A stretch of 64,000 bases of DNA from an uncultured delta proteobacterium (GCA_963826785.1 CAWGYD010000006.1:512001-576000), one strand, 5' to 3'. Positions 1 to 64,000 are shown, numbered from the stretch's first letter. Made by a program: numbers and translations. Notes: a model not told the origin generated them from the sequence alone.

Positions 1-302
1 CCGTGCAGGACCTGACGCCGGAGCAGGCCCTGTCCTTTATATACAGGATTAAAAATATCATCGGGCAATCTCTGGCCGGGCGCAAGGATGAAGGCGATAT
101 GCACGCCTATCTATCCGGCATCAATGCCAATGTCGACTCGCTCATGCTCATGGCGGTCAATCTTTACGTGGCGTGCCGGGAAAAAATTTATGCATTGAAA
201 GCCCGCCAGGCCAAAAACGAGGTGCGCCAGCTGCTGATCAAAAAAGGGCTGATGTGCGAGATTCCGGACAGCGACCCGGAAAAGCCGACGGATTTAAAAT
301 AA
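1..302 (+). CDS. 3' part of an RsbRD N-terminal-domain-like protein typically found upstream of dsrM (truncated by window start)
   Basis: Open frame from window edge; QDLTPEQALSFI...NLYVACREKIYALK resembles the small protein preceding dsrM in deltaproteobacteria. Confidence 0.55.
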   Translation, partial: VQDLTPEQALSFIYRIKNIIGQSLAGRKDEGDMHAYLSGINANVDSLMLMAVNLYVACREKIYALKARQAKNEVRQLLIKKGLMCEIPDSDPEKPTDLK

Positions 303-330
303 GCAGTAAAAAGCGCGGAGGCTGCTTTTT

Positions 331-348
331 ACGTGAAAATGATCATAG
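331..348. promoter_or_regulatory. Weak Rex-like operator upstream of dsrM
   Basis: ACGTGAAAATGATCATAG is a partial match (9/14) to TTGTGAAn4TTCACAA; Rex control of dsr genes is known in sulfate reducers. Confidence 0.25.
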
Positions 349-409
349 AAGGGTTTTTAAAGCCTTGGATGAATTTAAAATCCCTTCTGCAGAGTGAACG
401 TAAAATGAG

Positions 410-1413
410 GTGAAGTCAATGAATCTACATTACTTGTTTTCCCTCCTCGCCGTCATCGTTCTCGCGTTATTTGCGTATGTGGGCGTTGAATGGCTGGGGA
501 TGGCGTGGTTTTTCGGAATTGTCATCCCCTACCTGGCACTGGTTGTCTTTGTGGCCGCTTTCATCAACAAGGTCATCAACTGGGCGAAATCCCCGGTGCC
601 CTTCCGGATTCCCACCACCAGCGGCCAGCAGCAGTCCCTGGGATGGATCAAGCAGTCGAGGATCGACAACCCCAGCACCACCGGCGGCGTGATTCTGCGC
701 ATGGCGCTGGAAATCCTGACCTTCCGGTCTTTGTTTAAAAACAGCCGGGTGGAAATCCGGGGGGAAAAACTCTCTTATAAATGGGTGATCTGGCTGTGGC
801 TGTTTGCCATCATCTTCCATTATTCCTTCCTGGTGGTGGTGCTGCGGCACCTGCGGTTTTTTGTTCAGCCGATCCCGGGGTTTGTCACCGCGCTGGAATC
901 CGCAGACGGCTTTCTCCAGGTGGGGCTTCCCGGGCTGTTTGTCTCCGGCCTCCTGCTCCTGGCGGGCGCCACCCTGCTGCTTCTCCGGCGGATCACGCTG
1001 CCCCGGCTCAATTACATTTCCCGGGCGGCCGATTACTTCCCCCTGCTGCTGATCATCACCATTGCCCTGACCGGACTGATGATGCGCTATTTCACCAAGG
1101 TGGACGTGGTGAAGATTAAAGAGTTGACCATGGGCCTGGTGACGTTCCACTGGACGGTTCCTGCGGGCATCGGCGGCTTGTTTTTCGTCCATCTGTTCCT
1201 GGTCAGCATCCTGCTGGCGTACATCCCTTTCAGCAAGCTGATGCACATGGGCGGCGTTTTCTTGAGCCCCACCCGGAACCTGGCCAACAACAGCCGGGCG
1301 AAGCGACATGTGAATCCATGGAATTACCCGGTCAAGACCCATACCTACGAAGAGTATGAGGACGATTTCAGGGAAAAAATGATAGAGGCAGACCTGCCTG
1401 TGGAAAAGGAGTA

Positions 1414-1414
<1 letters not shown>
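410..1414 (+). CDS. dsrM: Sulfate reduction electron transfer complex subunit DsrM (NarI-like cytochrome b); start may be ATG 419
   Basis: Multi-TM protein; FHYSFLVVVLRHLRFF, PFSKLMHMGGVFLSPTRNLANNSRAKRHVNPWN motifs; first gene of MKJOP order. Confidence 0.95.
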
Positions 1415-3033
<1,619 letters not shown>

Positions 3034-3034
<1 letters not shown>

Positions 3035-3420
3035 TGTATGATAAAAACAAGATCATCATCGGATTGATCATCTTTTTTGCAGTGCTCGCGTTCCCGTTCT
3101 GGTACAACCTGGGCGCCGATGTCAAGGCGCCGGAACCGAAGCTTTCTGCAAAAGCCCAACAGGCGAAGACCTGCGTGGCGGACACCGACTATATGCGCAA
3201 GGAGCATATGCAGCTGCTGAATGTATGGCGGACCGAGGTGGTCCGGAATGCCGACCGCGAGTATGTCAATGCGCAAGGCAAGGAATACATGGCCAGCCTT
3301 TCCAATACCTGCATGGACTGCCATGACAACAAGGCCGAATTCTGTGACGAATGTCACAACTACGCTTCGGTCTCGCCGTACTGCTGGGACTGCCATAGAT
3401 ATCCGAAGGAGAAGAAGTGA
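3034..3420 (+). CDS. dsrJ: DsrJ triheme cytochrome c
   Basis: N-terminal membrane anchor; three CxxCH motifs (CMDCH, CDECH, CWDCH); MRKEHM. Confidence 0.95.
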
Positions 3421-4222
3421 TGGAAAACAGCAGAAGAAAATTCCTGAAAGTTGCCGGGGTTTCTGTTCTGGGCGTGAGCACGCTCTCGCTTCTGAACGGC
3501 ATCCGGCCGCATAGTGTCATCGCCCAGGTGCAATCCGGGGGGAAACGGCCGAAGGGCTCTACCGCAAGACGCCGGAAGCGCTCATGGCCAACCGATGGGG
3601 GATGGTGGTGGACACCCGCAAGATGTCCCACCGCATCGCCAGGAAAATGACCGACGCCTGCCACCGGATCCACAACGTACCGGACCATACCAATAAAAAG
3701 CACGAGATCAAGTGGATCTGGGAGACCGAATATAACCACGCCTTTCCCAATGACGAAACCGAATATTTGAAAGAGGACCTGGAAAAGGCTTCCATCCCGG
3801 TGTTGTGCAATCATTGCGCCAACCCGCCCTGTGTGCGGGCATGCCCGACCCAGGCCACCTTTCAGCGGACGGACGGTATCGTGATGATGGACTTCCACCG
3901 GTGCATCGGGTGCCGGTTCTGCATCGCGGCCTGCCCCTTCGGCGCCCGGAGTTTCAATTTCGTGGATCCGGTTCCCGACATCAAGAAAATCAACGAAGAT
4001 TTTCCCACCCGGACGATCGGGGTCGTGGAAAAATGCAATTTCTGCGCCGAGCGGCTGGCCATCGGAAAAGAGCCGGCCTGCGTGGAAGCGTCCCAGGGCG
4101 CCCTGGTGTTCGGCGATCTGAATGATCCTGAGTCCGAGATTCGCAAGCTGCTCAAGGAAAATTTCGCCATCCGCCGAAAACCCGATCTGGGCACTAACCC
4201 GTCAGTCTATTATATCGTGTGA
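3420..4222 (+). CDS. dsrO: DsrO periplasmic Fe-S subunit; frameshift near G-run 3537-3542
   Basis: Tat motif SRRKFLK in 3417 ORF; CNHCANPPCVRACP, CIGCRFCIAACP, KCNFC in 3584 ORF. Confidence 0.92.
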
Positions 4223-4229
4223 GGTTGTC

Positions 4230-5387
4230 ATGCTTGAAAAGGCGTTAAAAGGAAGCAAGACTTACTGGATTTGGATATTTGCGCTGCTGTGCGTCATCGG
4301 TGTGGCCGCCGGATTCTACATGAAGCAGCTGCAAATGGGCCTGGGGATCACGGGCATGAGCCGGGATGTCTCCTGGGGATTTTACATCGCCCAGTTCACT
4401 TTCCTGGTCGGGGTGGCCGCATCGGCCGTTATGCTGGTGATTCCCTATTATCTGCACAATTATAAAGCCTTCGGCCGGATCATGCTGCTGGGGGAATTTC
4501 TGGCCGTCTCCGCGGTGATCATGTGCATCCTGTTCATCGTGGCCGACCTGGGCCAGCCCATGCGGCTGCTCAACGTGCTGCTTTATCCTACGCCCCATTC
4601 CATGCTGTTCTGGGACATGATCGTTTTGTCGGGCTACCTGCTGCTCAACATCGTGATCGGCTGGAACGTCCTGGATGCGGAGCGCAACTCGGTGCCGCCC
4701 CCCCAGTGGGTTAAACCGCTGATCTACTTGTCGGTGCCCTGGGCCATCAGTATTCATACCGTGACCGCGTTTCTGTACTGCGGTCTTCCCGGAAGGGGAT
4801 TCTGGCTCACCGCCATTCTGGCCCCCCGGTTTCTGGCCTCCGCCTTTGCCGCCGGTCCGGCCTTTCTGATCCTGCTGGCCTTCATCGTCAGAAGAATGAC
4901 CCATTTCGATCCGGGCAAGGAGCAGATTCAGACCCTGGCCAAGGTCGTCACCTATGGGGCGCTGGCCAACCTGTTTTTCTTTGCCTGCGAGGTGTTCGTG
5001 GCCCTTTACAGCCAGATTCCGGAGCATACCGCCCATCTGCAGTATCTGTTCATGGGCCTGCACGGGCATAACCTCCTGGTTCCCTGGATGTGGCTGGCCA
5101 TGACGCTGATGGTGACGGCGGCCATCATGATGGTGTTTCCTGCGGTGCGGCACAACGAACGCGTACTCGGGGTGGCCTGCGTCATGATTTTTGTGGGCAT
5201 CTGGCTGGACAAAGGGCTGGGGATGATCGCCGGCGGCTTTATTCCAAACCCGCTGCACGAGATCACCGAATATGCGCCGACGGTTCCCGAGGCCATCATC
5301 ACGGTGGGGATCTACGCCACCGGTCTGCTGGTCCTGACCTTCCTGTACAAGATCATCGTCAGCGTGAAAGAAGAACAGGCGGGATAA
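4230..5387 (+). CDS. dsrP: DsrP NrfD-family membrane subunit
   Basis: MLEKAL start after GAGG; GITGMSRDVSWGFYIAQFTFLVGVAASA; many TM helices. Confidence 0.95.
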   Translation: MLEKALKGSKTYWIWIFALLCVIGVAAGFYMKQLQMGLGITGMSRDVSWGFYIAQFTFLVGVAASAVMLVIPYYLHNYKAFGRIMLLGEFLAVSAVIMCILFIVADLGQPMRLLNVLLYPTPHSMLFWDMIVLSGYLLLNIVIGWNVLDAERNSVPPPQWVKPLIYLSVPWAISIHTVTAFLYCGLPGRGFWLTAILAPRFLASAFAAGPAFLILLAFIVRRMTHFDPGKEQIQTLAKVVTYGALANLFFFACEVFVALYSQIPEHTAHLQYLFMGLHGHNLLVPWMWLAMTLMVTAAIMMVFPAVRHNERVLGVACVMIFVGIWLDKGLGMIAGGFIPNPLHEITEYAPTVPEAIITVGIYATGLLVLTFLYKIIVSVKEEQAG

Positions 5388-5421
5388 GTTTTTCCGCATC
5401 TGTTTGCATTGAAATATGGAC

Positions 5422-5455
5422 GGGGGCATTCGAACCGGAATGCCCCCTCTTTTTT
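5422..5455 (+). terminator. Rho-independent terminator after dsrP
   Basis: GGGGGCATTC-loop-GAATGCCCCC followed by T-run. Confidence 0.8.
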
Positions 5456-5571
5456 AGCGGAAGCGGGTCACCGTCCCCGGCCGAAACCGGCTTGCCGATT
5501 GAACCGGTTTCCGGCGGTGTTTAAGCTGTTACATGACCACCGCGTCTGAATTTGTCAGAAGCTTTTTTCTA

Positions 5572-5599
5572 TTGACAATTTCATCGATTTTAATATACT
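5572..5599 (+). promoter_or_regulatory. Sigma70-type promoter for the rplU operon
   Basis: TTGACA-N16-TATACT. Confidence 0.6.
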
Positions 5600-5644
5600 T
5601 TTTGGGTTTATTGAAAAGTGATCGACCAAATGGAGGGTGAACAC

Positions 5645-5959
5645 ATGTATGCTGTAGTCGCAACAGGCGGAAAACAATATAAGGTATCCGAAGGCGACGT
5701 GCTGCGGATCGAGAAGATCGACGGAATCGTCGGTGATGCGGTGACCTTTGACCGTGTCCTGATGATTGCCGACGGTGATCAGCTCACGCTTGGGCAGCCG
5801 GTGGTGGAAAACGCCGCGGTAAATGCACAGATCGTGGAACAGGACAAAAGCAAGAAGATCCTGGTGTTCAAGTACAAACGCCGCAAGCGGTACCGCCGGA
5901 AACAGGGGCATCGCCAGCCCTATACCGCGGTAAAGATCGACGGTATTGTGAACGCATAA
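5645..5959 (+). CDS. rplU: 50S ribosomal protein L21
   Basis: MYAVVATGGKQYKV...KQGHRQPYT; GGAGG upstream. Confidence 0.98.
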   Translation: MYAVVATGGKQYKVSEGDVLRIEKIDGIVGDAVTFDRVLMIADGDQLTLGQPVVENAAVNAQIVEQDKSKKILVFKYKRRKRYRRKQGHRQPYTAVKIDGIVNA

Positions 5960-6050
5960 TTGACCGTTCTCAATTGGTAATTGATCATTGGGAATGATCG
6001 AGTAACCGTTAAACAGCAAAAAATTTGTCTCAATATAAGGAGCACAGACC

Positions 6051-6305
6051 ATGGCACACAAGAAAGCCGGGGGCAGTTCAAAGAACGGCCGGGACAGCAA
6101 TGCCCAGCGCCGGGGCGTCAAGCGCTACGGCGGAGAAAATGTGAAAGCCGGAAACATTCTGGTACGCCAGGTGGGGACGCGGATTCATCCGGGCGTAAAC
6201 GTCGGCATGGGAAAGGATTTCACCCTTTTTGCCACCATAGACGGGGTGGTTTCCTATGAGCGCTACGGCCGCACCAAGAAAAAAGTCAGTGTATATGCCG
6301 CGTGA
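6051..6305 (+). CDS. rpmA: 50S ribosomal protein L27
   Basis: [16 protein letters not shown]...GNILVRQ. Confidence 0.98.
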
Positions 6306-7311
6306 AATTCATTGATGAAGCGATCATTACCGTCAGTTCAGGTGACGGCGGGCGGGGATGCGTCAGCTTCAGACGTGAAAAATACATCCCCCGCGGTGGA
6401 CCCGACGGCGGCGACGGCGGTCGCGGCGGCGACATCATCTTCAGGACCACTTCCCGGAAACGCACCCTAAATCAGTTCAGAAACAAAAAGCTCTTCAAGG
6501 CCGAAAACGGCGGGCATGGGCAGGGCCGCCAGAGGACCGGAAAAAGCGGAGAAGATCTGATCATCGATGTTCCGCTGGGCACTCTCATTCGAAACGCGGA
6601 AACCGATGAAGTGATCCGGGACTGTGTGACGGACGGAGAAATGTTTACCGTTGCCACCGGCGGCATCGGCGGCAAGGGGAACAAGCATTTCACCTCCTCC
6701 ACACATCGCGCCCCCAGATTCGCCCAGCCGGGCATGCCCGGCGAAACCTTCGTACTGGCCCTCGATTTAAAGCTCATTGCAGATGTAGGGATCATCGGCC
6801 TTCCCAATGCCGGCAAATCCACGCTGATCAGCCGGATTTCCTCCGCCCGCCCCAAAATCGCAGATTATCCTTTCACCACGCTAAACCCCGTTCTCGGGGT
6901 GGTTTCCCCGGGCTTCGGAGAGCCGTTCGTGGTGGCCGATATTCCCGGTTTGATTGAAGGCGCACACCTGGGCGCGGGACTGGGGACCAAGTTCCTGCGG
7001 CATATCGAAAGAACCCGTATCCTGCTTCATGTGATCGACGCCTCCGCCATCGACCCCGAAGACCCGCTGTCCTCTTACCGGGCCATCAATGCCGAACTGG
7101 CCGGGTTTTCCCCCTCGCTGCTGGAAAAGCGCCAGATCCTGGTGTTAAACAAGCTCGACGTGCCGGATGCCTCCTCCCGGGCCGATCTGTTTGAACAGCA
7201 ATGTAAATCGCCGGCGTTTCGGATCTCCGCCTGGACCGGGGACGGCATCGATCAACTGGTGGAAAAATTTACCAGATCATCTCGGATACCGGAAACTCCC
7301 ATGAGCATTGA
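6302..7311 (+). CDS. obgE: GTPase ObgE; reads into proB as given, likely true stop TGA 7309-7311
   Basis: [33 protein letters not shown]; adding one A to the run at 7263-7267 gives [17 protein letters not shown]. Confidence 0.93.
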
Positions 7312-8443
7312 TCGCAAGGCGTATTTCGCCGGTATGCGGCGGGTGGTCATCAAGGTGGGCAGCGGCGTGCTCACTGCGGCAGACGGCCTGAACCTGTCCG
7401 TCATCGGGGCGCTGTCTTCCCAGATCAGCTCGCTCATGGAAAAGGGCCTGGAAATCCTGCTGGTCTCCTCCGGGGCCATGGCCTCAGGGCAGAAGAAGAT
7501 CGGCCTGGCCAAACGGCCCGATGAGATTCCCAAACGCCAGGCCGTTGCCGCGGTCGGACAGGCCGGCCTGATCCTGGAATACGAATTGGCGTTTGCCGGA
7601 TACAACCGGAAAGTCGCCCAGATCCTGTTGACCAGCGAGGACCTGGCCGGCAGCCGCCGCCGGTACTTGAATGCCCGCAATACCCTGCATACCCTGCTGT
7701 CCTGGAAGGTGGTGCCGGTCATCAACGAAAATGACACGGTGGTGGTGGAGGAAATCAAGTTCGGGGACAACGACAACCTGTCCGCCATGATCACCCTGCT
7801 CATGGATGCACAGCTGCTGATCAATCTGACCGACATTGACGGCCTTTACACCAAAGATCCCCGTCAGCACACGGATGCCGAGCGTATCGAGGAGATCGGC
7901 GATATCAGCAAAAGCATCGAAAAATACGCCAGCGACATCCCCGGCGCTTTAGGGACCGGCGGGATGCTCAGCAAGGTGAGGGCGGCCCGGAAAGTGACCA
8001 GCGCCGGCATTCCCATGATCATTGCCAACGGAAAAGACCTGCACATCCTGGAAAAACTCTTCGCCGGGGAGCAGATCGGGACGCTGTTTAAACCGGCCAA
8101 GGAAAAAATGTCCAACCGGAAATGCTGGATCGGGTTTACCTTGAAACCCAAAGGGACCATCCGCATCGACGCGGGCGCCGCGCGCGCCATCGTGGAAAAG
8201 GGCAAGAGCCTGCTTTCCGGCGGCATCCAGGAAGTGGCCGGGGAATTCGGGGTCGGCGCGCCGGTGGAACTCACCGACGGGACCGACGCCCGCCTGGGCG
8301 TGGGGCTGGTGAACTACAGCGCGACCGACATCCGGAAAATCATGGGGCTGCACACCAGCCGGATCGCCGAAAAGCTGGGGTACAAGCCCTATGATGAAGT
8401 CATCCACCGGGACAATTTGACCGTCTTTAACCAGTGTCTATGA
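7301..8443 (+). CDS. proB: Glutamate 5-kinase
   Basis: [39 protein letters not shown]-terminal PUA domain. Confidence 0.95.
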
Positions 8444-8462
8444 TGTAGAAGGAGAAACCCGC

Positions 8463-9719
8463 ATGAGCATCGAATCCACCATTGTTGACATCGCCAAATC
8501 CGCCCGGGCGGTTTGCAGCCCGATGGCCCGGTGCGAGTCGGAAAAAAAGAATGCGGCGCTGCACAATATTGCCGCTCAGCTTCTGCTCGATGCCGCTTTA
8601 ATCAAGGCGGAGAATGAAAAAGACCTGGACCTGGCCGGAAAAAACGGCCTATCCGATGCCATGATCGACCGGCTGCGGGTGACCGACCAGACCATCACCG
8701 ACATGTCCAATGGCGTCCTTGAAATCGCCGCTCAGGAAGATCCCGTCGGCACCCGGGAAGGCTCCCGGATCCGGCCCAACGGCCTGGAAGTCTCCCGCAT
8801 GCGCATTCCGCTGGGGGTGATCGGCATCATCTACGAATCGAGGCCCAATGTCACCATCGATGCGGCCGCCCTGTGCCTCAAAGCCGGCAATGCCGTGATC
8901 CTGCGCGGGGGCTCCGAAGCCTTCAATTCCAACCAGGCCCTGGCGGCCGTGATTTCAACGGCCCTGAAACAATCCGGACTGCCGGAAAAAGCGGTCCAGA
9001 TCGTGCCGGTCCGGGACCGTGAAGCCGTGCATGTGCTGTTGAAGCAGGAGGAATATGTCGATCTCATCATTCCCCGGGGCGGCGAAGGGCTGATCCGGTT
9101 CGTGGTGGAAAATTCCAAGATCCCGGTGCTCAAACATTACAAAGGGGTGTGCCACGTGTTCGTGGATGCTTCGGCGGATCTGGCCATGGCCGAAGCGATC
9201 TGCTTTAATTCCAAGGTCCAGCGGCCGGGGGTCTGCAATGCCATGGAAACCCTGCTGGTCCATGCCGGGACGGCAGCGGCGTTTCTGCCGAATATGGCCC
9301 GGCGGTTTTTTGCCGCCGGCGTGGAGATCCGGGGGTGCGAAAAGACGCGCAGCCTGGTTCCCGAGGCCAAAGCCGCCACCGAGGAAGACTGGCATGCCGA
9401 ATACCTGGACCTGACCCTGGCGGTAAAGGTGGTCGATTCCATGGAAGCGGCCATCGCCCACATGGAAACCTACGGCTCCAAGCACACCGAGGCCATTGTC
9501 ACCACCGACTACGAGCGCTCTCGACGATTCCTGCGCGAGGTGGATTCTTCGGTGGTGCTGGTCAACGCCTCTACCCGGTTCAATGACGGCGGGCAGCTGG
9601 GGCTGGGGGCGGAAATGGGGATCAGCACTTCCAAGCTCCACGCATTCGGCCCCATGGGGGTCAAGGAGTTGACCACCACCAAGTTCGTCGTGTGCGGAAA
9701 CGGCCAGATCCGGACATGA
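8463..9719 (+). CDS. proA: Glutamate-5-semialdehyde dehydrogenase
   Basis: [39 protein letters not shown]. Confidence 0.97.
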
Positions 9720-9741
9720 CATTAAACGCGCAGGAGTCTGA

Positions 9742-10425
9742 TTGAAAGCGACAGCGCTTTTCGGCGGAACATTCAACCCGATTCACCTGGGCCACCTGCG
9801 GGTGGCGGAGGAAGTCCGGGCGGGATTCGCCCTGGACGAAATCCGGTTTATCCCGTCGGCCCTGCCCCCCCACAAGCAAACCGGTGATCTGGCCGATGCG
9901 CAGGACCGGTACCACATGATGACGGCGGCCACGGCCGGCAATCCGGGTTTTGTCGTCTCCGACATCGAGATTGAGCGAAAAGGCCGATCCTACACCATCG
10001 ATACCGTGCGCCACGTGAAGGGCCTTTTTCCCCCATCCGTCACCGCTTATCTCATCGTCGGCATCGACGCCTTTCTGGAAATCGAAACCTGGAAGGATTA
10101 CGCGGAACTGTTTGATCTGATCGCCTTCATCGTGATCTCCCGCGGGGCCCATGGCGGCGCCTTGTCCGACCGGCGGGAAGAACTTGCCGACTATATCCAT
10201 GCCCACGTGGACGGCAAATACCGGTTTTGTGTCGACGGCAGCCGATTCGTCCATGCCCGCAGGCAGCCGATCTGTCTTTTCGATGTCACCGCCCTGGCCA
10301 TTTCATCCACTTCCATCCGGAATCTGGTCCGCAAAGGGGCCTCCATCAAGTACCTGGTCCCGGATCCGGTGGAAACCTATATTTATGAAAAAGGACTCTA
10401 TGCCCATGACTCACGACGACCTTGA
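9742..10425 (+). CDS. nadD: Nicotinate-nucleotide adenylyltransferase (TTG start)
   Basis: FGGTFNPIHLGH, PPHK, SYTIDT, ISSTSIR. Confidence 0.95.
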   Translation: MKATALFGGTFNPIHLGHLRVAEEVRAGFALDEIRFIPSALPPHKQTGDLADAQDRYHMMTAATAGNPGFVVSDIEIERKGRSYTIDTVRHVKGLFPPSVTAYLIVGIDAFLEIETWKDYAELFDLIAFIVISRGAHGGALSDRREELADYIHAHVDGKYRFCVDGSRFVHARRQPICLFDVTALAISSTSIRNLVRKGASIKYLVPDPVETYIYEKGLYAHDSRRP

Positions 10426-10803
10426 TCCTTCCCTGGGTCTTTTCATCAGGGCCGCCAGCGGAAGAAAAGCGTCCGACCTGGTGGCGCTGGATGTTTCAAC
10501 CCTCTCCTCCCTTGCGGATGTGTTTATCATCTGCAGCGGCAATTCCAACCGGCAGGTATCGGCCATCGGGGAATACATCCGGACCGAATTGAAAAAGGAC
10601 GGCATTCGGCCCATCAGCGTGGAGGGCCTGCAGGATGGGCAATGGGTGCTGCTCGACTACGGGTATGTCGTGATCCATGTTTTCTATGAACCGGTGCGGT
10701 ATTTCTACGACCTGGAAGGCCTGTGGCGCGATGCGCCCCGTATTTCCGTGGATGCCTATATCGAATCTGCGCCGGAAGCCGACAAAGGGGCGCCGGTGCC
10801 TGA
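10400..10803 (+). CDS. rsfS: Ribosome silencing factor; reads into gpmI as given, likely true stop TGA 10801-10803
   Basis: KASDLVALDV, FIICSGNSNRQV, WVLLDYGYVVIHVF, RYFYDLEGLW. Confidence 0.9.
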
Positions 10804-12349
10804 ACCGATTGAAGGCGGTCCCTTTGTGCTGATGATCCTGGATGGCTGGGGCATCGCCACCCCGGAAAGCGGCAATGCCATATCCATGGCCGACACGCCT
10901 TTTCTCAAGCGGCTCCTGTCAACATATCCGCATACCACCCTGGCCTGTTCGGGGGAGGCGGTGGGCCTGCCCAAGGGGGTGATGGGCAATTCCGAGGTGG
11001 GGCATTTAAACATCGGGGCCGGCCGGGTGGTCTACCAGGTGCTGCTGCGCATCGACCGCGCCATTGCCGACGGCACCTTCTTTGAAAATCCGGCCCTTTC
11101 TTCCGCCATGGATACCGTCAAAGAGCGGGGTTCGGCCCTTCATCTCATGGGGCTGGTCTCGGACGCGGGGGTCCACAGCCAGATCGATCACCTGTTTGCG
11201 CTGCTGGATATGGCCCGGGAAAAAGGGGTGTCGGAGGTCTATGTGCATCCCATTCTGGATGGCCGGGATACGCCGCCCGACAGCGGCATCGGTTATGTGA
11301 AGGCGCTCAAAACCTTCCTGGAAGAACACGCATGCGGCAGGATCGCCACCCTTTGCGGCCGCTATTATGCCATGGACCGCGATACCCGGTGGGACCGCAC
11401 CCGAAGGGCGTACCGGCTCTATACCGTGGGGGAGGGGATTGCCGAAACCGATCCGGTCGCGGCGGTGCAGCACGCCTATGACCGGGGGGAATCCGATGAG
11501 TTTGTCCAGCCGGTGATCATGATGGATAATGCCGGGTCCCCGGTAAAGACCATTGCCGATGATGATGCGGTGATCTTTTTCAATTTCCGGCCCGATCGTG
11601 CCCGCCAGATCACCCGGGCATTTACCCAGGCGGATTTTGAGCCTTTTGCCCGGGAAAAAATATTGGATCTGGCCGATTTTGTCTGCATGGCCCAGTACGA
11701 TGAAACATTTACCTTGCCGGTGGCGTTTCCCCCGGCGCACCTGGAAAAGATCCTTGGCGAGGTGATCAGCGAAAAGGGATTTCACCAGCTCCGCATCGCC
11801 GAAACCGAGAAATACGCCCATGTGACGTATTTCTTGAACGGCGGGGAGGAAACCCAGTTTCCCCATGAGGACCGCCACCTGGTCCCCTCTCCCCGGGAGG
11901 TGGCCACCTATGATCAGAAACCGGAGATGAGCGCATACGAAGTGGCGGACCAGGCAGCCGCCTTTATCAAATCCGGCAGATATCATCTGATCGTCATCAA
12001 TTTCGCCAACCTGGACATGGTGGGGCATACCGGGGATTTCGATGCGGCGGTCCGGGCCTGTGAGGCGGTGGATCGATGCGTTGAAAAGGTGGTGACCGCC
12101 GCGCTGGAAAAGGGCGGAACCGTCATGGTCACCGCAGACCACGGCAATGCCGAAAAAATGCGGGAAGAAAACGGGCAGATGCACACGGCCCACACCCAGA
12201 ACGCCGTCCCTTTCGTCCTGGTGGGACCGGAGGCCAATCAAATCCGGCTGAAGCCGGGCGTGCTGGGGGACATCGCCCCCACCCTGCTGGAACTCATGGG
12301 GATCGAAAAGCCCGCCCAGATGACGGGGCGCTCTTTGATCGAACATTAG
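10796..12349 (+). CDS. gpmI: 2,3-bisphosphoglycerate-independent phosphoglycerate mutase
   Basis: LMILDGWG, MGNSEVGH, ETEKYAHVT, DMVGHTG, TADHGNAE; GTG start after AAAGGGG. Confidence 0.95.
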   Translation: MPEPIEGGPFVLMILDGWGIATPESGNAISMADTPFLKRLLSTYPHTTLACSGEAVGLPKGVMGNSEVGHLNIGAGRVVYQVLLRIDRAIADGTFFENPALSSAMDTVKERGSALHLMGLVSDAGVHSQIDHLFALLDMAREKGVSEVYVHPILDGRDTPPDSGIGYVKALKTFLEEHACGRIATLCGRYYAMDRDTRWDRTRRAYRLYTVGEGIAETDPVAAVQHAYDRGESDEFVQPVIMMDNAGSPVKTIADDDAVIFFNFRPDRARQITRAFTQADFEPFAREKILDLADFVCMAQYDETFTLPVAFPPAHLEKILGEVISEKGFHQLRIAETEKYAHVTYFLNGGEETQFPHEDRHLVPSPREVATYDQKPEMSAYEVADQAAAFIKSGRYHLIVINFANLDMVGHTGDFDAAVRACEAVDRCVEKVVTAALEKGGTVMVTADHGNAEKMREENGQMHTAHTQNAVPFVLVGPEANQIRLKPGVLGDIAPTLLELMGIEKPAQMTGRSLIEH

Positions 12350-12442
12350 CTGGCGGGCACTGGTTAACTTTCCGGCTTGGAAGATTATGATGCCATTTGC
12401 GTATCCGCAGGTGAAAAGCCGGCGGAAAAGGATCAGGCAGAT

Positions 12443-12998
12443 ATGACGACAGATCACCCCTTGGAAGAGACGCTCATTGATTTTATCACCGGCAAAACCG
12501 TGGCCAATATCGGTGCGGAGGCGCATCGCCAAAAGGTGGAGCGGTTTTTGGTGGAGCAAAAAGGGTATGAAAAGTCCGACATCGGCGTGGATGTGGATGT
12601 CGAGCTTTGCATGGAAGACCAGATCTATCGGACCCAGCTGGATCTGGTGGTAAAGGTTGACGGTCTCGCATTTATGGTGCTAAAGTGTGCGGCAGGCTCT
12701 TTGGAATCCAGGGAAAAGGAAATCGTGTCTGCCGCCCGGGTGGCATGCGATCAAGCCGGTTCCCTTTGCCACAGCCACAGACGGTGATACCGCCCTGATC
12801 TGGGATGCGGCCTCGGGAAAAAAAACGGGTGAGCGGCTCGAACAGATACCCTCGAAATCAGAGGCGGCCGAATTCCTGTTAAAGGCGGACCCCATCGAAA
12901 TTCCGCCGGACCGGAGGGAAAAGGCAAAAATCATCTTCCGCTCCTATGACAGCATGAATGAAAATGTGCAGCGGAAACATCAGGCGCCTTCCGGATAA
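12443..12998 (+). CDS. Stand-alone HsdR-N-like (type I restriction enzyme R N-terminal) domain protein; frameshift ~12745-12752
   Basis: DFITGKTVANIGAEAHRQKVERFLVEQKGY, LKCAAGSLESREKE, continuing PFATATDG in next frame. Confidence 0.6.
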
Positions 12999-13029
12999 CC
13001 CATGAACCCGCCTGATGGCATGGGGTTGA

Positions 13030-13281
13030 ATGAATCGTTTAGACACACAGAAGAGCGCCATTGAACTGATTTATGTGCTGATCACAGCCATCAATAACAC
13101 CCGCCTGTATCCGCCCACCAGTGACCTGATTTTAAATGTCGTCAAACGGATTGAAACCCTCCTTCGCCTGATCTACACCCATACCGACGTCATCGAATAC
13201 GGTGAATCGGATAAGACCCTGCTGGTTCAGGGGGAGCCCGTCCCCGAAATTGTTTTTACTCAACGGAGGCATCATGGATAA
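13030..13281 (+). CDS. Short hypothetical protein, possibly the N-terminal remnant of a larger HEAT-repeat-type protein
   Basis: AINNTRLYPPTS...EYGESDKTLLVQG looks like a domain start; frame ends on overlap with next gene. Confidence 0.35.
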   Translation: MNRLDTQKSAIELIYVLITAINNTRLYPPTSDLILNVVKRIETLLRLIYTHTDVIEYGESDKTLLVQGEPVPEIVFTQRRHHG

Positions 13282-14318
13282 CGAAAAACGAGGCGACCAG
13301 GAAGCCATGGTCGACCAGTATATCGCGCAGGGAGAAAACGATCAGGCCGTGCGTCTGCTGGTGAAACTGATCGAGGATTACGCCCGCGAAAAGAATTTTG
13401 TCAAAGCCGAGGCCCTGCATGAAAAGATTTATGAAGCCGATGCCATGGCGCTGACCGAAATCGTTCGGACGGGTGAATTCATTGAAGAGCAGAAGACCGA
13501 AAGCGTAGACCGCGAACATCTTGATATCTGGTCCGATCTTTACAACCAGCTGAGCACCACGGAAGGAAACGCACTGTACTATTCCATGAAAACCAAGGAA
13601 TTTGATATCGGTGAATCCGTGATGGAACAGGGGACTTTCAACAAGCGGCTCTATTTTCATCAACCGGGGCGAGGTCAAGGCCATCTATCGGCAGGAAAAC
13701 CGGGAAGTGCTCATCACCACCCTGGGGGCGGGCGGTATTTTCGGACAGGAATCCTTCTTTTCCGCCACCGTGTGCACGGTGGCGGTGGTCCCCCTGAGTC
13801 GGGTGAAGGTCACTTTTTTAAACTGGGACGTGCTCACCAAATGGAAATCCGATGTCCCCGCCCTGGAATCCAAGCTCTATGATTATTGCGTCAAGCACGA
13901 CACGATCAAGGCGAGCCTTGAAAAGCGGCAGATGGAGCGCCGTTCCCACAAGCGCGTGGATCTTTCCGGAGCCGTTGTCTTTACCCTGGTGGATAAAAAG
14001 GAGAAACCGGTGGGAAAGGAATACAGGGGGGAGCTTTCGGATCTTTCAGCAGGAGGGCTCTCTTTTGTCATTCGAAGCCCCAGAAAAGAATCGGTCCAGA
14101 TGCTTCTGGGGCGGCGCTTGAATATCCGGTTTACCCTGCCGCTTCAAAACGGCCAGGCCCGGAAGGTGGTTCAGAACATGAAGGTGATCGCCGCCCAGCC
14201 ATTGGTGTTTGACGATTATTCGCTTCACCTGAAGTTTGATATCAAATGGCATCAGAAAATGATCGACGAGATCGAACCCTCCCGTGCGGCCAAAAACGAC
14301 AGGCCGTATGTGGATTAA
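13274..14318 (+). CDS. Cyclic-nucleotide-binding domain + PilZ domain protein; extra T at ~13654-13657
   Basis: FDIGESVMEQG...LYFINRGEV...LGAGGIFGQ (cNMP fold); ERRSHKRV and DLSAGG (PilZ RxxxR / DxSxxG). Confidence 0.8.
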
Positions 14319-14421
14319 CCCCCCATACGGCCTGTAAGTATTTCTCGCTGTCAGCCGTCAGCTGCCGGCAGCTTTTAGAATCCATTTTTAAACGTCGGTC
14401 GTCAGTTTCCAAAAACCGATT

Positions 14422-15096
14422 TTACTGCCCTGCCACTTCCTTTCCGCAATGCTTGCAAACTTTAGCCCGGTCTTTGATGATTTCCGCGCAGAAGGGGCAT
14501 TCCCGGGTGCCATGCCGCTGGTGGATCTTGGCGATGGCCGAATCCACCTCATTTTGAAGCAGATCGTTTCCAAACCGGTGTGCGGCGATCAGGTCGATGG
14601 CATCCACCGGGGCGATGTCGCCCACGATTTCCGCGGCCTTGATTCGGACCCGGCTGGGTTGCGTCGGATCCATGAGCATTTGAACGACACTGACATCATT
14701 TTTCGAGCTATAGCATTCAGCCAGAATGCAGAAGCCTTTCTTGATGGCCTCCCTGATAGCCTCTTCCTGGGCCATGACCTCGTCATCGATGATCTGGCCC
14801 TGTGCGCCCATGGGGCTGAAGACCGGCATGGCCTCGAAGTTATCCCCCCGGGGGCTTTTGATGCACCGGTAGGAGGCCCGATGCGCATAATTTTCCATCA
14901 GGTGGTCCCATCCGCTGACGTACATGGGGCATTCATCATTAAAACAGACATACAGATAAGGCGAGTCCCATCCCAGGCCGTCGCTGAACGCAATCGGCGG
15001 TACTTCCCACAGGTGCATTTCCTGATGGCAGTGCGGGCAGGCAGGTTTTTCCTGATCCATAATTTTTTCAAGTACTTGTTCTTTGGTTTCAAACAT
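14422..15096 (-). CDS. Zinc-ribbon domain protein
   Basis: CPHC and CFNDEC near N-terminus; C-terminal CPFCAE...CKHCG. Confidence 0.7.
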   Translation of the reverse strand: MFETKEQVLEKIMDQEKPACPHCHQEMHLWEVPPIAFSDGLGWDSPYLYVCFNDECPMYVSGWDHLMENYAHRASYRCIKSPRGDNFEAMPVFSPMGAQGQIIDDEVMAQEEAIREAIKKGFCILAECYSSKNDVSVVQMLMDPTQPSRVRIKAAEIVGDIAPVDAIDLIAAHRFGNDLLQNEVDSAIAKIHQRHGTRECPFCAEIIKDRAKVCKHCGKEVAGQ

Positions 15097-15173
15097 GGCA
15101 ATTCCTCAAATGAAAACTCGGCGCAAGGCCGATGAATGGTTTAAAGGGAGTTCAACTGCGGGCGGATGAGGAA

Positions 15174-15656
15174 TCAGTCCTCTTCTTCCTCACCTGAATC
15201 CAGGGCTTCAGTATCATCCAGATCGTCAACCGTGCCCTCATCGTCATCTTCCAAGTCATCATCGATGTCAAGCGCGTCATCCTCTTCTTCCTCATCATCG
15301 AGCAGGGCATCGATTTCGACTTCATCCTCTTCCGCGGGAATAACGCCGTCTCCTTTTTTGAGCATCCTCACATCATCGAAGACTATTTCGGTAGCGGAAT
15401 CTCCATCATCCTTCTCATAGAGCGCGATAATGGAGTCTGCAATTTTATCCGCGTATTCCGCTATAGGATACAAATTGGGCGTTCTAAGTACCGACACCAG
15501 CGGACCTTTGCCCTCCTGGATCGCCGAGCCAATCGTCCGATTTTCGTAAGACTCCTCGCAGATAAGGGAAAACAGGTCTTTGTCGAGTTCAGCAAATTCC
15601 TGAATGGTCAGCTTTCCATTATCTGAGTCTTTCCGGATGGTGTATTTCTGCTTCAT
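15174..15656 (-). CDS. Hypothetical protein with highly acidic C-terminal tail
   Basis: MKQKYTI start after GGGGAG; D/E-rich tail. Confidence 0.7.
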   Translation of the reverse strand: MKQKYTIRKDSDNGKLTIQEFAELDKDLFSLICEESYENRTIGSAIQEGKGPLVSVLRTPNLYPIAEYADKIADSIIALYEKDDGDSATEIVFDDVRMLKKGDGVIPAEEDEVEIDALLDDEEEEDDALDIDDDLEDDDEGTVDDLDDTEALDSGEEEED

Positions 15657-15841
15657 GCGGTACTCCCCGTAATTTAAGGCCAATATAATGTTAAAAATCT
15701 GATTTTTCGCAAGATTGGGCGTTTTTTTAAGATGCCTCTATAATAAGAAAAAATAAGCGCATGTCAATATGCAATATAAAGCTGATATTTATAACTATAT
15801 AATATGGTTTATTATCCGAAACCCATCCGGATAAAAAAAGA

Positions 15842-15870
15842 TTGACCTCGGTTTTCAAAGTCTGTATAGG
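15842..15870 (+). promoter_or_regulatory. Promoter of tRNA-Ser pair
   Basis: TTGACC-N17-TATAGG just upstream of tRNA. Confidence 0.55.
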
Positions 15871-15888
15871 AGTCTTACACTTAAAAGG

Positions 15889-15974
15889 GGAGGGATGGCC
15901 GAGTGGTTTAAGGCGGCGGTCTTGAAAACCGTTGAGCGAAAGCTCCGTGGGTTCGAATCCTACTCCCTCCGCCA
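15889..15974 (+). tRNA. tRNA-Ser(TGA)
   Basis: GGAGGGA acceptor, GCGGT-CT-TGA-AA-ACCGT anticodon arm, long variable arm, GTTCGAATC, G-CCA end. Confidence 0.97.
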
Positions 15975-16034
15975 CGGAAACGCAATCAAGCAATGCCGGC
16001 TGCAATGCTTGGCGATATAAAAATATCAATTCAT

Positions 16035-16127
16035 GGAGAGATGGCCGAGTAGGCTGAAGGCGCTCGCCTGCTAAGCGAGTATATGGGGAAACCTGTATCG
16101 AGGGTTCGAATCCCTCTCTCTCCGCCA
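16035..16127 (+). tRNA. tRNA-Ser(GCT)
   Basis: GGAGAGA acceptor, CTCGC-CT-GCT-AA-GCGAG, long variable arm, GTTCGAATC, G-CCA end. Confidence 0.97.
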
Positions 16128-16132
16128 ATTCC

Positions 16133-16176
16133 AAGGGCTTAAGCCTGGTCATTCAGATCGGGTTTAAGCCCTTTTT
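16133..16176 (+). terminator. Terminator after tRNA-Ser(GCT)
   Basis: AAGGGCTTAAGCCTG...CGGGTTTAAGCCCTT then T-run. Confidence 0.75.
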
Positions 16177-16337
16177 CATTCAACGTGCACCTCCTGCCGG
16201 ACAACGATGTCCTCGACTTTTGCAGAGCAGGTCATATCCTATGGACGAATCATTTTGATTTCTTTTGCTTAATCGTATATTGTCTGTTCTTTTGTTTTTT
16301 TCTTGCGGCCTGTTGAAGATCGGGAAGAGATAAAGGC

Positions 16338-19190
16338 ATGAAAATGGATGGAAACTCGGATGCGGGTCCGCCCTTTCCGGATGCCGACGAAAATATTGTT
16401 CCGGCCGCATCGGCGTTTTCGGGCCGCACTTCGCGGCTGGCCTGGCTTCCGGTTCCGCTGTTTCTCGCAGCGATTGTCATTCTCCGCCTGGTTGAATTCA
16501 ATGGGGTGTACGAACCCGCCTATCTGCTGACTTTTCTGAATTTTTTCTTTTGCACGGCCATTTCCCTGTTTGTATCCATCCTGGCCGCCCGCGGTTTTGC
16601 CCGGAGCGGTCTGGCGCCGATCCTCCTGCTGGGCTGCGGCATGCTGGTGTTCGGCACCGTCAGCCTCATTGCGGCGGTGGCCATCCATTTCGAAAAAGTG
16701 AATACCGCACTGACCGTTTACAATACGGGCATGTTCCTGTCGGGCATCTGCCATCTTCTGGCCGCCGCATCCGCCATCCCCGCCGGCGGCCGAATCGACC
16801 GCCACGGATTTTTGGTAATCAGCGGGGCATACCTCTATGCCCTGTTCATGGTGGCACTGGTGTCGTATACGGCCGTGGAAGGACTCTCTCCATTGTTTTT
16901 CATACAGGGCAGCGGCCCCACCACCGTTCGGCAGGCAGTTCTCGGTTCCGCCGTGGGCATGTTCGCCCTGGCGGCCGTCATGCTGGTCTCCATCTCCCGC
17001 CGCCGCAGATGGGTGTTTGGATGGTGGTACGGCATTTCCCTGGGCCTGGTCGCCGTGGGGCTGTTCGGGGTGCTGATGATCAACAGCGTGGGAAGCCCCC
17101 TGGGATGGGTGGGACGGGCGGCCCAGTATCTGGGCGGCGTCTACATGCTGGTGGCCGTGGTGCTTTCCGCCCGGGAAAGCGGGACCTGGGATACGGCGCT
17201 GCAAGTGGCCCTGTGGGAAAGCCGGGAACGTTTTAAAGTGCTTTCAGAAGCCACTTTCGAGGGGATCGTTATCAGTGATCACGGCATCATTATCGATTCC
17301 AACGAGCAGATCGCCCGCATGCTCGATTATTCGCCTGGCGCAATTATCGGCATGCGGATTGTGGATTTCATTTCCGAGGAGGACCGCCCGTCAGTCATGG
17401 AGAATATTGAACAGGGGCGGGAAGTGAGCATGGAGAAACGGCTGGTCTGCAGGGATGGTTCCCGGATCATCGTTGAGGTCCATGGAAGGACCATTTCCCG
17501 GGGCCGCCGAAAAGTGCGGATTACCGCCATCCGCGACATCACTCAGCGGAAGAAGACGGAGGCGGCCCTCCGGGAAAGCGAAGAGCGGCTGCGGGTGGCG
17601 GCTGAATCCGCCGGCGTGGGAATGTGGTACTGGAATATTGAAGAAGACCGGCTGGACCTGACAGCCCAGACCTATCGACTTTTCGGGCTGCCGGCGGAAG
17701 AAAAATACGGTTTGGATCAACTTGAACGCTATATTCATCCGGAAGATCTTTCCAACGTGCGGCAGATCACGAAAAAGGGGTTGACCCACGGCGGATTCCA
17801 CGAAATTCATTACCGGATCATCCGCCCCGACGGTCAGTTGCGCTGGGTGCAGGCCCGGGCGACGACCCATGTGGATGAAACCGGTCGGCCCCTGCGCAAT
17901 ATCGGGGTATTGCTCGATATCACCGAAATCAAGCAGGCCGAGCAGTCGCTGCGAAGTGCCCGGGATGAACTGGAGCAGCGGGTGGAAGACCGGACAGCCG
18001 AACTCCGCCACCGGGCCGATCAGCTCGCCCGGCTGACTTCGGAGTTGACCATGGCCGAACAGCGGGAGCGGCGGCGTCTGGCCCAGGTGCTTCATGATCA
18101 CCTCCAGCAGCTGCTGGCCGGGGCGAAACTCCGGGTGGACATCCTGGCCATGGATGTCCCGGCGGCGAAAAAGAAAGCGGTCATGCAGGTGGAGGAATTG
18201 CTGAACGAGGCGCTCCAGGCATCGCGCTCACTGACGATGGAACTGTCGCCGCCCATTCTGTACGAGGCCGGGCTGGGTCCCGGGCTGAACTGGCTGGCCC
18301 GGCAGATGGCGGAAAAGCATGGATTGAAAGTGCGCCTTTCTGCAGAAGCAGGCGTGGATGCCGACCGGGAAGACCTCCGGGTGCTCATTTTCCAGTCCGT
18401 CCGTGAATTGCTGTTTAATTCGGTCAAGCATGCCGGCGTAAATGAGGCCGGGGTGGCGCTTGCCCTTGAGGATGAAAATCACCTGCGGGTCAGCGTATGG
18501 GATCATGGTATTGGATTCGATCCGGACGGGATCTTCAACATCGATCGGGTTGAAGGCGGATTCGGGCTCTTTTCCATTCGTGAGCGGCTCAGCCTGCTGG
18601 GCGGCCGGATGGAAATTGACAGTGCCCCCGGCCGGGGGGCGAGGTTTACGCTGGTGGCGCCGCGATATCTGGAATCCGGGCGCCGCAGGCCGGTCGATGC
18701 CGATGTCGATCTTCCGCGCCGCGGTCATTCCGAAAAAGAAACCCGTCATGAGAAGAAAAAATCAGAAGCGGGAAAGATCCGGATCCTGGTGGTCGATGAT
18801 CATTCGGTCATGCGGCAGGGCCTGGTCTCCTTTTTGTCCGGGCAGGCGGATATCGAGGTGGCTGGAGAGGCGGAAAACGGCCGGGAGGCCGTGGCCAAAG
18901 CGCGCGATTTGCGCCCCGATGTCATCCTGATGGACTATTCCATGCCGGAAATGGATGGTTTGGAAGCCACCCGCATCATTCATCGTGAATTTTCCCACAT
19001 CCGCATCATCGCTCTGTCCATGTATGCCGAGGCGGACCGGGCCGGGGCCATGATGGAAGCGGGGGCATCCGCCTACATCAGCAAAAGCGGGCGGTCCGAG
19101 GAGATGCTGACCGCGGTGCGGGGTGCGTCAAAGGGCGGGCCGCACGCCCGGGATCAGTTTATTCCGGCGGCAAATACCTGCACGCAGTAG
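16338..19190 (+). CDS. Hybrid sensor histidine kinase (membrane sensor, 2 PAS, HisKA_3-type, HATPase, REC)
   Basis: Multiple TM helices; PAS motifs; ERRRLAQVLHDHLQQ; DHGIGF, GFGLFSIRER; VVDDH...LMDYSMPEMDG. Confidence 0.9.
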   Translation: MKMDGNSDAGPPFPDADENIVPAASAFSGRTSRLAWLPVPLFLAAIVILRLVEFNGVYEPAYLLTFLNFFFCTAISLFVSILAARGFARSGLAPILLLGCGMLVFGTVSLIAAVAIHFEKVNTALTVYNTGMFLSGICHLLAAASAIPAGGRIDRHGFLVISGAYLYALFMVALVSYTAVEGLSPLFFIQGSGPTTVRQAVLGSAVGMFALAAVMLVSISRRRRWVFGWWYGISLGLVAVGLFGVLMINSVGSPLGWVGRAAQYLGGVYMLVAVVLSARESGTWDTALQVALWESRERFKVLSEATFEGIVISDHGIIIDSNEQIARMLDYSPGAIIGMRIVDFISEEDRPSVMENIEQGREVSMEKRLVCRDGSRIIVEVHGRTISRGRRKVRITAIRDITQRKKTEAALRESEERLRVAAESAGVGMWYWNIEEDRLDLTAQTYRLFGLPAEEKYGLDQLERYIHPEDLSNVRQITKKGLTHGGFHEIHYRIIRPDGQLRWVQARATTHVDETGRPLRNIGVLLDITEIKQAEQSLRSARDELEQRVEDRTAELRHRADQLARLTSELTMAEQRERRRLAQVLHDHLQQLLAGAKLRVDILAMDVPAAKKKAVMQVEELLNEALQASRSLTMELSPPILYEAGLGPGLNWLARQMAEKHGLKVRLSAEAGVDADREDLRVLIFQSVRELLFNSVKHAGVNEAGVALALEDENHLRVSVWDHGIGFDPDGIFNIDRVEGGFGLFSIRERLSLLGGRMEIDSAPGRGARFTLVAPRYLESGRRRPVDADVDLPRRGHSEKETRHEKKKSEAGKIRILVVDDHSVMRQGLVSFLSGQADIEVAGEAENGREAVAKARDLRPDVILMDYSMPEMDGLEATRIIHREFSHIRIIALSMYAEADRAGAMMEAGASAYISKSGRSEEMLTAVRGASKGGPHARDQFIPAANTCTQ

Positions 19191-19843
19191 AATTTGTCCA
19201 TGCCCATCCCCTGGGTCTGGTGCTTGACACAGCCGGCGCCGAGATACCCGGCTTCGGGGGCCAGGATGTTTTGCCGGTGTGCCGGGGAGTCCATCCACTG
19301 ATCCAGCAGGGTCTGTGCAAACGAGCGGTAGGTATGCGAAGGGATGGGTGCTCCGTCGGGAGTTTCGGAGAACAGGGGCCTTGGATTTTCCTGAACGATA
19401 AATACGCGCGTTCCCGCATCATATTGGATGCCAAAGTGGGTGGCCACATTTTCCGCCACATAGCGGGGTGCAATCCCGGCCGCCCGGACCCGGTCCAGGG
19501 GGGTGCGCAGCGCCGGATCATCGGGGTTGACGTGGGACAGGTACTGCCCCCTGGCCATGTTTCGGGCATGGATCAGCGCGGCCTCATCCAGCCGGTAATC
19601 GTGCCGGAGCCGATCCAGCCCCTCTGCGGCCCGCCGCTGGTTGGTGGCATGGAATACGGCGGCCGAAAGCAGCTCCTGATCGATGTGGCCGTCTGCTATG
19701 GGGGAGCGCACTTTTTCGAGCTTGAAAAAAGTGTCGGCCGGCATGCCATAGAGGGAATCCGGCGGCTGCGCCAAGACGGTATCGGTCGGAAAGACCGAAG
19801 CCGCAAGGCCCAAAAGCATAAAAACAATTATTATTCTCAACAT
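19154..19843 (-). CDS. Secreted CAP/SCP domain protein
   Basis: Signal peptide; TNQRRA, HARNMA, LSHVN, AENV, WMDSPAHRQNIL, YCVQVF. Confidence 0.85.
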   Translation of the reverse strand: MLRIIIVFMLLGLAASVFPTDTVLAQPPDSLYGMPADTFFKLEKVRSPIADGHIDQELLSAAVFHATNQRRAAEGLDRLRHDYRLDEAALIHARNMARGQYLSHVNPDDPALRTPLDRVRAAGIAPRYVAENVATHFGIQYDAGTRVFIVQENPRPLFSETPDGAPIPSHTYRSFAQTLLDQWMDSPAHRQNILAPEAGYLGAGCVKHQTQGMGMDKFYCVQVFAAGIN

Positions 19844-19891
19844 CGGGATAAACATCCTCCAATTCCGTATCAACAGGTTTGCACCTTCATT

Positions 19892-20860
19892 TCACCCGGC
19901 GGCCCTTCCGGTCGGCGCTCCAAAACCCTGATCCCCTGCCGCAGATCTTCGCTCCGCCAACGTTTTTTGGATCAAATGAAGCGTTTCTGTCTTGTCCAGG
20001 CACCATTGGGGGGCAACCAGTTCCTGCGGGTGGGGATCGCCGGTGAGCCGTTGGATCACCACATTTTCCGGCGTGCGGGCCAGAAATTCGCAGACCGCAT
20101 CCACATATTGGCTCCTGGACATGCAGGCAAACCGGCCCTCCTGATACCATTTCTCAAGGACTGTTCCCCGCACCACATACAGCAGGTGCAGCTTTAAACC
20201 GTCAATGCCCAGATCGGAAAGGGCGTCGGCGGTTTGCATCATGTGCTGCTCCGTCTCGCCGGGAAGCCCCAGGATCACGTGGGCGCAGACTGGAATGCCC
20301 CGGCTGCGCGTGGCGCTGACTGCGTCCGCAAAAGCACGGAAATCATGGCCCCGGTTGATTTTGTGCAGGGTCTCGTCGTGGGCGGACTGCAGGCCGTATT
20401 CCACCCACACCAGACGGTTTCGGGCATATGCTTCCAAAAGGTCTAAGATCTCTTCATTGACGCAGTCCGGCCGGGTGCCGATGGACAGCCCCACCACCGC
20501 TTCATCGGCCAGGGCTTCCTCGTAGATGGCCTTTAGCACCGGCACGGGCGCATAGGTGTTGGAAAATGCCTGAAAATAGGCGATGAATTTCCTGGCCTTG
20601 TATTTTTTGCCCAGCCTGGCCTTGCCCCCGGCGATCTGGCGGGCAATGGAGAGCCCCTGTTCATGCGCCCCGGTACCCGAACCCCTGGCGTTGCAGTAGA
20701 TGCAGCCGCCGACGGAAAGGGTTCCGTCCCGGTTGGGGCAGGTCATTCCCGCATCGACGGTGATCTTCTGGACGCGGCACCCGAACCGGCCGCGAAGATA
20801 CGTATTGAAGTCATAATACCGGCTGTTCATCACCGGGGGGGAAACATCGCCTTTTATCAT
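19892..20860 (-). CDS. TIGR01212-type (YhcC/YtqA-like) radical SAM protein; start could be 20830
   Basis: TCPNRDG...GCIYC motif, YFQAFSNTY, IGTRPDC, GLQS, KLHLL. Confidence 0.88.
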   Translation of the reverse strand: MIKGDVSPPVMNSRYYDFNTYLRGRFGCRVQKITVDAGMTCPNRDGTLSVGGCIYCNARGSGTGAHEQGLSIARQIAGGKARLGKKYKARKFIAYFQAFSNTYAPVPVLKAIYEEALADEAVVGLSIGTRPDCVNEEILDLLEAYARNRLVWVEYGLQSAHDETLHKINRGHDFRAFADAVSATRSRGIPVCAHVILGLPGETEQHMMQTADALSDLGIDGLKLHLLYVVRGTVLEKWYQEGRFACMSRSQYVDAVCEFLARTPENVVIQRLTGDPHPQELVAPQWCLDKTETLHLIQKTLAERRSAAGDQGFGAPTGRAAG

Positions 20861-21015
20861 AAAAATCTCTTTTCTTTTTGAAAACATATATCATAAAATA
20901 TGCGTTTGTCCATGGAGACGCTCTTTGAAAGCCTGGACTTTTTTTCGTGAACGTGCGCATGCACGACCGCTTCGTTAATCATTACCGGCACCCCTTTACG
21001 GGTGCATAAAGCATC

Positions 21016-22920
21016 ATGAATATAATGAATACCTATCCAACAACATATGACATCATCGTGGTGGGCGCCGGCCATGCCGGATGCGAGGCGGCGCTGGCTT
21101 CCGCGCGCATGGGATGCCGGGTGCTGATGCTGGCCATCGACCTGGACAAGGTCGCCGCCATGCCGTGCAGCCCCTCCATCGGCGGAATGGCCAAGGGGCA
21201 GCTGGTCAAGGAAATCGATGCCCTGGGGGGAGAGATGGCCAAGGTCGGCGACCGGACCGCCATCCATTACCGGAAGCTCAACACCAGAAAAGGCCCGGCA
21301 GTGCAATCGTCGCGAACCCAGAACGACAAGGCCCGGTATCACATGGCCATGAAGGCGGTGGTGGAAGCAACCCCGGGGCTGGACGTGAAGCAGGCCCTGG
21401 TGGAGACGCTGGTGATCGAAGGCAATTGCATCCGGGGGGTTGTCGACCAGACCGGATACGGGTTTGAGGCATCTGCCGTAATCCTGGCCACGGGCACCTT
21501 CCTGAGCGGGCTGATCCACATCGGGGATCGGTCGTTTCAGGCCGGGCGGGCGGGAGAGTTTGCCTCCTATGCGCTTGCCGGACAAATAAAGCAGCTGGGA
21601 ATTGCCATGGGCCGCATGAAAACCGGCACTCCGCCCCGCATCCACCGGGCCAGCATCGATTTTAGCCGGCTGGAGCGGCACGACGGAGATACACCGGTCC
21701 CCCTGTCCTGTTTCACCGATAAATTTTTTCTGCCCCAGCTTCCCAGCTACATGGGAAGGGCGAATCAGAAGACCATTGCCATCGTGCAGAAAAATCTCGA
21801 CCACTCGGCCCTTTACGGGGGCCGGATCAGCGGTATTTCCGCCCGTTACTGCCCCTCTTTCGAGGATAAAGTAGTCAAGTTTCCGGAACGGGACGGTCAC
21901 CAGGTGATTTTCGAGCCCGAGGGGATCGACACGGAAGAGATATACGCCAGCGGTCTGGGCAACAGCATGCCCGTGGAGATCCAGCTGGAGATGGTCCGCT
22001 CCATCGAGGGGCTGGAATCGGCAGAAATCATCCGGCCGGCCTATGCCATCGAATATGATTACGTCAATCCGCTCCAGCTCCTGCCCACCCTGGAAACCAA
22101 GAAAATAAGGGGCCTGTATCTGGCGGGCCAGATCAACGGCACCTCCGGATATGAAGAGGCCGCCGCCCAGGGATTGTGGGCGGGGATCAACGCGGCCAGC
22201 AGGATCCAGGGCCGCCCGGCCTTTATACTGGACCGGTCCCAGGCCTACATGGGGGTGATGATCGATGACCTGGTCACCCGGGGGACCAAGGAACCCTACC
22301 GGATGTTTACTTCCCGGGCCGAATACCGCCTGATGCTTCGGGAGGACAATGCGGATCTTCGGCTGATGGAGATGGGCCACGAACTGGGTTTGATCGGGTT
22401 GGAAACGATTCAGGGTCTGCGGGAACGAAAGAAGCAGATCGCAGATGAAATCGACCGGGTCCGCCGGACGGTTATCAAGCCCGCGCCGGCGGTCAACGCG
22501 TATCTGCGGTCCTGCGGTTCGCCCGAAATCGATAACGGCACCCATCTGGAGCAGCTGCTCAAGCGAAGCGAATTGAACTATGATGCGGTCATGGCCCTTG
22601 CGCCGCCTGATTTGCCTCCTTTGCCCCGGGTTTCCCAGCAGGTGGAGATCGAATTCAAGTACGAGGGCTACATCCGCATACAAAAACGGGCCATCGACCA
22701 GTTCAGGGAACTCGAGTATGTCAAAATTCCGGCGGATTTCGCGTATGACACTGTCCACGGGCTCTCCAATGAACTCCGGGAAAAACTTTCCGCCACCAGA
22801 CCGGTCTCTCTGGGGCAGGCCTCCCGCATCGAGGGGATCACGCCGGCGGCCCTGTCCGTGCTCATGGTGGCCTTAAAATCCCGCAGGCAGACCGGCGGGC
22901 AGTCCTTGACATCATCGTGA
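21016..22920 (+). CDS. mnmG: tRNA uridine-5-carboxymethylaminomethyl modification enzyme MnmG
   Basis: [58 protein letters not shown]. Confidence 0.97.
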
Positions 22921-22998
22921 GAATTCTTATTGTATGGCTTATATAACTCATTGTTTTTGTAATTATTAGTATCAATTGGAGACGGAGAAACCAGGCAT

Positions 22999-23961
22999 AT
23001 GGCCCAAACGGATTATTACCAGATACTCGGCATCAGTAAGAATGCATCCGATGCGGATATCAAGAAAGCCTACCGCAAACTGGCCATGAAACATCACCCG
23101 GATCATGCAAAGGGGAACAAGGCCAGCGAGGAAAAATTCAAGCAGATCAGTGAAGCCTACGCCGTGCTGAGCGACCCGGAGAAGCGGAAGCAGTATGATA
23201 CCTACGGGTCGGAGGATTTCCAGCAGCGCTTCAGCCAGGAGGACATCTTCAGGGGGTCCAACGTCGAGGACATTCTCCGGGAGTTCGGTTTCGGGGGCGG
23301 GGGCGGGTCGTTTTTCACCAGCTTCGGGCGGGGCAAGCGGGCTGCGGGCACTCGTTCGAACCGGTTCTCCTTTGACCCGGGTTCGGTGTTCGGTTTCGGG
23401 GGCGGGGGCGGCGGTCAGCAGCAGGCCGCCCAGATGAAGGGATCGGACATGGAATACGAAATGCCGTTGCGGCTTCAGGAAATCGCTTCGGGCACCACAA
23501 AGAGCGTCACCCTGCAGATGCCCACCGGGGAAACTGAGACGCTGACGGTTAAAATTCCCAAGGGGATGGTGACCGGAAAAAAACTGCGCATATCCGGCAA
23601 GGGCCAGCCCAGCCCCTATGGCGGGCCTCCCGGGGACCTGTTCATCAAGGCGAAGGTGATGGAAGATCCTGTATTCAAGCAGGAAGACCATGATCTGACC
23701 ATCACCAAGAAAATCAAGCTGACCGACGCACTGCTCGGCACCACGGTCACCGTTCCCACCCTGGACGGCAAGGATCTCAGCCTGAAAATTCCGCCCGGAA
23801 CCCGGCACAAGAACCGTCTGCGCCTGGCCGGGCACGGCATCCCCCACATGAAAGGAAGCGGTTCCGGGAACCTGTTCGTGGAAGTCCATGTGACCATGCC
23901 CAAACATCTGGATGATCAGCAGCGGTCGCTGGTGGAAAAGCTGCAGGAGTCCGGTCTGTAA
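22999..23961 (+). CDS. DnaJ-class co-chaperone without zinc finger (CbpA-like)
   Basis: DYYQILG, HPD, G/F-rich linker, DnaJ C-terminal domains, no CxxCxGxG repeats. Confidence 0.9.
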
Positions 23962-23988
23962 TTCATAATCGTCATCATTGGATATGAG

Positions 23989-24018
23989 AAGCGGGGTTTA
24001 ATTCCCCGCTTTTTTTTT
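23989..24018 (+). terminator. Rho-independent terminator
   Basis: AAGCGGGG-loop-CCCCGCTT + long T-run. Confidence 0.85.
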
Positions 24019-24077
24019 GCCATCTGGACTCCCGTTCGCCGGGCGTCGATCCTGTTCGGAAGAATGCGGCAAATTTA

Positions 24078-24106
24078 TTGACAAAAGTAGTGCCGCCCTG
24101 TATGGT
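24078..24106 (+). promoter_or_regulatory. Sigma70 promoter upstream of hpt
   Basis: TTGACA-N17-TATGGT. Confidence 0.6.
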
Positions 24107-24340
24107 GACACCGAAAAGCAATATTATTCTTGATTTTCAATGCCCTTTTCGTCTTAATCATATCAGGGGCAGATATCTGAAACAGGGTTCGCGCCATACC
24201 GGCATTATTCATGGTGCGAAGAGGGATGGGGAAATCGGCTCACCGGTTGAACATCGCCGGTCGGCTTCAGGATCAATGTCTGCGCGTTCGGTGCAGAGCT
24301 GTTGCCCATCGACTGATTCGTATAGAACGGTTTTCGATTT

Positions 24341-24859
24341 ATGCCGGAACTGGTTCCCTTGCTGACAGAAAATGAAATCAAAGAAAAAGTAGCATTGCTT
24401 TCCCGTCAGATTTCCGTCGATTATCAACAGAGAAACCTCGTCATTATCGGTGTGTTAAAGGGTGCCTTCATATTCATGGGGGATCTCGTTCGGCGGATGA
24501 CCATCCCTGTTGAAATCGACTTCATCCAGCTTTCCAGCTACGGCAAAGGCGACACCTCCAGCGGCACCGTCACACTCCGGTCCGATATCTCCTGCGATAT
24601 CCGGGATAAAGATATCTTGATTGTTGAAGATATCGTTGATACAGGATTGACAGTAAACCAGCTGATCAATCACCTGAAGACGTATGGTCCCCGGAGCGTC
24701 AGGGTATGCACGTTCATCGACAAGCGCGAACGTCGGAAGACCGAGTGTCCCGTCGACTATATCGGGCATTCGGTCGACTGCGGTTTTTTGGTGGGCTATG
24801 GACTTGATTATGCCGAACAGTACAGGAATTTGCCGGCTATTTATCATCTAAATTTATAA
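24341..24859 (+). CDS. hpt: Hypoxanthine phosphoribosyltransferase
   Basis: GVLKGAFIFMGDL, SSYG, LIVEDIVDTG, FLVGYGLDYAEQYRNLP. Confidence 0.95.
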   Translation: MPELVPLLTENEIKEKVALLSRQISVDYQQRNLVIIGVLKGAFIFMGDLVRRMTIPVEIDFIQLSSYGKGDTSSGTVTLRSDISCDIRDKDILIVEDIVDTGLTVNQLINHLKTYGPRSVRVCTFIDKRERRKTECPVDYIGHSVDCGFLVGYGLDYAEQYRNLPAIYHLNL

Positions 24860-24875
24860 TTAGCGAGGAAAGAAC

Positions 24876-27731
24876 ATGATTATCACCTGTGAAGCGTGCG
24901 GCACCAGTTTCAAAATAAAATCCAGCCTGATCAAGGATTCCGGGTCCACGGTCAGGTGTTCCAAGTGCCAGCATCTGTTCATCGCCTATCCGCCTGCTAT
25001 GGGCGGCAGCGATACGGACGTGTTTTCGCCAGATGATATCATGGAATCCTCCATTGAAAGCGCCCTCGACAAGGAATTTGCAGAAGAATTTGAATCGGAG
25101 CTGTTTGCCGATGAAGAGGCCACCACGGAACCGGAGCCGCTGGGGGCCACGGTCAGCGACCTGGAAGCCGAAATCGATGCCGATGTCTCGGAACTGTCCC
25201 AGGACATCTCCGGTGAGCTCTTTGATGAAACCCGGTCCCTGTTTGATGAACTGGCCGAAACAGCGGAAAGGGAACCCGAAATTATCATGTCGGATTTGGA
25301 AATTGATGATGACGGCATCATCAATCTGGCCACACTGGAAGAAACATCGAGTCCGGATTTCAGCACCATCAGCTTGAACAGCCTGGAAGATGAAGCCGAC
25401 GACGATGGAGAGGAAATAGATCTGGCGGACCTGGTGGATGAATCGCAGCTCTCCCATAAGACCGTGCCTTTTGATGAACTGGAAGAATATGATGAAGATT
25501 CGGTGGACGAGGAGACGGAAGAATTTGAATTTGAAGACCTGGAAGCGGAACAGGAACTTCAATTCGAAGATACGGTCGAAGACGAATCCGATGTGATCAT
25601 GTTAGATGACGACCTGGATACGCAAACCGATGAAGAGGCGGAGGAATTGGAAGAAGTTGCCGAAACCGGCGCAAAAGATGATTTCGATGGAACACAATGG
25701 GCATCCGCACCCGAAGAGGAAGTCAAATTTGAAACGGAAGGAGGTGTTGATACCGATTTGGAGGATTTTGAATTCGAAAATGAACCCGAAGACGAAAAAT
25801 CCTCTGAAGAGACTGCTGAAACTGCAGGTGGAAACAAAAAAGATGTTGAAGAACCCGGGTTTGAAGAAGAAGCCCTTTCTTTTGATGATGATGCGTTTGA
25901 ACTGGACCTCATCGAGGCAACTGAAGAAGCCACAGCTGAAGTTGAAGCAGTCGAAGACGAGGATTTGGATTTTGAAAAGGAACTGGATACACTGCTTGAT
26001 TTAGATGAAGAAATAACCACGGAAGCCTTGTCTGACGGGGAGGAAGATCTGGATTTCGATCTGGACGCCGAAACCGAAACGGTTCCCGTGGAAGAGATCA
26101 TGGAAGAAGAACCGGAAGAAGCCGAATTGGACCTGGACTTGGATCTTGACCTGGACGGATTCGAAGATTTCGATTTAACTGAAGAAGCCACCGCCGAAGC
26201 CACTGCGGAATTGGCCGATGATCATTCAGTTGACGAGGAATTCGATCTTGACCTGGATCTGGATTCCGAGGAAGAGGCGGTCACTCTGGATTCAGACGAT
26301 GATTTCGAACTCGATTTCGACCTTGAAGCGGAAGAAGCCACAGCCGCATCGGTCGAAAAAGAGGCCACCGAGGACTTTGAACTCGATTTCGATCTGGAAG
26401 GCGAAGATCTGACCCTTGCGGAAAATGAAGTCAGCGAAGAACTTGAACTCGATCTCGACATGGCGTCCGATGAAGAAGCGGTGACCATGGATTCGAGCGA
26501 TGATTTTGAGCTCGACTTCGACCTTGAAGCGGAAGAAGACACCGGAGCAGCGGCTGAAAAAGAGGCGACCGAAGATTTTGAGCTCGATTTTGATTTGGAA
26601 GCTGATGGTGAGACCGTATCCGGATCGGAAGCCACCGAGGATTTTGAACTCGATCTGGATATCGAGCCTGAGGAAGAAGAAGTCGAAACAGCAGACTTTG
26701 AGCTGGATCTGGAAGAAGTAAGCGGGGAAGAAGCCACGGTTGAGGAGGCGGAAGCCGAGGGCGATTTCGAGATGGAAATGGAATCCGGGGCGGCAGCGGC
26801 CAAAACCAGCACGGAAGAAGTCGATCTCTCCGATATCGAGGGCTTTCTGGATCTCGAAGACGTTTCTGAAGCGGAAAAAACGGCCGGGGCTTCGGCTTAT
26901 TCCGGAGAAGAACTGGTCGATTTTACCGTCGAGCCCGAATATGCGAGTTCTGCAAGTGAAGGCGACGAACTCGATATTGACCTTGAAACCATGCTCGATG
27001 AAGAAGAAGAAGCCGAATTCGCCGAAGAAAAGGAAGTCGCTTTAGAAACCTTCGACGAACGGGACAGACGCCTGGAGGAGCAATACCGCCATGAAGAGGC
27101 GGCTGCCCGCCAGCAGGCGATGGCGCCCGAACCCGAAGAAGCGTTCATGGAAGCGGCGGAAGCCGAAGCGGCCATGCCGGCAGCGGCCCCAGCCACCCGC
27201 GAGGCGGTACCGGCCCGGACAAGAAAAGAGCGCCGGCTCAAACCCGTCCTGATCGGACTGCTGGTCCTGGCAATTCTGGCGGCGCTGATCTATGGCGGAT
27301 ACAAATTTTTCAGCGGAAAAGGAGCGGACGTAACCAGCGATGCCGGCAATCTGCGCATCGAAATGGTTGCCAATCCGGCATATGCCTTCGTTGAAAATGA
27401 CGCCGCCGGCGAACTGCTGGTGGTGACCGGAACTGTAACCAACAGATATGACCAACCCCGCAACAGCATTCAGGTGAAGGGTACCCTGTATGATGGCGCG
27501 GGGAAGGTCATCCGGACCGCTACGGCGTACGCGGGAAACATGCTGACGGATTCTGAATTGAAAACCACGGATATGGCAAACATCAAGGCCAGACTGGCCA
27601 ACCGTGAAGGGGACGGGCAGAAGAATGCCGGAGTCAAACCCGGAGAGCAGGTCCCCTTCACGGTGGTGTTTGATAAACTGCCCGCCGCTGCTGAAGAATT
27701 CACGGTGGAAGTGACCCAATCCGCCAAATAA
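24876..27731 (+). CDS. MJ0042-type zinc finger + long acidic repeat linker + TM + DUF3426-like domain protein
   Basis: MIITCEACGTSF...VRCSKCQHLF; long D/E-rich region; TM PVLIGLLVLAILAALIYGGY; C-terminal GELLVVTGTVTN...PFTVVF. Confidence 0.85.
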   Translation: MIITCEACGTSFKIKSSLIKDSGSTVRCSKCQHLFIAYPPAMGGSDTDVFSPDDIMESSIESALDKEFAEEFESELFADEEATTEPEPLGATVSDLEAEIDADVSELSQDISGELFDETRSLFDELAETAEREPEIIMSDLEIDDDGIINLATLEETSSPDFSTISLNSLEDEADDDGEEIDLADLVDESQLSHKTVPFDELEEYDEDSVDEETEEFEFEDLEAEQELQFEDTVEDESDVIMLDDDLDTQTDEEAEELEEVAETGAKDDFDGTQWASAPEEEVKFETEGGVDTDLEDFEFENEPEDEKSSEETAETAGGNKKDVEEPGFEEEALSFDDDAFELDLIEATEEATAEVEAVEDEDLDFEKELDTLLDLDEEITTEALSDGEEDLDFDLDAETETVPVEEIMEEEPEEAELDLDLDLDLDGFEDFDLTEEATAEATAELADDHSVDEEFDLDLDLDSEEEAVTLDSDDDFELDFDLEAEEATAASVEKEATEDFELDFDLEGEDLTLAENEVSEELELDLDMASDEEAVTMDSSDDFELDFDLEAEEDTGAAAEKEATEDFELDFDLEADGETVSGSEATEDFELDLDIEPEEEEVETADFELDLEEVSGEEATVEEAEAEGDFEMEMESGAAAAKTSTEEVDLSDIEGFLDLEDVSEAEKTAGASAYSGEELVDFTVEPEYASSASEGDELDIDLETMLDEEEEAEFAEEKEVALETFDERDRRLEEQYRHEEAAARQQAMAPEPEEAFMEAAEAEAAMPAAAPATREAVPARTRKERRLKPVLIGLLVLAILAALIYGGYKFFSGKGADVTSDAGNLRIEMVANPAYAFVENDAAGELLVVTGTVTNRYDQPRNSIQVKGTLYDGAGKVIRTATAYAGNMLTDSELKTTDMANIKARLANREGDGQKNAGVKPGEQVPFTVVFDKLPAAAEEFTVEVTQSAK

Positions 27732-27932
27732 AAACGGATTTTTTGGCTTGACTTTAAGCCATTCCTGCTGGTAAAGAGCTTTTTCTTACATACGGAATCG
27801 GAGTTGAATATTTCGTAAAACGCCCTATGTTTTTTAAAATGGAGAGGCAAGGGCTTGCCCCCCTTCCGGAGGCGTTTTATTGCAGTGAATAAAGCGATCT
27901 GCATGTCGGGCTTTTTGCGAAGTTTTCAACAT

Positions 27933-28009
27933 GGCGATGTAGCTCAGTTGGTTAGAGCATGCGGCTCATATCCGCAGTGTCCGGGGTTCAAGTCCCTGCA
28001 TCGCCACCA
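27933..28009 (+). tRNA. tRNA-Met(CAT), probably elongator
   Basis: GGCGATG/CATCGCC acceptor with G1-C72; TGCGG-CT-CAT-AT-CCGCA; GTTCAAGTC; A-CCA; Ile2 identity not excluded. Confidence 0.92.
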
Positions 28010-28018
28010 GATCATGAG

Positions 28019-28060
28019 ACAAAGCCTCTCTGGATGACTTCAGAGAGGCTTGTTTGTTTT
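28019..28060 (+). terminator. Terminator after tRNA-Met
   Basis: AAGCCTCTCTG...CAGAGAGGCTT then T-rich tail. Confidence 0.75.
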
Positions 28061-28095
28061 AAGGGAAAGGAAAACGTGAAAGACAGAGCGGCATA

Positions 28096-28476
28096 ATGTT
28101 AACCGGTTTTGAAAAACTCGTGGAAGAGCGGATACAGCAGTCCATGCGAAACGGCGATTTCAGGAATCTGGAAGGGGCCGGAAAACCGCTGAAAGACGAT
28201 GACTTCTCCCGGGTGCCAGAGGAGCTTCGGCTGGCCTATAAGATCTTGAAGAACGCGGATTGCCTCCCCCCGGAAATTGAGCTTAAAAAAGAGATCCTGC
28301 AGACGGAGACGCTTCTGGAAGGGATAAAAGATGAGCAGGGACGCTATAAAGTGATCAAGAAACTCAATTTTCTGATCATGAAATTAAATGCCACCCGGAG
28401 GGGTTCTATTAAATTGGATATGCCGCAGCGCTATGAAATGAAGCTGGTGGACAAAATGGCCGCCGGCAAATCATGA
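28096..28476 (+). CDS. DUF1992-family protein
   Basis: EERIQQSMRNGDFRNLEGAGKPL, LRLAYKILKNADCLPPE. Confidence 0.85.
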   Translation: MLTGFEKLVEERIQQSMRNGDFRNLEGAGKPLKDDDFSRVPEELRLAYKILKNADCLPPEIELKKEILQTETLLEGIKDEQGRYKVIKKLNFLIMKLNATRRGSIKLDMPQRYEMKLVDKMAAGKS

Positions 28477-28537
28477 CCGCTGCGAACGGCAGATGATTTA
28501 ACTGCCCAATCGTAATTTAAATGTGTAGAGTCGGATT

Positions 28538-29008
28538 ATGATTCATTCGGAAAATAATCTCATCAAAAGCCTTCTGGTGGGATCCGCTATCCTGATTTTC
28601 CATGTTCTTCTCCTGTCGGGGATCGGGATTCTGGTCATATTCTTGAGCGGTCTCATCAACTATCTGATATGGATTCTTCTGGGCGGCCTGGGGCTGATCG
28701 GCGGCCTGACTTACCTGGGCATCCGCTATATGCGGAAGCAGGGCGGAATCGCCCTGCACCGGATCCTTTCCCTTCCCGAATTCAGGGGAAAGAATGTGGA
28801 GGTCAACTTCCTGGGGGGACTGGCATCCCTTAAGATCGGCAATGATCAGTCGATGCGGCCGGAAATCGATGCCTTCTCCGCTGAGCGCCGGCTGGAAGAC
28901 CCGGAGACCGCCAGATTGCGGGAACTGACCGCGCTGGCCCATCTGCTGGAAAAGGACCTGATCTCCGGGGAGGAATATGATCGGGCCAAAAAGGCGCTGT
29001 CCGGCTGA
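28538..29008 (+). CDS. Membrane protein with C-terminal SHOCT-like domain
   Basis: Two TM helices; LRELTALAHLLEKDLISGEEYDRAKKAL. Confidence 0.75.
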   Translation: MIHSENNLIKSLLVGSAILIFHVLLLSGIGILVIFLSGLINYLIWILLGGLGLIGGLTYLGIRYMRKQGGIALHRILSLPEFRGKNVEVNFLGGLASLKIGNDQSMRPEIDAFSAERRLEDPETARLRELTALAHLLEKDLISGEEYDRAKKALSG

Positions 29009-29138
29009 TTTTTCAGACCCGTTCCCATCGGATAGTTCTGTTTTTACCTGAGTGCTCCAAATGGCATGGGCGCATTCTGCAGGGAGTTTTTTCAAAGGAT
29101 CTCCATGCATCATATCTACCTATAATAGCTTGCATTAC

Positions 29139-30104
29139 ATGAAAAAAAAACAAATTACGGTGGCCTTGCTGTCCGGGGGAACCTCCTCCGAACGTGAAAT
29201 TTCCATCAGGAGTGGGGAGGAGGTGTACCAGGCCCTGAACCGGGATCGGTATGCGGTTTTGAGGTACGACCCGAAAACCGATATTGCCCGCCTGGTGCAG
29301 GATGCCCCCGCCATCGACATTGCCCTGGTCATTCTTCACGGCATGCCCGGGGAGGACGGCACCATCCAGGGGCTGCTGGATCTGCTGGGCATCCCGTACC
29401 AGTGTTCCGGGACATTGGGTAGTTCCGTGGCCATGAACAAGCTGGCCTCCAAGCATCTTTATGAGAAGGCGGGCATCCGGACGCCCGCCTACGCGCACAT
29501 CCGCAGAGGAGAGGATTTCGATGCGGACGCCTGCATCGACCGGCTGGGGCTGCCCCTGGTGATCAAGCCGGCCAGCGGCGGATCCAGCATCGGCATGACC
29601 ATCGCCAAAAGCGCCGGCGAGTTAATGGACGCTTTTGCCGCCGCCTTTGCCTATGACCGATCCATTCTGGCGGAAGAATACATCAAGGGAACGGAGATCA
29701 CCTGCGGGGTGATCGGCAACCGGGCGCTTCAACCCCTGCCGGTGGTGGAGATCGTCCCCAGGCAGAATCATGAGTTTTTCGATTTCAAGGCCAAGTACAG
29801 CGGCGAAACCGATGAAATCTGCCCCGCCCGCATCAGTCCCGAATTGACCGGCAGGGCCGGCGAGCTGGCCGTGGCGGCCCACCGGGCCCTGTTCTGCGAA
29901 GGGTACAGCCGCACCGACATGATCATCCGGGACGGCGACCTCTATGTGCTGGAGACCAACACCATTCCCGGCATGACCCGTCAAAGTCTGCTCCCCCTGT
30001 CGGCAAAACAGGCGGGGATGAGTTTTTCCGAACTCCTGGACCGCCTGATCGACCTGGGCCTGGAGCGCCACCAGCAGCCCGGAAAAACCAGGGCAAAGCA
30101 ATGA
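29139..30104 (+). CDS. ddl: D-alanine--D-alanine ligase
   Basis: GGTSSEREIS, LHGMPGEDG, KPASGGSSIG, FDFKAKY, ETNTIPGMT. Confidence 0.95.
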   Translation: MKKKQITVALLSGGTSSEREISIRSGEEVYQALNRDRYAVLRYDPKTDIARLVQDAPAIDIALVILHGMPGEDGTIQGLLDLLGIPYQCSGTLGSSVAMNKLASKHLYEKAGIRTPAYAHIRRGEDFDADACIDRLGLPLVIKPASGGSSIGMTIAKSAGELMDAFAAAFAYDRSILAEEYIKGTEITCGVIGNRALQPLPVVEIVPRQNHEFFDFKAKYSGETDEICPARISPELTGRAGELAVAAHRALFCEGYSRTDMIIRDGDLYVLETNTIPGMTRQSLLPLSAKQAGMSFSELLDRLIDLGLERHQQPGKTRAKQ

Positions 30105-30147
30105 AACCGTCATTTATAAACTGATCGACAAATAGAAGAGGGGACCC

Positions 30148-31913
30148 ATGAAAATCCTGATCATCGGAGGCGGCGGAAGAGAGCATGCCCTGGCCTGGAA
30201 AATTTCCCAGAGCAAACAAGTGGACAAGCTCTTCTGCGCGCCCGGCAACGCGGGAATCGAAAACGTTGCCGAATGTGTCCCCATCGACGCGGACGATATC
30301 GGCGCCCTGCTGAAATTTGCCCGTGAAAAATCCATCGACCTCACCGTGGTGGGGCCCGAGGGGCCCCTGTCCGAGGGGATTGTGGATCGGTTTGAAAAAA
30401 AGGGCCTGGCCGTTTTCGGCCCGTCAAAAAAGGCCGCCCAGATCGAGGCCAGCAAATCCTTTGCCAAGCGGCTGATGACCAAGTACGGCATTCCCACCGC
30501 CAAGGCCCGCGCCTTCACCGATTTTGCCAAAGCCCGCGCCCATGTTGAAAAAGCCGACCTCCCCCTCGTGGTCAAGGCCGACGGCCTGGCGGCGGGCAAG
30601 GGCGTGCTGATCTGCAAAACCCGGGAGGATGCCGTCGATGCCGTCACGCTCATCCTGCAGGACAAGGGATTCGGGGCCGCCGGCAGCCGGGTGCTCATCG
30701 AGGAATTCCTCACCGGCGAGGAAGCCTCCTTCATCGCCTTTACGGACGGCACTACCGTCCTGCCCCTTCCCGCCTCCCAGGACCACAAGACCATCTACGA
30801 AAATGACGAGGGGCCCAACACCGGCGGCATGGGGGCCTATTCGCCGGCCCCGGTGGTGGATCAATCCCTGAGCGACAAGATCATGGACACGGTGATGATC
30901 CCCGCCGTCAAAGCCATGGCCGCCGAAGGGCGGCCCTACAAGGGCGTGCTCTATGCCGGACTGATGATCGGCTCCGATCAGATCAACGTGGTGGAGTTCA
31001 ACTGCCGGTTCGGCGACCCCGAAACCCAGCCCCTGCTGATGCGTTTAGAATCCGACCTGGTGGAAGTGATGACGGCCGTGGTGGAAGGGCGCCTGAAGGA
31101 TATCTCCCTTCAAATCGATCCGCGTCCGGCCATCTGCGTGGTCATGGCCTCGGCGGGGTATCCGGGATCCTATAAAAAAGGGATGCCGATCGCCGGCCTG
31201 GAAAATGCCGCCAAACTGGAAGATGTGCAGGTATTTCATGCCGGCACGGCGCAAAAGCGGGGAAGGTCACCGCCGCCGGCGGCCGGGTTCTGGGGGTCAC
31301 GGCCCTGGGCGATACCATTGCGTTGGCCATCTCCCGGGCGTATCTGGCCGTATCGCAAATTTCCTTGGACGGCGCCTGTTTCCGAAAGGATATCGGCAAA
31401 AAAGCAATGGACCGGATCAAGGCGCCGCCCCGGGTGCTCATCATCATGGGCAGCGATTCCGATCTGCCGGTCATGGGCCAGGCCGCCGACATGTTAAAGA
31501 AATTTGACATCCCCTATGAGATCACGGTGGCATCGGCCCACCGGACTCCGGCGCGCGCCATGGAACTGGCCTCTTCCGCACAGGCGAAGGGCATCCAGGT
31601 GATCATTGCCGGGGCCGGGCACGCCGCCCACCTGGCCGGGGTGCTGGCCGCCCACACCACCCTGCCGGTGATCGGGGTGCCCATCGATTCTTCGGCCTTA
31701 AACGGGATGGATGCCCTGCTGTCCACCGTCCAGATGCCGCCCGGGGTGCCGGTGGCCACCATGGCCATTGGAAAATCCGGGGCGAAAAACGCGGGCATTT
31801 TTGCCGCCCAGATTCTGGCCGCGGCCAGTGCCGACCTCCGGATCCGGCTGGAAGCGTTCAAGAAAGAGATGGCGGACCAGGTTGAGCAGAAAGCCCGGAA
31901 ATTATCCCAATAA
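30148..31913 (+). CDS. purD: Fused phosphoribosylamine--glycine ligase (PurD) / N5-CAIR mutase (PurE); frameshift ~31253-31262 inside PurD part
   Basis: GGGGREHA, KADGLAAGKGV, GPNTGGMG, EFNCRFGDPE; second frame has GGRVLGVTA...FRKDIG continuing without stop into IIMGSDSD, SAHRTP, VQMPPGVPVAT. Confidence 0.9.
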
Positions 31914-32550
31914 CGATCGAATCCGGCGCATCGATGCCGATGCGCCGGACCCGGCGGTGATCCACGAGGCCGCGGAAATCATCCGGTCCGGCGGCATCGT
32001 GGTCTATCCCACCCGCAACCTCTATGGCCTCGGCGGGGATGCTTTTTCCCGCAAGGCTGTGCAGCGGGTGTTTGACATCAAGCGGCGTCCCGCGCATAAA
32101 CCCGTTTCCCTGCTGATCAAGTCGCGCAATGTTTTATTTCAATTGGCAGACGATATCCCGACGCTGGCCAAACCATGGATGGACCGGTTCTGGCCGGGGC
32201 ACCTGACCCTGGTGCTGCGGGCCAGGGGCGATGTGCCGGCATGGCTTACGGCCGGGACGGGCAAAATCGGCCTGCGCATCCCCGAACATCCGGTGGCCCG
32301 GGCCCTGGTGGACGCACTGGATACCCCCCTCACCGGCACCAGCGCCAACCTGTCCGGCGGCCCCGGCTGTCATCGCATAGAGGACCTTGCCCCGCAGATT
32401 TGCGCACGGGTCCAACTGATCATCGACGCCGGCCCCCTGCCCGAAGGCGCCGGTTCCACCGTGGCGGACATGACCACCGACCCGCCCGTGGTTATCCGGG
32501 AAGGCGCCGTCCCCCGAAACGTCCTGTTTGACTCATTGGATCTTTTATAA
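31882..32550 (+). CDS. tsaC: L-threonylcarbamoyladenylate synthase (TsaC/YrdC/Sua5); start uncertain (TTG 31882)
   Basis: YPTRNLYGL, KRRPAHKP, WPGHLT, GTSANLSG, GSTVAD, IREGA. Confidence 0.85.
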   Translation: MSRKPGNYPNNDRIRRIDADAPDPAVIHEAAEIIRSGGIVVYPTRNLYGLGGDAFSRKAVQRVFDIKRRPAHKPVSLLIKSRNVLFQLADDIPTLAKPWMDRFWPGHLTLVLRARGDVPAWLTAGTGKIGLRIPEHPVARALVDALDTPLTGTSANLSGGPGCHRIEDLAPQICARVQLIIDAGPLPEGAGSTVADMTTDPPVVIREGAVPRNVLFDSLDLL

Positions 32551-32873
32551 AGATTTTCCCGCTCTTTCTCTCCCTTTCCCTCGTGCCCGTGCACGAAAGA
32601 CTTGGAACGGTTTATCTCATCAGCGGCCAGCAAGATTGAGGGCCTTTTTTTCATTTCAACTTCCCCTTTTCTCACTCCATACTTGATCTATTCCTATATT
32701 TTTATTATGCATATATTTTCACCTTGAATCTGCCATTAAAAAAAAATCAGGTTCATAAAACGGATGTTCTTCAGCATGTACCGGCTGAAGGCGTGAATGC
32801 GGACAAACGACTTAAACCGGTCATATAAAATATTGTTTTTATTCAACTGTCTACCCAATGAAAGGAAAAGATC

Positions 32874-34727
32874 ATGGCGCAGCAGATTGCAGATCGCAGG
32901 GATGTTGATTTCGTCATCTACGAGCAGTTTGAAAGCGAAAAGCTGACGAAGTATCCGCGCTACAGTGACATGAACCGGAAGATGTTCGATATGATCATCA
33001 CGGAAGCGCGCAATTTCGCGATTAAGGAGATTCTCCCGGTGAACGAGGAGGGGGACAAGGTGGGGCTCAAGTTTGAAAACAACCAGGTCACCGTCCCCGA
33101 GTGCTTTCACCGGCCTTACAAACTCCTGTGCGAAGGGGAATGGATCGCCATGACCGAGGACCCGGAGATCGGCGGCCAGGGGCTTCCCCATATTATCTCC
33201 CAGGCGACGGCGGAATACATCGTGGGGGCCGACTTTTCCTTCGGGGCCTTCGGGTTCGCCACCCACGGGGCGGCCAAGATGATCGAGGTATTCGGCACGG
33301 AAAAGCAGAAGGAGTTGTACCTGGGCAAGATGTATTCCGGCCAGTGGACCGGCACCATGGTGCTGACCGAACCCGAAGCCGGTTCCGACGTGGGGGCGCT
33401 GACCACCACCGCGGTGAAAAACGACGACGGCACCTATTCCATCTCCGGCAACAAGATCTTCATCACCTGCGGCGAGCACGACCTGGCGGAAAACATCATC
33501 CACCCCGTGCTGGCCCGCATCGAGGGCGCACCCGCCGGCACCAAGGGAATTTCCCTGTTCATCGTCCCCAAGATCTGGGTGAACGAGGACGGTTCCATGG
33601 GAGAGCCCAACGATGTGGTCTGCACCGGCATCGAGGAAAAACTGGGCCTGCATGCCAGTCCCACCTGCCAGATGACCTTCGGCGGAAAGGGAAACTGCCG
33701 GGGCGTACTGCTGGGCGAGGAAAACAAGGGGATGCGGGTGATGTTTCACATGATGAACGAAGCCCGTCTGGGCGTGGGGGCTCTGGGCCTGTTCAACGCC
33801 TCCTGCGCCTACCTGTACGCGATCAATTACGCCCGGGAGCGGGTCCAGGGCCGGGACCTGGCCGACATGCTCTCCAAGGATGCGCCTTCCGTCAACATCA
33901 TCCGGCACCCGGACGTGCGGCGGATGCTGCTGGGAATGAAAGCCTACACCGAAGGGATGCGCAGCCTGGTCTATTACATCTCCCATCTTTTCGACCGGCA
34001 GGTGCTGGCGGAAACCGAGGCGGAAAAAGCCGAACTGGAAGACTACATCAGCCTGCTGACCCCCATCGTCAAATCCTACTGCACGGACCGGGGGTTTGAA
34101 TGCACGGTCCAGGCCATGCAGGTTTACGGCGGCTACGGATACACCCGGGACTACCCGGTGGAGCGGCTGATGCGCGATTCCAAGATCAACTCCATCTATG
34201 AGGGGACCAACGGGATTCAGGCCATGGACCTGCTGGGCCGCAAGATGGGGATGAAAAAAGGGGCGGTGTTCATGAGTTTTCTGGGCGAAATCCAGAAGCA
34301 GATCGCCCAGGCCAAGGAAACCCCGAAACTGGCCGATCTGGCGGCACAGCTCGAAACCGTGATCAACCGCCTGGGGGAAGTGGCCATGCACCTGGGCAAG
34401 ACGGCCATGTCTCTTGATTTCAAGGTGGCCTTCGCCCACGCCCTGCCGTTTCTCGATGTCATGGGGGACGTGATCATGGCCTGGATGCTGCTGTGGCGGG
34501 CCAACGTGGCCGCGCCCCAGCTGGAGAAGCTCCTGGGCGACGCACAGGGAGAAGAGCGCCTGGAAAAGCTCAACAAGAACAAGAACGCCGCCTTCTACGA
34601 AGGGCAGATCAAATCGGCGGAATACTTCATCCAGACCGTCCTGCCCGTCACCATGGGCCGCATGGATTCCATCCAGGTCGGCAGCAAAGCCGCGGTGGAA
34701 ATCCCCGAAGTCTGCTTCGGCGGATAA
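32874..34727 (+). CDS. Long-type acyl-CoA dehydrogenase (~600 aa)
   Basis: TMVLTEPEAGSDVG, GNKIFIT, EEKLGLHASPTC, QVYGGYGY, IYEGTNGIQAMDL. Confidence 0.93.
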   Translation: MAQQIADRRDVDFVIYEQFESEKLTKYPRYSDMNRKMFDMIITEARNFAIKEILPVNEEGDKVGLKFENNQVTVPECFHRPYKLLCEGEWIAMTEDPEIGGQGLPHIISQATAEYIVGADFSFGAFGFATHGAAKMIEVFGTEKQKELYLGKMYSGQWTGTMVLTEPEAGSDVGALTTTAVKNDDGTYSISGNKIFITCGEHDLAENIIHPVLARIEGAPAGTKGISLFIVPKIWVNEDGSMGEPNDVVCTGIEEKLGLHASPTCQMTFGGKGNCRGVLLGEENKGMRVMFHMMNEARLGVGALGLFNASCAYLYAINYARERVQGRDLADMLSKDAPSVNIIRHPDVRRMLLGMKAYTEGMRSLVYYISHLFDRQVLAETEAEKAELEDYISLLTPIVKSYCTDRGFECTVQAMQVYGGYGYTRDYPVERLMRDSKINSIYEGTNGIQAMDLLGRKMGMKKGAVFMSFLGEIQKQIAQAKETPKLADLAAQLETVINRLGEVAMHLGKTAMSLDFKVAFAHALPFLDVMGDVIMAWMLLWRANVAAPQLEKLLGDAQGEERLEKLNKNKNAAFYEGQIKSAEYFIQTVLPVTMGRMDSIQVGSKAAVEIPEVCFGG

Positions 34728-34749
34728 GTATTTTTTTAAAGGCAATAAA

Positions 34750-34784
34750 GCAAAAAGGGCGGCTGATTCAGCCGCCCTTTTTGC
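34750..34784. terminator. Bidirectional terminator
   Basis: GCAAAAAGGGCGGCTG-att-CAGCCGCCCTTTTTGC perfect inverted repeat between convergent genes. Confidence 0.85.
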
Positions 34785-34900
34785 ATCTTTATAGGGTCAG
34801 AAAAAGATATGAAAAATCCAGGCACCGGAAATATTTTACAGGGGCAAAACCGCCGAGTTCTCCCGGTGAAAAGGGGGGCTGATTATTCCTCAAAATTTAA

Positions 34901-34930
34901 ATCCCCCCTTGAGGGGGGCAGGGGGGTGTC
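34901..34930. repeat. Solitary copy of REP-like G/C palindrome
   Basis: ATCCCCCCTTGAGGGGGGCAGGGGGGTGTC, same family as the array at 62116-62396. Confidence 0.8.
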
Positions 34931-34944
34931 CTCCCCGAATTGCC

Positions 34945-35850
34945 TCAATCTCCCGCATCCGGAGCCGGGTGAAAGTAACGTGTCCGAATCCGGTAATAAT
35001 TGCGCAGCAGAAACATCATCGGCCGCCGGAAGGGGTAAATTTTTTTGGGAAAAAAGGTCAGCTTGTTCAACGATTCAAAGCCGTCGATCATGCGCTTTGC
35101 ATCCCACGCGATGGTCCTGCCGGACTGGTCAAATCCCCAGGTATTGAATCTGTCCGCCAGTTTCTGGCTGCGCATCTCCGCTTCAAAATGAAGCGGCCCC
35201 GGGATGACCAGCGGCTTCATATCGGATGCTTCACGGACGGCGGCGGCCGCCTCTTCCCGCAGTCTCTTGCGGCCCTCGGCCAGGTAAGCTGCCGTGTCTC
35301 TGCCGGCATTATAGGTTTGTTTCTTCTTGTCCACCACCACCGACCGGGCCCACGGCAGAACCGCAAGCGCCTGTTTCACCGCGATATCCTCACCGGAAAC
35401 AAAGCCCACGGGGATATTGAATTCCCCCAGGTAGCCGCCGTAAATATCCATTTCACAGGCGATCTTCCCGTTGATGCGCATCTCCGAGAAAATGCCGTAA
35501 TGGGTGTGGGGGAAAAACGCATCCGGCGTCCCGGCGGCTGCGTGAATGGCCACATAGAGCACCAGGTCATAAGTCGACACCGGCCCGTACAGGGTCGGCT
35601 TCACGTAATGTCCGCCCACGTACCGCGCCCGGCGGTCCAGCGCCTTGACGATGCAGTTGAACCCCATCTCGTGGGTGTCCTTGACGGTCACCGACGTGGC
35701 CCCGCCGTTAAACGCCCCGGCAATCACATGGTTGACGTCCTCGGTCAGGCACTCCCGGCCATACTGCCACTGGCGTGTCCCCACCCGGCACTGCCGCATT
35801 CGCCAGATGCCGAAACTCCCTTCAATGTCCGCAAAGACCGCAACGTTCAT
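34945..35850 (-). CDS. M55-family (DppA-like) metallo-D-aminopeptidase
   Basis: ADIEG, DVNHVIAGAF, VKDTH, HAAAG, HT, VSGED. Confidence 0.8.
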   Translation of the reverse strand: MNVAVFADIEGSFGIWRMRQCRVGTRQWQYGRECLTEDVNHVIAGAFNGGATSVTVKDTHEMGFNCIVKALDRRARYVGGHYVKPTLYGPVSTYDLVLYVAIHAAAGTPDAFFPHTHYGIFSEMRINGKIACEMDIYGGYLGEFNIPVGFVSGEDIAVKQALAVLPWARSVVVDKKKQTYNAGRDTAAYLAEGRKRLREEAAAAVREASDMKPLVIPGPLHFEAEMRSQKLADRFNTWGFDQSGRTIAWDAKRMIDGFESLNKLTFFPKKIYPFRRPMMFLLRNYYRIRTRYFHPAPDAGD

Positions 35851-35913
35851 AAAATGATTTCCAGATAAATATTGACATCAGGGGCAAGGCATATAAAGGT
35901 AAAAGTATCGATA

Positions 35914-35922
35914 TGTTATAAT
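35914..35922 (+). promoter_or_regulatory. Extended -10 promoter element
   Basis: TGTTATAAT (TGnTATAAT) ~50 bp upstream of DedA-like gene. Confidence 0.45.
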
Positions 35923-35972
35923 AGAAATAGCAGCCTGAAGCAGACAAATCAAGGAGAAAGAATGGACACCCG

Positions 35973-36416
35973 GTGACCGCCTACCTCAGCCTGTTTGCCA
36001 CGGCCTTTCTGGCCGCCACCATCCTGCCCGCCTATTCCGAGGTGATGTTTGCGGGGATGCTGGCCGCCGGGTATGATCCGCTGGCCCTGTGGGGCTGGGC
36101 CACGGCCGGAAATACCCTGGGGGCGGCGGTCAACTGGCTGCTGGGGCGCTATCTTTTGCAATTCCAGGACCGGAAATGGTTTCCCTTCAAGACGGCTAAC
36201 CTGCACCGGGCCCAAGCCTGGTTTCAGCGGTTCGGGGTGTGGTCCCTGCTGTTTGCGTGGCTGCCTGTGGGGGGAGATGCCCTGACCTTTGTCGCCGGGA
36301 TCATGCGGGTGCGCTTTGCCGTCTTTTTTGCCCTCACCGGCATCGGCAAGGGGGTGCGCTATGCCATTCTGCTGGGGCTCATCCGGGGATTCGGACGAAT
36401 TTTCGGGATGGGATAA
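35973..36416 (+). CDS. YqaA/DedA-family (VTT domain) membrane protein
   Basis: AFLAATILPAYSE, GNTLG, LLFAWLPVGGD, GKGVRY. Confidence 0.85.
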   Translation: MTAYLSLFATAFLAATILPAYSEVMFAGMLAAGYDPLALWGWATAGNTLGAAVNWLLGRYLLQFQDRKWFPFKTANLHRAQAWFQRFGVWSLLFAWLPVGGDALTFVAGIMRVRFAVFFALTGIGKGVRYAILLGLIRGFGRIFGMG

Positions 36417-36460
36417 AGAAGCAAAATTTTACAGGTCCATCATAAACTGAGAGAATTTCA

Positions 36461-36664
36461 ATGAGCACATGGACGTTGATATGGGGCGTGATTTTTGGGT
36501 CCATCGGCCTTGGCTTTTTTGTTTACGGCAAAAAACAAAAAGCGGTGATTCCGTTTTTCAGCGGCATCGGGCTGATGGTCTTTCCATATTTTATTTCAAA
36601 TAATTATATACTGGTCCTTTCCGGCGTCGTTCTGATGGCGCTGCCCTACTTCATCAGAATGTAA
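36461..36664 (+). CDS. Small conserved membrane protein
   Basis: FGSIGLGFFVYGKKQ...LMVFPYF; hydrophobic helices. Confidence 0.7.
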   Translation: MSTWTLIWGVIFGSIGLGFFVYGKKQKAVIPFFSGIGLMVFPYFISNNYILVLSGVVLMALPYFIRM

Positions 36665-36707
36665 TACCAATTTGCATTCAAGCGCCAGGGAGCCCGGAAG
36701 CGCCGCC

Positions 36708-37306
36708 CTACAAATTTGCGCCCAGGCCGCCTTTGCTTTTTCAATCAACGCGGCATCATTGCGGGCTGCGTTCCGGTCCACTTCGGCACCGTAGTGATGG
36801 ATGAATTCGATGTTTGCTGCGCCCAGCGACAGCGGGATGACGTGGAGCCACTCGTTTAAGTGGTCATAGAGTTGCGGGAGCATCTGCGGGGGGTCGGCAT
36901 CCCCCCGGGAAAGGACGATGATGAATTTCTTTCCGGCGGGAAATTCGAACCGGATAAATTCCTTTCCGGTCTGCGGGTCCGTGCCGGATTCCATGAAGCA
37001 GTAGAGGCGGTCCACCAGCATTTTAAACTGCGCGCTGACGTGAAACCAGTAGACCGGCGTTCCCAATACGATGGCGTCATAATCTTTGAGTTCGGACAAC
37101 AGCCCCGAAAGATCATCCTTTTGAACGCACCGGCCCGGATGCTTTTTGCATCCCTCGCACCCCCGGCATCCATGGATGTCATGCTCCCTTAAGTTGACCA
37201 TCCGCGTTTCGGCCCCCTTTGCGGCGGCCCCTTCCAATACCGATTCGACCAGCGTCTGGGTGTTGCCCCCTTTTCTGGGGCTGGCATTGATTCCAATGAC
37301 TTTCAT
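36708..37306 (-). CDS. Iron-sulfur flavoprotein / flavodoxin-family protein; likely 3' frameshift ~36722 with true stop TAG at 36708
   Basis: INASPRKGGNT, CRGCEGC..C, GTPVYW, KMLVDR; as given it runs into the opposite gene to 36596. Confidence 0.85.
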
Positions 37307-37738
37307 GTTTAAGTTCTCTCCTCTATTATTTCGTTTGTCGTTAAAGGCGTATGCGCACCATTCGTGTTTTTCAAATATACCATACATGGCCGCCTTCCGG
37401 CAGGGTTTTCCACTCAGGCACTCTGTTTTTTATGCATAGGCTTTAAAATATCTTGCAATTTATCGCAGATGCGTGTAATAAAATACGTTTATCAAAAGTG
37501 TAAGCGTCAAACCGTAACCCGATAATCCGAAACCCGGTCGATATCACCCTTCCCGGGTTCCTGACGGCAATCCCGCCTGTTTTTACTCCATACCGGCTGA
37601 AGGCCCGCACGAATTCGGAAAAAAAACAGTATCCGGAAAGCGCCGGCATTTGAGGCGGTATCACCGAAAAAATTTTACCGGCCGGACTTTACCCTCCCTT
37701 GTCCAAGCCGTATCCTAAAAATGAAAGAAGAGATTTTG

Positions 37739-39538
37739 ATGTCAACACATGAACATGAATCCATAGCATTTCGTGATTTTTCCCTGCCTCCCCAGCTGCT
37801 TGCGGCATTAAATGACGTGGGGTACGAAGTGCCCACCCCCATTCAGGAAAAGACGATCCCCATCGTGATGGCCGGGATCGATGTCATCGGGCAGGCCCAG
37901 ACGGGAACGGGAAAAACCGCCGCTTTTGCGCTGCCGATCCTCTCCCGGATCGACCTGGGCCGGCCCACGCCCCAGGCCCTGATCCTCACCCCCACGCGGG
38001 AACTGGCCATCCAGGTGTCCGAAGCCTTTCACCGGTATGCCGCCCATCTTGCCGATTTCCGGGTGCTGCCCATTTACGGCGGCCAGGATTACAGCGGCCA
38101 GCTTCGCCGCTTGAAGCGGGGGGTGCACGTGGTGGTGGGGACGCCCGGACGGGTGATGGATCACATGCGCCGGGGAACGCTTCGGCTCGATGCCGTCAAC
38201 TGCCTGGTGCTCGACGAGGCGGACGAAATGCTGCGCATGGGCTTTATCGATGATGTGGAGTGGATACTGGACCAGACGCCGGCCGGCCGGCAGATCGCCC
38301 TGTTTTCAGCGACCATTCCCGCTCCCATCCGGAAAATCGCCAAGAAGTATATGCGCGACCCGGAGCAGATCACCATCAAGGGCGAAACCATGACGGTTGC
38401 GGCCACCCGGCAGCGGTTCCGGGTGGTGGGCGAGCACCACAAACTCGATGCACTGACCCGTATCCTGGAGGTGGAGCCGTTCGAGGGGGTGCTCATTTTC
38501 GTGCGCACCAAAACCGCAACACTGGAGCTTTCGGAAAAACTGGAAGCCCGGGGGTATCCGTGTGCGGCGCTGAACGGGGATATCGTCCAGGTCCGGCGGG
38601 AGCAGATCATTTCCCAGTTGAAAGACGGCCGCCTCGATATCGTGGTGGCCACCGACGTGGCCGCCCGGGGGCTCGATGTCGATCGGGTCAGCCATGTGAT
38701 CAACTATGATGTGCCCAACGAGACCGAAGCCTATGTCCACCGGATCGGCCGCACGGGGCGTGCCGGGCGCAGCGGTGAGGCCATCCTGTTCGTCACTCCG
38801 CGGGAGCGGCGGATGCTGTCTGCCATCGAAAAGGTCACCCGGCAGAAGATCGAGGAACTGGAGCTGCCCACCAGTGAAATGATCAACGACACCCGGATCG
38901 CCCGGTTCAAGGAACAGATCACCGACACGCTGTCCAAAAACGACCTGGGGTTTTTTGTGGACATGATGGACCAATACCGGCAGGAGCATGATGTTCCGGC
39001 AATCAACATTGCCGCGGCCCTGGCCCGGATCGTCCAGGGGGACAACCCGCTGCTCATGCCGCCGGACACCCGGGAAAAACCCGCCGGCAAGAAGAGCCAA
39101 AGAGACGCAAAATCGGTATTTGTCGAGAAGAAGCCCCGGAAGGAAAAGCCGTTCCCGTCGACCCGGCGCCCGGGCCGGTCAGACGCGGATAAGGAGCCCT
39201 TCCGCATCGAAGTCGGCCATCTTCACGGGGTAAAGCCCGGCAACATCGTCGGGGCGATCGCCAACGAGGCGGGTCTCGATGCGGCCGACATCGGCCGGAT
39301 CAACATCGAAGACGAGTTTTCCACCGTGGAACTGCCCGCCGGCATGCCCGCCGAAATCTTTTCGCGTTTGAAAAAGGTGTGGGTGGTCGGCCGACAGCTC
39401 AATATCTCCAAGTCCGGGGCACCCGGCCCGGCCAGGAAGCCAAGGACCGCCGCCGGTGCACCGCAAAAGCCGGTCCGGACCGACCGCAAAGGGAAAAAAT
39501 CACGCGAAGCCAGGCGGCTGAGAAGACAGGGGGAGTAA
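37739..39538 (+). CDS. deaD: ATP-dependent RNA helicase DeaD (alt start 37721)
   Basis: AQTGTGKT, PTRELA, DEADEML, SAT, ARGLD, HRIGRTGR; GVKPGNIVGAIANE C-terminal domain. Confidence 0.93.
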   Translation: MSTHEHESIAFRDFSLPPQLLAALNDVGYEVPTPIQEKTIPIVMAGIDVIGQAQTGTGKTAAFALPILSRIDLGRPTPQALILTPTRELAIQVSEAFHRYAAHLADFRVLPIYGGQDYSGQLRRLKRGVHVVVGTPGRVMDHMRRGTLRLDAVNCLVLDEADEMLRMGFIDDVEWILDQTPAGRQIALFSATIPAPIRKIAKKYMRDPEQITIKGETMTVAATRQRFRVVGEHHKLDALTRILEVEPFEGVLIFVRTKTATLELSEKLEARGYPCAALNGDIVQVRREQIISQLKDGRLDIVVATDVAARGLDVDRVSHVINYDVPNETEAYVHRIGRTGRAGRSGEAILFVTPRERRMLSAIEKVTRQKIEELELPTSEMINDTRIARFKEQITDTLSKNDLGFFVDMMDQYRQEHDVPAINIAAALARIVQGDNPLLMPPDTREKPAGKKSQRDAKSVFVEKKPRKEKPFPSTRRPGRSDADKEPFRIEVGHLHGVKPGNIVGAIANEAGLDAADIGRINIEDEFSTVELPAGMPAEIFSRLKKVWVVGRQLNISKSGAPGPARKPRTAAGAPQKPVRTDRKGKKSREARRLRRQGE

Positions 39539-39569
39539 ACCCCGGATCTTGAGGGCACCATGAGCGCCC

Positions 39570-41126
39570 CTAAGGGGCGGCAACCGCGGATGAGGCGCTG
39601 ATCCAGTCCGGCGGGGCGGTCAGGTCGATGTGGAACACCGCTGTTCCCAGGTAGTAGAACAATAACGTGACCAGGACCGCGCCCACCAGGTTGATCAGTA
39701 TCCCGGCCCGGGCCATCTCGGAAATCCGCAGGCGGCCGCTTCCGAACACAATGGCATTGGGCGGGGTGGCCACCGGCATCATGAAAGCGCAGGATGCGGA
39801 AATGGTGGCCGGGACCATCAGCAGCAGCGGATGGACCTTGAGCCCCACGGCCACCGCTGCAAGGATGGGGAGCAGCATTTCCGTGGTGGCGGTGTTGGAG
39901 GTCAACTCCGTCAGGAAGGTGACCATCAGGCACAGGATGATGATCATCAAAAGGACCGGCACCCCCGACAGGCCGGCAAATTCCTGGCCGATAAGGGTGG
40001 ACAGCCCGGTGGACTGAAATCCTTTGGCCAGCGCAAACCCCCCGCCGAACAGCAGAACGATCCCCCAGGGCAAACGCAAGATCAGGCCGGCATCGGCCAG
40101 GGCGGCACTCTCCGCGTTTTTCGAGGCAGGCAGCAGAAACAGGATCAGGGCCATGGTCAGGGCCACGCTGCCGTCATCGATCATCTCCGGGTAGGGCATA
40201 AAGGCCGACCATCCGGGGATCGCCACCACCCCCAGTTCGATTTTTTCCCGAAATACCCATAAGAGCGCGGTCAGCGCAAATACGATCAGCACCATTTTTT
40301 CTTCATATCCGATGGGACCCAGCCGGCGGTAGGCCTGTTGTGTCAGATGCGGATCCATCCGGAGACCGGCGGCAGGGCGGTAGATGATCTTTGTGAGCAC
40401 CACCCAGATGATGAGCAGCATGGCCACTGTCAGCGGCAGCCCCATGATGATCCACTGCCCGAATGTGATCATCGGGGCCCGGGGAAAGGTGATCTGAAAG
40501 ATCCGCGCAAAAGAGAGGTTCGGCGGGGTCCCCACCAGGGTGGCGATGCCGCCCACCGAACACGCGTAGGCGATCCCCAGCATCAGCGCCACCGTAAAAT
40601 GGTGGGTGTCGTCTTTCCCGAACTCCTCCTCCATTTTATAGACGATGGCCAGTCCGATGGGCATCATCATCACCGCGGTGGCGGTATTGGAAATCCACAT
40701 GGACAGAAAACCGGCAGCAACCATGAATCCCAGCACGATGCGCGACGGCCCGCCGCCGATCATGCGGATGATCGAAAGGGCGATCCGCCGGTGGAGGTTC
40801 CATTTCTCCATGGTCAGGGCGATGATGAAACCGCCGATGAACAGGAAAATGGTGGAGTTGAAATAGACCGGGGCGGTGGACTTGGCCGGCATGATCCCCA
40901 GCAGCGGATAGAAGACCATGGGGACCAGGGCGGTGGCGGCCAGGGGGATGGCCTCTGTGATCCACCACAGGGCCATCAGTGTCGCCACCCCGGCCATCCG
41001 GGTCACCTCGGGATGGCCCGGTGAAAGATCGGTGAAGAGCATGAAGGCCGCACATATCAGCGGCCCCAAAAACAGGCCCGCAGTCTGGGTGCGTGTTCTT
41101 TTCCCGGGTCCGGGATGTTCAGCCAT
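39570..41126 (-). CDS. SLC13/DASS-family anion:Na+ symporter
   Basis: WWITEAIP, SMWISNTAT, LVGTPPN, TELTSNTAT, MPVATPPNAI. Confidence 0.92.
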   Translation of the reverse strand: MAEHPGPGKRTRTQTAGLFLGPLICAAFMLFTDLSPGHPEVTRMAGVATLMALWWITEAIPLAATALVPMVFYPLLGIMPAKSTAPVYFNSTIFLFIGGFIIALTMEKWNLHRRIALSIIRMIGGGPSRIVLGFMVAAGFLSMWISNTATAVMMMPIGLAIVYKMEEEFGKDDTHHFTVALMLGIAYACSVGGIATLVGTPPNLSFARIFQITFPRAPMITFGQWIIMGLPLTVAMLLIIWVVLTKIIYRPAAGLRMDPHLTQQAYRRLGPIGYEEKMVLIVFALTALLWVFREKIELGVVAIPGWSAFMPYPEMIDDGSVALTMALILFLLPASKNAESAALADAGLILRLPWGIVLLFGGGFALAKGFQSTGLSTLIGQEFAGLSGVPVLLMIIILCLMVTFLTELTSNTATTEMLLPILAAVAVGLKVHPLLLMVPATISASCAFMMPVATPPNAIVFGSGRLRISEMARAGILINLVGAVLVTLLFYYLGTAVFHIDLTAPPDWISASSAVAAP

Positions 41127-41168
41127 GAGATCACCTGATGATCAATAAAAATTCAAATGATTTCGAAT

Positions 41169-41186
41169 TTGTGTAAAATATCACAT
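41169..41186. promoter_or_regulatory. CRP/Fnr- or Rex-like palindromic operator between DASS gene and kup
   Basis: TTGTGTAAAATATCACAT: 9/10 to TGTGA-N6-TCACA, 11/14 to TTGTGAAn4TTCACAA. Confidence 0.45.
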
Positions 41187-41325
41187 GATGATACATTTTT
41201 GCAAACGGCATGTCGTTGCCTTTTGCATCCGGAAGCGGCCGGTGCCGGGTAAATGTTGCCGGCCGGCCGGATAGTGGCGATATTTTTGAACCTGCAATGG
41301 AAAAAAAAGGGCTGAAGGGAAAAAG

Positions 41326-43270
41326 ATGACGGTTTCCACCGGCGGGACGGACGGAAAAAATCAGAAAGGGGCTGCAGAAGACGAAGTCCCGGCCGTAATC
41401 GACAAGCGGCTGGCCCAGCTCTCACTGGCAGCCCTGGGCGTGGTTTTCGGGGATATTTCCACCAGTCCCATATATGCCCTCCGGGAGTGTTTTCATGGCG
41501 AATACGGAATTACCGTGAGCCCCGGAAATGTCATGGGAATCCTTTCTTTGATGTTCTGGGCGCTGGTGATGATCGTGGGCCTGAAATATCTCATATTCGT
41601 TTTCCGGGCGGAAAACCGGGGGGAAGGCGGGGTGATCGCCTTGACCGCCCTGATCCGGGGGCGGACCGGAATTTCCAGAAATCAGGGTCGGCGTGAGATT
41701 GGGGATCGTGGCCCTGGGGCTTTTTGCGGCATGCCTGCTTTACGGGGACGGAATGATCACCCCGGCCATATCCGTTTTGAGCGCCATAGAAGGCATCGGT
41801 ATCATCACCCCCGTATTCGATCCCTATATCATCCCCCTGACCATTGCCATTCTGCTGGGGCTGTTTCTGATCCAGAGACACGGCACGGCCCGGGTGGGCA
41901 GCCTTTTCGGACCGGTGATCCTGATCTGGCTGAGTTTTCTGGCGGTCACCGGTGCGCTGCAGATTGTTCGCTCTCCACAAGTTTTATCGGCGGTTTTCCC
42001 CTGGCATGCCGTCCGTTTTCTGATGTTCAACAAACTGCAGGGGTTCGTGGTACTGGGCGCTGTTTTTCTGGTGGTCACCGGAACCGAGGCCTTGTATGCG
42101 GATATGGGGCACTTCGGCACCCGGCCGATCCGCCTGACCTGGTTTGTGCTGGTTTTCCCGGCCCTGGTGCTGAACTATTTCGGCCAGGGCGCGCTGCTGC
42201 TGGTTCGCCCCGGGGCGTCATTCCATCCCTTCTATGCCATGGTGCCCGACTGGGCCATGATACCCACGGTCATTCTGGCCACCCTGGCCACCATCATCGC
42301 CTCCCAGGCCGTTATCAGCGGCGCCTTTTCACTGACCCGCCAGGCGATCCAGCTGGGCTATCTGCCGCGCCTGAAAGTCCGGCATACCTCTGTGGCGCAG
42401 ATGGGCCAGATTTACATCGGCCCGGTGAACTGGATGCTTGCGGTCTGCACGATCGCCCTGGTCATCGGCTTTCAGTCCTCCAGCAAGCTTGCCGCCGCAT
42501 ACGGGGTGGCCGTCACCTCCACCATGCTCATCACCTCGACGCTTTTTTTCATCGTGGCCCGCAAGCGGTGGAATTGGCCCCTGGTCTGGGCCGCTCCGCT
42601 GGTCGGCCTCTTTTATCTGGTGGATGCACCGTTCTTTGCCGCCAATATCCTCAAGATTCTTCACGGCGCCTGGTTCCCGCTGGTGATCGGCGCCATATTT
42701 TTCACCATGATGCTGACCTGGTCCAAGGGACGCGGCATACTTGCCGAAAATCTGCGGGTGATGACGCCGCCGGTCCATCAATTTATCGTGGATATCGGCA
42801 GTCACCCGCCCAATAAAATCGATGGAGATGCCGTGTTTCTGAGCGGAAGCCCGTTTGTGGTCCCCGCGGCCCTGGTCAAGAATGTCCGGCACAACCGGGT
42901 AATACACGGCCGAACGGTTCTGCTGCATTTCCGGGTGGAAGACGTTCCCCGGGTGCCGAATCTGGAAAAGATCAGGACCGAAAAACTCGGCGGCGGATTT
43001 CATCGAATGGAGGCCCGCTTCGGTTTTATGGAAAGCACCCAGATCGACACGGTACTGGCGCTGGCGAGGGGGCAGGGCCTGGACCTGAATCCCGAAAAAA
43101 CGAGTTTTTACATCGGCCGGGAGAAGCTGGTCATCGGTGAACCATCCAAAATGGCCCGGTGGCGGACCAACCTGTTTATTTTCATGTCCCGCAATGCCGC
43201 CGATGCCAGCTCCTTTTTCAACCTTCCGCCGGAACAGGTGATCGAAATCGGTGTCCGGATGACGGTCTGA
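41326..43270 (+). CDS. kup: KUP/HAK/KT potassium transporter; frameshift ~41690
   Basis: ALGVVFGDISTSPIYA, GEGG in first frame; YGDGMITPAISVLSA, TGTEALYADMGHF, AAAYGVAV in second. Confidence 0.92.
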
Positions 43271-43305
43271 ACCGGTTTTATCTATTTTTTCAGGAAAATG
43301 CATCC

Positions 43306-43815
43306 ATGAGCGCCTCGCATTCAAACATGATTCTAATCGGCATGCCCGGATCGGGGAAGAGCACCGTCGGGGTGATTCTGGCCAAGCTGATTTCCTTTGA
43401 TTTCATCGACACGGACATCCTGATCCAGAAATCGAAGGGCCGACCCCTGCAGAAAATCGTGGACCGGGAAGGGCCCATGGTTCTGAGGCAAATCGAAGCC
43501 GGCGTGCTGCTGGATCTGAAATGCACCCGGAGCGTCATCTCAACCGGCGGCAGCGCCGTTTACAGCGAGGCGGCCATGGCGCATCTGAAAACGCTGGGCA
43601 CCATCGTCTACCTGAAAGTGGACCTGGATGTGCTCGCCTCGCGGATTCACGACTTTTTCACCCGGGGTCTGGCCCGGCGCCCCGGCCAGAGCCTTTCCGA
43701 CCTGTTTGCCGAACGCGCGCCCCTCTATGCGAAACATGCGGATATGACCATCGACTGCACGAATCTGACCCAGGAAGCGGTCTGCCGAAGCATCATCCTT
43801 CAGGCCGGTTTTTAA
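43306..43815 (+). CDS. aroK: Shikimate kinase
   Basis: LIGMPGSGKSTVG, DTD, ISTGGS, ERAPLY. Confidence 0.85.
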   Translation: MSASHSNMILIGMPGSGKSTVGVILAKLISFDFIDTDILIQKSKGRPLQKIVDREGPMVLRQIEAGVLLDLKCTRSVISTGGSAVYSEAAMAHLKTLGTIVYLKVDLDVLASRIHDFFTRGLARRPGQSLSDLFAERAPLYAKHADMTIDCTNLTQEAVCRSIILQAGF

Positions 43816-43923
43816 GACGGCTGCCATTATCATCCCTTTACGAACATGCCGGATGTATTATGTTCAAATATACACCTGTGCCAAAACAGGGCATGGGGAA
43901 CAACGGTAAAAGGAGGTGCTCTT

Positions 43924-44335
43924 ATGAACAAACTTCTTGTTTTTTTAATATTTGGCTTAGTCGTCGGGCTTGCCGCATCTTCGGCCTGGGCCGGCGCACT
44001 CAACACGGTTGCCCCTGAAGAACTTTCACCGGCCGTATTTTTTGGCTATACCCCCGCAGATCAAGCCAATGCAGCAGGTCATACGGCAGGTCCGTCTGCC
44101 CGAACCGATCAGCAGGCCGGCATGCGGGCGAAAATGAAAACACCGGCCTGTCCCCGGCCGCATTTTTCGGTTATGCGGACCGCAGCTTGGAAGCATTCGA
44201 TCAAGCGCAAGTTAATGATCATGCAGCCAACCTCGAGGTGAAACGAGCCCAAACCAAGGCTCTGAGCTGGCGCCGTCCGCCTTTTTCTACGGATACCCGG
44301 CAGCCGAGGCCAATACCGTCTGCCAAAGCTGCTGA
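43924..44335 (+). CDS. Putative small secreted protein with three LxPxxFF(Y)GY repeats and C-terminal CxxC; requires two frameshift corrections
   Basis: AGGAGG RBS, signal peptide (AWA), repeats seen in three successive frames, ends VCQSC*. Confidence 0.55.
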
Positions 44336-44435
44336 TCCGGTCTAAATTTTTACAAAAACGAGAACCGGAACCGTCTGATAGAATGTGCGACGGATAGTTT
44401 TTTTTAATTGCCGGTTCAAAAAATTCGATACACAT

Positions 44436-44463
44436 CAAAAGGGAAGCCCATGCTTCCCTTTTG
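44436..44463. terminator. Terminator-like hairpin
   Basis: CAAAAGGGAAGC-ccat-GCTTCCCTTTTG. Confidence 0.7.
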
Positions 44464-44580
44464 TGTTATGCGCCCCATAATCACCAGGGAAGATATTTGC
44501 CCAAACGGAATCCGGTCCTTATCGGTTAATTTTGAGAAGAAGTTTTTGAAAAACCGAATCTACACAATGGGGGTGATCAG

Positions 44581-45096
44581 ATGACCGTCGATGAAAAACA
44601 GATCCGCCGGGAACTTGTCTCGCTGCTGGAAGGCGGAAACGCCCACATGGGGTTTGAAGAGGTGGCGGCGGACTTCCCCATGGACCGGATCAATGCCCGG
44701 ACGCCGGCCACACCTTACTCGGCCTGGCATTTTTTAGAACACATGCGGATCGCCCAGAGGGATATCCTTGATTTTATCCGTGACCCGGATTATCGTTCCC
44801 CGGACTACCCGGAAGGGTATCGGCCCCGGGCGGATGCCGTTGCGGGCGAAAAAGAATGGCATCAAACCCTGGATCGGTTCAGAAAAGACCTTTCGGACCT
44901 GGTGGAAATGGCCACAGACCCGAAGACGGATCTTTTCGCGCCGATTCCCCACGCCAAGAACTATACGATTTTCCGGGAACTGCTGGTGGTGGCCGACCAT
45001 AATGCCTATCACCTCGGCGAACTGGCCCTGCTGCGACAGGAACTCAATGCCTGGCCGGAGGACAACCCCTACCTGACCGGAGAAGGGCGTGTTTAA
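44581..45096 (+). CDS. DinB-family protein
   Basis: GGNAH, SAWHFLEHMRIAQ, DHNAYHLG. Confidence 0.85.
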   Translation: MTVDEKQIRRELVSLLEGGNAHMGFEEVAADFPMDRINARTPATPYSAWHFLEHMRIAQRDILDFIRDPDYRSPDYPEGYRPRADAVAGEKEWHQTLDRFRKDLSDLVEMATDPKTDLFAPIPHAKNYTIFRELLVVADHNAYHLGELALLRQELNAWPEDNPYLTGEGRV

Positions 45097-45695
45097 TGGA
45101 AGGGGAAGCTGACACGGAGGCAGCCGTTCATTTGAATGCGGATCAGGCCATATACAGGTATACGATTGACCGGGATGACCGGATCACCGGCGTCAGCGAC
45201 AACTGGCTGGCTTTTGCAGTCGACAATGACGGTGCGGACACCTGCCACCCGGACCGTATCGTGGGGCACCTGCTCTGGAAATTCATAAATGACATCGAAA
45301 CCCGGACCATTTACCGTATGATCCTGGAAACCGTGAGAGTAAAGCAACGCCGGGTTTCCTTCCCTTTCCGATGCGATTCGCCGGACAAGCGCCGCTATTT
45401 TGAAATGACCGTGGTTCCGGAAAAAGAAGCGCATGTTGAATTTTTAAGCCATTTACGAAAAACCAAACCCCGCCCCGCGCTTAAACTGTTTGATGCCAAG
45501 GCCGGCCGTTCGGACGAAAAAATCCGGATCTGCAGCATGTGCAGGAAGATCGAAGTGGCCGAGCATAAGTGGGTTGAAGCGGAAAAGGCGGTTTCATCGC
45601 TGAAGCTGTTGGCGCAGGATCATCTGCCGATCCTGTCCCACGGCATCTGTCTCCTCTGCTTTGATATGGTGCTGTTCCAACTGGATAATGAATGA
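45096..45695 (+). CDS. PAS-like domain protein with C-terminal Cys/His motif
   Basis: IDRDDRITGVSDNW, PFRCDSP, ICSMCRK, SHGICLLC. Confidence 0.65.
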   Translation: MEGEADTEAAVHLNADQAIYRYTIDRDDRITGVSDNWLAFAVDNDGADTCHPDRIVGHLLWKFINDIETRTIYRMILETVRVKQRRVSFPFRCDSPDKRRYFEMTVVPEKEAHVEFLSHLRKTKPRPALKLFDAKAGRSDEKIRICSMCRKIEVAEHKWVEAEKAVSSLKLLAQDHLPILSHGICLLCFDMVLFQLDNE

Positions 45696-46006
45696 GGGCC
45701 AGATGCATCGCCATATTCGGCACCGCATCGGATGTGGCCTTGCTCAAGGTGATAACGCGCAACGGAAAATTCGTTGATGAAACAGACGGGAGCGTTTCAG
45801 GCCCTGAAAATGTGATGGGGACATACATGCATGGTTTTTTCGACACCCCCGCCATTCTCGAAAAGTGGCTCCTGCGTGTGGGCATTACAGATGTATCCGT
45901 TTCGGCTGTTTCCGGAATCGAAGCGCAAAACCGCCAGTACGATCGCCTGGCAACGCATATCAGGGAAAATATCGATCTGGCATTTCTTTTTCGAAAAGAA
46001 TCGTAA
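45692..46006 (+). pseudogene. cobQ: Internally deleted cobyric acid synthase remnant
   Basis: N-terminus MRARCIAIFGTASDV (CobQ P-loop start, GKS missing) joined in frame to C-terminal DG...VMGTYMHGFFD...YDRLATHIRENID. Confidence 0.7.
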
Positions 46007-46012
46007 ACCCCG

Positions 46013-46360
46013 TCAGGCGGCCGGTATGTTCGCAGGTTGCTGCAGTGCCACATCGACCAGCAGCCGTTCCGCGCCTTTTGTCCTCAACAGCCATTTCACC
46101 AGGATCCCGTACGTTGCCACCTCGATTTCCCGGTGGGGATGAAGCGGCCACACCGCCCCCGGAGATAAGGTATCATCGTTGAAGACACGAAGCGTCGCGA
46201 ACTGCATGTACGGTGGATCATGGTTTTCGCCAGATGAAAAATGCCAGGAACCGTAAAAACTGCCCTTGACGATATGTCCCTCCGCCTGATATATGCTTTC
46301 CGGCGGTCTTATAATGATGATTTGATGCCCAGCCTCTGTTTCCTGAGGGGTCACGGGCAT
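46013..46360 (-). pseudogene. Truncated pirin-family gene
   Basis: WHFS, LRVFNDD, HPHREIE..TY then similarity ends at ~46108. Confidence 0.65.
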
Positions 46361-46383
46361 GCGCCATTTATTCGAATTGCGGG

Positions 46384-46914
46384 TTATATCCTTTGCCCGG
46401 CGCCGAAGATGGAAAAGACCACCCCGATGATCAGGCCCTGAATGAGCCAGCCGATCAGGCAGACGCCCACGGCCCGCCAGGTGCTGCTGTAATCCAGTGC
46501 CTGGCGCACGGCGATGATCATGGCCGCAAGCATCCAGATGCCGGCGATGAAAAAGACGATCATCTGGAGCCCGGGTATGATGCCGATGATGCGGATGATC
46601 CCCGGAGAACTGGAAAATCCGATGGTGCGGAGCAGCTCCCCCACATCCGCCTTTGTCTGGGGTTCCGGAAGCAGTTTTGCACCGATCAGATAGGTGATGA
46701 TGGCCCATGCCAGCCATCCGATCAGCGCCGCGAAGAGGCCGATGCCGATACCGCTGCTGCCGGCGGCAGAAATGCTGCCGATGCCGGCGGCCAGACTGGA
46801 GAGCACCACCACCCCCATGGCCTGGCCCATGGAACCGGTGTCCGCCTCCACCTCTTCGTAGGTTTCGATGTCGAGTTTGGCCGCGCCGATCATCCGCTGA
46901 ATAAAATTTGCCAT
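46384..46914 (-). CDS. Yip1-like membrane protein
   Basis: YEEVEAD, LLRTIGFSSSPG, AVRQALDY; several TM helices. Confidence 0.8.
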   Translation of the reverse strand: MANFIQRMIGAAKLDIETYEEVEADTGSMGQAMGVVVLSSLAAGIGSISAAGSSGIGIGLFAALIGWLAWAIITYLIGAKLLPEPQTKADVGELLRTIGFSSSPGIIRIIGIIPGLQMIVFFIAGIWMLAAMIIAVRQALDYSSTWRAVGVCLIGWLIQGLIIGVVFSIFGAGQRI

Positions 46915-47047
46915 TGATTTTCCTTTCATACTGGGGTGAATATCAATAGATATAATGTAAGGCGTTGCGGTATCTTTTCAAATACCGGAACAGTGTTCGT
47001 GAACCTAAACCGGATTAGGGTAAATCCGGAAATCAGGAGGCTTTTTA

Positions 47048-48799
47048 ATGAAGAATGCGGAATTGTTCAAAAATGTGATGGCGATTAATGCTGTCAAAAA
47101 TCTAGAAGATCGGAGGGCGCAGGCGGAATCGTTCTTCCAGGAACTACGGAAGCATGATTTCGGGGACCGCTTCAACTGGGCGGAGGAAATCTTTGAAGAA
47201 CTCCACGTAAAGGAGAGAGGCGATAAGACGGCACTGATCTGGGCGGACATGGAAACGGGAGAGAACAAGACGTTTTCCTACCGGGAGTTGGCCGGAAACG
47301 GAAACCGGCTGCTCAATTTCATGCGGAAAAACGGCCTCGAAAAGGGGAACAACATCTATATGATGACCCCCATCGTGCCGGAAACCTGGTTTGCCACATT
47401 CGCCGGAATCAAAGGCGGGCTGATCGCCGTGCCCACGGCCACCTCCATGACCGTCCGGGAACTCAAGTTCCGGTTTGAAATCTATCCGCCGGATGCAGTC
47501 ATGATTTCGGAAGAATTTGCCGAAATTATGGATGAGGCCCTGGAAAGTGCGGGCATCGTGCCCAAGATCAAGCTGGTGCTCGGTCGGAAAGATGGATGGA
47601 AAACCTGGGCGGAGACGCAGGAACAGCCGGATACGGCGGATGCGGCCCCGACCCGGCCGGAGGATGTCCTGTTCTGCTTTTTCACCTCCGGAACCACCGG
47701 CCTGCCCAAGCGGGTGGGGCACAGTGCGGTTTCCTACCCGGTGGGGCACCTGTCCACTTCCGTGCTGATCGGGATCAAAGAAGACGATATCCATCACAAT
47801 CTCAGCGCCCCGGGATGGGCCAAGTGGGCCTGGAGCAGCTTTTTCGCACCGTTCAATGTCGGGGCCACCGCAGCCGGGTTCAATTTCAAGGCCCTCAACG
47901 GCGACACCTATCTGCGGCATGTTTCCGATCATCACGTGACGTCTTTCTGCGCGCCGCCGACGGCATGGCGGATGTTCGTGGGCCTGGACCTTAAATCGTA
48001 CGACTTTTCCGCATTGCGGCAGTCGGTCAGTGCGGGTGAGCCATTGAACCCGGAAACCATTGAAAAATGGAAAAAAGCCACCCAAAACGAAATCCGGGAT
48101 TTTTACGGGCAGACGGAATCGACGGCCATGATCGGAAACGCCCCCTGGATGGAAGGGAAGATGCGGTTCGGGTCGTTCGGCCGTCCATCCCCCATGTATG
48201 ACGTCACCCTGCTCGATGAAGAAGGAAAGGAAGTCACCCAGCCGCGGCAGAATGGACATATCGTCGTGCGCCTGGATAAGGGCGGGGCCATCGGGCTTTT
48301 TTCCGAATACATCGGCAACCCGGACAAGATGAAAGAAGTGGTGTTCGACAACTACTATTACACCGGGGACCGGGCTTCGTTCGACGAGGATGGGTACTGG
48401 TGGTTCGAAGGCCGGGCAGACGACGTGATCAAGTCTTCGGATTTCCGGGTGGGCCCTTTCGAGGTGGAAAGTGCCATGGTGGAGCATCCCGCGATCATGG
48501 AATCGGCCGTGGTGGGCACTCCCGATCCCAAACGGCACCAGCTGGTCAAGGCCTATGTCATTCTCAACCACGGGTACACGCCCTCAAGGGAACTGGCCCT
48601 GGACCTGTTTCAGCACAGCATCCGGATCCTGGCCAAATTCCGCATCCCCCGCATCATCCAGTTTGTGGATACCCTGCCCAAAACCATCAGCGGCAAAATC
48701 CGGCGGATCGAACTGCGGGATTTTGAAAAAGGCAAACAGGGCCGGCAGGAACATGAATACTTCTACACGGATTTTCCCGAGCTGAGTTCAAAGAAATAG
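47048..48799 (+). CDS. AMP-forming acyl-CoA synthetase (short/medium chain)
   Basis: FTSGTTGLPK, SAGEPL, YGQTE, YTGD, GRADD, LPKTISGKIRR. Confidence 0.92.
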   Translation: MKNAELFKNVMAINAVKNLEDRRAQAESFFQELRKHDFGDRFNWAEEIFEELHVKERGDKTALIWADMETGENKTFSYRELAGNGNRLLNFMRKNGLEKGNNIYMMTPIVPETWFATFAGIKGGLIAVPTATSMTVRELKFRFEIYPPDAVMISEEFAEIMDEALESAGIVPKIKLVLGRKDGWKTWAETQEQPDTADAAPTRPEDVLFCFFTSGTTGLPKRVGHSAVSYPVGHLSTSVLIGIKEDDIHHNLSAPGWAKWAWSSFFAPFNVGATAAGFNFKALNGDTYLRHVSDHHVTSFCAPPTAWRMFVGLDLKSYDFSALRQSVSAGEPLNPETIEKWKKATQNEIRDFYGQTESTAMIGNAPWMEGKMRFGSFGRPSPMYDVTLLDEEGKEVTQPRQNGHIVVRLDKGGAIGLFSEYIGNPDKMKEVVFDNYYYTGDRASFDEDGYWWFEGRADDVIKSSDFRVGPFEVESAMVEHPAIMESAVVGTPDPKRHQLVKAYVILNHGYTPSRELALDLFQHSIRILAKFRIPRIIQFVDTLPKTISGKIRRIELRDFEKGKQGRQEHEYFYTDFPELSSKK

Positions 48800-48827
48800 A
48801 AATCCGTCCAAATGTGATGCTTCCTCA

Positions 48828-48855
48828 TGCGGGGGAGGACTTGTCCTCCCCCGCA
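48828..48855 (+). terminator. Hairpin after acyl-CoA synthetase
   Basis: TGCGGGGGAGGAC-tt-GTCCTCCCCCGCA perfect inverted repeat; weak U-tail. Confidence 0.6.
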
Positions 48856-49225
48856 CCATTTCAAAAGCGCCATTCCCCTCCATTATTTTAAACCGGCAGA
48901 GACACACCTCATGATTCTTAACCTCCTCCCCTTTCTGACTGATGGGGGTTCATCAGAACCGGCCTTGTTTTCCTGCTTATCTTCTTCTCACCAGAAGATA
49001 CTGTCTGTTTGTCTCCAAAATGGGTTTTTCTGCTCATTGAAAGATAAATCCACATCGTTTTATGAATTGGTACAGAGATGAGCGGGTGATTGTAACTCCT
49101 TAAAAAGAACCGCGCCGCTCTCTGAATGTCCCGACTCCGGGTTCATCCACGGGCTGATCGACCGCTTTTCGCCCCCTGAAGTCGGAAAAATCCTTATCAG
49201 GCAATAGTCCAAAAGGAGAGGCAAA

Positions 49226-50536
49226 ATGAAAAAATGGATTCTGGTCATGATGGTTGCTTGTTTTCTGGGGACGCCCCTGTCGGCCGAGGAACTGTTTTCG
49301 GCGACGAAAGCGGGCGATTTGAGCGATATGACGCATTTGGGGGGTGCGCTGTACAGGGATCTGACGCTTTCCTTTAACGCAAATGAGGCCTGCATGACCT
49401 GCCATCATCCTTCCGCCGGGTTCGCGGATCAGGCAGACCGCATTGACCCGGTGAATCTGCCCGTTTCGGCAGGGTCGGTGGCGGGAATGTTCGGCGGGAG
49501 AAACGCGCCTTCATCGGCCTATGCCGGTTTTGCCCCTTGTTTTTATTATGATGCGGACGAAGGATTGTTTCTGGGCGGCGCCTTCTGGGATGGCCGGGCC
49601 ACGGGAAATCTTTCTCTGGGAGGCGCTCTTGCGGTTCATGATCCGCTGGCGGAACAGGCCATGGGACCGTTTTTAAATCCTGTGGAAATGGCTGTTCCGG
49701 ATGCGGAGATGCTGGTGGCGCTGGTCAAGAATTCAGCATATGCCGACCTTTTTCTCAAGGTTTTCGGACCGGAAGCCTTCGATGACACCCAACTGGCTTA
49801 TGAGTACATCGGGATCGCCATCGCGGATTTTGAGCATTCCCACTTTATTAACCGGTTTAGTTCCAAGTTCGACAAGTTTGTGGCCGAGCAGGGCGGGGAG
49901 GTCGATGATTTCGGAGTTGAGGTGGAGGACAGCGGATTTCGGAAATATGTCGGTCCGCCGAAAAAGTTTAAGTCCAAATACCTGACCTATGACGAGGCCG
50001 ACGGTCTGGCCCTGTTCAATGCCGATTCAGGCGTGCAGTTGGAAAATGACGGCAGCAGCGTGGGCGGCATGTGCTATCTGTGCCATCTGACGGAAAATGG
50101 TCCGGAGGCGAATGCGCCGCTGCTGACCGATTTTTCCTATGATAATCTTGGAATTCCCAAAAACGATAGAATCGAAGCGCTGGCCGGGTTTCAGGAGACG
50201 GATTACGGGCTGGGGGCCCGGGTGGAGCAGCTTGAAACCGCGTGTCCGGAATGTGCTTTCACCTACAATGAAAATGAGACGGTGATCGAGGAAGAAGCCG
50301 GCAAATTCAAGGTACCCACGCTTAGGAATGTCGAAAGATCAGCACCTTATGGACACAACGGCTATTTTCCGGACCTGCTTTCCATCGTTCATTTCTATAA
50401 TGTCAGAAATTCCATGACAGAAATAGCGGCCGAAGTTCCTTCCACCGTAAATGAGGAAGAACTCGGCAACCTGGGGCTCTCCCCGGACCAGGAGGCAAAA
50501 ATCGTACTGTTTTTGAAAACCCTGACCGACCGTTGA
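49226..50536 (+). CDS. Di-heme cytochrome c peroxidase / MauG-family protein
   Basis: Signal peptide; CMTCH and CYLCH; RNAPS, FWDGRA, GPFLNPVEM, GKFKVPTLRNV, PYGHNG. Confidence 0.9.
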   Translation: MKKWILVMMVACFLGTPLSAEELFSATKAGDLSDMTHLGGALYRDLTLSFNANEACMTCHHPSAGFADQADRIDPVNLPVSAGSVAGMFGGRNAPSSAYAGFAPCFYYDADEGLFLGGAFWDGRATGNLSLGGALAVHDPLAEQAMGPFLNPVEMAVPDAEMLVALVKNSAYADLFLKVFGPEAFDDTQLAYEYIGIAIADFEHSHFINRFSSKFDKFVAEQGGEVDDFGVEVEDSGFRKYVGPPKKFKSKYLTYDEADGLALFNADSGVQLENDGSSVGGMCYLCHLTENGPEANAPLLTDFSYDNLGIPKNDRIEALAGFQETDYGLGARVEQLETACPECAFTYNENETVIEEEAGKFKVPTLRNVERSAPYGHNGYFPDLLSIVHFYNVRNSMTEIAAEVPSTVNEEELGNLGLSPDQEAKIVLFLKTLTDR

Positions 50537-50594
50537 CCCAACCAATCGATTTTCGCATACGAACACCGCATGGGGCCAGGCTTCATGCGGTGTT

Positions 50595-51263
50595 CTATTT
50601 CAAAGCGGTTTGGGATTTTTCCAGAGAGTTTAACACCACCTCCACGTGGGCGGAGGCGAACTGTCGGAATGTGTCTGCGGCGGCATCCGGGTCATTGCGG
50701 GCGATGCTCTCATACCCCTTGCGCAGGTGGCTGACCACTTTTTTGAGCTGGTCCGGCATGTAGGTGATGGACATCCACTGGACCCGCTCCGCGGTGGGCA
50801 TGAGTTCCAGGGCGATGCGTTCGATGATGGGATTTCCGGACATTCTCAGAACTTTGTGGGCCATCCGGGTGACGTTGATCAGGTAGAGATCAAAGTCGTT
50901 TTCATCGATGCTCTTTTCCAGGTTGGCCAGCTCCGTTTTCAGATCGGCGATGTCATCAGGAGTGGCGTTTCTGGCGGCATTGGCGAAGGCATATTGATAG
51001 AGTACAATAGCCGTGTCATAGAGGTGGCCGATCAGTTCAACGGAAAGCTCGGTCACCTGGTATCCTTTGGGCGTTTTATCCACCAGCCGGATCTGCTCGA
51101 GCCGCAAAAGCGCATCCCGGACCGGGCTTCGGCTGACGCCCAGGTCCTTGGAGACCTGGGATTCATGGATCGGTTCGCCGGATTTCAGTTCATTTCGGAT
51201 GATCTTTTTTCCGATAATCTCGATGATCTGATCCGACAAATTGTTTCGTGCCAGCGCTTCCAT
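50595..51263 (-). CDS. GntR (FadR/FCD-type) transcriptional regulator
   Basis: LKSGEPIHESQVSKDLGVSRSPVRDALLRLE HTH; helical C-terminal domain. Confidence 0.88.
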   Translation of the reverse strand: MEALARNNLSDQIIEIIGKKIIRNELKSGEPIHESQVSKDLGVSRSPVRDALLRLEQIRLVDKTPKGYQVTELSVELIGHLYDTAIVLYQYAFANAARNATPDDIADLKTELANLEKSIDENDFDLYLINVTRMAHKVLRMSGNPIIERIALELMPTAERVQWMSITYMPDQLKKVVSHLRKGYESIARNDPDAAADTFRQFASAHVEVVLNSLEKSQTALK

Positions 51264-51269
51264 TCGATG

Positions 51270-51512
51270 CTAACCCTCTTGCGGCTCAAGTGCTGACATG
51301 GAAACGGCCCCCGCGAGGCACTCCTTCTCACAGGCATGGCAGCCGATGCATTTTTCAGGTGCGGCTAAAAACGGGTATCGCCGAAATCCCCGGGTGCTGT
51401 TGGCAATGTGGAGGTCTAAAGCGCCGGTGGGGCAGATCTCGGTGCACATGGAACAGGCCCAGCAGAGTTCCCGGTCAAAAAGGGGGGTCGATATATTCTT
51501 TTTTGCCTTCAT
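51270..51512 (-). CDS. 2x[4Fe-4S] ferredoxin
   Basis: CWACSMCTEICP and CIGCHACEKEC. Confidence 0.85.
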   Translation of the reverse strand: MKAKKNISTPLFDRELCWACSMCTEICPTGALDLHIANSTRGFRRYPFLAAPEKCIGCHACEKECLAGAVSMSALEPQEG

Positions 51513-51560
51513 GTCGTTGCGATCCTTTTCGGACTTGAATATCGTATTTGTCTTTTGATT

Positions 51561-52310
51561 TCAGTTAAATGGTTTCCACACGGTTTGGGCCCGGGTGATG
51601 ATTTTTCCGGTGTTTTTACTGAAAAGCGCATGGGCAAACTGCGGGGCCGGATTTTCATGCACCTGTTGGGCCCGGGAGATGATCCGGTCCCCATAGAGGG
51701 ATTCACCGATATAGTGGATATCGATCTCGCAGGGCCTATATCCCCGGATGACGGCTTCGGGAACGGTTTCCAGCGCCCAGACGATATAAACCGAATTGTT
51801 CACGTGGGTATTGAAATCCAGATCATGCATCCGGATGTTGAAGATGCGCTCCGCATCGGTATTTGCCGGTTCGGGTATGGCAGCGAAATTATCTTCAACC
51901 GGACGCTGGCATCCGGACAGCATGGCCTCCGGCAGGCCCTTGCTGAGGCGGACCGGCTTTTTGCCTGCCAGACTGACGACGATCCAGCAGCTTCTGGCGG
52001 CAATCAACAGCTTTTCATGGTCATCGTAGATTTCAAATTCCCTGAGCTCATATAGATTTTTATGGGGATACCGCCAGGTGACGGCCCGGAGGGAATCGTT
52101 CCAGCCCGGATAATGGTGTAAGGCGATGTGGTATTTCACCACCACCCAGGCAAATCCGTTCCGGAAAAGATCATTCGATGATGCCCCCATGCGCCCGCAG
52201 TGCCGGCTCATGATATCCTGGAAGATGTTTAAGGCCGCCACCGGCTTGATCATCCCCCTGACTCCGGTATCGGCATAGCGCACCCGGATGTTCTGTTCAT
52301 ATAAATCCAT
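51561..52310 (-). CDS. Acyl-ACP/acyl-CoA thioesterase (double hotdog)
   Basis: VRYADT, WVVVKY, DLDFNTHVNNSVY. Confidence 0.85.
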   Translation of the reverse strand: MDLYEQNIRVRYADTGVRGMIKPVAALNIFQDIMSRHCGRMGASSNDLFRNGFAWVVVKYHIALHHYPGWNDSLRAVTWRYPHKNLYELREFEIYDDHEKLLIAARSCWIVVSLAGKKPVRLSKGLPEAMLSGCQRPVEDNFAAIPEPANTDAERIFNIRMHDLDFNTHVNNSVYIVWALETVPEAVIRGYRPCEIDIHYIGESLYGDRIISRAQQVHENPAPQFAHALFSKNTGKIITRAQTVWKPFN

Positions 52311-52345
52311 GAGATTATCAGTTCCCCCGCCGGGGCCGGGGGGTG

Positions 52346-54286
52346 TCACGGTTCCACTTTTTCCGCAGGTTTTCCGGTTTCCTTGTCCCATCCGAACTGC
52401 TGCCAGTAGTCGGCCACCATCTTGTCGATGTTGACTTGCCGGTTTTTGTTGGCGCCTTTTTCCATGGGGGGGTAGCCCAGGGCCCGGGGGTTGGGCCGGA
52501 TCGATTTCGGGTCGATGCCGTGTTTGATATTAAAGGCCTGCTTTAAGGTCTGGAGTCGTTTGCCCATTTCCATGTATTCGGCCGGAGTCTTGTCCCATCC
52601 GGCGGCCGCATTGATCCATTCGAACACCGGCATCCGGTCGGCCCCCAGAAAAGCCCCGAAGGCGCATCCGCCCGCGCCGTTTAACACATTGACGAAGTTG
52701 CTGCAGGCCGCGGCCATTTTGGCCTTCTTCTGTGTGGCGCGGTACTTGCCCGCCTTGCGGTACATCAGCCACGGCTTGGGCAGGGTCTTGTCCTTTTTCC
52801 ACAGCCTGTACATCTCATAATACATCTGGGAGCCGATGGTGTGGCGCCCCGGAGTGGGCTCCACGGAATAGTGGACGGCAAATCCGGGATCAAACCGGCT
52901 GTCGTGCATGGGCAGTTCCTGGCCGCCGGAATGGATGGCGTACTGGTGAGCCCCTTTGCCGATGCGCTCGGCGGCCTTTTTCACCCCGTCGGCCAGGATG
53001 TCGCCAATCCCGTCCCGGGCGACCATCTTTTCTATCAGGGCGATCATGGCGTCGGTGTTCCCCCAGGTCAGCTCCAGTCCATCCGCGTCGGCTTTGGTCA
53101 GGATGCCCTTTTCATAACATTCCATGGCAAAGGCGATGGCGGTTCCCGCCGAAATGGTGTCCATTCCGGCCCGGTTGAGCATGTCGTTCATGAGGAAAAT
53201 AGCATCGAGATCATCGTTTAACACGAGGCCGGACAGGGCCAGCACCGTCTCGTACTCGGGCTTGTGCCCTTCGCCGGAAGGGAATTTGCCCGTGCAGATG
53301 CCGCCGCACCCCAGGGGACATGAGTAGCAGTGATACTTTGCGATCTCCTTTTCCAGAAACAGGTCCGGGTTGATGGCATTGGACTTTTCCTTGGGAAAGT
53401 CAAGGTTGGAGCCGCCCCAGTTCTTGATGGGGGAGTCTCCCATTTCGGTGGCGTACTGGTTGATGGCCACGGTACCCCATTTGCGCAGCATGATCTTCCA
53501 CAGCATGCCGTCCACGGCCGTCTGCATGGGCAGAAACCGGAGCAGGGCCCCGACAATCCGCAGGCCCTTGCCGGACAGGAACCAGGGCTGAAACTGCACC
53601 CACTTGTTGCACGCCTGGGACAGGGATTTGACCGCTTCGGGGTTGCTGGCCTCAATCTTTTTGTTGCCGTCGAGGACCACCGCTTTTAACTTCTTGGACC
53701 CCATGACCGCACCCAGGCCCGAACGGGCGGCCATGCGGCCCATGTCATTGGAGACCCCGGAGATCAGGGACAGCTTCTCCCCGGCCGGACCGATGCAGGC
53801 CACCCTTGGTTTTCGCCTGTCCCTGAGTTCGGCAATGAGCATCTCCTCGGTCTCTAAAGCATCTTTTCCCCACACATGAGCGGCGTCTTTGAGTTCGGCC
53901 TTGTTGTTTTTAATGTGCAGATAAACCGGTTTGTCGCTTGCGCCGGTAAAAAAAATGCCGTCATACCCGCAGCGTTTGATGGCCGGAGAAAACGTGCCGC
54001 CGCAGTTGGCCTCGCCATAGCCCCCGGTCAAGGGCGATTTGCCCACCACCATCCACCGGCCGGTAAAGAGACTGCCCGTTCCGGTGAGCAGCCCCGACAC
54101 AAACCCCAGCATGTTGTCCGGCCCCAGGGGATCGGCCCCTTCCGGGATGTCGTTGTAGAGCATAAACCCGCCCAGGCCGGATCCGGCCAGAAACTTCTCA
54201 TAAACGGAATCGGGTATCTGCTGCTCCTCCATGGTGCCGTCGGTGAGATTGACTTTCAGGACCTTGCCCATGTATCCGTTTGGCAT
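52346..54286 (-). CDS. Aldehyde:ferredoxin oxidoreductase family (W/Mo-pterin) protein
   Basis: GYMGKVLKVNL, KSPLTGG, AARSGLGAVMGSKKLKAV, CYSCPLGC, PEYET, DTIS. Confidence 0.92.
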   Translation of the reverse strand: MPNGYMGKVLKVNLTDGTMEEQQIPDSVYEKFLAGSGLGGFMLYNDIPEGADPLGPDNMLGFVSGLLTGTGSLFTGRWMVVGKSPLTGGYGEANCGGTFSPAIKRCGYDGIFFTGASDKPVYLHIKNNKAELKDAAHVWGKDALETEEMLIAELRDRRKPRVACIGPAGEKLSLISGVSNDMGRMAARSGLGAVMGSKKLKAVVLDGNKKIEASNPEAVKSLSQACNKWVQFQPWFLSGKGLRIVGALLRFLPMQTAVDGMLWKIMLRKWGTVAINQYATEMGDSPIKNWGGSNLDFPKEKSNAINPDLFLEKEIAKYHCYSCPLGCGGICTGKFPSGEGHKPEYETVLALSGLVLNDDLDAIFLMNDMLNRAGMDTISAGTAIAFAMECYEKGILTKADADGLELTWGNTDAMIALIEKMVARDGIGDILADGVKKAAERIGKGAHQYAIHSGGQELPMHDSRFDPGFAVHYSVEPTPGRHTIGSQMYYEMYRLWKKDKTLPKPWLMYRKAGKYRATQKKAKMAAACSNFVNVLNGAGGCAFGAFLGADRMPVFEWINAAAGWDKTPAEYMEMGKRLQTLKQAFNIKHGIDPKSIRPNPRALGYPPMEKGANKNRQVNIDKMVADYWQQFGWDKETGKPAEKVEP

Positions 54287-54501
54287 ACCGACCTCCTTTT
54301 TCTAAGGGGGAACTTATATTCAAATTCCCATGAAAACGCTTCTATTGAAATGAGCTGGAGTTTTTCCAGATCAGCGGGAAAAAAGAATCCGGTAAAGAAC
54401 CCCGGATTCAGTTCTATTTTTCAAAAACCCCCAATGACGGGAGGCAATTCTTTTTACGCGTTCATCCGTATGGGATAAAAAGTGTGCATTTCGTTCAGGC
54501 G

Positions 54502-55680
54502 CTACACCTTGACCCGGACCTCCGACGGCTTCAGCAGGGGAAGAAACACCGTGCGGGGTTTGGATGTCATCTCGATGTTGTTTTTGGGGCACTGATAGGC
54601 GCATTGGCCGCAGCCGATGCACTTGTCGGCGTTGAGCGTCATTATTTTATCCTCGATGGAAACGGCGGTGGTGGGACAGAACCGCTCGCACAGGCCGCAC
54701 CCCTTGCAGTTCGCATCATTTTTCACCCGGGCCAGAAAGTGGCTCTCGTATTTCAGCGACACGGCCCCCATGTTGTATGCTTTGAGAATGCCGCAGCAGT
54801 CCCAGCAGCAGTTGCAGATCGCGAGCACCGGCAGACGAATATCGTCGCGCTCGTGAATGACCGTGTGAACCGCCCCCTTGTCCCGCACCGCCCTGAGGAT
54901 GGAAAGCGCTTCTTCCTGGTCGATGCTCCGCCCGTAGCCGAAATCCACCCAGGCTTTTGCCATTTCCCCGAAGGCCATGCAGGAATCCTCGGGCATCTTG
55001 TGGCTGCAGGATTTATCCAAAACATCGGCCGCCCGGCGGCATACGCAGGGGAAAATGGAGATCGCGTTTTTGCCGCCAAATTCCCGGACCAGGTTGTCCA
55101 CGTAGGCAGTGGGGTATACCTTTGATTCGGGTGCCGACAAGGACGCATCGATGGGGATGATTTTCTTCTTTTTGCCTGTCGAAGCCAGGGCGGGACTGAG
55201 GATGCCCACTCCCTGAGCGGGTTTAAAGAAGGGCTTCATGGCCATATTCTGGAGGGGCCGCAGCGGCACAAAATTAAATCGGGCAAAAAACTGGAAGAAT
55301 TCTTCCCATTTTTTTGAAAAGGCTTTGATTTCGGGTTTGCCGACCAGATAATGCATCATGGCCTCGTACCACCCCACTGCGATGGCATTCAGCCGGTACT
55401 GGCCATTTCCGCCTGCATCGATATCCCGATGCAACAGGCCCTTGCGGTTCAGCGTATCAAAAAAAGCGTCAAATTCATCTGAGGCCATGCCGCTTTGTTT
55501 GGCCGCGGCTGCATAGGACAGGTGGCCGGTCCCCAGTTTCAACAGGTAGTCGAGTTCCCGGTCGGTCACCGACATGTCCATCATCTCCACCAGGGGCGTG
55601 GCCACCGGGATGAACCGCTCGTTCTGCTTGTTCATTCGAGAAAGCAGCGCTTTGATTTTCTTCTTGCGTGTATTTGTCAT
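54502..55680 (-). CDS. Multi-cluster 4Fe-4S protein
   Basis: CVCR, ICNCCWDCCG, CKGCGLCERFCP, CIGCGQCAYQCP. Confidence 0.85.
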   Translation of the reverse strand: MTNTRKKKIKALLSRMNKQNERFIPVATPLVEMMDMSVTDRELDYLLKLGTGHLSYAAAAKQSGMASDEFDAFFDTLNRKGLLHRDIDAGGNGQYRLNAIAVGWYEAMMHYLVGKPEIKAFSKKWEEFFQFFARFNFVPLRPLQNMAMKPFFKPAQGVGILSPALASTGKKKKIIPIDASLSAPESKVYPTAYVDNLVREFGGKNAISIFPCVCRRAADVLDKSCSHKMPEDSCMAFGEMAKAWVDFGYGRSIDQEEALSILRAVRDKGAVHTVIHERDDIRLPVLAICNCCWDCCGILKAYNMGAVSLKYESHFLARVKNDANCKGCGLCERFCPTTAVSIEDKIMTLNADKCIGCGQCAYQCPKNNIEMTSKPRTVFLPLLKPSEVRVKV

Positions 55681-55717
55681 GAGGGTCCTCCTGCATTTGC
55701 ACTAAGTGAACAGCTGC

Positions 55718-56503
55718 TTAATTTGAATAACCCGGCAAGCCGAATTGCGCAAGACACTTTCGAATGGAACCAAGCGCCGGCGGGTCTTTGATATCGAGCA
55801 GGCTGGTTCCGGCCATGTCCGCGCGCCGGACCACATCATCTTCCGGGATCCAGCCCAGGCAATCAAGTCCGGGGACCATGTCGATGCCGCCCATTTCAAC
55901 TTCATCCCGGACCCGGTTTACGATGAGTCCGGCTGCCTCGTAATCGATGGTGCCATCCGATACGTCCTTGATGGTCCTGGCCACATTCAGCCCCCGGGCC
56001 GAAGCGTCCGAGACCAGGAGAAGGTGGGTGACCTTTTCCATGACCCGGCGGTTGACCTGCTCGATGCCGGCTTCCCCGTCGATGACCACCACGTCGAAGT
56101 TGCCGGAGAGATCGGCGATAATATCCTTTAAAATGTGGTTCACCTGGCAGTAGCACCCTTCCTTTTCGGGGCGGCCGATGGCCAGGAAGGCCAGGTTGTC
56201 CCGTTCCTTCAACGCGGAGAACAGCTCGTAATCGAGACGCGAGAGGATCGTCTGCCGGTCGGCGGATTTACCCTCCTGCACCCGGGCGATGAGGTCGTTG
56301 CGGATGTCGTCCACCGTCTTGTGTACGCTAACCCCCAGGGCCGATGCCAGCCCCACGGCCGGATCCGCATCGATGGCCAGCACCCGGCGGTCGGGGTTTT
56401 CCAAAGCCAGCCGCACGATCAGGGCGCTCAGGGAAGTCTTTCCCACGCCTCCCTTGCCGCAGACGGCAATCACAATTGGCCGTTTATATTTCATTTTATC
56501 CAT
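55718..56503 (-). CDS. CooC/AcsF-type metal-insertion ATPase
   Basis: GKGGVGKT deviant Walker A, DADP, GCYC metal motif, DGEAGIEQVNR. Confidence 0.85.
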   Translation of the reverse strand: MDKMKYKRPIVIAVCGKGGVGKTSLSALIVRLALENPDRRVLAIDADPAVGLASALGVSVHKTVDDIRNDLIARVQEGKSADRQTILSRLDYELFSALKERDNLAFLAIGRPEKEGCYCQVNHILKDIIADLSGNFDVVVIDGEAGIEQVNRRVMEKVTHLLLVSDASARGLNVARTIKDVSDGTIDYEAAGLIVNRVRDEVEMGGIDMVPGLDCLGWIPEDDVVRRADMAGTSLLDIKDPPALGSIRKCLAQFGLPGYSN

Positions 56504-56577
56504 AATTTATCGATTTATTCGCACTTGTGTACTTGTGAGGTGCCAGCGTTTATTTCAGCAGTCGTTTAGGGCGTGGC

Positions 56578-56741
56578 TGACGGGCGCGCAAACAGGGATC
56601 CGGCCGCTCAGTGATATTTTTGCCGGACGGGAACAGGTTTCGAGCGGAATCGTACTTTGCGATAATCGGCGAATTCCCGTTTGATTTCCGATGCAAAAAT
56701 CTCAAATTTCGCTTGCCGGACCCCTGTTTACGTACCCGTCA
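56578..56741. repeat. Long imperfect palindromic (MITE-like / hairpin) element
   Basis: 27-bp arms 56578-56604 and 56715-56741 (4 mismatches) with inner complementary blocks. Confidence 0.75.
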
Positions 56742-56808
56742 GGAGATTGGGCGCTGAAATTTCGTTCATGAGCATTTTGCAGGAACTTAAAGCAATAAGC
56801 AAACCGCA

Positions 56809-57540
56809 TCAATTCCCTTTTCCCTTCATTGCGCGATGCACCGCCCGCAGATCCGCAACATCCTCGCATATGGCATTGTACTCGCATTCGTCGCAGTCGA
56901 AGGTGAGGTCATCGGCCATTTTGTTCATGGCGCCGATGATGCTCGATACGCCGGAGGCGATCTGCTGCAGTTTGATCACATCGTCTTTGCCCGAAGTGAC
57001 GAAAAGCACTTCCGCGGCATGGACATAGTCGAGATTTAAAAATTGATCGATCAGGCCCCCGCCCAGGGTTTGGAACGAAAATCCACCAAAAAGCGCTTCT
57101 TTGCTCACCCGGCTCCATTCCCGGCCGTACTGGGAGACCGCCCGCATCATGTAGCCCTTCAGGTGAAGGTCGTAGCGTAAAAGCTCCATCTCCCGGTACC
57201 GGTCATAGCTGTTGTCCGCGTCAAAACCGGTGCCGCCCAGCAGGACCACCTTGCCGAAAGATGCCTGCCGGCCCGAAAGCGCCGCAAGATCAGGGCCGAT
57301 GAGGGTGATCCGGCCGTGCTTGATTTTTTCCGGGTCGTTGATCCAGATGAGAAAGGAGGCGGAGGCGTCTTTTGGATTTCCCAGTTCCACGGCGGTATCC
57401 TGGGCCATCACCAGGTTCCGGTTTCTGTCCGTGGGCCATGATATCTGTCCCCGGTGGACATGTTCGGAAAAATCCGCCCGGCCGCGGTTCGTATCCATGA
57501 AAGCCCGGATGTACTCAATTTGCTGTTCAAATAGTTCCAT
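56809..57540 (-). CDS. Short CO dehydrogenase/acetyl-CoA synthase beta-subunit (CdhC)-like protein
   Basis: VELG, GRITLIGPDL, YMMRA, WSRVSKEAL..GFSF..LG echo ACS middle-domain motifs; C-terminal CDECEY..IC. Confidence 0.65.
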   Translation of the reverse strand: MELFEQQIEYIRAFMDTNRGRADFSEHVHRGQISWPTDRNRNLVMAQDTAVELGNPKDASASFLIWINDPEKIKHGRITLIGPDLAALSGRQASFGKVVLLGGTGFDADNSYDRYREMELLRYDLHLKGYMMRAVSQYGREWSRVSKEALFGGFSFQTLGGGLIDQFLNLDYVHAAEVLFVTSGKDDVIKLQQIASGVSSIIGAMNKMADDLTFDCDECEYNAICEDVADLRAVHRAMKGKGN

Positions 57541-57545
57541 TCAGC

Positions 57546-58946
57546 CTACAGCAGCCCCCTTACCTGGAAGAACTCGTCCAGCCGGTCTTTCGTGGCTTCC
57601 CAGGATTCCACCCGGTCGTCAAAGGCATCGTCGTACATGATATGCACCGGAAAATTTTGTTTTTCGATCTCCCTGGCAAAGGGCTTGACCATCCCCCAGG
57701 TGTTGCGGCAGCCCGGGGTGCCGTTGTAGATCACGCAGTCCGCCTGGTAGAGCCTCGCGCAGGCGAGCGTCTCTTCCAGCCACTGGCCGTGCCGGTCATA
57801 GGGGCCCCGGATGGAGCGGACCATGGGCATCCGGGCGTTCATCTGGGCAATGGAATCCAGCATGGCCTCCGGAGAGGAGGTGTCGATGTCATAGGTGTTG
57901 TCCGGCAGGTCTTTGCTGTATTTGTTCCCCGCCCGGAAATTGCGGGTCAGGATGGAGCCGGTGTGGGCGATGCCCCGGGCTTCCAGGTAGTGATAGAAGT
58001 TCATGTCCACGGTGTAGTGATCGATATAGCACATGACCAGGCGCAGCTTCTCCTCTCCGCAGGAAAGCCCGGGCACGCCTCCGGCGATTCTGCGGCGGGC
58101 GGTATCCACCATCACTTCCAGCAGCTCGGTGTACTCCGGGTCCCCGGAAAAGCAGAACCGGCCCGCATAGATCATCAGTGAAAAGATGGGCGGGATGGGG
58201 GTGGGGACCAGCATGAGCATGTCCTCCATCTCCGCGGTCAGGGCATCCTGCTTCCCGATCTCGGCCAGAATCTTCGCCAGCCGGTCATAATCGAGTTTTT
58301 TGCCGGAATGCTTCTCAATGAAATCGATCATGGTCTTGTAGTCGTCGATGTGATACTGCTGGGAGCGCTCATCGCCGATGGTGCTGGGGTAGTTGAGCTG
58401 GTAAAAGGGCTTATCCAGGTATGTGGCGGCAAAGGCGAACGCGTTGGCGTTGGTGTCGCACACCCCGGGAGTGTCGCAGATGACAAAATCGATTTTTTCG
58501 CACAGCCCCGCCAGGTAAGCCCCCAGAAAGCCGCGCTGGGAAGAGCAGGAGGTTTCCGGCATCCCCACCTCCACGCAGAAATCCATGTAGTCGAACATCC
58601 CCCGCTTCCATACCATGGAGCCGATGGCGGTCAACACCTCAAAGGTGGCCGGCACGATGTCCATGGCATAGAGGATGGCCGGGGTGCTGCAGAAGGTGGT
58701 GGCGGCAATCGGCTTCCCCTGGGCTCTGGCGGTAAGGATGTTCTCGTAGTATTTTCCCAAAAGTTTTAGAAAGCGGATGCCCGGCGGACCGGCTTCGATG
58801 AAGGACCGGACCACGTCGCTGTAGTTGGGGATATACCGGTATGTGTTCTCGATTTCCTTGGATGTCCCGGCCGGCAGCAGGGCTGCGGTGGCCAAGGTCC
58901 TCCCCATCACCCAGTCGTAGGGGTATTCTTTGATTTCGGGTCTCAT
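57546..58946 (-). CDS. 2-hydroxyacyl-CoA dehydratase / benzoyl-CoA reductase family subunit (paralog 2)
   Basis: ILYAMDI, ETSCSSQRG, CDTPGVCD, GTPGCR, DAFDDR. Confidence 0.85.
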   Translation of the reverse strand: MRPEIKEYPYDWVMGRTLATAALLPAGTSKEIENTYRYIPNYSDVVRSFIEAGPPGIRFLKLLGKYYENILTARAQGKPIAATTFCSTPAILYAMDIVPATFEVLTAIGSMVWKRGMFDYMDFCVEVGMPETSCSSQRGFLGAYLAGLCEKIDFVICDTPGVCDTNANAFAFAATYLDKPFYQLNYPSTIGDERSQQYHIDDYKTMIDFIEKHSGKKLDYDRLAKILAEIGKQDALTAEMEDMLMLVPTPIPPIFSLMIYAGRFCFSGDPEYTELLEVMVDTARRRIAGGVPGLSCGEEKLRLVMCYIDHYTVDMNFYHYLEARGIAHTGSILTRNFRAGNKYSKDLPDNTYDIDTSSPEAMLDSIAQMNARMPMVRSIRGPYDRHGQWLEETLACARLYQADCVIYNGTPGCRNTWGMVKPFAREIEKQNFPVHIMYDDAFDDRVESWEATKDRLDEFFQVRGLL

Positions 58947-58991
58947 TTTCCGCTTACTCCGTAAATGTTAATCGCCATGCTGTGGAAGTTC

Positions 58992-59774
58992 TTACCGCTT
59001 TGCCTTCTCCCGCGCATACAGCGCCGCGCCCAGCGCGCCCATGATCTGGGGATCGGCGCCGTTTAATGATTTCATGTGGATTTCAAGAGTTTCGCCCAGG
59101 GCGGCAAATACCCCCTGGTTTTTGGCCACTCCGCCGGTCATGACCACGTCGTGGGCCATATCGATGCTTTTGGCCAGAGAGGCCACCCGCCGGGCCAGGG
59201 CGTGGTGCAGGGCGTTGATGATGTCCGCGGTCTCCTTCCCTTCGTTGACCAGCGAGATCACCTCGGTTTCCGCAAAAATCACGCACTGGTTGGAAATGGA
59301 AAGCCTTTCCGTGGACTGGGCCCCGATTTCGCCCATCTTGTCCAGGGGAATTTCCAGGGCTTCGGCCATGACCTCTAAAAAGCGTCCGGTGCCCGAGGCG
59401 CATTTGTCGTTGTAGATGTATCGGGCCACCTTGCCGCTGTCGTCCAGCCGGGTCGCCTTGGCATCCTGGCCGCCGATGTCGATGATCATGCGTACAGAGG
59501 GCATGAGGTGAAAGGCGCCCTTGGCGTGGCAGGAGATTTCCGATTCCACGCTGTCCACGAAAGGGATCTGCTCACGGCCGTAGCCCGTGCCCACCATGCA
59601 TTGAATGTCTTCCATGGACAGGCCCGCCTTTTGGAGGGCCGCCCCCATCACCTCTATGGCAGATTCGGCCGGCCGCGTCCGGGCCCGCATCACCGCATCG
59701 GCGACAATTTTATCCCCCTCCAGGATGACCGCCTTGGCCGTCAGGGACCCGATATCACATCCTGCGACAATCAT
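58992..59774 (-). CDS. ATP-dependent CoA-substrate-specific activase (ASKHA; HgdC/BcrAD-like)
   Basis: GCDIGS, TGYGR, EISCHAKG, DIGGQD, NDKCASGTG, CVIFAETE, TGGVAKN. Confidence 0.92.
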   Translation of the reverse strand: MIVAGCDIGSLTAKAVILEGDKIVADAVMRARTRPAESAIEVMGAALQKAGLSMEDIQCMVGTGYGREQIPFVDSVESEISCHAKGAFHLMPSVRMIIDIGGQDAKATRLDDSGKVARYIYNDKCASGTGRFLEVMAEALEIPLDKMGEIGAQSTERLSISNQCVIFAETEVISLVNEGKETADIINALHHALARRVASLAKSIDMAHDVVMTGGVAKNQGVFAALGETLEIHMKSLNGADPQIMGALGAALYAREKAKR

Positions 59775-59869
59775 TTAGTTTTCTCCTGTGTGCTTTTTTA
59801 AAATTCACAATTCACTATGGACAACCTCTTTAAAGCCCCCGCTCTCAAATGAATCGTGCATGGTCAATT

Positions 59870-60670
59870 TTATGAAGCTTTCCGCTGCCCGTTGACCTTC
59901 TCCCAGGATAGAAGCGCCGCGCCAATGGCGCCGGCGATCTGGGGGTCGGCCTTGCGGGTCTTTTTGATGGTTTTGCCCAGAAGCTTCTCCAGCGTGGAAA
60001 CCACCCCGATGTTCTTGGCCACGCCGCCGGACATGAAGATGTCGCCTTCGGGTTTTACCGCATTGACCAGGATGGCCACCCGGGCGGCCATGGCCGTGTT
60101 GATCCCCGCGCCGATGTCCTCGAGGGGCACCCCGGAATTGATGTACTTGATCACATCCGCCTGGGCCCACACCGTGCAGGTGGAGGCCAGGGTAATGGGG
60201 TTTTTGGCCGAAAGGGAGAGTTTGCCCAGCTCCTCCATGCTCACACCGAGGACCTTGGCCATGACCTCCAGAAACCGCCCCGTTCCCGAAGCGCACTTGT
60301 CGTTGGCCATGAATTTGACCACGTTGCCGTCTTCATCGATGCGCATGGTCTTGCAGTCCTGGCCGCCGATGTCGATGACCGTCTTGGCCGACGGCATCAG
60401 CCAGCGGGCGCCTCTGCCGTGGCAGGAGATTTCAGACACCGATTCATCCACAAACCCGATCCGGTCCCGGCCGTAGCCGGTGCCGATGCAGTATTTGATT
60501 TCGTCCCTGCCGATTCCGGCTTTTTCCAGCACCGCGGCCATGACCGCATCCGCAGAGTCCCCGGGCCGGGGTTTGGATTTGATGATGGCGCTGGCCACAA
60601 TCCGGTTGTTTTTCATGATCACGGCTTTTGAGGTCAGTGATCCGACATCGCAGCCTAAAACGTAATTCAT
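59870..60670 (-). CDS. Second ATP-dependent activase (ASKHA; HgdC/BcrAD-like)
   Basis: GCDVGS, TGYGR, EISCHGRG, DIGGQD, NDKCASGTG, STCTVWAQAD, SGGVAKN. Confidence 0.92.
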   Translation of the reverse strand: MNYVLGCDVGSLTSKAVIMKNNRIVASAIIKSKPRPGDSADAVMAAVLEKAGIGRDEIKYCIGTGYGRDRIGFVDESVSEISCHGRGARWLMPSAKTVIDIGGQDCKTMRIDEDGNVVKFMANDKCASGTGRFLEVMAKVLGVSMEELGKLSLSAKNPITLASTCTVWAQADVIKYINSGVPLEDIGAGINTAMAARVAILVNAVKPEGDIFMSGGVAKNIGVVSTLEKLLGKTIKKTRKADPQIAGAIGAALLSWEKVNGQRKAS

Positions 60671-62067
60671 AACAGCCCCCTTACGTGAAAGAATTCATCC
60701 AGGCGGTCTTTGGTGGCATCCCATGACTCCACCCGGTCGTCGAATGCATCGTCGTACATGATGTGGGTGGGAAACCCGTTTTTCTCCATGTCCCTGGCAA
60801 AGGGCTTGACCATCCCCCAGGTGTTGCGGCATCCCGGCGTGCCGTTGTAGATCACGCAGTCGGCCTGGGTGAGTTTCGCCAGGGCCAGGGATTCCTCCAG
60901 CCACATACCTTTGCGATCGTAGGGGCCGCGGATGGAGCGGACCATGGGGAGCCGCGCGTTCATCTGGGCGATGGAGTCGAGCATGGCCTCCGGGGTGGAG
61001 ATGTCGATCCCGTAGGATGAACCCTCCATGCCCTTGACATATTCGTTGTTATCCGCAAAATTGCGGGTCAGGATGGAGCCGGTGTGCCCGATGCCCCGCT
61101 CCTCCAGGTAATTCCAGAACTTGAGATCCACCGTGTAGTGATCGATATAGCACATGAATACGCGCAGCTTTTCCTCCCCGGATGTCAGGCCGGAAAGCCC
61201 TGTCCTTGCCTTTTCCCGTGTGGCCGAAACCATGGTCTCAAGCAGGTCCGTGAATACTTTCTGGCCGGAGAACAGGAAACGGCCGGCATACAGCGCCAGG
61301 TTGTAGATGGGGGGAAAGGGGATGGGAACCAGAAGCTGCATGTCCTCCAGTTCGGAAATCAGCGCATCCTGCCTGTTCACCTCCCCAAGGGCTTCGGCCA
61401 GGCGGTCGTAGTCCAGCTTCCGCCCCGAATGTTCCTCGATGAAGGCGACCATGGCCTTGTAGTCGTCGATGTGATACTTCTGTGACCGGTCATCGCCGAT
61501 GGCGCTGGGGTAGTTGAGCTGGAAAAAGGGGATGTGCAGGTATTCCGAGGCAAAGGAAAAGGCGTTGGCATTGGTGTCGCACACGCCGGGGGTATCGCAG
61601 ATGACCATATCGATCTTTTCAGTCAGCCCGGAAAGGATCGCCCCCAGGGCGCCCCGCTGGGAAGAGCAGGAGGTCTCGGGCATGCCCGCTTCCACGCAGA
61701 AATCGAAATAATCGAACATGCCCCGTTTCCATATCAGCTGGGCCAGGCCCGTCCATATTTCGAAGGTGACCGGTACCAGGTCCATGGCATACAGGATCAC
61801 CGGCGAGTTGCAGAAGGTGGTGCCCACGATCTTTTTCCCCTTCGATCGGGCATTCAGCACGTTCTCGTAATAGAGTGCCAGCAGATTGAAGAGCTTGATC
61901 CCCACTTCCCCGGCATTGAAAATGGTACCGGCGCTATCCTTGTAAGCCGGGATATAGCGCAGGACCAGTTCGGTCTCCCTGGCGGTGCCCAGCGGCACCC
62001 GGGAAGCCGCCGAAAGCGTCTTTCCCATCAGCCAGTCGTAATTGTATTCGGTCATCTCGGGCCGCAT
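60667..62067 (-). CDS. 2-hydroxyacyl-CoA dehydratase / benzoyl-CoA reductase family subunit (paralog 1)
   Basis: Starts MRPEMTEYNYDW; colinear with 57546 gene, same Cys motifs. Confidence 0.85.
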   Translation of the reverse strand: MRPEMTEYNYDWLMGKTLSAASRVPLGTARETELVLRYIPAYKDSAGTIFNAGEVGIKLFNLLALYYENVLNARSKGKKIVGTTFCNSPVILYAMDLVPVTFEIWTGLAQLIWKRGMFDYFDFCVEAGMPETSCSSQRGALGAILSGLTEKIDMVICDTPGVCDTNANAFSFASEYLHIPFFQLNYPSAIGDDRSQKYHIDDYKAMVAFIEEHSGRKLDYDRLAEALGEVNRQDALISELEDMQLLVPIPFPPIYNLALYAGRFLFSGQKVFTDLLETMVSATREKARTGLSGLTSGEEKLRVFMCYIDHYTVDLKFWNYLEERGIGHTGSILTRNFADNNEYVKGMEGSSYGIDISTPEAMLDSIAQMNARLPMVRSIRGPYDRKGMWLEESLALAKLTQADCVIYNGTPGCRNTWGMVKPFARDMEKNGFPTHIMYDDAFDDRVESWDATKDRLDEFFHVRGLL

Positions 62068-62115
62068 ATGTTTGATCCTATTTGCTTTTGCGGGTTTAGG
62101 GGTTTCGTTCCGGCG

Positions 62116-62396
62116 AAACACCCCCCTGACCCCCCTCAAGGGGGGAATCTACAGGTGTTAATCCCCCTCAAGGGGAAACACCCCCCTAACCCCCCTCAAG
62201 GGGGGACTGTGAAAAGGGGGACTGTGAAAAACGGATTCCCCCCTTAGAGGGATGGCCATTATGCTTGTGGATTCCCCCCTTGAGGGGGGCGAAGGGGGGT
62301 GTTCCCACGCCGGTCACCACATCCATCTTTAAATCCATACACAAGGGGGAATCCACAATCGTAATAATCCCCCCTTGAGGGGGGTTGGGGGGTGTT
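62116..62396. repeat. Array of REP-like palindromes (four full, about two partial copies, both orientations)
   Basis: AACACCCCCCT(G/A)ACCCCCCTCAAGGGGGGA at 62117 and 62177; reverse copies at ~62271-62303 and 62367-62396. Confidence 0.85.
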
Positions 62397-63561
62397 CAAC
62401 CCGCTTTTTTCTGCTTCTCCCGGCCGGTCATCCGCTCCAGGAAGGCGTTGATCCGAAGCTTCATCCGGCCCGCGTCGATATGGGGGCCGTATTCGCGCTC
62501 CACCCGCAGGCAGGGGATGCCCATTTCCTCCAGGTCCCGCTCGAACAGCGCGTTTTCCGCGCCGTGCAGGTCGCAGAAGCGGATGTTCTGCATGATCACC
62601 CCGTCGGCCTTGGACCGGACGATCCGCTCCTTTAAGAAGGCTCAGCCGTTCCTTGTATTTGCCGAACATGCGGGGGCAGACCGACGACCCCAGGTAATGC
62701 TCGGCCAGAGCCGCAACCGGATCGCCGTCTTCGGCAATCTCTGTGCCCTCGTAGCGGATGCCGAAGCACAGGTTCTCCCCCACCACCAGGGCTTTTTCCG
62801 TGTTTTCGATCAGCTCGAACAGGTCGATCTCGTCGCTGACGCTCCCCACCACCAAAATCGCGCTTTTTGCCTGCGTTTAACGCTTTTTTCCGGCGTTTCA
62901 GGTTGGTGATCCAGGCTTTGAGTTCCCTGGTGTATTCGTCTCTGGGCATCACCGTGCCGGCCACGGTGGCGGCAAAGGCATCGGTGCCCGTGACCACCAC
63001 ATCATCCTGGGCCCGAAGGTCCTCCAGTTCCCGGAGCAGCCGGCGCCCCTGGTTGAATTCGGAAATGGCGGCGCTGAGCTTGTCAGGGGTGATGGAAACC
63101 TTGAAGTGGTCCTCCACGCTTTTGATCAGAAGCTTGATTTCCTCGATGTACCAGTCCATGCCGTGGGCTTCGGCCTTGTGGGGAACGTCGAAGTAATAGA
63201 AGTAATCGGGGACGATCCCTTCGTAGTCCTCGCCCGCTTTTCGCCAGCATTCATCCAGCCGCCGCATGCCGTCGCACCCCGGGGTGATGATGGCCCCGTC
63301 CAGAAAGGAAAACTTGCCTTTGCCCGCCAGCTGCAGGATGCACTTGGGAAAGGTGCAGATAAACGGCCCGAAATAGGTGTCCCCCACCTCGGTCCCCTCG
63401 GTTTCGATCCCCCGCAGGCGCACCGGCAGGATGTTTGCGGCATAAAAGATCTCACCCGGGGTGTAGGAGCAGGTATAGCCCACCACAGGCTTCCCTGACT
63501 GCTTCCAGGCCATAATGGACTGGCTGTTGACCTTTGTGGCCGCATCATAGAAGATATCCAT
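62396..63561 (-). CDS. 2-hydroxyacyl-CoA dehydratase beta / BcrC-like subunit; frameshifts ~62865 and ~62635
   Basis: VGYTCSYTPGEI, ICTFPK, GCDGMRR, ENLCFG, CPRM, RFCDLHG, LRINAFLE across three frames. Confidence 0.82.
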
Positions 63562-63564
63562 CGC

Positions 63565-64000
63565 CTACACCTCCTGTTGGTTGAACAGTTCGCCCAGGGA
63601 CTGTCGGGCCGCCTGTGCATCGTCTTCATATTCGTCGTCTGCGGGTTTCAGGACCTGCACGATCCAGTTGACCAGTCCCGGCACCACGGCCCGGGCCGCA
63701 GGGGATGGCTGCGCCTGGCTGAAAATTTTGCGTGAAGCTTCGGCAAGCTCGTAATCGTCTATGGCCGACAGAAACTGGCCGATAAATCCGGAAATGGATT
63801 CGGGCTGCGCATCTCCCACCCGGTTGAACAGCCGCAGGGTCTGGTTGACCACCTCGGCCGCCTCCTGAACGTCATAGGCGTTAAGACTTCGCGATACCGA
63901 CCCGGCGGCCTCGGCGTCATCCAGTGCCTCCCAGAAGGAAAGCCGGCGGTTTACGGTTTTGACCCGGATGTTGGTGATTTCCGGCCCCTTGATCAGGGCG
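63565..64000 (-). CDS. Hypothetical helical protein, 5' end beyond window
   Basis: Frame open from 63999 (ALIKGPEITNIRV...) to stop at 63565; its end contains the GGAGG RBS of the next gene. Confidence 0.7.
   Translation of the reverse strand, partial: ALIKGPEITNIRVKTVNRRLSFWEALDDAEAAGSVSRSLNAYDVQEAAEVVNQTLRLFNRVGDAQPESISGFIGQFLSAIDDYELAEASRKIFSQAQPSPAARAVVPGLVNWIVQVLKPADDEYEDDAQAARQSLGELFNQQEV

Follow-up and report, generated by a model that had tools for sequence, protein, structure and literature searches.

A conserved operon of sulfate-reducing bacteria encoding a putative ATP-driven reductase of the BCR/HAD family and an undescribed mini-ACS/CooC helper pair

The operon analysed here is conserved in sulfate-reducing bacteria and carries an undescribed helper pair, made of a "mini-ACS" and a nickel-chaperone-type ATPase. 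With moderate confidence, we read it as encoding an ATP-driven reductase, member of a new BCR/HAD subfamily, acting on a lipophilic acyl-CoA that blocks beta-oxidation. To our knowledge, only a handful of BCR/HAD enzymes have been characterised. In the literature searched, we found no description of the operon, nor of a shortened ACS that stands next to such enzymes together with CooC; the operon is likewise not described in the portions consulted of PMC13101534, PMC3582634, PMC10134865, PMC4148979, PMC6006190 and bioRxiv 2022.07.06.499078.

Extent, regulation and distribution of the operon

All genes of the unit found in the window, that is, the whole stretch of 64,000 nucleotides analysed, lie on the minus strand, and every gene listed in the earlier note was recovered in the order given there. 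Three points needed correction: the beta ORF is not intact (see below), the unit runs past the window end through the hypothetical protein, a GMC gene and a promoter/operator-like site, and the "CdhC-like" protein is less than that name suggests (see the section on mini-ACS). The window end cuts the hypothetical protein, leaving its last 144 codons (63565..64000); the whole gene (486-518 aa; G000:C6:575565-577121) has no Pfam or PDB match and no family assignment, and its Atlas matches are unnamed clusters at 0.87. Upstream of it lies a GMC-family FAD oxidoreductase (C6:577069-578448; Pfam GMC_oxred), and the unit starts about 2.6 kb outside the window, at a (GTCGAC-N)3 operator-like site (C6:578596-578615) which precedes the GMC gene and stands just 3' of a TTGACA-17-TAGTAT promoter-like site. 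This operator-like site occurs once in the 4.4 Mb host genome and, because of this, a regulon search with it yielded no further pathway genes there. Among 61 genomes, 21 have one exact site (none with the reversed control), and GMC comes immediately 3' of it in 9 of the 10 loci fetched. The last gene of the unit encodes a GntR/FCD regulator (50595..51263; PF00392 + PF07729), which is a candidate binder of the upstream site; the unique operator offers a direct experimental route to the substrate via the GntR effector. Overall, the operon, which contains gaps of 305-330 bp, is a single conserved and probably co-regulated unit.

Conservation was followed in 25 loci of the same family, using an orthologue threshold of 40% identity or more for the Fe-S protein and GntR. 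CooC comes directly after mini-ACS in all 25 loci, while the hypothetical protein is present in 20, GMC in 16 and GntR, at 40% or more, in 13. The conserved core consists of GMC, a helical protein, beta, alpha, two activases, a 243-aa mini-ACS, CooC and GntR. Co-occurrence of the core genes is far above chance, that of the 3' block is not. Indeed, the AOR (aldehyde:ferredoxin oxidoreductase, 52346..54286), the 2x[4Fe-4S] ferredoxin (51270..51512) and the acyl-ACP-type thioesterase (51561..52310; PF01643 + PF20791), which the earlier note had regarded as integral, are present in 8, 6 and 3 of the 25 loci, respectively, and are optional, accessory members of the operon. As for the Cys-rich Fe-S protein with a C-terminal 2x[4Fe-4S] domain (54502..55680), none of the 25 loci has an orthologue at 40% or more, and a 22-26% paralogue precedes mini-ACS in many of them; the Fe-S protein is an accessory specific to the host genome's cluster. 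The more distant clusters contain no AOR, thioesterase, ferredoxin or Fe-S protein, apart from a single divergent AOR (27%) adjacent to a locus of a sister clade. The best PDB match of the AOR is 1aor (E 4e-96, vs 6e-61 for BamB, 4z3w), and the three best AORs score 289-326 bits vs 210 for BamB; its identification as the class II BCR BamB was therefore rejected.

Of 36 relatives sampled from one sulfate-reducer family, 25 carry the mini-ACS marker, which was also detected in several further families; the related genomes behind these counts are not independent. The mini-ACS family comprises 268 clusters at 50% identity (E below 1e-30), and mini-ACS with CooC recurs beside BCR/HAD-type enzymes across the phylum. 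The pair is also found without HGD-D genes. In a gut clade, mini-ACS has an HGD-D gene nearby on just 10 of 78 contigs (redundant and often short), and two related clusters (L107, L108) have no adjoining mini-ACS; both observations weigh against our preferred reading. Plasmids gave no mini-ACS match.

The ATP-driven enzyme and its candidate substrates

The presence of an HGD-D alpha/beta pair with ASKHA activases places the enzyme in the BCR/HAD (PF06050) family. Besides the beta subunit (62396..63561; PF06050), the operon encodes two alpha subunits of 466 aa, which are 68% identical (alpha 1, 60667..62067, PF06050; alpha 2, 57546..58946), and two activases with two cluster Cys each (activase 1, 59870..60670, CTVWAQ clade; activase 2, 58992..59774, QCVIFAE group). 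The activases score 256 and 233 bits with TIGR00241 (cut-off 125), are 47% identical and form two stable separate orthologous groups, also at loci with a single alpha. As in Bzd-type class I BCRs, beta has six Cys, alpha has three cluster Cys plus a catalytic Glu, and there are two different ATPase subunits, which may form a heterodimer. This is the architecture of a class I (Bzd-type) reductase.

The beta subunit reads in three frames owing to two +1 shifts, near 62860 and 62628, whereas the 21 related beta genes aligned are all intact. The earlier note had overlooked the shifts, and likewise the GMC gene upstream of the unit's hypothetical protein and beta's double-cubane signature. They are probably sequencing errors. 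Independently of the chemistry, two +1 shifts less than 240 bp apart could mean that beta is a recent pseudogene and the operon inactivated in the host genome; we consider this rather unlikely, given that the family motifs are kept in all three pieces, that the two pieces tested are ~80% identical to close relatives, that one insertion sits in an A run, and that the promoter-like site, the operator-like site and the remaining genes are intact. Furthermore, the host assembly contains other split genes, with 3 more multi-frame loci among 56 tested (not individually inspected), as well as split activase and PFL matches. The three-frame reading retains all six Cys motifs, which line up with Cys36/73/100/263/293/327 of BzdN, and an intact relative has BzdN as its best PDB match (E 1e-38) with the six Cys aligned. 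Several of the six Cys are missing from HadC and MbdN, and the BcrC reference also lacks the set, though the Bcr and Mbd families are reductases. Having six Cys is probably the ancestral state and is also seen in uncharacterised HadB-like pairs; therefore, it is no proof of reduction.

In alpha, C134, C163, C413 and E103 are invariant in the 118 close homologues. Alpha 2 carries an N-terminal helical extension of about 50 residues and has N166 and S136 at the positions of BzdO His131 and Tyr97, so that this pair of Bzd-type residues is not retained; by sequence alignment only, Asn166 is found in 118/118 close homologues, and position 136 is Ser in 103 and Ala in 15. By fold, the model of alpha 2 (pLDDT 88) is equally close to HadB and BzdO, with Z 35.2 and 385 aligned for the former, Z 34.9 and 400 aligned for the latter, and rmsd 2.6 for both, while the best PDB match of the alpha profile is HadB (E 6e-21 vs 2e-15 for BzdO). 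In a tree with SH-aLRT support (fast mode), alpha falls outside the BzdO, BcrB and HadB-like clades; the trees took in no Mbd sequence, Mbd being compared via PDB only, and HgdAB is absent from them. None of the 151 genomes searched has a HadB over cut-off, and the nearest HadB relatives (548 and 506 bits) group in another clade than alpha. NCBIfam scores are 24-26 bits for BzdO (cut-off 449) and 28 for BcrB (487); for beta, scored on the first frame only, which the frameshift cuts, they are 71 of 454 bits for BzdN and 94 of 421 for BcrC; the DCCP model NF040772 gives 33-39 bits vs 350. Among the clades compared, the operon represents a well-supported BCR/HAD subfamily of its own, with a double-cubane subunit. 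The earlier view of one unit for an ASKHA-ATPase-driven BCR/HAD-family enzyme outside every characterised clade tested holds, as the subunits were not found in a characterised clade with the same neighbourhood and the genes do co-occur elsewhere. A nickel site in alpha formed by Cys86, Asp309 and His310, which are invariant in the 118 close homologues, was considered and dropped because these residues are not kept across the wider mini-ACS-linked clade.

In the reductase reading that we prefer, the enzyme would be a heterotetrameric two-electron reductase. The two activases would pair as a heterodimer with a bridging [4Fe-4S] cluster between them, accept electrons from either ferredoxin or flavodoxin and, upon ATP hydrolysis, deliver them to the [8Fe-9S] double cubane of beta; this subunit would hold the electrons and hand them on to alpha at its three-Cys [4Fe-4S]-OH2 site, with Glu103 of alpha protonating the product. 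Alpha 1 and alpha 2 may act as alternative catalytic subunits on one common beta. As substrate, most likely not benzoyl-CoA, the enzyme would take a CoA thioester that is lipophilic (conjugated enoyl/dienoyl, alicyclic or alpha-substituted) and brings beta-oxidation to a halt. The GMC enzyme would convert an alcohol to an aldehyde or ketone and, together with AOR and ferredoxin where present, supply acid plus low-potential electrons. The gene neighbourhoods suggest lipid catabolism, with acyl-CoA dehydrogenase (ACAD) pairs (L044, L100), a CoA ligase, ACAD and SDR (L110), DUF1302/DUF1329 genes (L062), an EFR1-family ferredoxin gene adjoining CooC (L100) and 25 ACAD-domain matches in the host genome.

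Several of these features speak against a reductase, namely the profile preference for HadB, the HadB/BzdO fold tie, the loss of His131 and Tyr97, and the position of the activase pair apart from the BzdP-type clade. Alternatively, though with less probability, the operon could encode a radical dehydratase of (R)-2-hydroxyacyl-CoAs with long or bulky chains, which would recycle one ATP-energised electron and convert 2-hydroxy fatty acyl-CoA to an enoyl-CoA returning to beta-oxidation. The HadB matches and the missing His131 would fit such an enzyme, as would the HadI activator 4eht as best match of both activases, the ACAD neighbours and a low ATP cost suited to sulfate reducers. With an uncertainty of one residue in the register, the invariant Cys86 may also align at HadB Ser37. 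On the other hand, the solved HAD has neither a six-Cys beta nor two different activases, the HadB and HadC models give 38-42 and 79 bits vs cut-offs of 750 and 700, and oleate hydratase, from which hydroxy fatty acids can arise, was found in 1 of 61 genomes. An ethylbenzene-dehydrogenase-type hydroxylase was found in 3 of 61 genomes, none in the host's family, and of the host glycyl radical enzymes five were scanned, none exceeding a named cut-off on the stretches scanned.

The Bzd-like architecture also raises the question of whether the enzyme is a genuine aryl-CoA reductase acting on an unusual ring, be it fused, heteroaromatic or substituted, with enzymes unrelated to Oah opening the product. 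A precedent is the type I ATP-dependent tetrahydronaphthoyl-CoA reductase of the sulfate reducers N47 and NaphS2; however, the portion consulted of the same source describes that enzyme as Azoarcus- or Thauera-type and located beside its own pathway genes (PMC13365417), whereas alpha groups with neither the BzdO nor the BcrB clade. Nor was any hydratase, hydrolase or thiolase recognised as a recurring cluster member, unlabelled ORFs having been scanned in part. The ring-opening hydrolase Oah was not detected in any of the 30 mini-ACS genomes (11 of the remaining 31 have it), so benzoyl-CoA is an unlikely substrate. Nor was Oah detected in the 37 family genomes including the host (88% complete), in line with the earlier observation that no ring-cleavage genes are visible in the window. 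We therefore regard an aryl-CoA reductase as improbable. Metagenome studies can easily take four-gene BCR-like sets as signs of aromatic degradation, a reading that the Oah result speaks against for this operon.

The mini-ACS and its CooC-type partner

The mini-ACS (56809..57540), a CdhC-domain protein of 243 aa, comprises the ACS middle domain plus a C216-x2-C219-x5-C225 motif, present in 142 of 150 representatives. It aligns with residues 341-536 of the host's own ACS (hhalign, probability 96%), Foldseek also returns ACS matches, and its three Cys match, in register, the first three Cys in the A-cluster region of the host's enzyme. The protein ends before the fourth cluster Cys, and the nickel-binding Cys-Gly-Cys region is absent. 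What had been called "CdhC-like" is therefore an ACS middle domain with three Cys only; its identification as an ACS was rejected, and the ACS-type catalytic step attributed to it finds no support because the fourth Cys and the nickel-binding motif are missing.

The adjoining ATPase (55718..56503; Pfam CbiA etc.) has the deviant Walker A and CxC motifs of CooC/AcsF, invariant in the 21 sequences aligned (two of them host paralogues), and nickel insertion is its predicted function. Modelling of a CooC dimer with mini-ACS gave a score of 0.52 vs 0.01 for the best control, with agreement between runs in at least 60% of contacts and partner pLDDT of at least 78. Of 157 solved pairs 116 reached the mark used, as did 2 of the 215 mismatched ones, and those that reached it with scores of 0.60 or under comprise only 18 solved pairs and both mismatches; the model weakly supports binding of mini-ACS by the CooC dimer. 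The mini-ACS would be a non-catalytic partner binding CooC, probably with a three-Cys Fe-S or metal site, and could serve in cluster loading, repair or CoA-linked control; its role with CooC may be metal-handling or accessory. BzdNO and DCCP received their double cubanes in E. coli (PMC11971306; PMC7317905), which weakens an obligatory maturation role for the pair.

That mini-ACS is itself the catalyst seems very improbable. CooC would here load nickel on a three-Cys Fe-S site by a CoA-binding domain, and the ATPase/double-cubane module would reduce it; the result would be a new nickel enzyme with acyl-CoA as its substrate. Such a role would agree with the register of the three Cys, the intact CxC of CooC, the modelled complex, the occurrence of the pair away from HGD-D genes, and CoA's interaction with the ACS middle domain reported in the portion consulted of PMC12289521; however, the fourth Cys and the Cys-Gly-Cys region are lacking, alpha retains a complete substrate-type active site, and no candidate nickel ligand is common to all mini-ACS-linked alpha subunits. 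A broader and speculative proposal, unlikely in our estimate, is that these operons form an extensive but unstudied branch of the ATP-driven radical enzymes, served by a metal-handling pair of its own. This pair, a CoA-binding protein derived from ACS with three Cys and the CooC that loads it, would build a heterometallic (nickel-Fe-S) or special cluster or be a new nickel catalytic partner; in lipid-degrading anaerobes, the branch would carry out a reductive step not known so far, by which beta-oxidation is unblocked. With CooC, mini-ACS re-employs the ACS middle domain in a way not yet described, and the pair is a candidate for a new metal-maturation or nickel system.

Comparison with known systems

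With AcsB/CdhC and CooC/AcsF, the operon shares the middle-domain fold, the first three cluster Cys and the adjoining CooC-type ATPase; it differs in that mini-ACS has no N-terminal domain, fourth Cys or nickel-site motif, and the cluster has no CODH or corrinoid genes. The full ACS operon of the host sits on contig C1.

The beta double-cubane ligands and the ATP-driven electron input recall DCCP/DCCP-R (PDB 6eno, 7yyl; PMC7317905); however, DCCP is a homodimer in which both halves have six Cys, whereas the operon alpha has three. The host also has a separate DCCP (G000:C4:412004).

Class I BCRs are heterotetramers, and HADs have lost the double cubane (PMC11971306). The putative heterotetramer with two ATPase subunits resembles MbdONPQ (3-methylbenzoyl-CoA reductase; PDB 9g87, 9gai) and Thauera-type BcrABCD. 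Unlike beta, MbdN lacks three of the six Cys, the fold score of alpha with Mbd is lower (Z 31.1, rmsd 2.9, 391 aligned), and the BcrB reference falls in another clade. HadIBC (2-hydroxyisocaproyl-CoA dehydratase; PDB 3o3m, 4eht) is similar in fold, in the three Cys and Glu of alpha and in HadI as the nearest activator, but HadC has no double cubane, a single activator gene provides a homodimer, and the operon is far below the NCBIfam cut-offs. Finally, compared with BzdNOPQ of Aromatoleum sp. CIB (PDB 8s02; PMC11971306), alpha is only 18% identical in structural alignment and in a separate clade, with His131 replaced by Asn, Tyr97 by Ser/Ala, a longer N-terminus and two genes; the activases are outside the BzdP-type clade, Oah is lacking, and mini-ACS/CooC and GMC are partners in the operon. 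The two systems nevertheless have in common the four-subunit layout, a six-Cys beta, an alpha with three Cys plus Glu, and two ASKHA activases.

Gene content and conservation of the operon

ORF listing and family scans bore out the genes and gene order that the earlier note had claimed for the minus-strand cluster at window 50595..64000, in a host genome of 11 contigs that is 88% complete; the window spans C6:512001-576000 of it. Two +1 shifts divide the beta gene (62396-63561) among three reading frames. Because all three pieces keep the family motifs, the related beta genes are intact (21 of 21 aligned) and the assembly holds other split genes, a sequencing error seems likelier than pseudogenisation; a split-gene test on 56 host loci flagged 7, namely 3 artefacts of the cluster's tandem paralogues, beta itself, and 3 elsewhere that carry the flag only. 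Between beta and alpha 1 (62070-62395), short palindromic repeats cluster in the intergenic stretch; their core, CCCCCTCAAGGGGG, has 227 copies in the host genome, the stretch matches about 151 1-kb bins, and the repeats are a REP-like family. Two plus-strand genes converge on the operon's end: an acyl-CoA synthetase (47048-48799), for which MbcS is the best model with a score under cut-off, and a gene of the di-haem cytochrome c peroxidase/MauG family (49226-50536).

Of 61 genomes, 30 have a strong match to the mini-ACS, the 243-aa CdhC-like protein encoded at 56809..57540; besides the host, these are 25 of the 36 relatives in its family and 4 of the 24 remaining genomes. By their titles, the related loci come from Desulfobacterales MAGs (Desulfosalsimonadaceae, Desulfobacteraceae, Desulfosudaceae and others); Syntrophaceae and Leptospirales supply the more distant loci. 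Of the 25 family loci, some of which are truncated by contig ends, all have CooC, 23-24 have the activases, 23 alpha, 20 beta and 20 the helical hypothetical protein, 16 GMC and 13 GntR. The earlier view of a single unit is supported for the conserved core, which is probably co-regulated; it does not extend to AOR, ferredoxin and thioesterase, present in only 8, 6 and 3 of these loci, where the window's Fe-S protein has no counterpart at 40% or above. GntR directly follows CooC in at least eight loci, and the 3′ block (Fe-S protein, AOR, thioesterase, ferredoxin) is therefore truly optional. The exact twelve-gene set of the earlier note was seen in the host only.

Other families of the phylum keep the order hypothetical, beta, alpha, activase, activase, mini-ACS, CooC, with an upstream pair of acyl-CoA dehydrogenases (ACADs) often replacing GMC; this upstream pair was scanned for one locus (L100) and recognised by ORF-start similarity in the others, and in L044 a scanned ACAD pair lies downstream of the cluster. 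Since short look-alikes of the hypothetical protein adjoin ACAD pairs (L044:11300-12442, L100:5667-6804), its partners may be the flavoenzymes and not the reductase. In many relatives a second module (six-Cys beta, alpha with an acidic motif, single activase) follows CooC or the mini-ACS, as in L020, L023, L031, L033, L041, L062, L099, L100, L106 and L109, and is also the form seen in gut contigs; DUF1302, DUF1329 and YCF48-like genes come directly after the cluster at L062:14259-18649. We found no description of the operon in the literature; it is real, conserved and apparently undescribed.

The upstream end and a putative operator

Past the window end, the operon continues with the remainder of the hypothetical protein (C6:575565-577121) and, farther upstream, a GMC oxidoreductase (C6:577069-578448). 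A promoter-like TTGACA-17-TAGTAT site, of a class that occurs at chance level (4 against 3.1), lies some 150 bp ahead of the start of GMC, and just after it stand three GTCGAC hexamers with a 7-bp period (C6:578596-578615). The triple hexamer occurs once in the 4.4 Mb host genome, even with two mismatches allowed. A single exact copy each is present in 21 of 61 genomes, which all belong to the host's family (reversed control, 0). Among the relatives carrying it, 18 of 20 have a strong mini-ACS match, and a GMC gene lies downstream in 9 of the 10 loci retrieved. FadR-type GntR proteins bind to GTCGAC cores, and the operon's GntR is a candidate binder of this site. Given intergenic gaps of -4 to about 330 bp in the host, the operon is likely one transcript.

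Upstream of the promoter lies a second GMC paralogue (C6:579156-580517), 66% identical to the operon's first gene, in which a short stretch reads like a compensated frameshift. Farther on, the ORFs at C6:582154-586885 resemble isocitrate lyase (at 382 aa, seemingly truncated), malate synthase and isocitrate dehydrogenase kinase/phosphatase, presumably forming a glyoxylate shunt in a sulfate reducer whose genome also encodes a complete ACS operon.

Subunits, activases and the probable reaction

The beta of an intact relative matches BzdN best (E 1e-38; MbdN 3e-35; HadC 3e-32), and BzdN alone among the three has an aligned Cys at every one of the six beta positions. According to PMC11971306, the six BzdN Cys bind an [8Fe-9S] double cubane, which is lost in HADs; BzdO uses Cys95/128/380, Glu65 and His131, and its Tyr97 helps to bind the thioester oxygen. 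Alpha keeps C134, C163, C413 and E103 in 118 of 118 close homologues, with Asn at the position of His131 and Ser or Ala at that of Tyr97. In a subclade of mini-ACS-linked alphas (L169, L170, L171, L174, L175), His replaces the third cluster Cys within a GHxGHK/R motif. By its predicted model, the alpha fold is a tie between HadB (Z 35.2, rmsd 2.6, 385 aligned) and BzdO (Z 34.9, rmsd 2.6, 400 aligned), the first 50 residues aligning to neither. The six-Cys beta favours reduction without proving it, because the pattern is also common in uncharacterised HadB-like pairs; a dehydratase, consistent with the HadB side of the fold tie and disfavoured by the six Cys, is a tentative alternative.

No subunit, with beta scored as its truncated first frame, comes near the cut-offs for Bzd, Bcr, Had or DCCP. 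In two trees (165 HGD-D proteins, de-duplicated from 316; 54 alpha sequences), alpha 1 and alpha 2 group with mini-ACS-linked alphas (SH-aLRT 100). This clade is separate from the BzdO/BcrB/HadB-like clade (SH-aLRT 90), the references being family-model matches in genomes of the phylum, with no HadB over cut-off and no Mbd or Hgd sequence among them; for the alpha subunits, this agrees with the earlier view that the cluster matches no canonical operon. Activases 1 and 2 fall into two stable groups outside the BzdP-type clade, and both groups are kept where there is only one alpha, pointing to a heterodimer that evolved independently. In the orthologues of activase 1 (59870-60670), CxxWAQ (in one, WVQ) stands in place of the CxxFAE of most other activases, which may mark an asymmetric ATPase half. 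The host also carries a DCCP (G000:C4:412004), four further uncharacterised HGD-D pairs (L118, L119, L120, L121) and five glycyl radical enzymes, whose scanned stretches score under every named cut-off.

Beyond the window, where the earlier note saw no ring-cleavage genes, a profile scan for Oah (TIGR03200) found it in 0 of 37 family genomes (11 of 61 overall) and in 0 of 30 mini-ACS genomes, counts that include kin genomes and are not independent. This makes the canonical benzoyl-CoA route unlikely, and an unusual aryl-CoA reductase, to which the BzdN-like beta would be suited, is improbable. The cluster neighbours (ACADs, CoA ligase, SDR, thioesterase, DUF1302/DUF1329 genes) and 25 ACAD-domain matches in the host genome point to a putative lipophilic acyl-CoA catabolism. 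In a minority of clusters, GMC and then AOR would convert an alcohol to an acid, yielding reduced ferredoxin. The window AOR was also considered as BamB and rejected, being an ordinary AOR. We give an even chance to a reductase of a non-benzoyl lipophilic CoA ester.

The mini-ACS/CooC pair and comparison with known systems

Residues 44-235 of the mini-ACS align with 341-536 of the host's own ACS, and C216, C219 and C225 fall at the first three Cys of the A-cluster region. The protein ends before the fourth Cys and without the later nickel motif, residues that serve as metal ligands in ACS, and the ACS-like gene product is not an ACS. Among the Foldseek matches listed, all significant ones are ACS chains. 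According to PMC12289521, CoA interacts with the ACS middle domain. That the mini-ACS is itself the catalyst is very doubtful.

The family comprises 268 clusters at 50% identity (E below 1e-30), with the Cys motif in 142 of the 150 best members; most of the eight exceptions seem to be truncated or to diverge at the C-terminus. Across the phylum, 48 copies occur in 34 of 401 genomes, after removal of nine full-length ACS matches. An HGD-D gene lies within about 8 kb of 27 of 35 further copies fetched, and CooC accompanies 14. A gut clade yielded the ORF from 78 of 80 contigs, with CooC in 50 and HGD-D in 10, these contigs being redundant and often short. In L226, L235, L253, L257, L269 and comparable gut contigs, the mini-ACS and CooC genes stand as a two-gene unit, away from any HGD-D gene.

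The Walker A and CxC motifs of CooC are conserved. A CooC2-mini-ACS complex was predicted with a score of 0.52 (best control 0.01); at least 60% of contacts agree between runs, and partner pLDDT is at least 78. Of 157 solved pairs, 116 reached the mark, as did 2 of 215 mismatched ones, but those at 0.60 or under comprise just 18 solved pairs and both mismatches, and the model lends the complex weak support. An obligatory maturase role for the pair is disfavoured, because both BzdNO (PMC11971306) and DCCP (PMC7317905) obtained their clusters when produced in E. coli.

The enzyme is a variant of a known family with an unexplained accessory pair, mini-ACS/CooC. Its proteins differ from HAD in the six-Cys beta and the two activases, from DCCP in the three-Cys alpha, and from ACS in lacking the fourth Cys and the nickel motif; the operon resembles a Bzd-type class I reductase in architecture, but differs from it in clade, active-site residues and pathway context.
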